From: Paraspadella gotoi
Lineage: Eukaryota > Animalia > Chaetognatha
Direction of reading: 5' to 3'
DNA: 64,000 nt
Assembly (NCBI GenBank): GCA_051294375.1
Contig: CM119269.1
Span: forward strand, 4,729,046 to 4,793,045
The notes below the pieces were generated by a model. The model had not been told where the DNA came from. It ran no database searches and saw only the letters and a program-made list of their open reading frames with translations. The position numbers and the translations under genes were made by a program. This document shows, one piece after another, positions 1-64,000 of this stretch (position 1 is its first letter; every line of letters begins with the position of its first letter).

Positions 1-1177
1 TGCCTTCTTGAAAACTTGTGTCCGAAAAGAGAGTACTTTTTCCCTTCTGCAAAAAAAAAAATTGAATGGAAACTAAGAAAAGTAAGGAACAGTTAGAACT
101 CGGAAACGGCGTATACGCCTTTAAAAAAAGCTTTTACTGCGCTGGGACCTAGGTTGAAAAACATAGTTTTAAATTAATGCAAATAACATTAAGATTCAAA
201 ATGGATAAATTACTAAATAGTCATAACGCATGAAAGTTAGTTTGAAGATGTTTTACTGTCTATATGTCTTGTCCAATTCTCCTTTTAACAGATTAGTCGG
301 CTTCATATTACAACTAGTTCTCAGGAAAAATGACATTAAATCATTATAAATATAATATATGCAAGCCAGAAGAGTTACGCCAGCTAATTTCTCAATGAGA
401 TACGTCGTCCCATTTGGCTCACGAGAGAGACGAACGGCACTAAGTAAGCGGATTATTGTAAAAAAAAAAAAGGAAGCAATTACAAAGCAGGAAGCAATTA
501 CGAAAAAGTAATGAAATTAACATTCGGTTTCTCCCTTTCCATAATTCTTCTTAATTAGATTAAATTTCTTAAACCATCGAACCTTGACTTTGAAAATGAA
601 GGGAAAGGGGAAAAAATGGAAAGAGTTGGAAAGAGTTGGAAGGAGGGGGGGAGGGGGGAAAAAGACGGAAAGAGGAAAATTGCTGCGAGAGAATGAGATA
701 ACTCCGGCGTTAATCCGCAATATCGAGCGATAAAGGGATAGAAGAAAAGAGAGACAGAACGCGACTGAGTTCGAGAGAGAGGGAGACGAATGAACAAATA
801 AAAAAAATTTTTCATACTGAAGAGACTGTTTAGTATGTATAAGCAGTCCGAGCTTCGTGGCAGGTTGTAACACCATGTTAGAGTTAAGTTAAGCGCCCCG
901 AATAAAAGGGACTTGAACATAGGTGTGTGGAAGACCACGACATAGAGAGTAGGGAGACAGACACATGTTATAAGCGAGGTAAAACATTGGAGAGGTATAA
1001 CATAGTGAATATGTTGAAACATAGGCAAAAACGTAATGTGTATGTGAAGGTTGGAACGTTTGTGTATCTATCTTGTAAGAATTTAAAATTCTACCCAAAC
1101 AGGTTTTGACGCTAATGTTCCTAATTCGAATAATCAATTATATACATAATATTGTGGCATATTTATTTTGTTGACAG

Positions 1178-1580
1178 TTTTTCGCGTAATGAAAGTGAAA
1201 GCGATTCCGGCGTTCTTCTCGGACAGACCGGTCTCTAATCGATTTCTCGCCGTTTTCGAATTGAGCCGTGGAGTTCATATCGGTCATCTAGAATCCAATC
1301 GGGTTAGAAATTATGAGATATTCTTCAACTCTTTTAGTTTTACGTAGTATGTCTCGTTTCATTTACCACGCTATCTTTCTATCTAGGGATTTTTCTCTGA
1401 CAAGATTCAACAAGAAGGTGAATTTCCCGTTAAGAGTTATTCTCTCTCGAATGAGCTGAACGAACCAGATTCACGAACCTCGGTGCTCTCGCCCGAAGTG
1501 GAATTTCATAACGTCTTCGAATTTTTCGATAAATCCAGAAGAAAGGATTCCCTCTCTAGTCCCCCGGCATCGGGCGACAG
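1178..1580 (+). CDS. Two putative exons (1178-1302, 1387-1580) of an unknown protein
   Basis: Acceptors ttttgttgacag| (1177) and tctttctatctag| (1386); donors CGG|gttaga (1303) and AG|gttggt (1581). An 84-nt intron joins the exons in one open frame: FRVMKVKAIPAFFSDRPVSNRFLAVFELSRGVHIGHLESNR|GFFSDKIQQEGEFPVKSYSLSNELNEPDSRTSVLSPEVEFHNVFEFFDKSRRKDSLSSPPASGDR. GC is higher than in the flanks. No recognisable family. Confidence 0.35.
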
Positions 1581-1983
1581 GTTGGTCCAATTGTTTTTAA
1601 TTTTTATTTTGACTATTGTCTGACAATAAATTCAATATTTAAATATTACAGAAGACCGATTAAACGTAATAATTTTTAAAAAATTAAACAAATAGCTTAA
1701 TTAATTTTTATCCTCTTTTACGAAATATTACAAACTGTAAGAGACATAATTGTTATGAGTTAGTGACAGAACCGTTCAATATAAGCAACCCCCGGCCTCG
1801 GATCAGGCTGTAACACCGTGTTACAGGCGGGTTAAGCGCCCCGTCCCTCCCAACTGCCAGGCGACCACCGGGCTAGGGTTTGGAGGTGAATGACTTGCCT
1901 CCTGCACCAAAGATCGCTGATGAACGGTTGATGGATTTTAGTCCACCATAAAACGAAAAAATATACAATGATAATAATCATAC

Positions 1984-2314
1984 AATAATTCATTCTCTCA
2001 TAATAAGCGAAAATCCCTGTAAGCAAAAAAGTATATTATTGCGCAAACTGAGATTAAATGGATTAACAAAGCACCGACCAGTGGGAGTGAGTTGGTTGCG
2101 GACTTCGAATAGTAAAGTTACCCAAACTTCTTTTAAGACAAACTAAACGAGAGTTAATTGACTATGTATATTATAATAATATACTATATACTATAGTATA
2201 CTATAGTATAGTATACTATATATATAGTATAGTATACTATATATACTATAATATACTATAAAGTCGCAACGCAAGAAACACTTTACGAATGCAGTAGCAA
2301 CTTCGCAATGACAT
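1984..2314 (-). CDS. Possible small-exon gene start divergent from TMEM104 (exons 2314-2287, 2129-2079, 2016-1984)
   Basis: ATG in an aaaaaATG context. Three GT-AG-bounded pieces join in frame to MSLRSCYCIQVWVTLLFEVRNQLTPTGIFAYYERMNY. One donor (gtcggt) is weak and no homology is recognised. Confidence 0.25.
2161..2260. repeat. (TATAG/CTATA)n AT-rich simple repeat
   Basis: Iterated tactata/tatagta units seen directly. Confidence 0.8.
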
Positions 2315-2867
2315 TTTTTAAGCAGGTAATATTCATGAGAGACTTCAACAATAACTGCAAGATCAGAATTCTAGTTCAGTAAAATTTTTTCACGAGATAT
2401 TTTAATCATGGTAACACATTCACTGTCATGTTCAGAAACGACCACTGAAAAATATTAACAAGTATGGCTTTTATCATATGCAATACAATGCGCGCGCATA
2501 AAAACAACTATTTTTAAAACATCCACGCCTTGTAGTAGTTTATAATTTTTTTTATTTCATTGTATATAAAAGTAAAAAGCCAAAAAAAAAAAAAAATTAT
2601 AATTGTATGTTTTGTGTGGCACTAAAGCATTACAATTCTTTCAGTTGAATAAGACTATCATGACTTGAACATTTTTCCTCGATTTGCCCGCATAATCGGG
2701 CCATGAAAAATTTGTTAAAAAACGATAAGCAATAAGGATCAACGATAATTAAGTCGATTCCGCCTTTTAATCAATTCGAACTTTAACCCAAAAACTGATC
2801 TCCAGCAAACTCCCTATTAAACTTTTAGACATCTGAAAAACGTTAAGAAAGTCGCAAAACAGGAAAA

Positions 2868-5276
2868 ATGGCGAGCGATACAACAGATTTTGGAACAACA
2901 TATTCTGCGACAGTAGGAATGGTTTATGTCTTTAACCTGATAGTTGGAACCGGAACACTCGCTTTGCCCGAAGCATTTGGCAATAGTGGATGGCTTATAA
3001 GGTAATGTTTTCATGATTTGAACAGGGGGTGTATATATCGTTTTAGAATATATAAAAAATCCAGACATAATTTAAGAAAAATAGTAAATCGTTTCATTTT
3101 TATTTTCCAGTTTAATTCTTATTGTGTTTCTTGCATTCACATCATATATGACAGTTACTTTTGTGGTTGAAAGTATGGCTTGCGCAAATGCTAAAGACCG
3201 TTGGATTAAAAGACAGGTAGCTTACGAATTTTTAACTAGTTTTGTTAAAAAAAATTTAATTATTAAAAAATAATTTTAGAAAATTAGAAAACGTAATCAA
3301 GGGGATGGTTTGCCCGAAATTCCTGTGGATCAGCTTAATGAACATTATGATATTAGAACCTCAAGAGAGGAAGTATCTACTGATACTGAAGACCAACCTT
3401 TGCTCGCTTCTCAGTCGAGGTAAGCTTTAGTTAAAATAAGCTCTAGTAATCATGTAATGCTGTAGAAAAGTTTTCAAAAGCTTTTAACTTCGATCAATGG
3501 TGTCAATATAGATATTTAAGAGCAACTTAGTCATTGACAGTCAATCATGAAAATGGATAATGTTTATTATCCGTATAGTAAATCAAATTCCGTTCTTTTG
3601 TTTGCATAATGTATACTGTATAGTAATATCTAATGAACCAGTGTTCGCAGCATAATATTTGTAAAATAAGGTGACCGTTTAACCCATCTCCATAAAAGTA
3701 ATAAATAATAATTAGCCGTTAATCTGGTTAGTAAGATTTTTAAAATTCTTAACTTTTTTAAGTATAATATCTAGCAAAGGAAAATTTATAGCGTTTTTAT
3801 AAATGTCGACTTAATTTCTTATACCATGGTTATTTTTGTCATATAGAATTCAAATTTCTGTACAGCTTCAAGAGACTTATTAAATTTCTTCACCTGGATA
3901 AATATTTTAAATTAAAAGATGATACGGAAATTCTGCCTTTGGATACCACACCTTGTTCAAAGAATTACTTTGATAATACAAAGAGCTCCCAAGATGTAGT
4001 TCCTTCGTGAGCATCATTATCATATATATTTATAGATATAGTAAAAATAAAAAACATTAGATTGGTATTAATTAGGGTCTGTTTAAATTTTCATTTCAGT
4101 ATTATTTTTTTCAAAACCTACATAAGTGGTGTAATAATGTTTTAGTTACCCTATCAAAGGTCTGGATCTTTTTTATCAGGCCATCGAGGCATAATGATAA
4201 TCGCTCTTTTTTAGTATGCTGGACAAAAATGATTATTATGACATCACCCAAAAAATGGAATTGGGAAAAATGGCTTCTATGTTTTATAACAAAGTTGGTC
4301 TTTATCTCTTTTATATTTGCATCATTGTATATTTGTATGGAGATTTAGGTATGCTTTTCCAAATTTAAGCCTTGTTAAATCTCAAAGCAATCGTTTATGG
4401 TTAAAATTTTACATTCACTGATTTGGATTTTTAATTTTTATTAGTAACCATACATAAAAATTTAATTATTTATAATTTTTAAAAATTTGTTTTTACTTAC
4501 CTAACCTTTGTTTAACCCTAAACTACCCATAGATTTTAAAAAAACCTTTTCCTTTATATTGTAAGATCAGGTAAATAAGATTTTTTTAAATGGTTAGTTG
4601 TGCTAAAGAAGCTGAGCTGCTGTTGTCTAATAGTTTAACCAGTATTCAAGTATTGAAAAATATTTAAAAAATATATTTGTTTTAGCGATATATGCTGCTG
4701 CTGTACCGAAATCATTGAGAGATGTTGTATGTACTTACGACCCAAATAACAAAACAAGCAGCAATAAGGTAATAAGGAAGTGTACTTTATTTTCTTATAA
4801 ATCTATTTAAAACATTTTAATTATAATTAGATATAAAATTGATAGTTTTAATTGGCGGAGTTTATTTAAACAGAGTCTGGAAGAATGGCAGCCATGTTTT
4901 CAATTTCGTCAAAATGGGTTGACGAGATTTCAAATGTATCAAGTATTTTTGACCGTATTTGTGGTTTGTTTGGTTCCTTTTACATTCTTCAATGTTCAAA
5001 AGACTAAATATCTTCAAATACTGACGACAGTGTTCAGGTATATATTTGGTGAAACCTTAAGGTTCGAGGTGCTTCACTCTTTCAGCCAATTACGTTTTTG
5101 TTTAAAAATTAATTATTACGATTGCTGACTTATTGAAATGTTACGTATTGGGTATAGTTAACTGCCCTACAAAATTTTTTTCAGTGAATAACGTTCATTT
5201 AAATTTTATATAATGCCTTTCAGGTGGTTGGCGTTTATCGTAATGATAACTCTGGCTTCAGTTCGACTATACACCG
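2868..5276 (+). CDS. TMEM104: TMEM104 (SLC38A12-like amino-acid transporter family), N-terminal ~271 aa; exons 2868-3001, 3111-3216, 3280-3419, 4215-4348, 4686-4768, 4874-5037, 5224-5276; 3' half not found in window
   Basis: All six introns are GT-AG with consistent phases (2,0,2,1,0,2). The spliced product MASDTTDFGTTYSATVGMVYVFNLIVGTGTLALPEAFGNSGWLISLILIVFLAFTSYMTVTFVVESMACANA...MELGKMASMFYNKVGLYLFYICIIVYLYGDLAIYAAAVPKSL...PFTFFNVQKTKYLQILTTVFRWLAFIVMITLA matches motifs I recall from TMEM104 (FNLIVGTG, YLYGDLAIYAAAVP, FTFFxVQKTKYLQ). Confidence 0.93.
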
Positions 5277-5728
5277 GTGCGTATGGACTTTATTTATTTC
5301 AATACATGATATTTTTTTTTTCAAAAAAAATGACGAATTCATGTACTGCATTGGTTAGTCACACAGAATAAACGAAGCAAACGTTTTTTTTGCGCTATTG
5401 AGTACGCTAGTTAAGTGTCCCGCTCCTTGTACTACTCACTGTTGCATAGTTACGCGATTTGTTTTCGTCAACGTTTGACAACAACAAACAACTTTAAATT
5501 TTGCTGTTAATGTGTTTATATAAACGTTTCGTGTTTATTTTATTTTTATTCCTCCGTTTTGAATTTTCGCGAATTATTTAAAACTTTTTTGGCTTTTGTT
5601 CATCGTCGACTTCCCAACGATTGCGAACAGGTAACTTCTTTAATAAAATTGCCATGATTTATCATTTTAATTGTTTTGTAGTATCGGCGGATACTACAGT
5701 TACATATTTGGGTGATTGAACCAGGGCC

Positions 5729-6239
5729 ATGAATAATCCTTTACGGACATTGGCGTTTGGACTGGACGAATTTCGGAGTTCGGATCGATTTTGCGACACG
5801 ACTCTGGTTTGTTCAAATAATTATCAAGTAGAAACGGAAACTGTCACGGTTCTCGATCAACGAGGTAAACAATACTTGAAACAATATTACGTTTTTCGAA
5901 CACCAACTTTTTCCACCGTTTATTAGCTGTCGATGATTTGTTCGCGAGAAATCCACAAAACGTGGCTCACAAGGCTCACCGTGCGGTCTTGGAAGCAGCG
6001 TGCGACGCATTCGGCGGAGGTAAGTGTCATGCCTCAGTATCTTACCTCAATTTTTTTCAATTATTATTTTTTTTCATACCGTATTTCAGAGGAAGCGAAA
6101 GATGCTAAGGCGTTTTATTTGGGAGGCTGTCGACCGAGTGTCGTTGAATTGTGCCTGAAGTATGTTTACGGCCAGGGCGAAAATGATCTTAAAAGCGGGA
6201 TGGACTTGGGCGTGACTTGTAAGGAAGAAATACTTCAAG
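5729..6239 (+). CDS. BTB/POZ-domain protein, N-terminal part; exons 5729-5864, 5927-6019, 6090-6239 (probable 5' UTR intron 5631-5681)
   Basis: GT-AG introns of 62 and 70 nt, both phase 1. Product MNNPLRTLAFGLDEFRSSDRFCDTTLVC...AHKAHRAVLEAACDAFGG...RPSVVELCLKYVYGQ contains the BTB hallmarks FCDxxL, AHRAVLxA and LxYxY. No BACK, Kelch or zinc-finger exons found downstream. Confidence 0.75.
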
Positions 6240-8862
6240 GTCCGGTACTTGTTTAATAAAGTCCTATTAAGTTATACGCGTTAATCGTTTCACACCTCAA
6301 ACATAAAAATTGTAATTAAAATAAATTTAAACTATTATTTATTATAAAATTTGTATTAACTGAACAATTCTGCAATCTGCAGCCTTCACGCAAGCAATTT
6401 AAGCGGATTGACTTAACCCAACCAAAGCATCAAAATCTGGGCTAAAGGGATGATGCATAATTGCATATCCGTATGGGCTGACATTGGCGGCAAGTTTATC
6501 CTAAAAAAGTAAAAAAATTAGGAGTGGCTAATAGTTTAATTTTAAAAGATAAGTAATTTAAATATAATACTGTAACCCATACAGCAAAATATCAACTGCA
6601 TTAATTTTTTATTACAAAAAGAATCATATCAAGCAGAGGTGAGTAACACGGTTGTTCTGAAGTTTCCACAGTTTCCAAGTTTTCCAGGAAAAGAAGGAAC
6701 TGACATTTATTTATGTTGCGCCTGGGAACCTGACATATCAATTTTTTTATAGTAAGTTGTCACTAAAGAAGTCGTGAAACAGAAATCAGGGTTATTTGTG
6801 GTATTAAAACTTTGTCTGGGTAAGAAACCGAATCATCTTATGATAAAAAAATGTTTTGCCTGAAGAGAGAGAATTTTTTCGAGCGATACCGAGTTCATAC
6901 CAACATGTTCGGAAGGCATTTTAAGCATTTTTAAACCCATTTTAATAAATGTTTTTAGCATTTCAAAACCAATGAATTTTGTGTTATATGGTATGATAAT
7001 ATCCTCTTAATGGATGGTAGTGTAGAAGACGAAAATAATAATAATAAAAGTGAGGAGAAGGTGAAGAATTGTAGGTAGGTAGATCACATATCATTAATTT
7101 TTACTTCATGTCAGTGGATTTAGCTAACGTGGTATATACATATGAAAATTTTAAATGTCAATTAGGAACGACATACCACCAAAGAACATTAATTTGTAAA
7201 AAAAATAATAATTTTATGTTCTTCAATTTTCGCAGTAGGCTATATTTATATATAGTACTATCCATAAAAATTTTAAAAACTATATTTAATATATAAAATT
7301 TTAATTTTCAGCGTAAAATATAGGGTTTNNNNNNNNNNGTTGAATTTAAAATTTTTATTATGCTTTAGTAAACACTTCTTCCAGCAGCTTTCCATTACAT
7401 TTCAAAGGGGAAACGCTCACCTTCTAATAAACCGAGACCACAGAACTCAATAACTTACCATCAAAGCTTATCAGCATCTTTCCGAAAATACACAATATAC
7501 ACTAAATATATTTAAATACATAAATACACATTACAAGCAGCAAAAAAATTATGTTAAATTGCTCAATCTTTCATCACTCCACCCTACTCTATAATGAAAC
7601 ACCGTTGATGCCCTACGTTTAATTGCCTTTTCTTTCTAAAAATTATCTTTCTAACAATTATCTAATTCCAATTATAAATAATAATAACATTAACAAACAC
7701 TATTTGCTTTTTGTCTGCCCCCTCGTAAATCGACAACAATTCACGGCTCTTTTGTCTCTTTTCTTCGTCTCCTTCTGCTTAACATTTACTTTTCTTTCTC
7801 TTCTCCTTCTTCATCTGCTTCTTCTGCTTAACATTCAGTTTTCTCTCTCTACTTCTCGTTCATGACTCAGACTCTGTTAGTCTGGAAAGGAAAAGAGACC
7901 GAAAACAACTCTCGCCACAGCGAATTTTCTGTTTCTCACGAACATATTAAATTATTGTCTTTTCTTTCTCTGTCCAGGAAAAAATAAAGAAAAACACTTC
8001 ATTTTGTATTCGTCGCGTATTTTTTATTACCTTCGGACAATTTTACATTGAATTCGGACCTAATTCTCGTCGAAAGTTATGGATAATTAAATAAGTGCTA
8101 AAATAATCTTAAAAAAAAAGTAAATTCATTATGATTACCGAATTTTGAGGCTTTTATAATAAACTTTGGCTTATTTTTACATTCGCCGACCGAGATTTTG
8201 CTGTCGGTTTATTAGGACCCGCCGGTCCGTCCTTCTCCTAAAACGCCCCCGAGAATATTCGAAGAATTATCAAAATTATTATTTAAACACTCAAAAGAAT
8301 TACAAAATTCAGTATAAACTCAAAAACCAATGAATAAACTAAAGCACGAATGACGAAATGATCCAAACGATGAATCCTTGTGATGATATAAAGTTCGAAC
8401 TCAGATATCACGATTCGCGAGTCTTTGTATCTAACATTAAATGTTGGCCAATTACCATACAATCGCTTAACTTTCAATTCACCGAATGCATAATATTGTT
8501 GTTTCTCGTTTTTATTTCAGAAAAAAAAGTTTGAAGAGAGAAAAAAGAAAAAAAAAGGGAGAGAAAAAGAGTCTAAAAATATTTGTTTTACAAATCAATT
8601 CGTTTTTGCGCTGATGAAAGCTTACAATGAAGCTGAAACATGTCAGAAATTTATGTTTCTTTATAAAACTCGTACGTAAACAAACAAATTTTTATGTTTT
8701 ATCCAGTTAAAATTAGAAAACTAAAACTTGTGTACAGTAATTATATGATGAATGATAATGATGATGATTTTAAGGGTTTTTTCCCTATTTAACCCACTTA
8801 TCATCAAAATATTAAAAAACGAATTGTGTTTTTTTTTTTTCTTTCGTTTCGTTGTGATTTGA

Positions 8863-9243
8863 TTTAGAACAAAGTTTGAAGAGAGATTTAACAACGATTT
8901 TTATTTCATAGTGAAACGGACATGTTTTCCGACTCACATACGAGTCTTCTTCAGCGCCATTCAATTTGTGAATTTGAAGAGAATTTGTTGCACAAACTAT
9001 CTCTGTCCTCCACCTTCACCTGTCCCTAATAAAAAAACTGAACACTATCCTTTCTCTCAAACCTCTGTGTTGGAAACTTTGCTCTGTCTCTCTCTCTCTC
9101 TCTCTCTTTCTTTAGGCACAAAATTCTCTTCAAATTCACAATTGAATTGGCGCTGAAGAAGACTCGGTATGTGAGTCGAAACATGTCCGTTTCACTATGA
9201 AATAAAAATCGTTGTTAAATCTCTCTTCAAACTTTGTTCTAAA
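8863..9243. repeat. Fold-back palindrome with ~125-bp inverted arms and a ~125-bp loop
   Basis: tttagaacaaagtttgaagagagatttaacaacg... (8863) is the reverse complement of ...cgttgttaaatctctcttcaaactttgttctaaa (9243). It is absent from the other two copies of this segment. Confidence 0.85.
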
Positions 9244-10242
9244 AAACGAATTATAATTTGTTACATAACTTTTTATGGGGCTATCTGAATATTTTTTCAT
9301 TGCTTATTCATTGATAAATATTTAAATAATTTAATTTAGACTGTGCTTCACTAGTTAAAAAAAATGATAGTAATATTGATTAAGTATATGATGGACAAAT
9401 GTATTTGATATTACAAAACTCTTAATGTAAAAAGTGATAAATTTTTTGCCCGCCTATCGTTCGGTCGGTCCGTCACTCAAAGTCGCCTGACAACTTCATT
9501 TCCAGTCAAAAGCAGTATGCGACTTAAAATGAACCACCAATTGAAGTTGTTTTTTTTTTTTTAAATTTCGACCAGTTACGCGTCATAGAAGCAAAGACAG
9601 CAGCAATAAAAAACACGTCCTCTCGAGAAAGTTTTCGGTCTTCCTAATTTATTTCTAACTTTCTTTAATTCATGATAAATTGATAAGTCATGAAGAAATT
9701 TTTTGTTCGATTTCAATTGAGACAAAATAAGAATTATAAAACGGAAACATTGCGAAAACACCATTTGCAGAATTACGGAGTTAAAAAATTAAGCTAAATC
9801 GTAATACGTAATACTAATTATAACCCGTGAGCCAAATTCACTGACACGAAACAAATCATTGTTAGGTTTACTGCATCGAGATAAACGTAATCCTGTTTTG
9901 TTTTTTTTTTTTTTTTTGATAGATAAAAGATGCTGGATATTCTTTCTGATAAAAATTTTATTCAAAAAGATATAGTATATTAATAACTTAAAATAATTTG
10001 TTTTATATATTTTGGGCTTTATTGACCTTTATTGACAATGACAGGTCCAAAAACGCAATCACTTTCTAAGTATTGAGAGAGAGACGTTAGGAGATCTGTT
10101 ATCGAAAATCCGCGGCCGAAATTGAACCAAAATATTTTGAAGTAACAGGAATGACGCTTCGAGGTTCGGTCACAGAAAAGGAAAAAAAAGCGAAAAGTTA
10201 TGTATGTAGTCGGGCATTGCCAAGGTTTACCCCTTCAGTTGT

Positions 10243-10475
10243 GACCAGGTGGCTCATTGAGTAAAGCCATCATCTCATGACCACAAGGTACCTGTTTCAA
10301 TCCCAACCTGGTACCTACCCTGCGGGAAGAGTGAGGACGGCCGTAAGCCGCCTCGGGGGCGTGGCAAGCCCTCAAGCCTGGTTCCAAGCCCAGGACCCGT
10401 TCCATGTCTGCGAGAGCGGGTTATAGAAGTTATGGATAGTCATCTTCTGCCCACTTAGCGCCAATATCCACATGT
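10243..10475 (+). mobile_element. tRNA-derived SINE-like element (copy 1)
   Basis: tRNA-like head with A-box TGGCTCAttGAG and B-box GTTTCAATCC, followed by a GC-rich body (gtgaggacggccgtaagccg...) in an AT-rich background. Confidence 0.6.
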
Positions 10476-10816
10476 TCGGTTTTAAAGGTAAATAAATGAA
10501 ATTAAGTGTCTGGTCACAAATTATCATTCGATTTCGATGCCAATTGTACGACTTTTTATAAGAAAGAAACTTTGGTGGATTCATTATCAAAGTTTTAATA
10601 TTAATTTGTTTACAAAAAAAATCATTCCATATAAGAAGCGTTAAATAATTCATTTATTATTCGCTCATTCATTATTAATATAATGTGATTTGTTATTTAT
10701 TGCTTTCCCCTTAGTTATCAAGAGCTATTAATTATCATAAGATAGGTATTGCGTTTTATAAGTTAACGATTTGTTAGTGGTGACTGTTCTTTGTTGTATT
10801 CCTCTTCTATCTGGTA

Positions 10817-11274
10817 CAGTGTAGGCGTGAAAAAAAAACGGTTAATTTTAAAAATTTTAATTATTGGTTAAAATGCTAAAATTTAACTGGTTAACCGTTA
10901 AAACCGTTAAAAACGGTTAATTTGCCAATCATTTTAATGATAAAAATAAGTAACAAAAAATATTTTTTTATTTTCAATAAAAATGAATTAACGTTTTTTT
11001 TTCTAATTAAAATAAATTCATAGTTTGAAATTAAAAATTATTTTTCACTTTTAATACTTACATATATAATCTAAAATAAGGGAAAAAAGTTTTGAGAAAT
11101 AGTTGACAGCCTTGCAAAGGAAAACCATAGTACTTAAAACAAATAAAAGTTTAAATTAGTAAATTTTAAAATTAACAGGTTAATTTTACCAAATTAACCG
11201 ATAGGTTAAAATCATTTTTAATCGGTGATTAACGGTTAACCGTTAATCGATTAAAACGCCTCGTCCCACCCCTG
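10817..11274. mobile_element. Non-autonomous DNA transposon/MITE, TA-flanked, with subterminal TTAACCG/CGGTTAA arrays (copy 1)
   Basis: ta|CAGTGTAGGCG ... CCCACCCCTG|ta imperfect terminal inverted repeats; many ttaaccg motifs clustered at both ends; AT-rich core. Confidence 0.6.
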
Positions 11275-11545
11275 TAAATAGCGTTAGAGCATCCCTGTCG
11301 GATAAAAAACAGATTCTGGTAGAAATAAATAAAAAATATTATTACAAGATTTTCTTTCGTTTGTCTTAACATTTTTTTTCTCTTTTAACTTTTTCTTTTT
11401 TTTTCCTTTTTCTTTTTTTCCTTTTTCTCTTTTCCCTCCTTTTCCTTTCCTTTTCTCCGCCAGCGGTTTTTCTTATTTCACAGTCAATTTGATGCTTCGG
11501 CGGCGGAATTTGGAAGCCAAAAAGAAGGTCGCGATCGAGAGGAGG

Positions 11546-11630
<85 letters not shown>

Positions 11631-11947
11631 TATGAAAAGATGAAAACGGAGAAACATATTAGAAGATTAGTAGATTAGAAATGCGAACAGATTTTCATTC
11701 AAAATAATATTGTTATGTATCTTTTCAGGAGCGGATGAACCCGTCAAAACATATGAAGAATCCTAACTGAATGCGACTGTCGCTCGCTCGTCTTTTGATA
11801 GTCTTTTTTTTTGGGGGGGGGGGGGGGGTTGGCAGAAGGAGGTTTTTCGTTGCACAAGAGAATCGTTTTAAGGTATGGAAAAAAAAGATGTTTTGTTCCT
11901 TAGAGAAAAAAACGATCCAGTTCCGTTGACGATCTGGGCGTTTAGAA

Positions 11948-12023
<76 letters not shown>

Positions 12024-15000
12024 CAATGATATTAACATTATCATTATCATTACATCTTATAGAAAACAATAGCACAACAAGGGAATAAAATTCTATTTTT
12101 ATTTTATTTATTTTTATTTTTATATCTAATTCTATTCTAAATTAAATTTCCAGTTTTATAAAGAAACATAAATTTCTGACATGTTTCAGCTTCATTGTAA
12201 GCTTTCATCAGCGCAAAAACGAATTGATTTGTAAAACAAATATTTTTAGACTCTTTTTCTCTCCCTTTTTTTTCTTTTTTTCTCTCTTCAAACTTTTTTT
12301 TCTGAAATAAAAACGAGAAACAACAATTTAATGCATTCGGTGAATTGAAAGTTAAGCGATTGTATGGTAATTGGCCAACATTTAATGTTAGATACAAAGA
12401 CTCGCGAATCGTGATATCTGAGTTCGAACTTTATATCATCACAAGGATTTATCGTTTGGATCATTTCGTCATTCGTGCTTTAGTTTATTCATTGGTTTTA
12501 GAGTTTATACTGAATTTTGTAATTCTTTTGAGTGTTTAAATAATAATTTTGATAATTCTTCGAATATTCTCGGGGCGTTTTAGGAGGAGGACGGACCGGC
12601 GGGTCCTAACAAACCGACAGCAAAATCTCGGTCGGCGAATGTAAAAATAAGCCAAAGTTTATTAAAAAAGCCTCAAAATTCGGATAATCATAATGAATTT
12701 ACTTTTTTTTTAAGATTATTTTAGCCTTATTTAATTATCCATAACTTTCGACGAGAATTAGGTCCGAATTCAATGTAAAATTGGTCCGAAGGTAATAAAA
12801 AATACGCGACGAATACAAAATGAAGTGTTTTTCTTTATTTTTTCCTGGACAGAGAAAGAAAAGACAATAATTTAATATGTTCGTGAGAAACAGAAAATTC
12901 GCTGTGGCGAGAGTTGTTTTCGGTCTCTTTTCCTTTCCAGAACTAACAGAGTCTGAGTCATGAACGAGAAGTAGAGAGAGAAAACTGAATGTTAAGCAGA
13001 AGAAGCAGATGAAGAAGGAGAAGAGAAAGAAAAGTAAATGTTAAGCAGAAGGAGACGAAGAAAAGAGAAAAAGAGCCGTGAATTGTTGTCGATTTACGAG
13101 GGGGCAGACAAAAAGCAAATAGTGTTTGTTAATGTTATTATTATTTATAATTGGAATTAGATAATTGTTAGAAAGATAATTTTTTAGAAAGAAAAGGCAA
13201 TTAAACGTAGGGCATCAACGGTGTTTCATTATAGAGTAGGGTGGAGTGATGAAAGATTGAGCAATTTAACATAATTTTTTTTGCTGCTTGTAATGTGTAT
13301 TTATGTATTTAAATATATTAGTGTATATTGTGTATTTTCGGAAAGATGCTGATAAGCTTTGATGGTAAGTTATTGAGTTCTGTGGTCTCGGTTTATTAGA
13401 AGGTGAGCGTTTCCCCTTTGAAATGTAATGGAAAGCTGCTGGAAGAAGTGTTTACTAAAGCATAATAAAAATTTTAAATTCAACTTATATAAAAAAAAAC
13501 CCTATATTTTTATGCTGAAAATTAAAATTTTATATATTAAATATAGTTTTTTTAAATTTTTATGGATAGTACTATATATAAATATAGCCTACTGCGAAAA
13601 TTGAAGAACATAAAATTATTTTTTTTTTTTACAAATTAATGTTCATTGGTGGTATGTCGTTCCTAATTGACATTTAAAATTTTCATATGTATATACCACG
13701 TTAGCTAAATCCACTGACATGAAGTAAAAATTAATGATATGTTGATCTACCACCTACAATTCTTCACCTTCTCCTCACTTTTATTATTATTATTTTCGTC
13801 TTCTACACTACCATCCATTAAGAGGATATTATCATACCATATAACACAAAATTCATTGGTTTTGAAATGCTAAAAACATTTATTAAAATGGGTTTAAAAA
13901 TGCTTAAAATGCTTCCGAACATGTTGGTATGAACTCGGTATCGCTCGAAAAAATTCTCTCTCTTCAGGCAAAACATTTTTTTATCATAAGATGATTCGGT
14001 TTCTTACCCAGACAAAGTTTTAATACCACAAATAACCCTGATTTCTGTTTCACGACTTCTTTAGTGACAACTTACTATAAAAAAATTGATATGTCAGGTT
14101 CCCAGGCGCAACATAAATAAATGTCAGTTCCTTCTTTTCCTGGAAAACTTGGAAACTGTGGAAACTTCAGAAACAACCGTGTTACTCACCTCTGCTTGAT
14201 ATGATTCTTTTTGTAATAAAAAATTAATGCAGTTGATATTTTGCTGTATGGGTTACAGTATTATATTTAAATTACTTATCTTTTAAAATTAAACTATTAG
14301 CCACTCCTAATTTTTTTACTTTTTTAGGATAAACTTGCGCCAATGTCAGCCCATACGGATATGCAATTATGCATCATCCCTTTAGCCCAGATTTTTGATG
14401 CTTTGGTTGGGTTAAGTCAATCCGCTTAAATTGCTTGCGTGAAGGCTGCAGATTGCAGAATCAATTTCTTAGAAAGTGATTGCGTTTTTGGACCAGTCAT
14501 TGTCAATAAAGGTCAATAAAGCCCAAAATATATAAAACAAATTATTTTAAGTTATTAATATACTATATCTTTTTGAATAAAATTTTTACAGAAAGAATAT
14601 CCAGCATTCTTTTATCTATCAAAAAAAAAAAAAAAAAAAAAAAAAAAAGATTACGTTTATCTCGATGCAGTAAACCTAACAATGATTTGTTTCGTGTCAG
14701 TGAATTTGGCTCACGGGTTATAATTAGTATTACGTATTACGTATGACGATTAGCTTAATTTTTTAAACTCCGTAATTCTGCAAATGGTGTTTTCGCAATG
14801 TTTCCGTTTTATAATTCTTATTTTGTCTCAATTGAAATCGAACAAAAATTTTCTTCATGACTTATCAATTTATCATGAATTAAAGAAGTTAGAAATAAAT
14901 TAGGAAGACCGAAAACTTTCTCGAGAGGACGTGTTTTTTTATTGCTGCTGTCTTTGCTTCTATGACGCGTAACTGGTCGAAATTTAAAAAAAAAAACAAC

Positions 15001-15516
15001 TTCAATTGGTGGTTCATTTTAAGTCGCATACTGCTTTTGACTGGAAATGAAGTTGTCAGGCGACTTTGATGACGGACCGACCGAACGATAGGCGGGCAAA
15101 AATTTATCACTTTTTAATCATTAAGAGTTTTGTAATATCAAATACATTTGTCCATCATATACTTAATCAATATTAACTATCATTTTTTTAAACTAGTGAA
15201 GCACAGTCTAACATTAAATTATTTAAATATTTATCAATGAATAAGCAATGAAAAAATATTCAGATAGCCCATAAAAAGTTAATGTACACAAAATTATAAT
15301 TCGTTTTTTAATATTTTGATGATAAGTGGGTTAAATAAGGGAAAAACCCTTAAAAATCATCATCATTATCATCATCATATATATGTACCACAAGTTTTAG
15401 TTTTGCTAATTTTAACTTATAAAACAAAAAAATGTGAAAAATCTTGTAATAATATTTTTTATTTATTTCTACCAGAATCTGTTTTTTATCCGACAGGGAT
15501 GCTCTAACGCTATTTA

Positions 15517-15975
15517 CAGGGGTGGGACGAGGCGTTTTAATCGATTAACGGTTAACCGTTAATCACCGATTAAAAATGATTTTAACTCTATCGGTTAATT
15601 TGGTAAAAATTAACCTGTTAATTTTAAAATTTACTAATTTAAACTTTTATTTGTTTTAAGTACTATGGTTTTCCTTTGCAAGGCTGTCACTATTTCTCAA
15701 AACTTTTTTCCCTTATTTTAGATTATATATGTAAGTATTAAAAGTGAAAAATAATTTTTAATTTCAAACTATGAATTTATTTTAATTAGAAAAAAAAACG
15801 TTAATTCATTTTTATTGAAAATAAAAAAAATATTTTTTGTTACTTATTTTTATCATTAAAATGATTGGCAAATTAACCGTTTTTAACGGTTTTAACGGTT
15901 AACCAGTTAAATTTTAGCATTTTTAACCAATAATTAAAATTTTTAAAATTAACCGTTTTTTTAACGCCTACACTG
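15517..15975. mobile_element. TA-flanked MITE (copy 2)
   Basis: ta|CAGGGGTGGGAC ... GCCTACACTG|ta; reverse complement of 10817-11274. Confidence 0.6.
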
Positions 15976-16317
15976 TACCAGATAGAAGAGGAATACAACA
16001 AAGAACAGTCACCACTAACAAATCGTTAACTTATAAAACGCAATACCTATCTTATGATAATTAATAGCTCTTGATAACTACGGTGAAAGCAATAAATAAC
16101 AAATCAGAAGAGATTAATAATGAATGAGCGAATAATAAATGAATTATTTAACGCTTCTTATATGGAATGATTTTTTTTGTAAACAAATTAATATTAAAAC
16201 TTTGATAATGAATCCACCAAAGTTTCTTTCTTATAAAAAGTCGTACAATTGGCATCGAAATCGAATGATAATTGGTGACCAGACACTTAATTTCATTTAT
16301 TTACCATTAAAACAGAA

Positions 16318-16539
16318 CATGTTGATATTGGCGCTAAGTGGGCAGAAGATGACTATCCATAACTTCTATAACTCGCTCTAGCAGACATGGAACGGGTCCT
16401 GGGCTTGGAACCAGGCTTGAGGGTTTGCCAGGTCCCCAAGGCGGCTTACGGCGTCCTCACCTTCCCGCAGGTAGGTACCAGTTGGATTGAAACAGTACCT
16501 CGTGGTCATGACTGATGGCTTACTCATGAGCCACCGGTC
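16318..16539 (-). mobile_element. tRNA-derived SINE-like element (copy 2)
   Basis: Reverse complement of 27200-27420. Confidence 0.6.
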
Positions 16540-16933
16540 ACAACTGAAAGAGTCATGCTGTAGGTGACGTCAAAAGAGTGCAGAAATTTTGTTACTTTTG
16601 AAAACATGGCTCAATTAATTTAATAAGCCATTTTATTTTTTTCCATCGATAGCTCAAAATTGCAAAAGACTTTAATTCTTGATAAAGATAGAGTAAACAC
16701 CATCCGTTTACTTATTTCAATAGATTTAAAGTCACACTCGATTTGGTCAACAACTTTCGAAGTATGTATCATGTTACTTATAGGCGGTGTAAACCTTGCA
16801 ATGCCCGACTACATACATAACTTTTCGCTTTTTTTCCTTTTCTGTGACCGAACCTCGAAGCGTCATTCCTGTTACTTCAAAATATTTTGGTTCAATTTCG
16901 GCCGCGGATTTTCGATAACAGATCTCCTAACGT

Positions 16934-17009
<76 letters not shown>

Positions 17010-17317
17010 AAACGCCAGATCGTCAACGGAACTGGATCGTTTTTTTCTCTAAGGAACAAAACATCTTTTTTTTCCATACCTTAAAACGATTCTCTTGTGC
17101 AACGAAAAACCTCCTTCTGCCAACCCCCTCCCCCCCCCCCAAAAAAAAAGACTATCAAAAGACGAGCGAGCGACAGTCGCATTCAGTTAGGATCTTCATA
17201 TTTTTTGACGGGTTCATCCGCTCCTGAAAAGATACATAACAATATTATTTTGAATGAAAATCTGTTCGCATTTCTAATCTACTAATCTTCTAATATGTTC
17301 TCCGTTTTCATCTTTCA

Positions 17318-17401
<84 letters not shown>

Positions 17402-18985
17402 CCTCCTCTCGATCGCGACCTTCTTTTTGGCTTCCAAATTCCGCCGCCGAAGCATCAAATTGACTGTGAAATAAGAAAAACCGCTGGCGGAGAAAAGGAA
17501 AGGAAAAGGAGGGAAAAGAGAAAAAGGAAAAAAAGAAAAAGGAAAAAAAAAAAGAAAAAGTTAAAAGAGAAAAAAAATGTTAAGACAAACGAAATGGAAA
17601 TTTAATTTAGAATAGAATTAGATATAAAAATAAAAATAAATAAAATAAAAATAGAATTTTATTCCCTTGTTGTGCTATTGTTTTCTATAAGATGTAATGA
17701 TAATGATAATGTTAATATCATTGTAAAAGTGCTTTTAGATAAAAAAAACAAAAAAAAACAAACAAACAACAAAAAAAAAAAAAAAAAAAGANNNNNNNNN
17801 NNNNNNNNNNNNNNNNCAACTAGTGAATCGGGTGATCACTGATCAGGCTGGTGAAACAGGCAGTAAAGGATGCTAACAGAAAAGAGAAACAAGCAGTGAA
17901 GGGGGCGAACATACAGTGAAGGTGGAACGAAATGGTGAGACAAAAAGAATTGGTTGAAGAAAAAAGGGAGTGAAAAAGTCGGAGAATTTGAGAGGCAAAT
18001 CTCCAACCTTAATTTCACGACGTTATTCGTAGCTTTCGTCTTTGCTCCCTGATTGCTTCTCTTTCAAATCAGCTTTCGTTGCAATTTAACATCAGACCAA
18101 ACAAGTTTGCTTCGAGATTTGCAGTTTTTCTTAAAGGAGAGTGAGATGAATGGCGAGCCGATGCAAAATATGTTTCCGACTGGGTACGTGTTTTAAAGGC
18201 TGCAAAAGGGACGACAAAATTACTCATGCGACGATCTCTTGCACTCAATAACTCGTATATGCGACTCTGGATGTAGCAGGCGGCCTGGGAGAAGTTCGGT
18301 TGGGAGGCGCGACTCGAGTTCGCCGTACGCGAAATTGAGTCGAGCGCCCTCTGCTCGAACACGCTTGTTAGCAGGACGCACGCCGCGCGGATGCCGCCCA
18401 CGCTGGGCATGGTCCTCCCTCGGGACCGACGGGGCTTGTAGAGCTATATATTGGAAAGCGCCGTTCTGTCACACGGGACTAAAACTGACATAGAGAAAAA
18501 TTATCGTGTTCTGTCGTCCGTCGTTGCCGCTCTTCTGCCTTTCTCTCAGAATGCAGGTGTGTGTGATAGTAAGCGAGTGAGTATCGTATAAATATAGGCC
18601 TATATCCGGATTAATTAAAGTTCACCAGAGATTATTGGAAGTCGTATCTTTGTTGAAATTGAGTTTTTTGTAAAAAAACCGTTATCTTTCGGTATATTAG
18701 GCGGTTTTGAGTGCGGTTTAGCCGCGGTTCTGTAGATTATATTGTAAAAGAATTGAGGATGCTCGGTATTAGATCAGTCTTAGGATAAATGTAGGATATT
18801 CAAAAGTGAAACGATTAACAGCGTATAAGGACCTTCATTTCTGCAATAGGGCACTTATACTAGTACTAATAAATGAATGTCACGTAACGATCTCATGCGA
18901 AGGGATAGCAGACGTCGTCGGTTATCGTCAACCGCTGTGAGAGCACTGTGTGCTACTCCTTACAGCTCGATCGAAGAAGGGTCAT

Positions 18986-19762
18986 GTCTTTAGTTTTGGA
19001 CTCAGTAATTTCTCTCACTGGCTCGCCGACCACAATTTCCTTTGATACTGTATGAGTTCTGTCGCTTTAAAAAAATTCAGACGACGAAACGAAGCTGAAC
19101 CGTTAATGATGAAAGACTGGGATGTTTAAGTTTAGTTAAAGTATCTTCGCTTGTTTAGTTTGTTTGTTTATTCTTTGTTTAGTTTTTCTTTTTCGTCGAC
19201 GAAGGAAGCGGAACTGAATATGACAATGTTCTCTTCAAGACCAGAAGCGGGTTTTCTGCAAAAAGAGGGAGAATGTGTTAAAAATTTGATGATGGAAAAG
19301 TATAAATCTGTAAGATAGAACAATGAGAAGAAAAAATGAAGAAAGAGAAAATAAACTGCGTACAAAAATACAATAAAAAAGATTTGTCGAAATATTTGAA
19401 AAAAATTAACGAGAATATAAAAAAAAATTCTCGAATTTCAATAAATTTACCATACCGAGTATTATTTAAAACCGAATTTATTTCTCGAATAAACTTAAAT
19501 ATCATACATAGTAATTCACGTCTCAGAAATAGATAATTTTTCTTTGATGATAGCGTTTTTGATACGCTGGTCGCAAGGAACGGTGTTGTTCCTTCTCTTC
19601 TCGTACCTCCTGAGGAGATATCAGGTTTTGGGTCTAAATAAGACAGCAACAAAGAAGATCGCGACGACGACGACGACGACGGCGACGACAGACGGCGACA
19701 GCGTCGGCGCGCGCGGCGAAAATGACGATCACGGAGAATTCATTTCTCCTTAATTTTTTTTT
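18986..19762 (+). repeat. Direct duplicate of 33852-34629
   Basis: Near-identical text (ctcactggctcgccgaccacaatttcc...ggagaattcatttctccttaattttt) differing mostly by single-base indels. Confidence 0.9.
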
Positions 19763-22700
19763 GAACGGAGCGGGATTTCTCTCTCAGCTCTGCCTGCTAT
19801 AATTATTAATACGCCCTTAGACATCATATAACGCCTATCTACATATGAGAACGCGTCACTCAGAGAAAAAAATATAATATAATCATTTTGACATAAAAAG
19901 ATTTGACACGGAGTATTAAGTTTATATTTCGTTGAAGAGGGGCGAGAATGAAAGCAGCTGGCGAATAACAGTCGTACGTCAGGCTAGGGAGAGAGAGAGA
20001 GATGCGCGCGTACAATTCGCGCGCTTTAGAGGCACTGCTATAGCGAAGAACCGCGAGGATGAGAACCTTGTAGAGACGCAAAGGACGTGTTTGGGAGGAT
20101 TCTTCACACAGGGCGAAGCGGAAGAAGTCCCATCGAGGAGGAGCAGAAGAGCAGAGGCTAAAGTAAACAGATGAGGAGAGAGGGAAGAGAGAAGAGAGAG
20201 AGTTAGGAATGCCAGATTGGAAACAACAGGAAAAAAAAGAGACAAGGCCACAGGCAGAGCAGAGAAGCAGAGAGAGATAATATGTGATTGTCAAATGTGA
20301 AATTGAGAGTTTTTAGACGACGAGACCGCAGATCGACTTTGATCTCAGAGAAAGAGGAAGCAAGGCGTCGAAGAGACCGGAGTCTCAATTAATGTCCGTT
20401 TGCATCGACATTGATGAGTAGGTTAAATAATGAAACAAAAGCACCGGACAAGAGACGTAGAAAGGGTCGACAAAATGATACGAGAGAACTCAGCGAGAAG
20501 ACAGTCTCAGAGAGCACATTTCTGTTCAGACATACCATTGAGACGCCAAAATGTCCGTAAAAGGATTACTTCGAGCGAGAGTCGAACATATAGCGGGTTA
20601 CTACAAGAAAGTTAGACGTGCTAGCCATGAATGAGATAAAACACTTGTTGAGGTATGCGAACACGGGGCGACGAATTCACTACTAGTGTATGGCGAGCAA
20701 TGTAACACGAATGATAATCAGATAAACAGACACACTGGTTCTAATTATAAAGACCACGAATCTTAGCCCTGTTCGTGGCAAATCGCTGTGGGGCCTCATA
20801 AGTCGACTATGTGAACAACAAAGTCCTAAATAAAGTTTATCAAATAATGGTCTCGTCGGCTGGGAAAAAATTATCCAAAGACGGGGAGGGAATATATATA
20901 TATACAAATATAAGCACGAACAAGTTTTACCTATAAACACCCATTAACGAGCAAAATGTTAGACAGTTGGTTTAGTTGTGCTCCGTTCCCGCAAACCGAT
21001 GGTACGGTAATAATAACAAATTCTGGCCGGGTCAACTATGGAGGCAACAATGTGAGTAGTGAGCAAGGAGCGGGGAGAAGCTACCCTTAACTAGTCGTCA
21101 TCTCATGTAGGCAGCAAAATAAAATATATATAAAACCTCACGTTTTTGCTTCGTTTATTTCCTGTTGGTGGTATATTTAGTGGCTGATAATCCAAATGGC
21201 TAGGTATCGAGGGGTGGGAATCGTCCGGTTACGCCTTTATTTTTTGGAATAAAAAAAAATATCAGTTGGTAAGCTGAAAATCACAATAAAGGTCCAATAC
21301 GTCACCATGAGAGAGTATATAGTGCGCCTGAACTCGTGCGAAGGCTCGCCAAGGTGGATAATATGAATGTACGATAGGGAACCGCACACCGACAAATAGG
21401 CAACGTAGGAAGGGACAATATTAATATAAAACTGATAAATTATGAACGGATATTGCATGCACCTGAAAAAAGAAGTTGGTAGGGCGCTATGTTACGACAT
21501 ATAACCGCAAAACACGAAGTTAGGTAACATGTCAGATAAATGAAAGGCGAGTAGCAATCGGGGTGAATAAGAGAATTTACAAAGACGATCGAAAGTGGGC
21601 TGAGAAAGAAGTGAAAAAGCCCAAGTCACGTGCTGAGGTCGAACGCTTAAAGGTTTCACCAAAAATATAGAGCGTCTGCGGTGAACAAATGTCGTCGCAG
21701 ATATTTTGGAAGAATATTTAGTCATTTTATGGAGGAACATTGAAGAGAGATAAATACAGAGGAAACCAGCAACAAACATACAAAGATGTAAAGCAGGATA
21801 TAACATATACTTATATTACAGATTTGAAATCTCAGTCGCACGACCATTTCGCACGATTGGGAAAAAACGAAGGGCGCCGTGATAAGCATCTGCCAGACTC
21901 TTGCAGTTGTAACATGATTTAAACCATCCCAAGGGCCACATGTATCAATATGAAAGCGTATATGCAATTGTTTATTATCTCATTGTAGTATAATGTTAAA
22001 CGGAGCGGGCAAATGGAATTGTTTTAAAAAGAATAAAACAGAAAGATAAGAGAGGATAGCGTCTTATCACCTTCATTGACCTTATTGCTGGGCTCTGTTT
22101 TGTTATTTTTGCTGTTCGTAAGGTTAAATACACTATACATACATCTTTGCTCAATGAAATTTCGGTACATTCACTTGTGTTCAAGCATGGCCTATATTAT
22201 CTGCTTATAGAGAGAAAACCAAATGTTAGTAACTTTCTTTTAAATATTATTTCCCAATAACTTGGGAATTTACTGGCTGTGTTGAGACGATCCTATTTGA
22301 GCATAGACCAGCACTCCAGATCGCTATTAAGCGATGAGTACGAACTCCACAAAGAGCAATGTTTTGAGACAAAAAAATCATTAGTAACACTTGAATCGTA
22401 TCACCAATAGAAGGAGGAAGTTTTTAATAACCAACTATCGGGAGTAGAAAATATTCTAGGTTAAACAGAGGAAGGGGTTAGCAGCGTTATATGAGAAATC
22501 GTGAGGAGGCAACTCTTATATTATAAACATTACTCAAGTAATATAAAATTTTTGTATATGTATGGTTACTGTAATACCAGCCAAACTATCTCCCCATAGC
22601 GCAAATAATCAGTGAGAGCACGTAGCTTAATAACTCTTATACACGGCATAAACCGATCTGGCTTTGGAGAGATTTAAACAAAGGGGACTTCTCTGGAAAA

Positions 22701-25424
22701 GCATTATCCTAATATTCTCCCACTAACAAATAAACACAATGATGCAAAAATAATAAATGAGAGTTAAAGAAATAAAAACCACTTTGTTATATGGAAAACC
22801 GATAGGACCACATTGTTTCCCATTCCATTTGTTAGATAATGTCATTATCCCTATCATATCATCTGTATTTGCTTCCGCTAGCATACCTAGAAACAAGATA
22901 CCGAGCGGATTATAACTCTATATTATGCCATGACGATGGCTCTCCTTTCGGGAGAAGTCCTCACCAGAGGAAAAAGAGATCCCATGACCTTGTAATATAT
23001 GTGGTAAGATATGCAGCATCAGCCACTCTTATCATACAAACCACTTAATTATGAGGTTTTCTTGTAATAGAGAGACAATTATTACTCATCTCCTGAATTA
23101 TGATATATTTTATACTCGAAATAGCGCTCAGAGTACTCATAATTTAATTTTTCATCCTACATACTAAATGTAATATATCTAGGCTATTTAGGTATTAGAA
23201 TCTAATAAATCTACAGTAATAACTAATAAGTACTTGATTAATTGATGCCTTGCACGACAGGAATCTACACTCTTGAGTACGCGCTTCTGTTTATACTTTC
23301 ATCAACTACACGTAATTATTTCTCTTTGAACACAAGCGTGTCGTATCTCCAAACGCAGAGTCTCATCCGTTACTCCATCTTCTCTCAATTTACATACATA
23401 TTTCTCTATAGCTCTCAGGTGACGCAATTTAATAAGTCTCGGTGAAATGTCTGTGTACATCATGACAACATCGTGAAGATTCTATATGAACAGAGCAAAT
23501 TTACATCTCTACTGTGTCACTTCACTAAAGAAAATGCGTAAAGTCGGACCAATCTTATCAAAACCGCCTATATAAAGTGTTCTTCTCTCTTGCTAGATAT
23601 TATTCATATTCTAAAAAAGTTACATCGATCACTTTTTATGACAAATCTTAAGCTATACCAGATTTACACGGCTAATCTGAATTATCTCCTATTCTACCTT
23701 CTTATGTGCAGATGGGATTACTACACCTGGTCTCACCTTACTCTCTCTACAAATATTACTTCGCTGTCCGACTACACTGGTTCATTAGATATATAGACTA
23801 TCACCCTATAGTCGATCATCCACATTATATGCTCTAAACTAAAAAGTATCGCGTATATTATGTATTTCCTTATAAGCCGGACTGGAATAAACATACTTCA
23901 CAGACTCGCCACTTTTTTCATGATTGACTAGTCAATTGCTAAGCTCAGGGCTCTAATATTATCTGATATTCGAGACACAGCACCAATTAATGATCGACGA
24001 GTAAAAGATCTCTGAGGAGAGAACGGTATTTCGCTGAGAAACAGCATTCCAAAGGAGCTTACTTAAGATTGTCTCCTTTTATCAACTATAAGTCTTATCC
24101 TTCTGTATCTGAGAAGCGATGTCTAATGGTTGGTCTTCTATGTATCTTGTAGATACTTTTCCTGCTCTCTCTTTGTTAGGTTTCTTATATAATCATTAAC
24201 TGTTTCATTTTTATAGTCTGAATCGCACAGGAATTTTCTTGCACACACCATCCGGCGCGCGTGATTAATCGTTTCTTTCCTCAGATTTTCATAAAAATTC
24301 GATTTTTTCATACATGAATTCTTTTTCTAGAGCACAACGCTTCAGTTAAATAGAGTTCGTTAAGCTGATCCGCGTGTCTGTCGTAAATCCAATCGTCTTT
24401 GTCAGACTTCTGCCGCAAACGCCATACTTTAGTCTATAACACCTCACAAAAAGGTAACTGTCCATAGTTTACAGCTCACTCCCCAGAGATATCATGCACA
24501 AGTGGGGAAAACGAAAAAAAGATGGAATCGAACAAAAAGTCGCGTAAAATATGATGTGAAATAAGCAGAGGGAAAGCACAATAAAAGATACTTAAACTTT
24601 GGAAAGATAAAAAATGAAACGAAAAATATAATACTAATGTTTGTCACAATTATAAATTTATTGTTCTTGTGTAATAGATTATTGCCCTATATAGGCATAG
24701 CTAAAGAAGGGAGAAAGAACGAGAGAAGTGAATAGCAACCCCCAATGTCTCAAAATCATGAGAAAACATAGGATCTACCGACCAAATTATATATAAGCAA
24801 GCCATCCACTATTTATGCCGCAAATGACTTATAGCGCGGAGCAAGTATGTAAAAGAGACGAAGATAGATAACACAGGCGGGATATGAAACTAAAGTAACA
24901 AGAGGGTAAAGACATAAAGCCAATATGCACACTGACTGTGAGCAAACGGGACCCGAAAATGGACTGTTGGAAAAGCCAAGGAGATGTCTGCATGCTAGTT
25001 TCTTTGCTTATCTCAGGAGCAATCGATTCGGCGGAAGTCGGCGGAGAGGTAGCGAGAGAAAACAGACGAAGCGGCGGAAGGAGGAGGCGGCGGACCCCGA
25101 GGAGGAAGGGAAATCCACAAGCGAAAAGACAAGAGAAGGGAAAAACAGTGCAGGGGAATGAAACAAGTTGGTGAATGCAGGGCCAAACAGACAGGTGAAA
25201 TAAAGCAGCCGAACAGGAGGGCCAGAGACAAGCTTAATGGGAGGAAAGCACATAAGTCAGCAGGAAGGGGGATCGAACCAGTAGAATGGTAAACTAAGCA
25301 GGCAAAAAGAGAGCAAAGAAATAGTAAGTGGGAAGACAACTAAGTGAAATCGGGGGGTGGATCACTCGGATTCAGCGCTGGCTTGTGAAAGCAGNNNNNN
25401 NNNNNNNNNNNNNNNNNNNAAGGA

Positions 25425-25745
25425 GCGGAGAAACAAACGGCGAAGAGAGCGGACAGAGAAGGGAAACAAGCAGCAAAAAGGGAAAACAGTGAGGGAAACA
25501 AGGTGAATCAGGCCACAGACAGTGAAATAAGCAGCGAAAGGGGGCGAGCAGTTAAGGGAAACAAGCAGCGAAGGAGGGTCGAACATAGTGGTAACAAGCA
25601 GCAAAAAGAGCAAATAGTAAGGGGAAACAACAGTGAATCGGGTGATCACTGCTATGCAGGCTGGTGAAACAGGCAGTAAAGGAAACTAACAGAAAAGAGA
25701 AACAAGCAGTGAAGGGGGCGAACATACAGTGAAGGTGGAACGAAA
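25425..25745 (+). repeat. Degenerate purine-rich minisatellite (gaaacaagcagYgaagggggc-like unit); noisy copy at 25130-25370
   Basis: Recurrent gaaacaagcagc/gaaacaagcagt cores at roughly 21-35-nt spacing. Confidence 0.6.
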
Positions 25746-26336
25746 TGGTGAGACAAAAAGAATTGGTTGAAGAAAAAAGGGAGTGAAAAAGTCGGAGAAT
25801 TTGAGAGGCAAATCTCCAACCTTAATTTCACGACGTTATTCGTAGCTTTCGTCTTTGCTCCCTGATTGCTTCTCTTTCAAATCAGCTTTCGTTGCAATTT
25901 AACATCAGACCAAAACAAGTTTGCTTCGAGATTTGCAGTTTTTCTTTTTTTTTTTTTTTTTTTGTTTGTTTGTTTGTTTTTTTTTGTTTTTTTTTATCTA
26001 AAAGCACTTTTACAATGATATTAACATTATCATTATCATTACATCTTATAGAAAACAATAGCACAACAAGGGAATAAAATTCTATTTTTATTTTATTTAT
26101 TTTTATTTTTATATCTAATTCTATTCTAAATTAAATTTCCATTTCGTTTGTCTTAACATTTTTTTTCTCTTTTAACTTTTTCTTTTTTTTTTTTTCCTTT
26201 TTCTTTTTTTCCTTTTTCTCTTTTCCCTCCTTTTCCTTTCCTTTTCTCCGCCAGCGGTTTTTCTTATTTCACAGTCAATTTGATGCTTCGGCGGCGGAAT
26301 TTGGAAGCCAAAAAGAAGGTCGCGATCGAGAGGAGG

Positions 26337-26423
<87 letters not shown>

Positions 26424-26728
26424 AGATGAAAACGGAGAACATATTAGAAGATTAGTAGATTAGAAATGCGAACAGATTTTCATCAAAATAATATTGTTAT
26501 GTATCTTTTCAGGAGCGGATGAACCCGTCAAAAAATATGAAGATCCTAACTGAATGCGACTGTCGCTCGCTCGTCTTTTGATAGTCTTTTTTTTTTTGGG
26601 GGGGGGGGAGGGGGTTGGCAGAAGGAGGTTTTTCGTTGCACAAGAGAATCGTTTTAAGGTATGGAAAAAAAAGATGTTTTGTTCCTTAGAGAAAAAAACG
26701 ATCCAGTTCCGTTGACGATCTGGCGTTT

Positions 26729-26806
<78 letters not shown>

Positions 26807-27199
26807 CGTTAGGAGATCTGTTATCGAAAATCCGCGGCCGAAATTGAACCAAAATATTTTGAAGTAACAGGAATGACGCTTCGAGGTTCGGTCACAGAAA
26901 AGGAAAAAAAAGCGAAAAGTTATGTATGTAGTCGGGCATTGCAAGGTTTACACCGCCTATAAGGCATGATCATACTTTCGACAGTTGTTCGACTCATACG
27001 AGTGTGCTTTATCTACGTTGAAAAAATGTAAAGGTGTTGGTTTTTACTTTTCTATCTTTTGATCAGATTAAGTTCTTCAACATTAGACTATCGAATCGAA
27101 AAATGGTTTATATAAAAATAAAATGTGAGCCCTGTTTTGTCAAGTAACAAAAACGGGCACCTATTTGCGTCACCTACTAAGCATGACTCTTTCAGTTGT

Positions 27200-27420
27200 G
27201 ACCGGTGGCTCATGAGTAAGCCATCAGTCATGACCACGAGGTACTGTTTCAATCCAACTGGTACCTACCTGCGGGAAGGTGAGGACGCCGTAAGCCGCCT
27301 TGGGGACCTGGCAAACCCTCAAGCCTGGTTCCAAGCCCAGGACCCGTTCCATGTCTGCTAGAGCGAGTTATAGAAGTTATGGATAGTCATCTTCTGCCCA
27401 CTTAGCGCCAATATCAACAT
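27200..27420 (+). mobile_element. tRNA-derived SINE-like element (copy 3)
   Basis: GACCGGTGGCTCATGAGTAAGCC...GTACTGTTTCAATCCAACTGGTACC tRNA-like head (A and B boxes) plus GC-rich body. Confidence 0.62.
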
Positions 27421-27762
27421 GTTCTGTTTTAATGGTAAATAAATGAAATTAAGTGTCTGGTCACCAATTATCATTCGATTTCGATGCCAATTGTACGACT
27501 TTTTATAAGAAAGAAACTTTGGTGGATTCATTATCAAAGTTTTAATATTAATTTGTTTACAAAAAAAATCATTCCATATAAGAAGCGTTAAATAATTCAT
27601 TTATTATTCGCTCATTCATTATTAATCTCTTCTGATTTGTTATTTATTGCTTTCACCGTAGTTATCAAGAGCTATTAATTATCATAAGATAGGTATTGCG
27701 TTTTATAAGTTAACGATTTGTTAGTGGTGCTGTTCTTTGTTGTATTCCTCTTCTATCTGGTA

Positions 27763-28222
27763 CAGTGTAGGCGTTAAAAAAACGGTTAATTTTAAAAATT
27801 TTAATTATTGGTTAAAAATGCTAAAATTTAACTGGTTAACCGTTAAAACCGTTAAAAACGGTTAATTTGCCAATCATTTTAATGATAAAAATAAGTAAAC
27901 AAAAAATATTTTTTTATTTTCAATAAAAATGAATTAACGTTTTTTTTTCTAATTAAAATAAATTCATAGTTTGAAATTAAAAATTATTTTTCACTTTTAA
28001 TACTTACATATATAATCTAAAATAAGGGAAAAAAGTTTTGAGAAATAGTTGACAGCCTTGCAAAGGAAAACCATAGTACTTAAAACAAATAAAAGTTTAA
28101 ATTAGTAAATTTTAAAATTAACAGGTTAATTTTTACCAAATTAACCGATAGAGTTAAAATCATTTTTAATCGGTGATTAACGGTTAACCGTTAATCGATT
28201 AAAACGCCTCGTCCCACCCCTG
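27763..28222. mobile_element. TA-flanked MITE (copy 3)
   Basis: Same termini and subterminal repeats as 10817-11274. Confidence 0.6.
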
Positions 28223-31200
28223 TAAATAGCGTTAGAGCATCCCTGTCGGATAAAAAACAGATTCTGGTAGAAATAAATAAAAAAATATTATTACAAGATT
28301 TTTCACATTTTTTTGTTTTATAAGTTAAAATTAGCAAAACTAAAACTTGTGGTACATATATATGATGATGATAATGATGATGAATTTTAAGGGTTTTTCC
28401 CTTATTTAACCCACTTATCATCAAAATATTAAAAAACGAATTATAATTTTGTTACATAACTTTTTATGGGCTATCTGAATATTTTTTCATTGCTTATTCA
28501 TTGATAAATATTTAAATAATTTAATGTTAGACTGTGCTTCACTAGTTTAAAAAAATGATAGTTAATATTGATTAAGTATATGATGGACAAATGTATTTGA
28601 TATTACAAAACTCTTAATGATTAAAAAGTGATAAATTTTTGCCCGCCTATCGTTCGGTCGGTCCGTCATCAAAGTCGCCTGACAACTTCATTTCCAGTCA
28701 AAAGCAGTATGCGACTTAAAATGAACCACCAATTGAAGTTGTTTTTTTTTTTAAATTTCGACCAGTTACGCGTCATAGAAGCAAAGACAGCAGCAATAAA
28801 AAACACGTCCTCTCGAGAAAGTTTTCGGTCTTCCTAATTTATTTCTAACTTCTTTAATTCATGATAAATTGATAAGTCATGAAGAAAATTTTTGTTCGAT
28901 TTCAATTGAGACAAAATAAGAATTATAAAACGGAAACATTGCGAAAACACCATTTGCAGAATTACGGAGTTTAAAAAATTAAGCTAATCGTCATACGTAA
29001 TACGTAATACTAATTATAACCCGTGAGCCAAATTCACTGACACGAAACAAATCATTGTTAGGTTTACTGCATCGAGATAAACGTAATCTTTTTTTTTTTT
29101 TTTTTTTTTTTTTTTGATAGATAAAAGAATGCTGGATATTCTTTCTGTAAAAATTTTATTCAAAAAGATATAGTATATTAATAACTTAAAATAATTTGTT
29201 TTATATATTTTGGGCTTTATTGACCTTTATTGACAATGACTGCGTCCAAAAACGCAATCACTTTCTAAGAAATTGATTCTGCAATCTGCAGCCTTCACGC
29301 AAGCAATTTAAGCGGATTGACTTAACCCAACCAAAGCATCAAAATCTGGGCTAAAGGGATGATGCATAATTGCATATCCGTATGGGCTGACATTGGCGGC
29401 AAGTTTATCCTAAAAAAGTAAAAAAATTAGGAGTGGCTAATAGTTTAATTTTAAAAGATAAGTAATTTAAATATAATACTGTAACCCATACAGCAAAATA
29501 TCAACTGCATTAATTTTTTATTACAAAAAGAATCATATCAAGCAGAGGTGAGTAACACGGTTGTTCTGAAGTTTCCACAGTTTCCAAGTTTTCCAGGAAA
29601 AGAAGGAACTGACATTTATTTATGTTGCGCCTGGGAACCTGACATATCAATTTTTTTATAGTAAGTTGTCACTAAAGAAGTCGTGAAACAGAAATCAGGG
29701 TTATTTGTGGTATTAAAACTTTGTCTGGGTAAGAAACCGAATCATCTTATGATAAAAAAATGTTTTGCCTGAAGAGAGAGAATTTTTTCGAGCGATACCG
29801 AGTTCATACCAACATGTTCGGAAGGCATTTTAAGCATTTTTAAACCCATTTTAATAAATGTTTTTAGCATTTCAAAACCAATGAATTTTGTGTTATATGG
29901 TATGATAATATCCTCTTAATGGATGGTAGTGTAGAAGACGAAAATAATAATAATAAAAGTGAGGAGAAGGTGAAGAATTGTAGGTGGTAGATCACATATC
30001 ATTAATTTTTACTTCATGTCAGTGGATTTAGCTAACGTGGTATATACATATGAAAATTTTAAATGTCAATTAGGAACGACATACCACCAATGAACATTAA
30101 TTTGTAAAAAAAAAAAATAATTTTATGTTCTTCAATTTTCGCAGTAGGCTATATTTATATATAGTACTATCCATAAAAATTTAAAAAAACTATATTTAAT
30201 ATATAAAATTTTAATTTTCAGCATATAAAATATAGGGTTTTTTTTTATATAAGTTGAATTTAAAATTTTTTATTATGCTTTAGTAAACACTTCTTCCAGC
30301 AGCTTTCCATTACATTTCAAAGGGGAAACGCTCACCTTCTAATAAACCGAGACCACAGAACTCAATAACTTACCATCAAAGCTTATCAGCATCTTTCCGA
30401 AAATACACAATATACACTAAATATATTTAAATACATAAATACACATTACAAGCAGCAAAAAAATTTATGTTAAATTGCTCAATCTTTCATCACTCCACCC
30501 TACTCTATAATGAAACACCGTTGATGCCCTACGTTTAATTGCCTTTTCTTTCTAAAAATTATCTTTCTAACAATTATCTAATTCCAATTATAAATAATAA
30601 TAACATTAACAAACACTATTTGCTTTTTGTCTGCCCCCTCGTAAATCGACAACAATTCACGGCTCTTTTGTCTCTTTTCTTCGTCTCCTTCTGCTTAACA
30701 TTTACTTTTCTTTCTCTTCTCCTTCTTCATCTGCTTCTTCTGCTTAACATTCAGTTTTCTCTCTCTACTCTCGTTCATGACTCAGACTCTGTTAGTTCTG
30801 GAAAGGAAAAGAGACCGAAAACAACTCTCGCCACAGCGAATTTTCTGTTTCTCACGAACATATTAAATTATTGTCTTTTCTTTCTCTGTCCAGGAAAAAA
30901 TAAAGAAAAACACTTCATTTTGTATTCGTCGCGTATTTTTTATTACCTTCGGACCAATTTTAACATTGAATTCGGACCTAATTCTCGTCGAAAGTTATGG
31001 ATAATTAAATAAGTCGCTAAAATAATCTTAAAAAAAAAGTAAATTCATTATGATTATCCGAATTTTGAGGCTTTTTAATAAACTTTGGCTTATTTTTACA
31101 TTCGCCGACCGAGATTTTGCTGTCGGTTTGTTAGGACCCGCCGGTCCGTCCTCCTCCTAAAACGCCCCGAGAATATTCGAAGAATTATCAAAATTATTAT

Positions 31201-31585
31201 TTAAACACTCAAAAGAATTACAAAATTCAGTATAAACTCTAAAACCAATGAATAAACTAAACACGAATGACGAAATGATCCAAACGATAAATCCTTGTGA
31301 TGATATAAAGTTCGAACTCAGATATCACGATTCGCGAGTCTTTGTATCTAACATTAAATGTTGGCCAATTACCATACAATCGCTTAACTTTCAATTCACC
31401 GAATGCATTAAATTTGTTGTTTCTCGTTTTTATTTTCAGAAAAAAAAGTTTGAAGAGAGAAAAAAAGAAAAAAAAGGGAGAGAAAAAGAGTCTAAAAATA
31501 TTTGTTTTACAAATCAATTCGTTTTTGCGCTGATGAAAGCTTACAATGAAGCTGAAACATGTCAGAAATTTATGTTTCTTTATAA

Positions 31586-31620
<35 letters not shown>

Positions 31621-33207
31621 AAAAAGAGTCGAGAGGCAAAGACGGTGGTAAAAGAGAGCAAAAAATAAATGAAAACAAAAGACTAAGCATTTCTTCTTGA
31701 GCCGCAATCAAAAAGCGATCAAGAGAGAGTGTAGCTGATGACTGGAAAGACATCTTGTGGCGACGATGAAAAACAAGCCCTAATGACCTCCCCCCTCTTT
31801 CACTCTCTGTCTCTATCTTTTTCTCTCACTGCTCTGCCTGCACGTCTTAATTCTCATTTGTAAAGCTCCTTTATGTAATTGGATTTTTTTTTTTTTGTGC
31901 TAATTTTGAGGTGAGCGTCTTTAGCCTAGATGTAGCAACATTGAAATTGGCGTGATGAAAGAGGCAAGAAAATAGGAGAAGATATAACAGAAAATAAATG
32001 AAAGGACGTGAAGAAAAGAAGAGAGGTAAAGGGTAGGGAGAAGAGAAGAAAAAAAATAGTGTGAGGGCGTCTCGGTGATTTTAGAGAATCACGTAAAAAC
32101 TATAAATAGAACCGAGTCGAGATGTATGACTCTTTTTACTTGAAACGGCTCTGGTAGTCGGAGGCAAAAAAAAAACGGAGATTACGTCTGTTTCTTTCCT
32201 TTTTTTTATTTTGAAACTGTGACTTGTTTGTTGTGAAGATGTGCCAAAGAAGTTTGACCGATTTATGGACAAGAGGACAAAGATAGGAAAGCTTTTGAAA
32301 TGTGAGCAAATAGTCAGAAATCGCACTAGGAATCTGAGGCGACTTACCACCGGTCTCTCTAAAAAAAAAAAGAAGTTAAAACCGAACGAACATGAATTTC
32401 TATCTCATGATCTCCTACTTATATTCCTTTCGGAAAGACTCCGGTAACTTTTAATCTCCCCCTGTATCTTTCGCTTTCTCTGTTTTTTTTTCGAACTACG
32501 TAATTATGATTTTCTAAAGATAACAGCTTTAGATAGATAAACAGATAACTGTCTTCTTCACTACTTTCTTTACTCTCTATTCACTCTCTCTCCTTTCTTA
32601 TTCCACGGAATCTCGTCTTCTCTCCGCTTCTCTTTCTTCTCTACGCTAAACCCCTTGCTTCTCGCCTATCCTCTCTTCTCCTCTTCTCTCCCTCTCTTCT
32701 CCCTCTCCCATCCTCTTCTCCCCCTTGCCTCCCTTCTTCCTTCTCCCCCTCTCCAGCATCATCAAGAATCGAAGACGAGGCGATTCGTGGAAACAGCAAA
32801 GGCTTAGTTTTCTTTTCTTTTTTTCTTTTTTTTTTTTTTTTGCCGCCGGATTTCTTCGTCATCGTCGTCTTCGTCGTCTTCGTCGTCGTCGCGGTCGTCG
32901 TCTTCTCAGATGATAGGGTTTAGTCACTCCCCAGAGATATCTGCACAAGTGGGGAAAGAAAAATGGAGAAAAAAAGTCGCGTAAAAAAGACAAAAAAAAA
33001 GGAAAAAAAATTTTTTTTAAAGAAAAAAGGAGAGAGGAAAGGAGGAGGGAAGAAATGAAAAGACCAATCAGTGAAAAGATAGTAAAAAAAGAAAAGGAAA
33101 GAAAAGAAAGGAAAAAGTGAGCAACGGGACGAAGGATTGGAAAATCAAGAGATCTCAGCATTTCTTTTATTGAGCAACGGCGAAGTCGGCGGAGAAGAGA
33201 GAGAGAG

Positions 33208-33241
<34 letters not shown>

Positions 33242-33263
33242 ATGGAAGAAAAAGAGACAGACA

Positions 33264-33300
<37 letters not shown>

Positions 33301-34968
33301 AGTTTTATTTTCCTGTTTTTCTTCTCTTCGTGTTTTTCTCTCGAGGGAGATATTTTCTCTCTAGTTTCAGCCAAAGATCGTCTCTTTCTTCACTATGTTG
33401 CACTCAAAACTCGCGATAAATATGACACAAAATAAATTTAATTTCTAAACAACAGGAATTTCGTCAAATCTGTCCTTAAATTCGTTCCATCAGATTCGAG
33501 AAAAACAGATCAAAAGTTCCGATTTCGTTTTAGCAAAAAAATTCCGACGTTGATTAATGATGACTTTTATGAGCAGAGAATTCGGCGCCGTTTTTTCGCC
33601 GGCGAAATTGAGTCGCTTCGCCGGCGCCGGGGCGCCCCTCTGTCTCTTTCGACGACGCCGCAATCGGTCGTCGTCGTCGTCGTCGTCCTCTTTCTCCTTT
33701 CCTCAGAATGGAGTGGAAACGAAGACAAATTCCTTTTCTGCCGATTTTAGTCGCGACGTCTTTCGTTATCGTTAGGGCGTCTTGTTATTCTTCTCGCTTT
33801 CTAGTCAATGTCGTCGTTATCGTCGTCGTTATCGTCGTCGTTATCGTCGTCGTCTTTAGCTTTGACTCAGTATTTCTCTCACTGGCTCGCCGACCACAAT
33901 TTCCTTTGATACTGTATGAGTTCTGTCGCTTTAAAAAATTCAGACGACGAAACGAAGCTGAACCGTTAATGATGAAAGACTGGGATGTTTAAGTTTAGTT
34001 AAAGTATCTTCGCTTGTTTAGTTTGTTTGTTTATTCTCTTGTTTAGTTTTCTTTTTCGACGAAGGAAGCGGAACTGAATATGACAATGTTCTCCTTCCAA
34101 AGGCACCGAGAAGCGGTTTTCTGCAAACAAGAGGGAGAATGTGTTAAAAATTTGATGATGGAAATAGTATAATCTGTAAGATAGAACGAATGAGAAGAAA
34201 AAATGAAGAAAGAGAAAATAAACTGCGTACAAAAATACAATAAAAAAGATTTGTCGAAATATTTGAAAAAAATTAACGAGAATATAAAAAAAATTCTCGA
34301 ATTTCAATAAATTTACCATACCGAGGTATTATTTAAAACCGAATTTATTTCTCGAATAAACTTAAATATCATACATAGTAATTCACGTCCTCAGAAATAG
34401 ATAATTTTTCTTTGATGATAGCGTTTTTGATACGCTGGTCGCAAGGAACGGTGTTGTTCCTTCTCTTCTCGTACCTCCTGAGGAGATATCAGGTTTTGGG
34501 TCTAAATAAGACAGCAACAAAGAAGATCGCGACGACGACGACGACGACGGCGACGACGACGGCGACAGCGTCGGCGGCGGCGGCGAAAATGACGATCACG
34601 GAGAATTCATTTCTCCTTAATTTTTTTTTACGAGCGGATTTTTTTGTATTTTTCCCAAAAAAACCATCAGACGCCAGAAAAAAAAAAACCAATTTCTATT
34701 CGAGTTTTTTTTTTTCGTTGAAAGAAAAAGGAGGCGAAAGTCGAGATAGAGAGAGAGACGTACATTCGTTTTAAGGATCATTAGGGAGGAAGAGAGAAGG
34801 AGAGGAAAGGGGGAGGCCGGCTGTTCGGCCGTCCGGGCGCCGCCCTCGCCGCAACCGCCCCCAGCGCCGCGGCCATACGTCCCCCGGCGCCCCCCCGCTT
34901 GCCCCTTCGACGCTCGCCGACCTCGGCCGGCTTCCGCACGACCATCCATGCGCGAGAGCGGGCAGTCT

Positions 34969-34999
<31 letters not shown>

Positions 35000-35121
35000 C
35001 GTCGCCGTCGCGCTGCCGGCGAAGACGCGGATTTTAGTAATAACTCGGGCAAACAATTGTCTTCGAGCCTGGGCTTCTTTTTTCCCCTTTTTTTTTTTTT
35101 TTTTTTTTGTAACTTGCCATT

Positions 35122-35230
<109 letters not shown>

Positions 35231-35688
35231 CTCTCTTTCTCTCTCTCGAATCTCGGCGTCGCTTATTTTTTGAAATTCTCTTTTTTTTTCCAACGTTTCA
35301 AGTTGGAATTTATTCCGGGTTCGTAGGTCGAACCTTTTACAAGTTACGAAAAAAAAAGGTTTTTTTTTCATTTTTTTCTTTGGTGAAGAGTGAGAAGGTT
35401 GAGGGGTAGGGAGCAGAGGGAGAGTTAAATTCTCGGCCAGGGATTGAAAATGTACTTGACTTTCACGTGATGGGTAAGAAGAAAGTTGAGTGTCTTCTAA
35501 AAATTGAGGGGAAAAACTTTCAAATGGGTTTGGACGGAGGTTAAATTTACTACTTGTTTTTTTTTTAATGGAATTGTGTCCTTTCTTCTCTTTTCGAAAG
35601 GAAACTCGCCCCGAAACTTACTTGAACCCACACGGAATATAAACATTTACATTATTCATTCCACTTGTCCCGCCACTCACCACCTCAC

Positions 35689-37268
35689 CTTCTAGCACCG
35701 CCGTCTTTCGATAAACTGTTTCGATGGCGTCGGAAGTGGGCGCGCCCACCATCGACAAGAGTAAGACGGTCCGGAGGAGTGAAGGATAGAGATTGTGACG
35801 TCGAAGGCGGATTTGGGAAAGGGAGGAAGAGGAGGAGGAGGAGGAGGGAGAGGAGAAAGAAGAAGAAAAGAAAGCGAAGAAGAGAGAGGAGAGAGAAAAG
35901 AAAAAGGATTCGCCCGAGAATTTCTTCGACGCCGCTTTTTCCAGAGGCACCGGTAATTTTTCGATCACAGGCGACGCCGGCGCCGTTGTTAGTCTCTGGC
36001 GATTCTCCAAAGAAAGAGCGCCGTCCCGTTCTCTTCGACTTCGCCGCTCGTTACGACAGCGCCGGTTCAATCGATTGGTTTGACCGGAAAACGATTTTGA
36101 AATTGAATTGATGGCGCCGCGTTGGGGAAAAACGGGGTGACGTCGAGACGTGAGGGCGCTGTGGCAAAATCCGGCGACGCGGTTGTGGCGTCGCCTCGAA
36201 CGAGGGCGCGGCAAGGAATCTCGATGACGAAAGTAACGACGCATCTTCGCCACCCCGTCGGCGACGCCGCCACGGCGGCAGTGACGTTGGCTGCGCGGGA
36301 TTATTGGAGACGGTGGGCGCGGGGGTCGCGAAGACTCACACACCAGTGTCGAGCAGGGGTGTGGGGATAAAGATTGACGAGCCAAAACCCCCGAAAAAGG
36401 GGCGGAGGTTGGCGTATGAGTGGCCAATCCGCTAGAAAGGAGGGTCAAGTCTCGATCCTCCGCGAAATCCCGCGCGTGGGAGAGAACGTGACTCCACGCC
36501 CACAGCGTCTCTCGACGAATCAATCCGCCGGCGCTCTTCCTCGTCGTCCGAGTGATTATTTCCGCCCGCCGCTCGATTATTTCCGGTCGCGAAGGGATTA
36601 TTTCCGGCTTTTCCCCAATTATTTCCAGTTTCGACGCGAGGCCGAGAGAGGGGGCGGCAGGGGAGGATGGGGAAGAGGGGTCGAGGAACGAGGGAGAAGG
36701 GGAGGGAAGAACGAGTGGAGCGAGAGAGGGAGGGAGATGGAATGGAAGAGAGAGTGGAACAGAGTTGGTCCCCGACCGGAACACGCGGAAAGAAATTTGA
36801 CAGATTTGATTCCCGCCTCGTCGCGTGACGAAATCCCGGACGGTGACCGTAATATTGGCGTCAGAAATGTACGCATCCCAGTAGTCCGTAATAGAACGTT
36901 TGTAGTCCGAACGTTTCGTGTCCGAACAACCGCTTATCGAGTTTTCGACGAGACGTTGAAAGTTGAAAGTCTTCGCTTCGTCGGTGAATCGAGGGAATCC
37001 TTCACGTGATATTCGTGATTGAAGACGGAAATTAGACGCCGACAACAACAACGACAACGAATGAACTCGATTAGTCCAGTCTCCTCCTTGACCCAAAATC
37101 TCTTCGGGTTCGCCATCTTCCTCCCTTTCTTCTCTTTCCTCTCTCTCTCCCTCTCTTTTCCCCTCTTCCTCCTCCCCCTCGTCGGCCGTCTCTTCACGTT
37201 GGCCCCTTTGGCCCCGCGGGTCTTTCCAGGTGAGACTAGCGTCGCGTGACCGGAATGCGTTACCGTTT

Positions 37269-37309
<41 letters not shown>

Positions 37310-39890
37310 TTTGGAAGAGCTAAAGGGGGCAAAATCGGACCAGTCTCCGCGTTGGAAGGGTGGAAGTGAAACAAAGGTTGGTGAGCGGTGAAGGTTGTTT
37401 ATGTCGTCGTCGTCGATGTCGTCGTCGGCGGCGACAGTTCTATTTCTCAATTGTGTCGTCGTTGCGAAAGAGAAAACGCGAGGAGTTCGTTGTCCAGCGA
37501 TTCTTTTTGTCTCTCGCCGAAAGATGGCGTTGCGACGCCGGAAAAAGATGCCAAATACGCCGGTTAAACGAGCGGAGTCGAAAAAGAAAGACTTTGGGCG
37601 AGTGAATCGTGAGGTAAGGGAAATGGCTTCACGTGCCGGTGAGTTTGTCGAGATTCCGTTCCCCTTTTTCGAAGAAAATTTCACCGAGATAAGAACGTGG
37701 TAAAGTAAGTTCGGGCGGTCGAAGAATCCCGCGGATAAGTTCCGCCGGACGGTGCTGTTCACGAACGCAGCAGCCTCGGGTGAGTGACGCCTTCGACCGC
37801 GGGGGTAAGGTCGTGAATCACGCATCGAGGAAACGTCGCGTCGGAGGCGGAGGCGGACGCGAAGGAGGCGGAAGCGCGACCGACGCTGACTGACGTTTAA
37901 AGTCGCCGTAAAACGCGGGGACGCGAAAAATGGCGAGAAGGGAAGGAGAGAGAGAGGAAAGGACGGAGAGGGGGAAGAGAGAGGAAGCGTTGGTAGAAAG
38001 TAAAAGTTTCTCTCTTTCCAACTTCGTCTCTGGAACGGTGAGAAAGACAGAGAGCGAGACGGCGTCCGAGTAGGCGCCCGACGCCGCATTGGCGGACCCG
38101 GCGTCGCCGTCGAATATACGAATTGGCGGCGTCGTCGGCGTCGGCCGAGTCGGCCTCGTGGAAAGACGATGGCGAAAACGAAAAAGTTTCGATTCCATTT
38201 TTGGCGACGAAATAAAATAAAATTTGAGACGAAAAATTCCATCGAAGCCGCCGACGAAAACGACGACGACGAAAACGACGACGACGACGCCAGCTCAGAA
38301 TTTGAAATTTTTGATTTCCGGATTATTTCCGGAACGAGTCCCGAAGCCGCGAGAAATTCCGGCACGAATTTCCGGCGAGCAACGCCTCTCCTTCTCGTCT
38401 TCTTCACTTTCCTCCTCTTCTTCCTATCTTTCTCCTTCTTCTCCTTCTTCGTTGCGTCGCGAAAGAAGAAGAAGAAGCGAGGGGCGAAAAATCGAGCGGA
38501 AATGGGGCGTGGCCGGCGAGGGAGGGAGGGAGGCGAGGGAGAAGGAGGAGGAGGAGGAGGAGGGGAGATTCCTCCGGGGAATAAAAGGATCGCGAGAAAC
38601 GACGGACGGTCGTTGTTGTTGTTGTTTCCGTTGTCGTTGTTGTTGGCGTAGATTTTGTTTTGTTTCCGACGACGTTCGTCCTCGTCGCTGTCGTTTTGTT
38701 TTTCGCCGTCGTCGTTGTCGAATCCCAGCCTCGTTCTCGATCCGTCGTCGTCGTGGTCGTTGTTGTTTGCGTCCTGCTGCGAGAAATCGACAACAATGAC
38801 GAGAGGCGATATTTTCCTCTCGTCGTAGTCTTCGTCGTCGTCGTCGTCATCGTCGTTGTCCGCTCGGACGTCAACAAAACCGGTCGAGATGTTTTCCCAA
38901 TTGAGAGGACGCGTCCGGTGGAGAAGGACCGGCGATGATGTTTCCTCGATTCTGTTTGCGTTGTCTTCGTCGTCGTCGTCGTCGTCCTCGTCGTTGTTTT
39001 CGGCGTCTTCGTCGATCCGCCTCCTAATCAGGGGAACAGTCGTCGTCGTCGTCGTTATCGTCGTCTCTTCTTTGTTGCCAATTTTCGCCAAGCGCTTCTG
39101 CCTCGCTTCTTTCTTCGCTGTCCTCCCTTTCCTTTCCTCCGTCGCGTCTCTTCTCTCCCTCTCTTCTTTCCTCCCCTCTCTCTCCTCGGTCCTCGATCTC
39201 CCTTTCCTTTCCTCCGTCGACCGAAATCCTTTTTTCTCTAATTTCTTTTCTCTTTCCTCTCTTTTCTTCTTCCTACATTTTCCAGATTTCTGCGTCTTTC
39301 GCTTTTCTTCATCCGTCCCTTCTCCTCTTGTTTTCTCCTCCTTCTTTTCCATCTCTCCTTCCTCCCTTTCCTCCCTTTCTTCCTCCCCTCCCTCTTCTCT
39401 CTCCTCCCGCGCATCTATCATTCCATCTCGAGCAACTCGGCTTGACCTTTGCCTTAACAAATGAGAGTCGCCCGGCCAAGACTTTGTCGATACGTCGTCG
39501 TCGTCGTCGTCTTCATCGTCTTCGTCTTTTTCGTCGTCGTCCCGAGAGAGACTGACGACAAGCGCCGGGGTTTTGGGGATTTCTATTTTTCCCTCGGCGT
39601 CGTCTTCGTTTTCGGCGTCGTCGGCGTCATGGCGCTCGCTCGCCACGCCCCTCGACGCTTTCCCGCGGGCGTTGACGTTTCCAGGTGGCGATGAGGACGC
39701 CGAGTCATCGCCGCCTCGAACGAGCGGCCCTTTTTCCGAATTCCGGCTATTTTCGGCCCCTCGGGGGTCATCCGTGACTCCCCCGGAGGAATCGCTTTCG
39801 GGCGAGAGGCAACCCTTAACCCTTCGCTCCTCTTCTCCCTCTAACGCTTTCTCCTCTTGAATACTTAAAGAAGATTCAATTACAGAATTC
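35689..39890 (-). CDS. Giant (4202-nt) stop-free exon: low-complexity D/E/R/S-rich region ending in a signal-peptide-like stretch and the first strand of an Ig domain (Ig gene 'exon 1')
   Basis: The supplied 1342-aa ORF extends upstream in frame to the acceptor tttttttatcattag|G AAT TCT (39890). It ends ...SLLRTVLLLSMVGAPTSDAIETVYRKTAVLE-G at the donor AG|gtgagg (35688), phase 1. About 1400 codons have no stop, while the ORFs listed in the other frames here reach only ~60-210 codons. Confidence 0.6.
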
Positions 39891-39990
39891 CTAATGATAA
39901 AAAAATGTTTAATTCTGAGTAGCCTTTTCCCTCAAATCCCATGGAACCCATCCTTCTCCATCCCATCGACTCAACCCACCCCCCACCCAC

Positions 39991-40156
39991 CTGTATCTGT
40001 TCTCCCCCAGATGGCGGAAGTGATACTTGTCCAGATCGACGGTTCCATCGTAAGGTGAGTCTCCCTGCGAGAGAAACCGGATGCCCTGAAACCCCGCCGT
40101 CTCTTTGATCCAGACGGCGGGAGTGGAGGAGCGACACTCGAACGCCACCGTCGCGC
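39991..40156 (-). CDS. Ig-superfamily exon ('exon 2'): first half of a V/I-set domain
   Basis: cctccag|GC ... TAC AG|gtgggt. Encodes (G)ATVAFECRSSTPAVWIKETAGFQGIRFLSQGDSPYDGTVDLDKYHFRHLGENRY(R), with the B-strand Cys and C-strand Trp. Phase 1 start, phase 2 end. Confidence 0.8.
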
Positions 40157-40428
40157 CTGGAGGGTGGACGGGTGGAATCGGAGGGTGGAATGGGGGTTGA
40201 AAGAGGTGGTCGTGGGAGGAAGTGGACGAAGAAGGGAGAATAGGGAAATGAATTGGAGGGAAAGAAGGGGGAAAGGGAAAAAAGGGAAAGAAGGGGGAAA
40301 ATGGAAACAAGGGAAAAGGACAGGGAGGAAATGTGGGGAGGAGAGAGAAGTGTGAAAAAGGGAAAGGAAAGGAGAGAAAATTAAATAAACTGTTAAATAA
40401 AGAAACTAAACTAAACTAAACTACACAG

Positions 40429-41033
40429 TAGAGCGTAGTGAAAGTTACGTACGGAAATTCTAAAAGTCAATTATGAACAACATACCATCAGTGAACATTA
40501 ATTTGTAAAAAAAAAAGAATTTTATGTTTTTTAATTTTCGCAGTAAGCTATATTTATATATAGTACAATCCTTATAAATCGAAAAATTTCAAAATAGGCT
40601 TTTCTTAATTTTGATTGCAGATTTGAATTCCTTGTCAAAAGTTGCTAAAGAAAATATAAATCATTTTTTAAAAATTCTTTCATTAAGTGGTTAAAATTTA
40701 AAAAAACTATATTTAATAAATAAAAAATTAATTTTCAGCTTAAAATATAGCTTTTTTTATTTTTGACCCACTTAATAAAGGATTTTTTCAAAAATATTTC
40801 TTTTTAACAACTTTTTATGACAAATCCAAATCTGCAAAAAAATCTTAGAAAAAACTGTTTTGAAATTTTAACATTTATTGGATTAGTACTAGTATAAATA
40901 TGGCCTACTGCGTAAATTGTAAAATTTATTATAAATTTCTTTATTACATAAATTTTTCATTAGTATAAATGTGTTCATTCCTCACTTTTAAAATTGTAAT
41001 TAAAGTTAAATTTAGAAATTTTACTACGCCTTA
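40429..41033. mobile_element. Palindromic hAT-like non-autonomous element (MITE) with 8-bp TSD CTACACAG
   Basis: ctacacag at 40421-40428 and 41034-41041. TIRs TAGAGCGTAGTGAAA / TTTTACTACGCCTTA. Internal inverted matches (cgcagtaagctatatttata vs tataaatatggcctactgcg; attaagtggttaaaa vs tttgacccacttaat). A deleted relative lies in block A (about 7140-7327). Confidence 0.72.
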
Positions 41034-41323
41034 CTACACAGCCTTCGACTTCGTGGACCGTTTCAAGGTTCAGAATATTTTTATATGGTATTGCTTTGTT
41101 TAAATCCAAATTAAATTCTTATTTTTGTTCTAAAACTTTAGCGTTTGCACTTGGTAGCTTAGAAAGCCTAAAAAGCATTTGAGTTCGTTCAATTTAAGCT
41201 ACATAAGTTGTTTGATTTTTAATTATTTAATCATGTTCATTCCATCCTTTTATGTTTTTCCTTTCCAACTCACCCACGTCTTTGCCACCAACTTTTTTTC
41301 TGGCTTCCGGTCGCCTCACCCAC

Positions 41324-41373
41324 CTGAACAATCGCAGGCCTTTGCTAATCTCGGTGATAAAGACGATGGCAAA

Positions 41374-41405
<32 letters not shown>

Positions 41406-41438
41406 AGACGACGACGACGACGACAGACATTAAATCCC
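41324..41438 (-). CDS. Possible hydrophobic poly-Val exon (signal anchor/TM-like)
   Basis: gaccag|GG GAT TTA ATG TCT (GTC)n ... TTC AG|gtgggt gives DLMSVVVVVVFVVVVVVVVVVFAIVFITEISKGLRLF(R). It uses the same gtgggt donor as two Ig exons, but (GAC)n tracts are common non-coding DNA in this window. Confidence 0.25.
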
Positions 41439-42019
41439 CTGGTCGATTGACTATCTTCCGACACGTCCGAAATTCCTTTGCAATTTGCCTCCATCCCCTT
41501 CATATCTTTCTCTCACTTTCCATCTTCTATTTTCCCGATATATTTTCCTAATACATCTTTTCTCTCTTTCCATTTTCCCACCCTCCTTCCATCCATCACC
41601 TTTTCCTTACTCCCCCTCCCCCAGAAAAAAAAAAGAAAATCCCGTTCCGTGATATGCGTGTCTCCGTCATTCAAACTGCTGACGAAATGTAAAATCCCTT
41701 CGGTCGCCACCTGAGAAACTAAAAAGCTCTCCCCCCCCAGCCCTACCCCCACCGCCTCCGCTTCCTTTTCATACCCAAAAAGAAAAAAACTTTTCATCCT
41801 AAAATTTTTTTTTAACTTACCCTCCGGTTCCTCGCCCATTTCCTTCTGTTCCCCCCCCCGAATTCTCCGAGGCCCTTTATATCTCCACATGCCCACCCCA
41901 CTCCCGTCCCATATTTTTTTTTTCTAATCCAATTTCCAATCTTCGTGAGTTTAATTTTTCTTTTCGAGCTCTCTCTCTTTCTATCTCTCTTTAAAACTCT
42001 CTCTTTCACTATAATCTCT

Positions 42020-42097
<78 letters not shown>

Positions 42098-42103
42098 CTC
42101 CTC

Positions 42104-42138
<35 letters not shown>

Positions 42139-42259
42139 TATGCTCTCTCGCTCTCTGCGTCTTCTATCCCCCCGGACTGTCCCTCTCGTCTGTCGCGCCT
42201 TCGCTGTCTCCGCGTTGTTTCCTTAGAGACGGATTTCATCGCCTAGCAACCGACGATAA

Positions 42260-42493
42260 TGGCGGGAAACGGCAATCAGGGAATTCAAACGAGATCTTGA
42301 ACGATGTTGGCGCGAAGGAGGCAGAGAGAGAGAGTTGGGATTGTTTGGCGCGAAGGAGAGCATATATATAGAGATGTGATTGGTTGGCGTAAAATAAATG
42401 AGACGCGTGCTTGGTTTAGCAAGTGAGGCATGACGGTCGCGATTTCTTGGCGCGAAGGAGAGCAAGCGGAATGTTCTCGGTTGGCGGGGGAAA
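42260..42493 (+). promoter_or_regulatory. Cluster of E2F-like motifs with a CCAAT box
   Basis: tggcgggaaa (42260), ttggcgcgaa three times (42307, 42345, 42447), ttggcgggggaaa (42481), attgg (42379). Motif match only. Confidence 0.3.
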
Positions 42494-43044
42494 CCAAGCA
42501 AATGGGATCGGCGTGCACACTGCACTGCACACTGTTGCAGTACACTGCACAATGCACACTGCAAAAACGGTGCAATACTCTTCAAGATCGTCGATTGCTA
42601 TAGCAACGGATCTAAACTGATTTTGATGACAAAAGATTTTCGATTACAGATTTTAATGAAAAGTTTGAGGTCACGAGCAGACTCTAAGGTGGGTTTTTGC
42701 TGTTTAGGTCTTTTTTTTTTAAACAAAACTTTTGTTGTAGCGAATTAATCAAGTACTTTTTAAATAATGGTCGGGAATGGAGACCGCTTTATGGTGGTTT
42801 AAGAAAAAAAGCAAGGAGTATGAAGTGGAGAGAAGGAAGAGGAGGAGAAGGAGGAGGAGAAGGAAGAAGAAGCAAGAAGAAAAAGAAAAAAGGAAGAAGG
42901 GTGGAAACAACTGAAAAGGGTTTGGCGAAGCCTCGTCTCAAAAGAAGAATAAGAATTAAAAAAAAAAAAAAAGCGAAAAGGAAATTAGAGACGAGGGAGA
43001 AATTATGAAGAACGTGAGAAGAGAAGAGATGAAAAGAAGAAAGA

Positions 43045-43300
43045 AAAAAGGATTAAAGAAGAAAATAGAGATGAAGAAAAAGAAAAAGGACATAGAATGA
43101 ACCGTCGGAAGAAGAAGAAGAAGAAATAAAAAAGGGATTAAAGAAGAAAGTAGATATGAAGAAAAAGAAAAAGGACATAGAATGAACCGTCGGAAGAAGA
43201 AGAAGAAGAAGAAATAAAAAAGAATTAAAGAAGAAAATAGAGATGAAGAAAAAGAAAAAGGACATAGAATGAACCGTCCGAAGAAGCAGAAGAAATAAAA
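43045..43300 (+). repeat. ~85-88-bp purine-rich tandem repeat, 3 units
   Basis: attaaagaagaaa...aaaggacatagaatgaaccgtcggaagaag recurs at about 43052, 43137 and 43225. Confidence 0.85.
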
Positions 43301-44168
43301 AAAAAGGGAAAAGTCATTCGAGGAAAGGGGGAGGGGGGAAGAAAAGAAAGAAAAAAGAAAAGAAAGAAATAGGGGAGAGACGAAATACGAATTTTAATTA
43401 TTACGAAGCAGAGTCGATATCAAAGACGGAGATCGGTCGCGTGGAAGCGATTCTCTTTATTGCGATGTTGAAATGATGAAATTTAACAAATGAACGAATA
43501 AAAAGATAAATAAAGTAGTACTTTAATAGATTAATGGATTTCTTTGCTGTAGGAGAAAAAAATATACTATCTGAATTAGTTCTTAAAAATCTATATTTTA
43601 ATTTTTTTTTTTTCATTTCCGATGCAATGATAAATATTTGAATGCCTTATTATGCTTCAGTAATTTTATTAGTACAAATCAATTAAGTAAATAAATGACG
43701 CCAAAANNNNNNNNNNNNNNNNNNNNNNNNNNNNNNNNNNNNNNNNNNNNNNNNNNNNNNNNNNNNNNNNNNNNNNNNNNNNNNNNNNNNNNNNNNNNNN
43801 NNNNNNNNNNNNNNNNNNNNNNNNNNNNNNNNNNNNNNNNNNNNNNNNNNNNNNNNNNNNNNNNNNNNNNNNNNNNNNNNNNNNNNNNNNNNNNNNNNNN
43901 NNNNNNNNNNNNNNNNNNNNNNNNNNNNNNNNNNNNNNNNNNNNNNNNNNNNNNNNNNNNNNNNNNNNNNNNNNNNNNNNNNNNNNNNNNNNNNNNNNNN
44001 NNNNNNNNNNNNNNNNNNNNNNNNNNNNNNNNNNNNNNNNNNNNNNNNNNNNNNNNNNNNNNNNNNNNNNNNNNNNNNNNNNNNNNNNNNNNNNNNNNNN
44101 NNNNNNNNNNNNNNNNNNNNNNNNNNNNNNNNNNNNNNNNNNNNNNNNNNNNNNNNNNNNNNNNNNNN

Positions 44169-44199
<31 letters not shown>

Positions 44200-46243
44200 G
44201 CCGAAAGCAGGTTGTTTCAAAATAGGACGCCATAAAAAGCCAACTGGAAAAGCGTTTGGTGGCTTGTTGGGGTAGGGAGAAAAATGCGTGAGAGAGAGAT
44301 AGAGAAAGGATATGAGAGAGAGAGACTGGGAGATAGAGAATGAGACAGAGAGACAGAGAACATGAGGGAGGGGAAACTGAGAGATAGAGATTGAGACAGA
44401 AGGGGAATCGGGACACACAAATTTCCTGAAAACGAAAACGATCATAGTGAGAGCCTGAGATGTAGAGAGGAAAACGAGTCAGAGGTGGAGATAGAGAGAG
44501 AAGAAAATTGGATAGAAAAGTCGAGGAGAGAGAAAGTGTGAAAGAAAAGAAGAGAACAGGAGTAGGGGAGAGAAAGGATAATGACCTCATCGACTCGTCA
44601 ACCTGAGAGCGACTGGGAGATTACGAGAACATGATCCTCTGGACAGACTGGCAGACACTGCTGAACATTTTCTATCGGTGTCTCCTACCTTTTCTTCTGT
44701 GTTTTCTTTCTCTTACTACTTTTCGCTTTTCTTTTCGTGTCTCTTGCGTCTGTGAATATCTCTTCTCACCTCCTCTGACTCTGAGAGTTATTGAGATTGA
44801 GACTCCAAGTCCTCTCCTTCTCCTCTTCCTCTTCCTCATCCTCTACAGGGGGAATCGGGACATCACCACAATTCAATTTTTCCTGAAAACCCTCTGATAA
44901 GTCATCGACCGACCTCTACTACTTCCTCCGTCGTGAGAGCTCTGCTGCAATCTGCTTACTGCCCTTAGCGAGAGTAAACACGACGTCCAGAGGTGGACTC
45001 TCCCTGATACGATCCTCTCCCTCTCTTCTGAAGTATTCGTCTTCTCACGATACTGCTTCGAAATACTTTTTGCTGAGTATCTTTTCAGTCACTACAATCC
45101 TCTCCCGTCGAGAGAGAAGTGTTTGATTAAGACAAGACACCTTGAGAACTCAGTCATCTGCGTTTTAGGGTCCGGAATATAACTAAACATGAAATGGCCG
45201 CGGTTGACAAATGTCCCCCTGGTGAAAAAATTGGGCGTAACGATGTTTGATGGAACATTATTTAAGCCCAAAAGACCAAATAAAAAAGAAAAAAAGGATC
45301 ACGCTTCTGGAAGGAGCCAATGAAGAAGAAGGAAACTCCATCGGGCCTACCTGAGAGATTAAAAGAAGAAACAGAGCAGAAACAGGATGAAAAGGGAGAG
45401 AGACGTAGAGAAGAGAAGCAGAACAGAGGAGAATACCACGCCGCGACTTGTTTGCATAATCGCGCATTTGACGAACGCGTTTGCATAACGATCACTCCCT
45501 CGTGAGGGTTTGCGTTCAAAAGCCCGCTAAGGATGTCCAAGTAGAAGAGATGGCGAGTATTTCCTTGCCCTCCGAACTTTCGAAGAGTGAAGGCGTTTTA
45601 TCATGTGTGCACTAGGCTACATCGCTGAGCGAACGGCAGAGTGGAAAGAGAGTAGAAAGCGTATTCAGAGAACACTTCGAGAAAGCTTACTTTGTATATC
45701 GTGTCCCGATTGATAGAGTTTTTCTGGGTTCGGCCTTGGCGACAAGAACGAAAATAGAAACCACAATGGCTCGATTTAATAAATGAAACCCAGAAGGTTG
45801 TACAATTGTGGAATTGAAGGCTTACATGTAGTAGATGGGATAAGGATAGCAACGCAATAACTCGCTGACGTTGATAGAAGAAGAATGAGAGAGAAGAGAT
45901 GAGCAATAGGAAGATGGAGAGAGACGAGGAAGAAGAAGAGATGGATAGAAGAGAGAGAGAGACGATATAATAGAATTGTAAAGAAAAAAATCCTTTCTGC
46001 TTAAAACTAGAGATCTACACCCATTGCAACACGGCCAGGTGGGGCTTCACGACACGCGAGAGACGAGAGAGAAGGAGAGAAACAAGATTTGCGAGGAATC
46101 TTGCATTTAAATTGACCGTTAACGTTCGGACGTTGCTTTTTCAGGCTTAAGGCACGAAGCGGTACAAGCTTTCGCGACTGCATCTATATGCTCTGCCTCT
46201 GTTTGCTATTCAATTTCCAATCCCCTCCTCTCTCATCTCTCTC

Positions 46244-46329
<86 letters not shown>

Positions 46330-47645
46330 GCTCTCTCTATCCTCTCTCGCTCTCTTCTTTTCATTGTTTATCTCCCAATAATTTTTTGCATTTCTTTATA
46401 TTTATAAATTTATTTCGACAATATTTCCAAAGGTCGATTAGTAAACAAAAATATTTGTTATCCAAATCTGACGAGAACGGCTTCACTCGTAGCGATAGAT
46501 TGAAAATTGTAAAAAACCCTGTAAAGTTTTATTTTCGGAGCGAAGGCTTGAGTAAAATAAAAAAAAAACGAAAATAAACGAAAATGCGGCATAAATAAAA
46601 ACATTTCCTGGGAGGCGACGCAAGCGTGGCGTCTCGTCGGCTTCGACGATTGCGTCACGTCAGCGACGCGAGACTCGAATTGCATTTCCTGTCTGGTGCC
46701 CATTTGCTGAAGCTCCGTTAGGGTGCTATCGCCCCGACTTTAGGCCAAAAGTAATTAAATGATTCCACGTTTGGAGAAATTTTGACAAGAGATTATGCCT
46801 CAAAGATGCTGAAACATTGAAAAAAAAAGTTTAAAAAAAGTAGGCTTGTAGTTAATCCGAAAATATCCGTTTTTATTGAAATCTAACAGCGGCTTGTTGT
46901 TAGAATGAATTATATTGGAAACCTCTTCATTTTTTCTCCGCCTACCCCACGCAAAAAAGACTAGTAAGTTTCCAACGCAAAACGCTTTTATTTCCAAGTT
47001 GGCTTTTTATGGCGTCTGATTAAAGTTAAGTCAGAGTAAACGTTTTGGAAATAGCAAATCCCTCCTGCTTTTCGGCCTTTCCTGCTCTCTCCGAAAAATC
47101 GGATCACATTGCGTGACATGAACAATCTCTCACGGGCTGTTCTCCTGAAGCTCCATCCCCTCCGCTTCTGACCGTCTGATCCCTCTGCGCACTAATTCGG
47201 CATCATCTCGCGAAAGCATAAAATCCTCACCAAAACAAAACGAGCTCTGTTACTGGTTTTTCTTACCGCGAGTGACAAAGGCCAAAGAATCTTCCGGCAA
47301 TTCGTCCTTCCAGGTTGAATGGCGTGAATAAGTCGTCACTCATTCGATTCCCTCTCTCTCTGCTCGTCCCGCAGGCGCAAAAATCGGTCCTGGACAAACG
47401 GCCCAAATCTCAGCTCGATGAGTCGTTCACGTCCAATGGTCAACCCGTTAGCGGAAGGTTTTTCCTTCAGACGATCGATAGAAAGCATCTCATAATTCGC
47501 GTCGGAATATCTCGACGTGCAGGCCTTGAAGGGATTTTTTGGGGCACGTTTAAACCGAAATCGCGCAGATTTGGCAAACGCGTGCTGACTAAGTAGCTAA
47601 ATTTAAAGGAAGAGAAAGGAGAGAGAAGGAGAAGAGAGAGAGAGA

Positions 47646-47676
<31 letters not shown>

Positions 47677-47843
47677 GNNNNNNNNNNNNNNNNNNNNNNN
47701 NNTCAAGCTAACATCAGCGGTCATACCTCTGGACAACTCAGCTCCCATCCCCTAACGCACCTTAAGACAGCTTGATCACTCACTCCGCCACAACCATCCA
47801 CCCTTCTTCCTTCAAACCACCCTTCTTGCATCCCCCTACCCAC

Positions 47844-48049
47844 CTTGGGGCAGTGCAGTCTGGGCCTGAACCGCACGTCCAAAGTGCCGCATTCCGTGTA
47901 GGGCAGGGAGTGGCTCCGGTTCCAGTGATCGTGATGGGAGATCTCGCAACCAAGCTGCTTGTCGTGATCCTTGTAGCTTGGCACGAGGTTGAGAACGTTC
48001 ACTGTTCGGTTCTTGTTGGTTCGGGGGTGGCCGAGACGGGGCTCTCCGC
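47844..48049 (-). CDS. Ig-superfamily exon ('exon 4'): second half of a C2/CD80-like domain
   Basis: cctcccag|GC ... AAG|gtgggt. Encodes (G)GEPRLGHPRTNKNRTVNVLNLVPSYKDHDKQLGCEISHHDHWNRSHSLPYTECGTLDVRFRPRLHCPK, with the LxLxPxxxDxxxxLxCxxxH motif. Its phase 1 start matches the end of exon 3. Confidence 0.82.
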
Positions 48050-48196
48050 CTGGGAGGAATTGGAAGGGGGTTTAATGCAGTGGTGGGCATTTAAAAAGTA
48101 TGTATTTATTGTATTAGTTTAGTCATTTTGGAATGGTAAATAAATATCTTATCAAAAAATGTTTAATCGATACGGAATTGAGTAACGCATTGAGTA

Positions 48197-48282
<86 letters not shown>

Positions 48283-48944
48283 GATTAATACGTTTAACGG
48301 CGTTCCTTGACTCTGGTCATTCCATCACACCATCCCTCCGTCGTTCCATGTATCCGTCCGTTAATCCGTTCCCCTTAGCCTCGCTCCGCGCTCCCGTCTT
48401 GATTTATTCTCCCTTTTATTGCGAGACTTTTTTTTTAATCTCAAACCCTACGTACGCGTGCGATTCGTTTTGAAAAAAAAAATTTAAATGCTTTTATCGA
48501 ATCGAGGTGAGACGAGAAGAAGCATAAAATTAATTCATTCGTTTAATTATTCTTTCATCTCATTTTTTTTATTTATTTATTCTTTCGTTTAAATAATCAT
48601 ACATTCACGAATGCATTGATTCCTTTACTTATGTCAAAATTTGTTGGCACCTTCCTTCTCTCACTAATCCTCTGGTTCAATCTTCTATTAATTCTCTGAC
48701 TCTGTGCATCATTTATTCTCATTCATATTTTCATTCATTTATACATTTTTTTTTCATTCACTCATTCATTCTCTTATTCAGTGGATCATTTATTCTCATT
48801 CATTTTTTCATTCATTCATACATACTTTTTCATTCGCTCATTAAATTCCTAGTTCATTCAGTCATTCCCTAGTTTATCTTCTAATTCATTCATTCACTAA
48901 ATCCCACATTCTGTCATTCAGCCACTCGCCCTATTTGAACTTAC

Positions 48945-49144
48945 CCAGTATCCACGTGATCTTGGGCCTCTCCTCACGCGACGACGAATAAACGACGCAG
49001 CTGAAGGAAGTCGGTTTCTCTTCCTCCAACGTCGTCGTCGTCAAGACGCAACTGGGACGCGTCAACACGACGAGCGTCACCATGAGGGCGTTGCCGCATT
49101 TGTAGGAGCCGCCGTCTCCGAGGCGGACGTTGTGAAGGGTCAGC
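48945..49144 (-). CDS. Ig-superfamily exon ('exon 3'): end of Ig1 and start of Ig2
   Basis: ccttcag|G ... CTG G|gtaagt. Encodes (R)LTLHNVRLGDGGSYKCGNALMVTLVVLTRPSCVLTTTTLEEEKPTSFSCVVYSSREERPKITWIL(G), with the canonical LxxxxVxxxDxGxYxC motif. Phase 2 start, phase 1 end. Confidence 0.87.
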
Positions 49145-52100
49145 CTGAAGGAGGCGAGAAAAGGTGGGCGTGGCGAGGGGTAAAACTTGAAAGAGTTTTC
49201 GACGGAGGAGTTAAGAAATACTACGGTTAAAGAATAATATGTTTTTTACACTCGAAAGCAAAATCATTATTTAAAATGATTTTTAATGCGAGGTTTTTTT
49301 GTTTTTAATTTTTCTTTCTTTAATCAATCAATGATTTAACGAGAATGAGAATACTAATTCTAAATTTTTTTTTTCTAAACGAAACCAAAAGAAAAAGAAA
49401 TCTCTCCGGTTACTAAGTACGTTTAACTAAAAACTAACCATATTAAAGCGATATTAAACTAAAGACGATCTCTTTTTATTTCGTTGTTGCTCGTTAGGAT
49501 CGTCGTTGTCGTCGTCGTCTTCTTTGTCGTCGGTAACGTCCTCACGTTTCCGTATTTTAATCTCACGCTATTTTCGCCGACTGATGATCGCAATTCCGGT
49601 TCACCCTAACGTCTCTCTCTCTCTTGAATTGATGACTAAGAATGTGAGGTAACGATCCAACTTGATAGAACCCAAAATCTAAACCTAATGGAAGTAACAA
49701 TTCGATTAAATTCAAAAAACCTGGCATGATTAAGTCACAAAAGCAATAAAAAAGTTTTTGCATAGATAGGCAAGAATTGACTGAAATTAAGCGTCAAAGG
49801 TAGTACAAAAAAAGGCTTCTCAAATATGGCTAATTCCCTAAATACGAGTCTTCGCGATCTAGAAAGCTGTTCTTTTGTTAATGAAATTTTTCAGTGAAGA
49901 CACCTGGATTTTTTCCTTTTTGGTTTTTTTTCAAACTGTTGTAAAACAAAAACTAATTTTTCTATTAAAAAAGCTTTTAAAATTTGTGATTAAAAGCGCG
50001 TTTTTGAAATTAAAGTGTCTGTTTTACTCGAAAATGAAACTTAATCGGTTTTTTCTTTTGAGCGTAAATTATATCATGTCGGCCAAACTTTAAAATGTTT
50101 TCTTAATACCATCATAATTCAGCTTAATATTTGTTTTGTTAAATTAATACTTACATACTGCATATTTCCTTTAACATTGGACACTAGTTCTTTTGTTTAA
50201 ATATAATTGTAAAGTATATAAATATAATATATATATAATATAAGATAAGAGAGATATTGGACTTTCGTCTCGTCGTCTCTCAAATACTCTCGCGAATTCG
50301 ATTCGGGATCCGTCTTCACGTTCCCGTATTGGTCTTCCAATGATGTTATTCTGTGATTAATTGTAAGCAGTCCGTGTTTTTATACGTGATTTATTATGAA
50401 TAGGTTATGGCAGGTCGAAGGGCAAGGAGCAACTTGGACATATCTCTATCTCTCTCTCCTCAAGACGCCGGAACTGATAAGAAGCTGTTAAAAACTTTAC
50501 GTCAGCCCATGATCCGGTCTTCAAGCTTCACGGTTTACTTCCTACGGACATCTTCTCCTCTCCGCTAGGTCGAGAAGGGGTTCTTTCAATAATATTCAAT
50601 TACTCGAAAAGGGGAAAAAATACACAAATGTCCTTAACACAAAGATTTGCTACTCATCGAATTTTAACTCATTATGAATTCATATAATTAATGAAATTGG
50701 TAACAAAGTCTGCTCACCAATATAAAAATTATCCATTCATTTAATAAATAAGCTATCTTGGCCCCTGACTTTCGGACAGTCGCTTTGGTGGGTTTAAAAG
50801 GCCTCCATCACTGCTTCACAAGAAAATAATGACATAGCCAGGTCCCTGGCAAAGGTTTCAATCCAAAGACTCCCCTCCTCTCACAGTCTCGTTTAATTCA
50901 CTGCCGCAGAGTATGCTGGCTTCCTATCAACTGAAAGGTGGTTTAATATTTCAAAGAATGGTTTCATTGTACGAAAGTACCACTACGCTAATATTAATTA
51001 TAATAATCATTATTTACAAAATTCTATACTAGATTCGTTTGAATTTAGAATAAACGAAAGGTTTAATTATGTCGAGTATTCAGACGAGAGAACGGCGGAT
51101 TCGATCTGCGAACGCAAAGAATTTTCCTTTTCTCTTCTTGGCCCAAAGGAAAATCGTCCGTCCCAAGTCCTGCTTGTCAACGTTCCAATAGGGCGGGTGG
51201 TGGTCTCAAAATCTCTCTCTTCTCTCTCTCTCTCTCGTCTCCTCTCCGTCTCCTCGGCAACTTGCATAACTAGCTCTACATCTTCTCTTCTCTTCTCTCT
51301 CTCGTCTATCTCTCTCAGTCTCCTCTGCTCTCATACATCCTCCTTGCCTGCGGACCCTAATGGAACGAGGAGACCGGTTGGAGAGAGTGAGTCGGGTGTC
51401 GCTCGTCGTTAGTCAACGTCGCGTGCACTCCAGTGGAATCGGGTGTCGTCTCCAGAGAAAAGAAAAAAAAAAGGGAAATGTTAAAGAAATGAAAGAAAAG
51501 AGAACAAATTAAGGAAAATGGGAAGGAAGATAGAGGAAAGAAGGCGGAAAAAGTGAAGAGAAGCGAGAGAAAAGGAGAAAAATCAAGGGAGGAGATAAAG
51601 ATGGCGGGCTCTCCGGTGTTTGTGGGCGGCTGTTCCTTAGAGGAAATCTGAAATTTAAATAAATGCAAAAAATAAAGCTGAATTTATATGAATGTTTTGG
51701 AAGGCGGCCAAACAAGAGCATTTTTTTTTTGAAAACAAAAAAAAAATTAATGAGAGTGGCAATTATTGCGCCAAAGGATTAGCTGACGACTCGGTTGATA
51801 AACGATTGTGGTGTTTGAACCGATCAACTTACGCGAGTCGAAATTTTTTAAAGATAGAGAGAGAAAAAAAAAGGAGCATCGGAATTCCTTGCCCAAAGTT
51901 CGCAACTCGAATAAAGATATTAGCGACGAAATTTTCAAGGATTATTGTCTTCGGGAATTTTCGTCGTCCTTGGAGTTTTCGGTCTCTTCCTTCGCAGCGA
52001 CCTCATTCCAAAGGCGAAATCCTTTGTTCCCTCGGATTTTTTCTTAGCCACTTACTTTCTGCCCTTCTTTTTTTTCTTTTTTATTTTTTTATCTCTAAAT

Positions 52101-52246
52101 TTTTTTTTGCTTCTCTCAGCTTTTTGAATGAAAATAGAGAGGGGAACAAAAAAGGCAAAGAAAGTCATGGAGCTTCGTGAGAAGTCAACATGAAACGGCA
52201 GTGGACATCGCCTTTGAATATGAATCAACTGGTTAAAATATTCACT

Positions 52247-52327
<81 letters not shown>

Positions 52328-53334
52328 GAGAGATAATAGCAACCAATTTGTAAGTGAGCCTGCCTCCTTACTTGTGAAAAACAAAGTTTTTCATTGAAAA
52401 TCATTTAATTTTCCCGATTTCTTAAAAGAAATGCAAAATGCAAAATTTTCGTTAATGCACCACGTTGGCTTCGTTTAAAAAACGCATTTGGCGGATGCGG
52501 ACTGCATTCGGATGCTGGTGGCAACACGACCTTACTGCATACCCGCAATACGATGCCAACAACTTTAAATATTGGATAAAAAATGCTTACTTCGACGGGA
52601 AAAAGATGAAAAAACTATAAAAAATTCTTCGCGTGGAAAAATGGGAAAAAACAAAAGAAGAAAAATGATAAAATTGTGAAGCTGTAGACTGTGCGGAGTG
52701 AATAGTTTTCACACAGCGACAAAAAAACGTAAAGAAAAAAAAACGCGAACGTGGAAAGCGAAGAGTTTTTTTTTTACTTTTTTGTGGGATTTTTCTCTTA
52801 TCTTGTCATTACCTTGTATTGTAAACTCCGGGTATTTGCTGTAAGAGTAGAAAGGGTCGTTTGTTTACATCTTGTTGTCTGCGTCTGAATGTGAAGAAAC
52901 GAGAGCGCGAACGAAGACGACGACGAAAGAGACGAATAAATGACGAAGGCGAACGACGAACGAGACGATATAATGACGAAAACGACGAACGACGTCGTCG
53001 AGGAGAAAAAAGGAGGTGGACGCCAGGGAGGGAAGAAGAAAAATAAAAAAATAGGGAAATTGTGACTTTTGACTTTGAAAGGGAAACAAATAATAGGTGG
53101 ATGTTAAAAAAAGAAAGAAAGAAAGAAACGAAAGAAAAAGTCGAAAGTACGAGTATCGTTAAAATAGAAAGTAATCAGAGAGAGAAATATGTTTAACAGG
53201 TTAAGCAGCATTGTAAAGCAAGCTTCTCTTTAAAATCGTAAAATGAAGTTTACTTGGATCAGAAAATTTTCCCAAAGAAAATTCTCGGGTCGTGATATCA
53301 CTCTCCTATTTCATTCTTTTCACATGCGCCATAG

Positions 53335-53543
53335 TTAAAAGATGCATCTCACAACGTCATTATAGTCTGGAAAGGAACCGTCATCATTCCAGCGGCGTCC
53401 GCTGCCACCCTCCCTAAGTCCCCCCACTACGGCCGCCCCCAATTCCGCCTCTCGCACAGAAACACGTTTGAAGTCAATATCGTCGGTTCCTCGGGACTTC
53501 ATCGGCCGAAAGCGGAAGATGGAAATCTGAGCAAAGATAAATC
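53335..53543 (-). CDS. Possible terminal exon encoding a cytoplasmic-tail-like peptide
   Basis: ccatttcag|GA TTT ATC... open to TAA: GFIFAQISIFRFRPMKSRGTDDIDFKRVSVREAELGAAVVGGLREGGSGRRWNDDGSFPDYNDVVRCIF. GC-rich island in AT/purine-rich flanks; no family recognised. Confidence 0.35.
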
Positions 53544-54429
53544 CTGAAATGGACGATGGAGAAGGGATAAGTAAACTAGGAAGAAGCAAGGGAAGGAGAG
53601 AACAAGAACGAAGAAGTTAATGGGAAGACACAAAAACCGAAAGAAAAATGGGAGGATAAAACGACGAATGAAAAAATAAGTTATTTCATCTATTTAGAAA
53701 AAAAAAAAGACCTTTCAGGGGTTGAAAAGCCGGGAAAGATAAAATGGGGAAAAGATTATGGTTTGAAGAAAATTTATTTTGGAAAGAGAAAGAGAGAAGG
53801 AAAAAAAAATTGTTATCAAGTCTCCCGGAAACGATAATCTTGGGGTATTTTTGTTCGTATCTGCCTTTGAAAATATCTTGTACTCTTTAAATCCTCAAAT
53901 TAGTGGGAATATTTTTGAGCCAACGAACATGAATTTCCCGAGAACCCGGCTTCCATTACACTGTTGCCAACTCCATGACTCCTTGTATTGTCAATTTTTG
54001 ATGGAACGGGATGCGGTCCCTTAAGCAGGGACCGTTCCGCCTATGTTCGCACCAACTCATCACTTCTCATCGAACTCTGTTCTCCATCCCTTCCACTTTC
54101 TGCGATTCTTAAAAACCCCGGACGGCGCCAACGCACCCGCCTGAAAAGCATTTTGCCTTCCTCTTCAGCGAGGAAAGCGAAAACGCATATATTTTTCTGC
54201 ATTTTCTTTCCCGCCCCCTTTTCGATGCCTTCTCCAGATCAGTTTTCCAGCTAGATCTTTTTCCATCTTCGCTGCCGGGCACCAATGCCCGCGTCTTCTC
54301 CCGCAGCTCCATCCCTCTTCCATGCTTGCCATCGATCTTCCTCCAGCGCATGCCTTTTTACTGCGGACGAACCGGAGCATAACTTCAAGCCCGACCCGGA
54401 ATGCACCTGGGAACGTTTATAGGCTTCCT

Positions 54430-54652
54430 GGTCCGGGCTCCAGCGGGTCTCCAGCGGCTCCGGCAGCGGGTCCAACGGGCTCCAAGCGGCTACACGGTCC
54501 AAGGCAGGCTCACAGCCGCTCGCAGCGCTCCAAACGCGCTCCAGCTGCTCAACGCTCCCACGGCTCCAACGGCTCCAGCGGCTCCAGCGCTCCCAGCGGG
54601 CCTCGACAGCGGCTCCCAGGCGGCTCGCAGCGGCTCGCCAACGGCTCCCCGG
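54430..54652 (+). repeat. Degenerate GC-rich 9-mer minisatellite (gcggctcca/acggctcca)
   Basis: Iterated cagcggctc/caacggctc units seen directly. Confidence 0.75.
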
Positions 54653-56470
54653 ACTTTTCTCTCGCTGCCGCCTTTTTCCTTTTCAACCTCTTATGTCAAA
54701 ACTTGTTGTTCCCTGTCGATCTTTCATCGCTGACACAGCCCGAGTAACTGACAGCGGTTTGCCGACAACCTAGCTTTTAGTCGTTCTGCCTTGACTCTAG
54801 ACGCTTTTTAGTGCTCCTGCCTTGACTCGTAGACGCCGAGGTTTGATGAAACGCGAAAGACGGGTGTTTTGAAACTTTTTTTTGTAAATTCAGCATCAAT
54901 CTTTATTTCCACGAGAATTAATTGTAACGAGGCTCCAACCCTATATCGAGCCAATATTGGATCGAGAACTTCTCTAATCCATCTAAATCTCCGCAAGCTT
55001 TTGGTTCTTATCCACTCGGCATTTCGCATCTCCCCTATGCCTCTCGGCACCGGTATCGGGCTATGTAACCCGCTGTTGATCCCCTTTAACATTAAATCCG
55101 CCCCCACTCATACGCGCTCAGGGAGCTCGAATGCGTTTTGTCGTCCCCCACCATCTTTCCGTGACGCTAGCCACTACCAGCTCCTCTGAAACCTTACGTC
55201 GCCCTCGTCGACCGGGCGTCTCCGGCGGTCTCGTTGTATTCTTCTGCCCTCCGAGCTACACATAGCCATCTGCATCCATTTGAGCTCGCGTCGCATGAAA
55301 CTAAATATTGTTTTTTCGCATCCATATTTTTTTTTCTTTGTTCAAGTCCATTCCCCCTCGGTCTGTGATAGGAAAAAAAAAAACTGATTACTCAGTAACG
55401 GTTCACCGCTTAAAGCAGACAAAAAAATAGTTTTTCTCGTGCTTTACTTTTTCTACCACCAAAAAAAAGAAATTTTTTTTTTTTAAATGAAAGTTGCTGC
55501 GGTTCGGTTTTTTCAAAGAGAGTCTATGTGCTACTACACTTGTGTAAGAGAGTGACGTATCCTAACAAGATTCATTACCGCATAACTTACTAAAGTTTAA
55601 AAAAAACTTGAAGAAAAAGAATTATTTGCGATCCGTCACCTCGGGGGAGCCCTGCACAGCTTCGACTTGTCGCTTCGCAACACATATTACCGACTCTTTC
55701 TATTTGTGTCTTTTTTTTTCCTTCGTTCAATCTCTTTCACTTTTTTCACACACTATAGTGCTTAGCCGGTCCACTTGTAGGCTTGCGTCAGCCGTTTCAT
55801 TGGTCTGCGGCTATCCACCTGCTTCTCGCGCGTTGAAGTGTCCATCCGCGACCTCCGCCGATGCATCACCCCCTGTTTCCTTTCCCCCCTCCTCCTCTAC
55901 CTCCCATCCATCGTCGGTCCCCCCATCTGCGCTTAATCCTCCTTCTAATTCGCGGCGTAATTTATGGAGAAAAATGATGTTTTCAGCATCGTCCGTGGGA
56001 CGAGGGCGCAGTGTCTTGCGTCGGGGAAAGGATTAAGAAGTGAAAAAAGAAATTAAATTGGAAGCCATTCAAATCTTTAGAATAAACGGAGGATTACAAC
56101 AGAAATTGATAACTAGACTCCGACTCATTGAAAGTCCTAAAAGTCGCAACGTTGTAGAGTAGATATTGCGAGAAGGCAGTTTACTATCGTTCGGGATCTA
56201 AATTAATTGGTCGGCGTAAATCGGTAGTCTGATCGCGTTTCCCATGAGAAACCGATTTCGATTTTTTTTACGAAAAGTCTTTTCACTTTAAGGAGGAATC
56301 CGAAAATTAATGGATCCTAAATTCGAGATTAAGGGGAAAAGTCGAAGGAGAAATCACTTTATTATTTGCACATCGTCGAAATTTTTATCACTATGGATTG
56401 TGGTTGTTCTTCAATTTCGGGCAAATTGACCGTTTAGAAAAAGTGGATATGGCAGTTGGGTTACATATAA

Positions 56471-56542
56471 GGCAGCGTTCGAACCTGGCGAGGAGCCGAC
56501 TCCAGTTTTTAACCGTATGATCTTACCGGTATAGCCACGTCC
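56471..56542 (-). pseudogene. Degenerate tRNA-like or SINE-head sequence
   Basis: Minus strand GGACGTGGCTATACCGGTAAG...CCAGGTTCGAACGCTGCC has A-box-like and B-box-like motifs, but I cannot build a cloverleaf. Confidence 0.3.
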
Positions 56543-59500
56543 GAAGGAAATTGTCTAAGCCTGGGCGGTATATTCTCATTTGTTTCAACCTGATTTATTG
56601 TTTTATTCCGATGGAGCATAGACCACATTGTAAGGTATGATTCATGGAGGTGGTAGAGTCCGTCCGAGTCGTGACGTCGTCGTTCGTACTTCGTAGTTGT
56701 CGTCGTCGTTCATCTACAAGTCATCCCCGTCGTCCGTCGTCTCACCTAGTGTCACGTGAGATCTGACTCTGGACGGCGATAAATCGAAACTCGTCTGGGC
56801 GAATTTTCCTTCCGATCGTCAGTCGTCGGTCCTCCGTTCGTCGTCCGTCGTCGTCGTCCGTACCGTCGTCCTCGTTCGTCGTCGATCGTTTCTTATTCGC
56901 TCTCTTCATTTCTTCCGCCTCGTCTTGCTTCCGCCACAAATTTAATTTATCTTCTTTCTTGTTTTTCGGGCGGCGCCGAATGCGCGAAGGAAACGGCGGC
57001 CGAAACTCCGCGCACGCCGAGTTGTTACGAAGCATCTCGGCTGCGCAGCCTTCGAAGGACGAAGCCCGAACATTCAGCGAAGAGGCGGCGGCGGAAACGC
57101 TCTCGTTCCGGCGGCGCGCGCGAAGTTACAAAAGGCTCGTGAGCGCGATTTTACGGTTTTCATGCTTCTGGGACCGTTGTTGGTCCCGTTTGATGGGAAC
57201 CAGACATTGGAGGGAGAAAAACCGTGAAGGGGAGCCAGGGTGGGTGGGTCGTTATGTCGCTATATGAGATGAGACAGAGATCGGCGCCAGGCTTCAGGCA
57301 TCGACGCCGGGATGCAGACGTTCGCGGATGTTTATGGGAAATGGAGCTTTGATTGATCTCGGAATTTGAGACACGGTTGAGAGGGTGGACGAGAATGTTC
57401 TTTTCTACGCCTTGGGCATCTTCGCCATGGGTTCTATGAGGATCGATTACTGACTGTTATTGGTGCTTCGTTGTTTAGTCAGCGCGGCATTGAGCTTGGG
57501 ACTGGAGGGGAGTGCGGGACGGGGTGAGTTGGGGGAGGGGGAGGGGGGGAGGGAGGGGAGGAGGGGAGGGAGGGAGAGGGTGGAGAAGAGGTGGGAGGGG
57601 AGGGGGAGTCGGTCTGGTGTTTTTTGTGTGTGTTGTTTCTTGGGGGGAGTGTGTTTATGGGGGGTGGTGTGTTGGGGTGTGTTGTTGTTTAATTTTGTAT
57701 ATATGTTTTGGGTGGGGGTTGTTGGGTTGGTTGGTGGTTTATGCGGTTGTTTTTTCTGTTATTTGATACCGCTATGGCTTTGTTGTAGGACGTGAGGGCG
57801 TGGTTAAACTGATCGCATCTGCTTTCTATCGAGGGTTTCTCGGTGTATCTCGCCCGACGCTTCCCGTGTCGCGACGCCGATGTCCTTCATGTCTTACCCA
57901 GTGGATTGCTTTTCTTATTATCGTTGGCTTTTGTTTGCAGGTTGCACTCCTTCTCTCTCTCTTCTTCTTCTCTTTTCTACTCTCTCTCTTTTCCTCTCTC
58001 TGTCCTTGCTCGTGCGTTTCTTGCACACGTAATTTCTGTTTTTGCCTTCCCTTCCACCGCCTCTTATTCCTGGTCAGCTATCTTTCCTCGTTTATTCACT
58101 CTTCTTAGTCCTTTCGACGGTTCTTTTTTGTCGCCTCCGTCTACTTTGCCCTCCTCCCCCTGTCATTCCTTGCCGCTTTCCCGGATGCCGCTTAGGGTTC
58201 TCCTTGCAATATGCGGCTTGATTCGTTCCGGTCTGTTATGGTTCTGCTGCCCGTGCTCAGGTCGGGTTTTTTGCCCAGCGCATGCAGGACTGCGACGACA
58301 GATGCGCGAGCGAGGGAGAGAGAAGGGCAGCAGGCGAGGAGGAGGGGCGCAAGAGAGAGGACGACGGGAGAAGGTGGGGAATGAAATTGCGCGCTTCTGT
58401 TCTTATTCCCGTAACTTATTCAGCTGGCCGCTGGGATCTCTCTCTCTTCTCTCTCTCTCTCTCCCTCTCCTCTCTTCTCTCTCCTCTCTCTTCTCTTCTC
58501 TCCTCTCTCTTCACACTCCCTTCTGCGGTTCGACTCCACGACTCCTTACCGATGCGAGGCTCTTAATTTCCGTCCTATTTCCTTGACGACTTTTGTCTCA
58601 TCATTTCATCTGATTATTTCACTCCCCTCCACTAGGCAGTCTGTGGGCACCGCTTGCAGGGATCCGAGTGACATTTTGCACCAGTGACACCGTGAACCGG
58701 CTGGCCGCGTGGACGAGCTGAGAGCTTTAGCGCGATTCCCCCGATCCTAGTTTTCTGTTTGGCATCCTTCTACTTCACTTCCCGACCCATTTGGGCCACT
58801 GTAACGTAAGTCTCCATTGCTGAAGAGGCCATTATTGCCCCATTTTTTACGCCACTGACGGGCTCGATAGCACCTCTTTCACTTTTTCTTCTTCAGTGAA
58901 TCTGCTATCCTGGTTTGCATTTCGTTTTCACTTCTGCTTCCAGAGCGACATGGCGTTCGTTCTCGCGGTCATTTCGATTCGGCCATTTTGTTTTATCTAG
59001 CTCCGCCACCGTGGACGATTTTCCCGTCGTTTCGTCGCCTGCTACGTTTTGTTGGGATTTTCGCTCTTTTCCCTCCTGGCCCTCGGGGGATTGGTTCGTC
59101 TCCTCGGCCGACTTTGCCCTCTCGAGGCGCGAAGGATTCTTTTTTTTTTTTCTTGGGGTGCTTTCCGGTCGACCAGTTTATCCGCGCCCGTCGGCGAGAG
59201 AGAGAGAATGGGAAGTGGGCAAAGAAAAAAAAAGAAAAAACGGGTTTTTTGTTTTGAATTCTTTTTTGTCGTGAGGGAAAAAAAATGTGAGTTAGGAGAA
59301 TTTTTTTGGAAGGACAGGATTTATATAAAAAAGAAGGAGAAAGTAGTGCATAAACAGACTATAATTATAGTAAAACAATTAGGAATACTAGCAGCCGCTG
59401 GGGGAAAACATGGACAATTTGACGAATCAAAAATGAATAAAAGTAAATAGAGGGGAATCCATTTTTTCTATCGGAATTTCTCGTCCGTCCTTTTGTTTTC

Positions 59501-60949
59501 AAGTAGATCGGTTTATGAAGAATTCTTCCAGGACTCAACGAGGNNNNNNNNNNNNNNNNNNNNNNNNNAAAGAAAAAGAAAAAGAAAAAGAAAAGAAAAA
59601 GAAAAGAAGTTAAGTTTTGGTCACAGAAAAATGGAACCATAGATTCGAGTCAAGAGGGCGCACGGTGGGATAGAGGNNNNNNNNNNNNNNNNNNNNNNNN
59701 NNNNNNNNNNNNNNNNNNNNNNNNNNNNNNNNNNNNNNNNNNNNNNNNNNNNNNNNNNNNNNNNNNNNNNNNNNNNNNNNNNNNNNNNNNNNNNNNNNNN
59801 NNNNNNNNNNNNNNNNNNNNNNNNNNNNNNNNNNNNNNNNNNNNNNNNNNNNNNNNNNNNNNNNNNNNNNNNNNNNNNNNNNNNNNNNNNNNNNNNNNNN
59901 NNNNNNNNNNNNNNNNNNNNNNNNNNNNNNNNNNNNNNNNNNAAGAAAGAAAGAAAGAAAGAAGAAAAGAAAAGAAAAGAAAGTACTAAAGCGACAGGAA
60001 AAGAAGACGGGGCTCGCGACGTAATCAGGTTTAAGTATTGTCGGGTTACCCGCCGCCGCAGCTCGCCAGTCCGCCGCCCCCGCAACGCCGTCGTCGCCCC
60101 CGGTTATCCGTCGCCTAGAGTCGGTCATCGTGCCGTCTATCGTCGTCGTCGTCGAGTCGTACGTCGTCGTCGTCGGTATATGTTTTCCTCACAGTCCACA
60201 AACGGACGCCACAAAATAGTGCTGTCTCCTCTTTCGCTACTTGTTGTAACAACGATCATTTTAAAAAGAACCAAAGGCGCTAAGATGCCAAGTCAGTGGA
60301 GTTATTCCCGCGCCGTCGTTTCTGTCGTTCCGTCCGTCAGTTCGTCCGTGTGCGATTTTTAAGCGTGATGAGGTTTTATTTCCGCCCACTGCGCTAAAGT
60401 TTTAAGCACCCGGAGCTCAGCATCAGCTATAGACGAGTTGTCTTTCTTGGAGCGTGAAATCCTTCTTCCATCGACTCGCGTGCGTGTTTTTTCGCTTTCA
60501 AATCACTGTTCATAGTCCGCGAATGTCAAAGAACTTCACGCACCGCTTCCCTATCCCCACCGTGCGTCCCTCTTGACTCGAATCTATGGCCTCCATTTCT
60601 GTTGACAAAACTACTTCTTTCTTTTTCTTTTCTTTTCTTTTCTTTTTCTTTTCTTTTCTTTTTTAAAAAACTTTGTGACATCTTTTTTTTGGTTCCCCTT
60701 TCTTTCTTTCCTTCCTTCAAAAAAAATCTCTCTCGCCTTGACATGTTAACCCTCTTCTTTGTTTTTGCCGTTGTTGGCGCACCCTCCGCTGCCCGACAAA
60801 AGCGCCCGCTCCCTTCTCAGACATAAGGACACCCATCCACGTTTGCTCCGCTCTAATTATTTCCTCGTCTCGCTCATTTAACCGACAATACTTAAACCTG
60901 ATTTACGTCGCGAGGCCCCGGTCTTCTGTTCCTGTTTCGCTTTAGTACT

Positions 60950-60992
60950 TCTTTTCTTTTCTTTTCTTCTTTCTTTCTTTCTTTCTTTCTTT

Positions 60993-61033
<41 letters not shown>

Positions 61034-61268
61034 TTTCTTTCTCTCTTTCTTTCTTTCTTTCTTTCCTTCTTTCTTTCTTTCTCTCCTTCTTTCTTTCTTT
61101 CTTTCTTTCTTTTCTTTCTTTCTTCTTTCTTTCTTTCTTTCTTTCTCTCTTTCTTTCTCTCTCTTTCTTTCTTTCTTTTTTTCATTCTTTCATTTCTTTC
61201 TTTCTTTCTCTCTTTCTTTCTTTCTTTTTTTCTTTCTTTCTTCTCTCTTTCTCTCTTCTTTCTTTCTT
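60950..61268. repeat. (TTTC)n microsatellite abutting a 25-N gap
   Basis: Direct observation. Numerous (GA)n/(TC)n tracts also occur, e.g. 11550-11630, 17320-17397, 35126-35220, 42025-42135, 48198-48278, 52255-52332. Confidence 0.9.
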
Positions 61269-62055
61269 NNNNNNNNNNNNNNNNNNNNNNNNNGAGAGAG
61301 AGGCATGGGTTACTCTTTGCGTTGAAAGTTATTTTTAAGGGATTAAAGCATGAAGTTACGAGTGAGAGAGCGCTAACTGAAAGAGGCTGGGAAGAGCTGA
61401 GACAAAGGTTAGAGATCAGAAGGAAAAAAAAAGGGGAAAAAAGGGGAGACAAATAAAGGAGGGAGTCGAGAAAAAAAAAGGAGAGAAAAAAAAAAGGAAA
61501 AAGGAGGAAAAACCTGAATCCATCTGAATAAATGAATTGTTAGACGAGGTTTCGGCGATTAAGAGATAGGACGGGGAGGGGAGAAAGAAAGGATGGTCCG
61601 CGGGAAAAAAAGTAAGTAAACAGCGTGGAATGAGGGTGAGAAGTGAGGAAAGAAAGTGAGTCAGAAGATGAGAAGTGAGGGAGTGAAAGCGAGTCTGAGA
61701 GATGAAGGAAAAATAGATATAAAGAGGATATAGGGCGATGAGAAGAAAAGTAAGGAAAAAAAAAGATGAGAATGAACCAACCTCGTTTCTCTGGAGTGAA
61801 AGAGAAAAAGGAGAAAAATAACGAGTTAATGCTCGTCGTGGTCGTCGTCGTCGTCATTATGGTTCGAAGATGACGCCAGGGACGCAAAAGGAATGATACG
61901 AACGGAGGAATAAATAATGAAATAAGCCAAGAAAGATTGATAATAAAATATAAAACATTTTACAGCCGTAATAACATAAGAAGAAAGAAAGAAAGAAAGA
62001 GAGAAAGAGAGAAAGAAAGATCGTGCCTCTCTCGTCTCTCTCGTCTCTCTCTCTG

Positions 62056-62087
<32 letters not shown>

Positions 62088-63780
62088 TCTTCTCTCTCTC
62101 TCTCTCTCTCCACTTCACATATTTGTGGGCTTCCAACTGTTCTGTCTGCTGGGTTTCCCCAATTTTGCCTCTGGTCTTTTTGTAGTTATAGAGCTTCCAT
62201 ATAGAACCAATAAAATAATACATAAATATTCCGTATCGAAGCGCGCGAAAGACCAGAAAAGAGAAAGACAGAAACAATGGCACAAGGAGAAGAAAGAAGA
62301 AACAGAGAATGAGAAAAAGACAAAAAAGCAACACAAGAAAAGAATGTAACACGACAAAGGGAGAGAAAGGGAAAGAAGAAAGAGAGAGAAAAAAAGAAAG
62401 GAGAAGAAAAGAAAAAGAAAGGAAGAAGAAGAGAGAGAGAGAAGCAGAGAAAAAACGCCAGCGGAGACAGAGAAGAAAAGAAAAATATATACATAACAAC
62501 CAGTAAATACTGAAAGTCAAAACGACAGAAAACGAATGGAAAGGATATAAAAACGTGAAAGAGCACAGAAAAGTAAACAAATAGAGAACAAGAAACCTCA
62601 GAAGACAATAATTAAAATTAATAACAACAGAGAAACAGACAGATTAGAATACACAACCAAACAGAGAAGAAGAAAGAAAAAAAAACGAGAAAAAAAAAAC
62701 GAGGATTCGAACAACTTAACACAGATTAACTGAAGAGGTCGTTACAAATCCAGTAGAGATTATCGCATATGGAACAGCGGACTATAACGATTATGAGGCA
62801 AACCGATTTTTTTTTGGGGGGACCAACCACCTTATTAAGAATTAAGAAAGCATCAAAGNNNNNNNNNNNNNNNNNNNNNNNNNNNNNNNNNNNNNNNNNN
62901 NNNNNNNNNNNNNNNNNNNNNNNNNNNNNNNNNNNNNNNNNNNNNNNNNNNNNNNNNNNNNNNNNNNNNNNNNNNNNNNNNNNNNNNNNNNNNNNNNNNN
63001 NNNNNNNNNNNNNNNNNNNNNNNNNNNNNNNNNNNNNNNNNNNNNNNNNNNNNNNNNNNNNNNNNNNNNNNNNNNNNNNNNNNNNNNNNNNNNNNNNNNN
63101 NNNNNNNNNNNNNNNNNNNNNNNNNNNNNNNNNNNNNNNNNNNNNNNNNNNNNNNNNNNNNNNNNNNNNNNNNNNNNNNNNNNNNNNNNNNNNNNNNNNN
63201 NNNNNNNNNNNNNNNNNNNNNNNNNNNNNNNNNNNNNNNNNNNNNNNNNNNNNNNNNNNNNNNNNNNNNNNNNNNNNNNNNNNNNNNNNNNNNNNNNNNN
63301 NNNNNNNNNNNNNNNNNNNNNNNNNNNNNNNNNNNNNNNNNNNNNNNNNNNNNNNNNNNNNNNNNNNNNNNNNNNNNNNNNNNNNNNNNNNNNNNNNNNN
63401 NNNNNNNNNNNNNNNNNNNNNNNNNNNNNNNNNNNNNNNNNNNNNNNNNNNNNNNNNNNNNGAGGAGACGAAAACCCGTCGAAAGTGTAACGTCTTTTTG
63501 ATGAGTTTATTTACAGAAGGAACACCTGGCGCCCTTCGTCGAGTCGGCGGAGAAGGAGGGAATTAACGGTTTCAAGGGGGGGGGGAAAAAGAACAACGTT
63601 TTTCTCCATCGATAGTTTTTGAAAGAATGTGAAAACTGACTCTGACGCGAAAGTGATGAAACTCATCCGTGAGCGATAAAGATTGAAATTTCGAAAAGAC
63701 TACATTTTTAAAGGTTTAGCTAATTTTTAAGCTAAAATTATTGAATTCGACATAATTCGTTCTCAATTCGATTCATCTTC

Positions 63781-63891
63781 CACCCTTGACTCGGCATATT
63801 CACCTTTGAATATACTATAATATAATATAATATAATATAATATAATATAATATAATATAATATAATATTCACCCTTGAATCGGCATATTCA
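63781..63891 (+). repeat. (ATAAT)n tract flanked by ~22-bp direct repeats
   Basis: cacccttgactcggcatattca (63781) and cacccttgaatcggcatattca (63870) bracket (ataat)n. Confidence 0.7.
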
Positions 63892-64000
63892 ACAGTCGAA
63901 ATCCACATGTCCATCAGGCAGATTTATTCATTAAACCATGAACGCATTTTATTCTCTCTACTTTCGATCTCATTAACGACCGACCGACCGACCGACCGAC

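What the first reader, a model, noticed from the sequence alone, without database searches (positions are those of the whole stretch)
6367..17790. Tandem duplication in which every block is inverted in place
Seen: 6367-12151 reads [A][S5S6][S3S4][S2][S1] and the adjacent 12153-17790 reads [A'][S6'S5'][S4'S3'][S2'][S1']. The blocks come in the same order but each 0.13-2.3-kb block is individually reverse-complemented, with no N-gaps at the block junctions. Copy 1 also carries substitutions not shared with copies 2 and 3 (e.g. caccaaAgaac vs caccaaTgaac; cgatGaatcc vs cgatAaatcc; several in the SINE), so it looks like another haplotype or molecule. This is the same geometry that scrambles the Ig exons. 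Inference: systematic contig order or orientation error is most likely. The alternative is a real multi-block inversion process (germline vs soma, or between haplotypes). I found no convincing shared recombination site or pointer at the junctions.
Basis: partly seen in the sequence, partly recalled or inferred. Interest (0 to 1): 0.72.

Follow-up and report, generated by a model that had tools for sequence, protein, structure and literature searches.

The report
Assembly error mimicking blockwise inversion
The same 5.6-kb piece of animal DNA appears three times in this assembly, once chopped into six blocks that each face backwards, but independent sequencing data cover it at about single-copy depth and leave the backwards version at every block joint that was examined, so it is very likely a software error rather than a real rearrangement.

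Summary
The geometry is real in the assembly: 6294-12152 holds six blocks of a 5.6-kb unit in exactly reversed order on one strand; 12153-17791 and 25943-31588 hold the unit intact. It is very likely not real DNA. Contigs of four public runs laid on 2500-11395 give the unit 0.80, 0.95 and 0.99 times the depth of the neighbouring single-copy gene. No listed piece crosses a copy-1 joint. Full-depth contigs run on into other sequence at 6293 (two samples) and 6367. The blocks tile the intact copy with 0-10 bases lost, with no pointers, spacers or shared sites. The window shows other assembly damage: five 25-N gaps, a raw chimeric long read, and Ig exons out of order. Most likely a scaffolding or gap-filling step reversed a list of short-read pieces without reverse-complementing them, and long-read fills added copies 2 and 3; the program is not identified. 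Limits: contigs, not raw reads; 75 of 90 joints hidden; the two right-hand joints untested.

The parts
2868..5277 (+).
   Evidence: Six GT..AG splice joints in run X8 (table 5); exon 1 hits PF01490 at E=0.0011, below the curated cut-off; X1 contigs at depth 100.2 and 102.9
6294..6366 (+).
   Evidence: X1 record 2 and X5 record 22 stop matching at 6293 with 62 and 23 further letters; joints 8683-8687 -> 6294 in X1, X2, X8, from repeat-family contigs
6367..8687 (+). Copy 1 block A (= 29276-31588), short-read quality, 10 N inside
   Evidence: X1 contigs match with 0-2 other letters; X1 record 3 has 165 letters before 6367 that do not fit 6202-6366
8685..10074 (+). Copy 1 block S5 + 414-bp insert + S6 (= 28304-29275)
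   Evidence: S5 has 18 private substitutions in 142 columns; insert has inverted ends 8863-8986 / 9121-9243
10075..11354 (+). Copy 1 block S3 + S4 (= 26805-28302, lacking 26955-27190)
   Evidence: X2 record 13 leaves copy 1 at both ends of S3; X1 record 8 carries copy-2/3 letters at 9 of 11 private sites with no gap
11355..12021 (+). Copy 1 block S2 (= 26142-26804), ends in a GA microsatellite
   Evidence: not tested with reads beyond 11395
12022..12152 (+). Copy 1 block S1 (= 26011-26141), identical in all three copies
   Evidence: not tested with reads
12153..17791 (-). Copy 2: intact unit, reverse complement of copy 3, likely a long-read fill; ends at a 25-N gap
   Evidence: 97.96% to copy 3, differences almost all indels
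17817..18132 (+). Piece P' (= 25628-25946), which abuts the unit in copy 3 but is flipped in place here
19779..25394 (.). Raw, chimeric long-read-like sequence between copies 2 and 3
   Evidence: Reverse copy of about 3047-5850 at 1.53-fold length; also pieces of 34617-34791, 32913-33040 and 25421-25672
25943..31588 (+). Copy 3: intact unit in likely true block order S1-S2-S3-S4-S5-S6-A; ends at the same base of A as copy 2 and joins a GA run

Best explanation
This is very likely an assembly artefact: one locus, likely single-copy, is written three times, and copy 1 likely arose when a scaffolding or gap-filling step reversed the order of a list of short-read pieces without reverse-complementing each piece. 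Shown: reversed order on one strand, near-perfect tiling of the intact copy, about single-copy contig depth, and contigs that leave copy 1 at the joints examined. Inferred: copies 2 and 3 are two long-read consensus extensions from the same reads (shared indels, same end base, 25-N gaps of the kind that PBJelly-type fillers leave); the repeats inside copy 1 were partly spelled from other family members or the other allele. The program and the exact step are not identified.
For: Depth of unit contigs over control-gene contigs: X1 0.65-0.92 (6 contigs, mean 0.80), X2 0.59-1.41 (5, mean 0.95), X5 0.99 (1); three real copies would give about 3. None of the 32 listed contig pieces crosses a copy-1 joint. 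X1 record 2 (depth 102.9) and X5 record 22 (another sample) go on for 62 and 23 unlike letters after 6293. X1 record 3 (depth 88.3) is unbroken across 6367 with 165 unlike letters in front; 165 letters upstream of A in copies 2/3 fall 5-6 bases inside a long poly-T run, a natural contig end, whereas in the assembly they fall in ordinary sequence. X2 record 13 leaves copy 1 at 10075 and 10230. Joints 11349->8685 (X1, X2) and 8683-8687->6294 (X1, X2, X8) give the order S4-S5 and A-B0. Blocks tile copy 3 with 0, about 1 and 0-6 bases lost. No shared or inverted words at the breakpoints: mean longest shared word 6.9 over 28 pairs against 7.3 for 383 random pairs. Same fault elsewhere: P' flipped against copy 2, Ig exons out of order. 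Five gaps of exactly 25 N and a raw chimeric read. PMC3504050 (passages): gaps are runs of 25 or more N, shorter runs stay inside contigs, overfilled gaps are tied to inversions and assembly mistakes; PMC9635638 (passages): overfilling inflates and duplicates sequence.
Against: Only contigs were available, which drop rare variants; the tool warns that depth is no copy number. 75 of 90 joints and 59 of 71 between-letter rows were hidden, and the expected joint 10070->6367 is not among the rows shown. The two joints that give the true order come from multi-copy repeats (depth 1003.6; several different letters between), so they show the family's structure, not this locus. X1 and X2 are one sample. 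One paper search for this kind of bug found nothing relevant. What really follows 6293 is unknown: no RNA piece links the upstream genes to the unit.
Confidence: 0.8

Rival explanations
1. Still an artefact, but made at the bench: a chimeric library molecule (phi29 template switching or ligation) was read once and built into the assembly.
For: The window holds a raw read joined from four places in two orientations. Amplification makes direct and inverted chimeras (10.64898/2026.06.11.730069, passages). It predicts single-copy depth and no support in other runs, as seen.
Against: That paper gives inverted chimeras as up to 91%, whereas all five inner joints of copy 1 keep one strand. Each jump would have to end exactly where the previous block began. 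Unique parts of copy 1 are of short-read quality (0 gaps against contigs over 455, 248, 166, 615 and 426 bases) and hold a 10-N gap, unlike a raw molecule.
Confidence: 0.11
2. A real rearranged allele or duplicate private to the sequenced animal, made by one-off repair with several template switches.
For: Copy 1 has 67 private substitutions, a 414-bp insert and a 237-bp loss; site 10518 differs between two runs of one sample, so allelic variation exists here. Contigs cannot prove absence.
Against: Full-depth contigs pass 6293 and 6367 unbroken on another path; single-copy depth in two samples; perfect tiling in strictly reversed order; the same geometry breaks an Ig gene 30 kb away.
Confidence: 0.05
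3. A programmed multi-block inversion (germline versus soma, ciliate-style unscrambling, or a shufflon-like switch).
For: Only the geometry. Both forms lie side by side, and Ig exons elsewhere are also out of order.
Against: No pointers beyond 0-3 bases outside a microsatellite, no spacer DNA between blocks, no shared recombination site; no coding domain found in the unit (22 frames of 6576-10653 without a hit, 1 weak hit at E=0.036); no copy-1 joint in the listed contigs. Two searches with 'chaetognath' listed no paper on such a process in that group (listings only).
Confidence: 0.02

Closest known systems
Overfilled gaps and false duplications of long-read gap filling (PBJelly; PMC3504050, PMC9635638, PMC8848313, passages)
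   Same: Indel-rich duplicate sequence extending from contig ends up to an unclosed gap; 25-N gap threshold with shorter N runs kept inside contigs; tied to orientation errors of the input scaffold.
   Different: None of the passages I saw describes contigs written in reversed order without reverse complementation; that such fillers write exactly 25 N for unclosed gaps is recalled, not read. The program used here is unknown.
MDA (phi29) chimeras (10.64898/2026.06.11.730069, passages)
   Same: Pieces of one neighbourhood joined out of order; absent from other libraries.
   Different: Mostly inverted there; here five same-strand joints with exact tiling and short-read accuracy.
Scrambled genes of stichotrich ciliates (features recalled; PMC9797194 and PMC2394655 seen as search listings only)
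   Same: Blocks of one sequence in permuted order or orientation relative to an intact form.
   Different: No pointers, no intervening eliminated sequences, no gene rebuilt, no read support for the scrambled form; spliced animal-type genes in the standard code.
Shufflon / multiple-inversion systems (recalled)
   Same: Adjacent segments each inverted in place.
   Different: No repeated inverted recombination sites at block ends, no recombinase among the frames scanned.

Membership tests
Real tandem or segmental duplication | Read depth rises with copy number | tested here: not met
   Contig depth ratios 0.80, 0.95, 0.99 to the neighbouring gene; contig depth is a rough proxy
Real tandem or segmental duplication | New junctions spanned by independent sequence | tested here: not met
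   0 of 32 listed pieces cross a copy-1 joint within 2500-11395; contigs leave the path at 6293, 6367, 10075, 10230. Joints at 12021 and 12152 untested
Ciliate-type scrambled locus | Pointer repeats shared by consecutive blocks | tested here: not met
   Overlap 0-3 bases outside the GA run
Ciliate-type scrambled locus | Spacer (eliminated) DNA between blocks in the scrambled form | tested here: not met
   Blocks abut directly in copy 1
Ciliate-type scrambled locus | Different arrangement in germline and soma | not testable with these tools
   No tissue-resolved raw reads among the 9 runs listed
Shufflon-like multiple inversion | Shared inverted recombination sites at block ends | tested here: not met
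   Longest shared words no longer than random; the largest are T runs
Shufflon-like multiple inversion | Recombinase gene nearby | tested here: inconclusive
   No recombinase hit in 150 of 229 candidate frames scanned; split exons could be missed
Restriction-fragment (Hi-C bin) reshuffling artefact | Cuts at restriction sites | tested here: not met
   1 of 5 cuts printed lies at G^ANTC, none at GATC
PBJelly-type overfilled gap | 25-N gaps flanked by long-read-quality extensions that duplicate nearby sequence | tested here: met
   5 of 9 N runs are exactly 25 long; copies 2/3, 18986-19778 and the raw read flank them
PBJelly-type overfilled gap | Assembly log or pre-fill scaffolds naming the program | not testable with these tools
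   No genome or assembly record held
MDA chimera | Mostly inverted joints within a single long read | tested here: not met
   All five inner joints of copy 1 are same-strand; sequence is short-read quality

The most novel reading that the evidence does not exclude
An animal carries a real, cell-type- or allele-specific process that inverts a run of adjacent 0.07-2.3-kb blocks in place without pointers or recombination sites, and the same process scrambles an Ig-domain gene nearby; the runs laid here would then come from tissue or individuals with the unscrambled form only.
Probability: 0.03. Interest if true: 0.85.

Novelty: not a real feature. Interest (0 to 1): 0.05.

Why it matters
As biology it very likely does not matter. 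As a warning it does: this assembly can hold N-free block reversals, false triplications and raw chimeric reads, so claims of exon scrambling, duplications, gene fusions across gaps or missing exons on this scaffold need read support. If the novel reading were true it would be a pointer-free genome scrambling in an animal, which would be a major surprise.

Tried and rejected
Own-genome search: none held. Run search: 9 runs, all contigs; no RNA holder listed on record, though X8 behaved as RNA. Reads cover only 2500-11395, so the joints at 12021 and 12152 and copies 2/3 stay untested. Using the raw long read to see what follows 6293: its match to the gene fades at about 5850 and it is chimeric, so it cannot say. 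Model 'gene end joins flipped B0, then copy 2': fits the 62-letter contig overhang by arithmetic only; a 22-of-23 match at 18808-18830 to the reverse of 6272-6293 does not extend into B0 on either strand (198 and 286 of 300 shuffles score as well), so the model is unproven; the alternative, that the gene-bearing stretch is itself a displaced piece, is open. The exon that follows 5277 in RNA was not found in the window. Restriction-site cutting rejected (1 of 5). Solved-structure searches with the Ig exons: 0 hits and 11 hits at E 0.14-1.6, all antibody V domains, not significant. 79 of 229 candidate frames were not scanned against Pfam. Paper search for a 'reverse order, not reverse complemented' bug gave 1 irrelevant paper. 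PMC6240028 and PMC7757076 (passages) did not state the 25-N output convention. Earlier scan notes: none near this place, none with this geometry. Supplements were not consulted.
Full report
Observation. Self-comparison of the window shows three copies of a 5.6-kb unit. Copy 3 (25943-31588) and copy 2 (12153-17791, reverse strand) are collinear, 97.96% alike, and differ almost only by indels. Copy 1 (6367-12152) holds the same sequence as blocks A, S5S6, S3S4, S2, S1, each on the strand of copy 3 but in reversed order, which equals copy 2 with each block flipped in place. No N lies at a block joint. In three-way alignments copy 1 has 67 private substitutions and 42 private indel events, copy 2 has 1 and 16, copy 3 has 4 and 14.

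Anatomy of the joints. Put back in copy-3 order, the blocks tile the unit almost exactly: S1|S2 with no base lost or repeated, S4|S5 within about one base, S6|A within 0-6 bases, S2|S3 inside a GA run (74 + 10 bases against 70-72). There are no spacers between blocks and no pointers. Neighbourhoods of eight breakpoints share no more sequence than random places of the unit (mean longest word 6.9 over 28 pairs; null 7.3, 95th percentile 10, n = 383; the maximum, 12, is a T run). One of five cuts printed falls on G^ANTC, which chance allows. Exact tiling, strict reversal and one strand (p about 4e-5 if random) are what a program gives when it reverses a list of trimmed pieces and omits to reverse-complement them. 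This step is inference.

Independent sequence. No genome is held. Nine public runs hold the region, all as contigs. I laid X1, X2 (one sample), X5 (another sample) and X8 (behaves as RNA) on 2500-11395. Depth: contigs on the upstream single-copy gene have 100.2 and 102.9 in X1; six contigs in the unit have 65.7-93.9 (mean ratio 0.80); X2 gives 0.95 (five contigs, 0.59-1.41) and X5 0.99 (one contig). Three real copies would give about 3. The tool warns that depth is no copy number, so this is a rough proxy. Joints: none of the 32 listed pieces crosses a copy-1 joint. X1 record 2 and X5 record 22 match to 6293 and carry 62 and 23 further letters that do not fit (I read the side from records that end at the 10-N gap). 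X1 record 3, at depth 88.3, has 165 letters before 6367 that do not fit 6202-6366; in copies 2/3, 165 letters upstream of A fall just inside a long poly-T run, a natural contig end. An unbroken full-depth contig there argues against a common second path. X2 record 13 leaves copy 1 at both ends of S3 (13 and 29 letters, too short to exclude a branch). Joints 11349->8685 and 8683-8687->6294 give the orders S4-S5 and A-B0, and show a sixth block, 6294-6366; both come from repeat-family contigs, so they are indirect.

Why copy 1 differs. X1 record 8 matches S4 of copy 1 without a gap but has the copy-2/3 letter at 9 of 11 private sites; X1 and X2, one sample, differ at 10518. So copy 1 is right on indels where tested, copies 2/3 share indel errors, and some substitutions are likely allelic. 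But 54 of the 66 private substitutions within the laid bins fall in the 11 repeat-depth bins, block S5 has 18 in 142 columns, and 6367-6954 and 7549-8142 have none. Copy 1 thus looks like short-read sequence with repeats partly spelled from other family members or the other allele, and copies 2/3 like two consensus calls from the same long reads; both stop at the same base of A (8669/8670), 17 bases short of copy 1.

Context. Five of nine N runs are exactly 25 long. Between copies 2 and 3 lies raw long-read-like sequence: a reverse copy of the upstream gene at 1.53-fold length joined to pieces of 34617-34791, 32913-33040 and 25421-25672; contigs run across both ends of the gene piece, so this read is chimeric. 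17817-18132 abuts the unit in copy 3 but is flipped against copy 2. On the minus strand, an exon at 39991-40178 joins in frame to exons at 48945-49144 and 47840-48049 (GT/AG ends, no stop in 199 codons, C..W..DxGxYxC intact; Pfam V-set E = 1.4e-4 and C2-set_2 E = 0.047 for the second and third, both under the curated cut-offs), yet lies downstream of them across a sized gap: the same order fault. That these three exons belong to one gene is inferred from phase and motif, not from RNA.

Comparison with what is known. PMC3504050 (passages) defines gaps as 25 or more N, leaves shorter runs inside contigs, and ties overfilled gaps to inversions and assembly mistakes. PMC9635638 (passages) reports 28,377 overfilled gaps and new gene duplicates after such filling. 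PMC8848313 (passages) gives 88.6-95.2% identity for such fills on simulated reads. These fit copies 2/3 and the raw read. I found no paper on reversed order without reverse complementation, so the step that made copy 1 stays inferred. Amplification chimeras are mostly inverted (10.64898/2026.06.11.730069, passages), unlike the five same-strand joints. Ciliate scrambling and shufflons (features recalled) fail on pointers, spacers, sites and read support. Earlier notes of this scan call the genome an arrow worm (not tested here); two searches with that word listed no paper on programmed rearrangement in the group (listings only).

Verdict. Artefact about 0.9 in all (software 0.8, library chimera 0.11), real private allele 0.05, programmed process 0.02. 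Not a real feature; interest 0.05.

Noticed in passing
window 19779-25394: Raw, insertion-rich long-read sequence built into the assembly, chimeric for four places of the window in two orientations.
   Followed up: yes
window 39991-40178, 48945-49144, 47840-48049 (minus strand): Three Ig-domain exons that join in frame (V-set then C2-like); the first lies on the wrong side of the other two, across the 462-N gap.
   Followed up: partly
window 2868-5277: The transporter-type gene stops at 5277 in the window; RNA shows a further exon that is not in the window.
   Followed up: partly
window 5248-6245: A second spliced transcript (X8 record 29, 3563 letters) starts here and looks BTB-like by eye (no Pfam hit); 2797 letters of it have no listed place in 6294-11395.
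   Followed up: partly
window 8863-9243: Element with 124-bp inverted ends (96%), summed contig depth about 48,000-62,000 in X1: a high-copy MITE-like family, present in copy 1 only.
   Followed up: no
   Followed up: no
window 18986-19778: 96% duplicate of 33852-34641, differences mostly indels; likely another long-read fill.
   Followed up: partly
window 18808-18830: 22-of-23 match to the reverse of 6272-6293, ending exactly at the 6293 breakpoint; likely the end of a short repeat.
   Followed up: partly
window 31589: Copy 3 joins a GA run where composition shifts from about 30-35% to 40-55% G+C; possible misjoin of two unrelated regions.
   Followed up: no
window 35618-39931 (minus strand): Stop-free frame of 1437 codons in G+C-rich, trinucleotide-repeat DNA; low complexity, coding status unknown.
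   Followed up: no
window 54440-54650: Short G+C-rich tandem array with a period of about 9 bases, open in several frames.
   Followed up: no

What the first reader, a model, noticed from the sequence alone, without database searches (positions are those of the whole stretch)
35689..49144. Ig-superfamily gene with scrambled (non-collinear) exon order
Seen: four minus-strand exons have canonical splice sites whose phases chain exactly. They are exon1 (...RKTAVLE-G, ends 35689), exon2 (40156-39991, G-ATVAFEC..W..NRY-R), exon3 (49144-48945, R-LTLHNVRLGDGGSYKC..) and exon4 (48049-47844). Joined 1-2-3-4 they give a hydrophobic leader, an intact V/I-set domain (EGxTVxFxC...W...LxLxxVxxxDxGxYxC) and a C2/CD80-like domain, as in nephrin/Kirre/sidestep-type proteins (family pattern from established knowledge). 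On the minus strand the physical order is 3,4,2,1, and there is no N-gap between exons 2 and 1. Inference: either the contigs are scaffolded in reversed order or individually flipped, or the locus really needs DNA unscrambling, trans-splicing or back-splicing. Re-inverting each block in place would restore a collinear + strand gene.
Basis: partly seen in the sequence, partly recalled or inferred. Interest (0 to 1): 0.85.

Follow-up and report, generated by a model that had tools for sequence, protein, structure and literature searches.

The report
False join scrambles an Ig gene
The four exons of this immunoglobulin-type cell-surface gene are real, but their out-of-order layout is most likely a genome-assembly error, because short-read contigs from three samples break at a hidden join between two of the exons and run on into other DNA.

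Summary
The four exons, their splice sites and the 3,4,2,1 layout are in the window as described, and order 1-2-3-4 gives a stop-free V-set plus C2-set Ig protein. The layout is very likely an artefact. In 3 of 3 DNA runs laid (3 samples, 2 studies) the contig on the exon-1 side leaves the window there for 177 letters. In both runs that cover the exon-2 side the contig leaves for 78 letters. No contig bridges the join. The same pattern of same-strand blocks in reversed order occurs in sequence without detected exons at 6367-12155, and flipping each block in place restores collinearity with another copy. About 18.7 kb of the window lies in near-identical duplicates. Still open: the true neighbours of the join, and any RNA junction. 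Correction: 'exon 1' is not a short leader exon but the 3' end of a stop-free frame of about 1,400 codons.

The parts
35689..39873 (-). Exon-1 block: very long stop-free exon of about 1,390 codons, low-complexity acidic, basic and Ser-rich. It ends in a short signal-like hydrophobic stretch, then the start of Ig domain 1 and a phase-1 donor. Its true 5' end lies beyond the false join.
   Evidence: the listed contigs of X1 and X3 (39499-39873) and X5 (39497-39873) match it with 0 differences
39873..39874 (.). Hidden false join (no N) between the exon-1 block and the exon-2 block
   Evidence: tables 2 and 8; bin arithmetic
39991..40156 (-). Exon 2: likely N-terminal half of the V-type Ig domain (first Cys, then Trp); phase 1 in, 2 out
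   Evidence: no Ig hit on its own in Pfam or PDB
43707..44168 (.). 462-N gap between the exon-2 block and the exon-3/4 block
47678..47702 (.). 25-N gap just downstream of exon 4 on the minus strand
47844..48049 (-). Exon 4: C-terminal half of the C2-set (CD80-like) second Ig domain; phase 1 in, 0 out
   Evidence: Pfam C2-set_2 positions 61-85, E 0.019; four short relatives at E 4e-5 to 2e-4; profile hits domain 2 of CD22, CD33, Siglecs, MAG, SYG-1 and Roughest at E 0.018-0.94
48945..49144 (-). Exon 3: E-F-G strands of the V-type domain plus the first half of domain 2; phase 2 in, 1 out; collinear with exon 4
   Evidence: Pfam V-set positions 75-91 on residues 1-17 (E 0.0021) and Ig_3 positions 2-36 on residues 30-65 (E 0.00063)
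6367..12155 (.). Internal control: same-strand blocks in reversed order (collinear ranks 7,5,6,3,4,2,1) with blunt N-free joins
12153..17791 (.). Collinear copy of 25943-31588 in inverted orientation, 98% identical with 58 gap openings, ending at a 25-N gap
17817..25394 (.). Patchwork between two 25-N gaps: copies of 25.6-25.9 kb and 33.85-34.64 kb, a short copy of 32.9 kb, and a noisy inverted copy of 2.9-4.5 kb

Best explanation
Four real exons that read as a V-set plus C2-set Ig protein in order 1-2-3-4 sit in order 3,4,2,1 most likely because the assembly wrote the pieces of an ordinary collinear gene in reversed order (equivalently, flipped each piece in place) and fused one pair without a gap at 39873|39874. 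Shown: this join is absent from short-read contigs of three samples, and the same reversed-block pattern exists elsewhere in the window next to a collinear copy. Inferred: scaffolding or long-read gap filling produced it; in the organism the gene runs exon 1, long intron, exon 2, intron, exon 3, exon 4 and is spliced normally in cis. The product is likely a cell-surface adhesion or recognition protein of the SYG-1/Kirre/nephrin/Siglec-like V+C2 architecture, with its remaining exons outside the window or in gaps.
For: (1): the contigs X1 r6 (552 nt), X3 r13 (552 nt) and X5 r21 (554 nt) stop fitting at 39873 and each carries 177 further letters. The contigs X1 r7 (444 nt) and X3 r14 (272 nt) stop fitting at 39874 and each carries 78 further letters. 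No listed piece bridges the place in 4 of 4 runs. (2) The depth of bin 39862-39888 equals the weighted mean of its two sides (predicted 52.5, 128.1, 18.0; observed 52.6, 128.1, 18.1), so no unlisted contig crosses it. (3) The break lies in the 128-nt stretch between the exon-2 donor and the first in-frame acceptor-like AG of the exon-1 block, where a misjoin had to be and where I chose to look. (4) Of 6 differences from the contigs, all on the exon-2 side, 4 lie within 54 nt and 5 within 101 nt of the join, as expected for poorly polished sequence at a chimeric join (inference). (5) Control: 6367-12155 tiles 26011-31588 in reversed block order; five blocks flipped in place align collinearly with 12153-17725 at 96-97%. 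(6) 18,711 of 62,534 non-N bases lie in repeats of 95% identity or more. There are nine N-gaps, five of exactly 25 N. PMC3504050 (passages read) says 25 or more N define a gap for PBJelly and that overfilled gaps result from errors in the original assembly. (7) Exon 3 begins at V-set position 75 of 109, so about 70 upstream residues are needed, and exon 2 plus the end of exon 1 supply about that.
Against: The letters of the two loose ends were not printed (one search showed 24 loose ends and left out 149). The true neighbours are therefore not shown, and a skipped insert with a repeat inside remains possible; the control copy itself has one clean 236-nt skip without N. X5 had no cover on the exon-2 side. 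X1 may be the source sample. Contigs drop rare variants. No RNA junction was seen. In the sequence as assembled, the exon-2 donor could splice in frame to AGs at 39890 or 39863. No full-length relative was found to confirm that exon 1 pairs with exon 2. The joins on the exon-3/4 side were not tested with reads.
Confidence: 0.93

Rival explanations
1. The assembly only skipped an insert at 39873|39874. The order 3,4,2,1 is real in the genome and the mRNA is built by trans-splicing of separate transcripts, as at Drosophila mod(mdg4).
For: The loose-end letters were not seen. A clean N-free skip of 236 nt exists in the control copy. All mod(mdg4) mRNAs are made by trans-splicing (start of abstract of PMC13490949, search listing only).
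Against: It needs two backward joins (1 to 2, 2 to 3), one of them inside an Ig domain. It needs a chance break in exactly the interval that a misjoin predicts. It leaves the identical reversed-block pattern in sequence without detected exons, with a collinear copy beside it, unexplained.
Confidence: 0.03
2. The pieces belong to separate tandem paralogues or genes: exons 3-4 to one, exon 2 to another and the long exon 1 to a third, with their partners in gaps or outside the window.
For: Ig genes often lie in tandem (established knowledge). About 1.5 kb of the window is N. No RNA links exon 1 to exon 2.
Against: tblastn of the joined peptide finds each exon once and no second copy in 64 kb; the next best hit has E 1.5. 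The phases and the Ig strand register fit exactly. Paralogues would not predict a break at 39873|39874.
Confidence: 0.025
3. Programmed DNA unscrambling: the assembly captured a scrambled (germline) form, and the short-read runs show the unscrambled form that dominates the body.
For: Contigs drop rare variants, so a minority form is not excluded. Scrambled and collinear copies of one segment coexist in the window.
Against: In ciliates, pointers are repeated at the end of segment n and the start of n+1 (PMC9797194, passages read). The six control joins overlap by 3, 11 (inside a GA repeat), -236, -1, 24 and -6 nt, so 3 of 6 have no overlap at all. The copies differ from each other by 2-4% with many indels (one short block by 11%, one by 1%), as noisy reads do. 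I recall no such system in an animal; this was not searched exhaustively.
Confidence: 0.015

Closest known systems
Scaffolding and gap-filling misassembly (mis-oriented pieces; PBJelly-type overfilled gaps, PMC3504050)
   Same: Duplicated flanks in inverted orientation beside 25-N gaps, noisy fills, and joins that short-read contigs do not support.
   Different: The program responsible was not identified. That PBJelly writes exactly 25 N at such gaps is recalled; the passages read say only that 25 or more N define a gap.
V-set plus C2-set_2 Ig cell-surface proteins (SYG-1, Roughest/Kirre, nephrin, CD22, CD33/Siglec, MAG)
   Same: Leader-like stretch, V-type domain, then a CD80-like C2 domain; the exon-4 family profile hits domain 2 of CD22, CD33, Siglecs, MAG, SYG-1 and Roughest.
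   Different: All hits are weak (E 0.018-0.94) and the Pfam scores lie below the curated cut-offs. No orthology was shown. No membrane span or tail was found in the window. About 1,360 low-complexity codons precede the leader-like stretch.
Scrambled genes of Oxytricha and related ciliates (PMC9797194)
   Same: Segments of a gene out of order in an assembled sequence.
   Different: The scrambled join is not in the organism's short-read contigs, and the control joins carry no consistent pointers.
Trans-spliced mod(mdg4) and lola of Drosophila
   Same: Would give an mRNA whose exons are not collinear with the genome.
   Different: There, common exons join alternative 3' exons from separate transcripts. 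Here two backward joins of constitutive exons would be needed, and the genomic order itself is unsupported.

Membership tests
Ciliate-type scrambled gene | The scrambled adjacency exists in the organism's DNA | tested here: not met
   0 of 3 DNA runs laid hold a contig across 39873|39874; rare forms are not visible in contigs
Ciliate-type scrambled gene | Pointer repeats at the end of segment n and the start of segment n+1 | tested here: inconclusive
   Testable only on the control region: overlaps 3, 11, -236, -1, 24 and -6 nt, so 3 of 6 joins lack any overlap. At the gene's own join the true neighbours are unknown.
Ciliate-type scrambled gene | Separate germline (scrambled) and somatic (unscrambled) genomes | not testable with these tools
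   No tissue-resolved reads; no whole genome held
Obligate trans-spliced gene (mod(mdg4) type) | Exons non-collinear in the true genome | tested here: not met
   The only N-free join that fixes the order 2,1 is unsupported; a skipped insert is not formally excluded
Obligate trans-spliced gene (mod(mdg4) type) | Junction reads in mRNA from separate precursor transcripts | not testable with these tools
   No listed holder is on record as RNA; the guessed RNA run X9 does not cover exon 2
Back-spliced circular RNA | Exon order is a single circular permutation of the genomic order | tested here: not met
   3,4,2,1 is not a rotation of 1,2,3,4; two backward joins are needed (coordinates)
Ig superfamily, V-set plus C2-set_2 cell-surface proteins | V-type domain: B-strand Cys, C-strand Trp, D-x-G-x-Y-x-C motif, Cys spacing about 65-75 (spacing recalled) | tested here: met
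   Cys29, Trp37, Cys93 and the motif at 78-93 in the joined frame; Pfam V-set E 0.0021 on exon 3 alone, 18.7 bits against a cut-off of 26
Ig superfamily, V-set plus C2-set_2 cell-surface proteins | CD80-like C2 second domain | tested here: inconclusive
   Pfam C2-set_2 E 0.019, 15.5 bits against 21; 15 of 15 PDB hits at E up to 1 are Ig-superfamily receptors, each weak
Ig superfamily, V-set plus C2-set_2 cell-surface proteins | N-terminal signal peptide | tested here: inconclusive
   An 11-residue hydrophobic stretch (mean hydropathy 2.12) lies just before domain 1, but at residue 1362 of 1391 of the long frame; the only Met near it lies inside the stretch, and the previous Met is 164 codons earlier
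Nephrin/Kirre/sidestep orthologue | Further Ig (and Fn3) domains, a membrane span and a tail; phylogenetic placement | not testable with these tools
   No further Ig-like exon in the window scan; no full-length relative found

The most novel reading that the evidence does not exclude
An animal keeps an Ig receptor gene, and neighbouring DNA, as same-strand blocks in reversed order in one genome form (for example the germline), and rebuilds the collinear gene by programmed DNA unscrambling or by double trans-splicing. The assembly caught the scrambled form and the short-read contigs show the repaired one.
Probability: 0.03. Interest if true: 0.92.

Novelty: not a real feature. Interest (0 to 1): 0.08.

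Why it matters
As found, it is a warning about this assembly: it contains N-free false joins and reversed-order blocks, so findings about gene order, duplication or inversion from it should not be trusted without reads. The case also gives a simple diagnostic: same-strand blocks in reversed order that become collinear when each is flipped in place. If the scrambled order were real it would be ciliate-like unscrambling or double trans-splicing in an animal and a major result, but the evidence points away from that. The residual biological curiosity is the roughly 1,400-codon low-complexity frame in front of the Ig leader.

Tried and rejected
No whole genome is held, so paralogues and missing exons could be sought only in the window. 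No RNA holder listed; run X9 (RNA is a guess, share 0.12 of 47800-49300) was laid only on 39430-40210, where apart from repeat matches it gave one 169-nt contig at depth 3.3 (39693-39861) and nothing on exon 2. That is no evidence on expression or splicing. Reads could be laid on one stretch only (4 of the 9 listed runs), so the 3' end of exon 1 and the exon-3/4 block are untested. Homologue searches found nothing for exon 3, for residues 950-1391 of the long frame or for the exon-4 alignment; these are weak negatives. Of 7 representatives hit by exon 4, P0002-P0005 were kept as short relatives. P0006 and P0007 were dropped as unrelated repeat proteins, and P0001 as an internally repeated 163-aa prediction with no Pfam hit. 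Pfam found 0 families in the long frame. PDB searches with exon 3 alone (1 hit, E 0.93) and exon 2 alone (1 unrelated hit, E 1.2) were uninformative. The ESM Atlas gave no answer. The flanks of the join match nothing else in the window beyond 17-20 nt at chance level. The test of exon orders (1 of 24 compatible) treated exon 1 as having no acceptor, which forces it to be first; if it is given the phase-2 AG at 39863, the order 3,2,1,4 also fits in phase (reasoned), but the physical order 3,4,2,1 still fails at exon 4 to exon 2 (phase 0 against 1). Earlier findings: three look-ups returned nothing. Literature searches listed no title describing this reversed-block artefact or animal gene unscrambling; only listings were seen for most papers, no supplements were opened, and this was not an exhaustive search.
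Full report
Observation. The four pieces are present with canonical splice sites at the stated coordinates: exon 2 at 40156-39991 (phase 1 in, 2 out), exon 3 at 49144-48945 (2 in, 1 out), exon 4 at 48049-47844 (1 in, 0 out), and a phase-1 donor after 35689. A scan of both strands for GC-rich exon candidates with Cys and aromatic residues recovered exons 2-4 and no other Ig-like exon. Joined by coordinates in order 1-2-3-4 the frame has 212 codons and no stop, with Cys29, Trp37, Cys93 and an Ig F-strand motif. Pfam places residues 1-17 of exon 3 at V-set positions 75-91 (E 0.0021), its second half at the start of an Ig domain (Ig_3, E 0.00063), and exon 4 at C2-set_2 positions 61-85 (E 0.019); all are below the curated cut-offs, as expected for half domains. 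A profile of exon 4 with four short relatives hit 15 PDB sequences at E up to 1. All 15 are Ig-superfamily receptors (CD22, CD33, Siglec-5, -8 and -10, MAG, SYG-1, Roughest), E 0.018-0.94; that the matched stretches are their second domain is read from the positions and recalled architecture. The physical order on the minus strand is 3,4,2,1, with N-gaps between 4 and 2 and none between 2 and 1.

A correction. 'Exon 1' is the 3' end of a stop-to-stop frame of 1437 codons, 35618-39931. The other five frames hold 30-36 stops each, and 2000 shuffles within 30-nt windows gave a mean of 43 and a minimum of 24. Codon-position bias is significant in five of seven 600-nt bins across it. It is low-complexity and has no Pfam family and no relative for its last 440 residues. 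The leader-like stretch lies at its very end. This also fixed where a hidden join had to be: between the exon-2 donor and the start of this frame.

State of the assembly. The window has nine N-gaps, five of exactly 25 N. Self-alignment shows a 5.6-kb inverted duplicate (12153-17791 against 31588-25943, 98%, 58 gap openings), a further copy of the same segment at 6367-12155, and a copy of 33852-34641 at 18986-19778. The stretch between the 25-N gaps at 17.8 and 25.4 kb is a patchwork of copies of other parts of the window, some very noisy. In all, 18,711 of 62,534 non-N bases lie in repeats of at least 95% identity. The PBJelly paper (PMC3504050; 11 passages read) defines gaps as 25 or more N and says overfilled gaps result from errors in the original assembly. 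That this program made the window is inference.

Internal control. The copy at 6367-12155 consists of seven aligned pieces, all on the same strand as 25943-31588 but with collinear ranks 7,5,6,3,4,2,1, that is five blocks in reversed order. No N lies at their joins. The blocks tile the collinear copy with overlaps of 3, 11, -236, -1, 24 and -6 nt. Flipping the five blocks in place gives three collinear alignments to 12153-17725 at 96-97% identity, with one insert of about 400 nt and one skip of about 240 nt. This is the same geometry as the gene's blocks [3,4],[2],[1], in sequence without detected exons and with a collinear version beside it.

Direct test. Nine runs were listed for the exon 3-4 region; four were laid on 39430-40210. 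In 3 of 3 DNA runs (X1, which may be the source sample; X3, another sample of the same study; X5, another study) the contig on the long frame fits with 0 differences up to 39873 and carries 177 more letters that do not lie on the stretch. In the 2 runs with cover on the exon-2 side (X1, X3) the contig fits down to 39874 and carries 78 more letters that do not lie on the stretch; X5 has no cover there. No listed piece crosses the place. The piece table was cut (31 shown, 9094 not shown), but the depth of the bin that holds the join equals the weighted mean of its two sides in all three runs (52.5, 128.1, 18.0 predicted; 52.6, 128.1, 18.1 observed), so no unlisted contig crosses it. The exon-2 side differs from the contigs of X1 and X3 by five single-base indels and one substitution, none inside the exon, five of the six within 101 nt of the join. 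The N-free continuity that made the finding striking is therefore not in the organism's common DNA.

What is not shown. The loose-end letters at the join were among the 149 rows left out, so the true neighbours are unknown. A skipped insert with a repeat inside would give the same table, and the control copy has one such skip. Contigs drop rare variants. No RNA junction was seen: X9 gave one 169-nt contig on the long frame and nothing on exon 2. No full-length relative confirms that exon 1 pairs with exon 2. In the sequence as assembled the exon-2 donor could splice in frame to AGs at 39890 or 39863; the first of these lies on the other side of the false join, and such a product would cut the V domain in half.

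Mechanism and rivals. Most likely (0.93) an ordinary collinear, cis-spliced Ig gene was written as reversed-order blocks by scaffolding or long-read gap filling. The falseness of the join is shown; the cause and the true order in the genome are inferred. A real order 3,4,2,1 with trans-splicing (0.03) needs two backward joins and a chance break at the predicted place; mod(mdg4) is the precedent (PMC13490949, listing and start of abstract only). Separate paralogues (0.025) are not seen: each exon occurs once in 64 kb. Programmed unscrambling (0.015) would need pointers at segment ends (PMC9797194; 12 passages read), and 3 of 6 control joins have no overlap. A single back-splice is excluded because 3,4,2,1 is not a rotation of 1,2,3,4.

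Verdict. The exons and the Ig reading are real and ordinary; the scrambling is very likely not a real feature. Interest 0.08. The most novel reading not excluded, true scrambling in an animal, has probability about 0.03 and would deserve 0.92.

Noticed in passing
window 35618-39873 (-): Stop-free frame of about 1,400 codons with acidic, basic and Ser/Pro-rich blocks, in frame with the Ig leader. It has no Pfam family and no relative was found. If translated, it is an unusually long N-terminal extension before a signal-like stretch; its true start lies in the 177 letters beyond the false join.
   Followed up: partly
window 6367-12155: Five same-strand blocks in reversed order relative to 25943-31588, with blunt N-free joins; collinear with 12153-17725 once each block is flipped.
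   Followed up: yes
window 12153-17791 and 25943-31588: 5.6-kb inverted duplicate, 98% identical with many indels, each copy ending at or near a 25-N gap; likely gap-extension duplicates.
   Followed up: partly
window 17817-25394: Noisy patchwork between two 25-N gaps, holding copies of 25.6-25.9 kb, 32.9 kb and 33.85-34.64 kb, and an inverted degraded copy of 2.9-4.5 kb.
   Followed up: partly
window 8837-9243: About 400-nt insert in the scrambled copy with 125-nt inverted arms (8863-8986 and 9121-9243, 96%); possibly a fold-back read artefact or a small element.
   Followed up: no
window 40446-41000: AT-rich element with long imperfect inverted arms (71-74% over about 500 nt), with related pieces at 30045-30246 and its duplicates; MITE-like.
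   Followed up: no
window 39493-39541: A (CGT)n repeat drew thousands of contigs in every run (summed depth up to 1.2 million in X3), so such triplet repeats are extremely common in this genome and in run X9.
   Followed up: no
window 35688-35660, 39990-39930, 47843-47790, 40157-40230: Introns of this gene begin with G-rich and end with C-rich stretches, unlike the AT-rich bulk of the introns.
   Followed up: no
window 52000-59500: GC-rich, irregular-looking sequence with degenerate 9-nt repeats (54436-54649); it may be unpolished long-read fill and could hide further exons.
   Followed up: no
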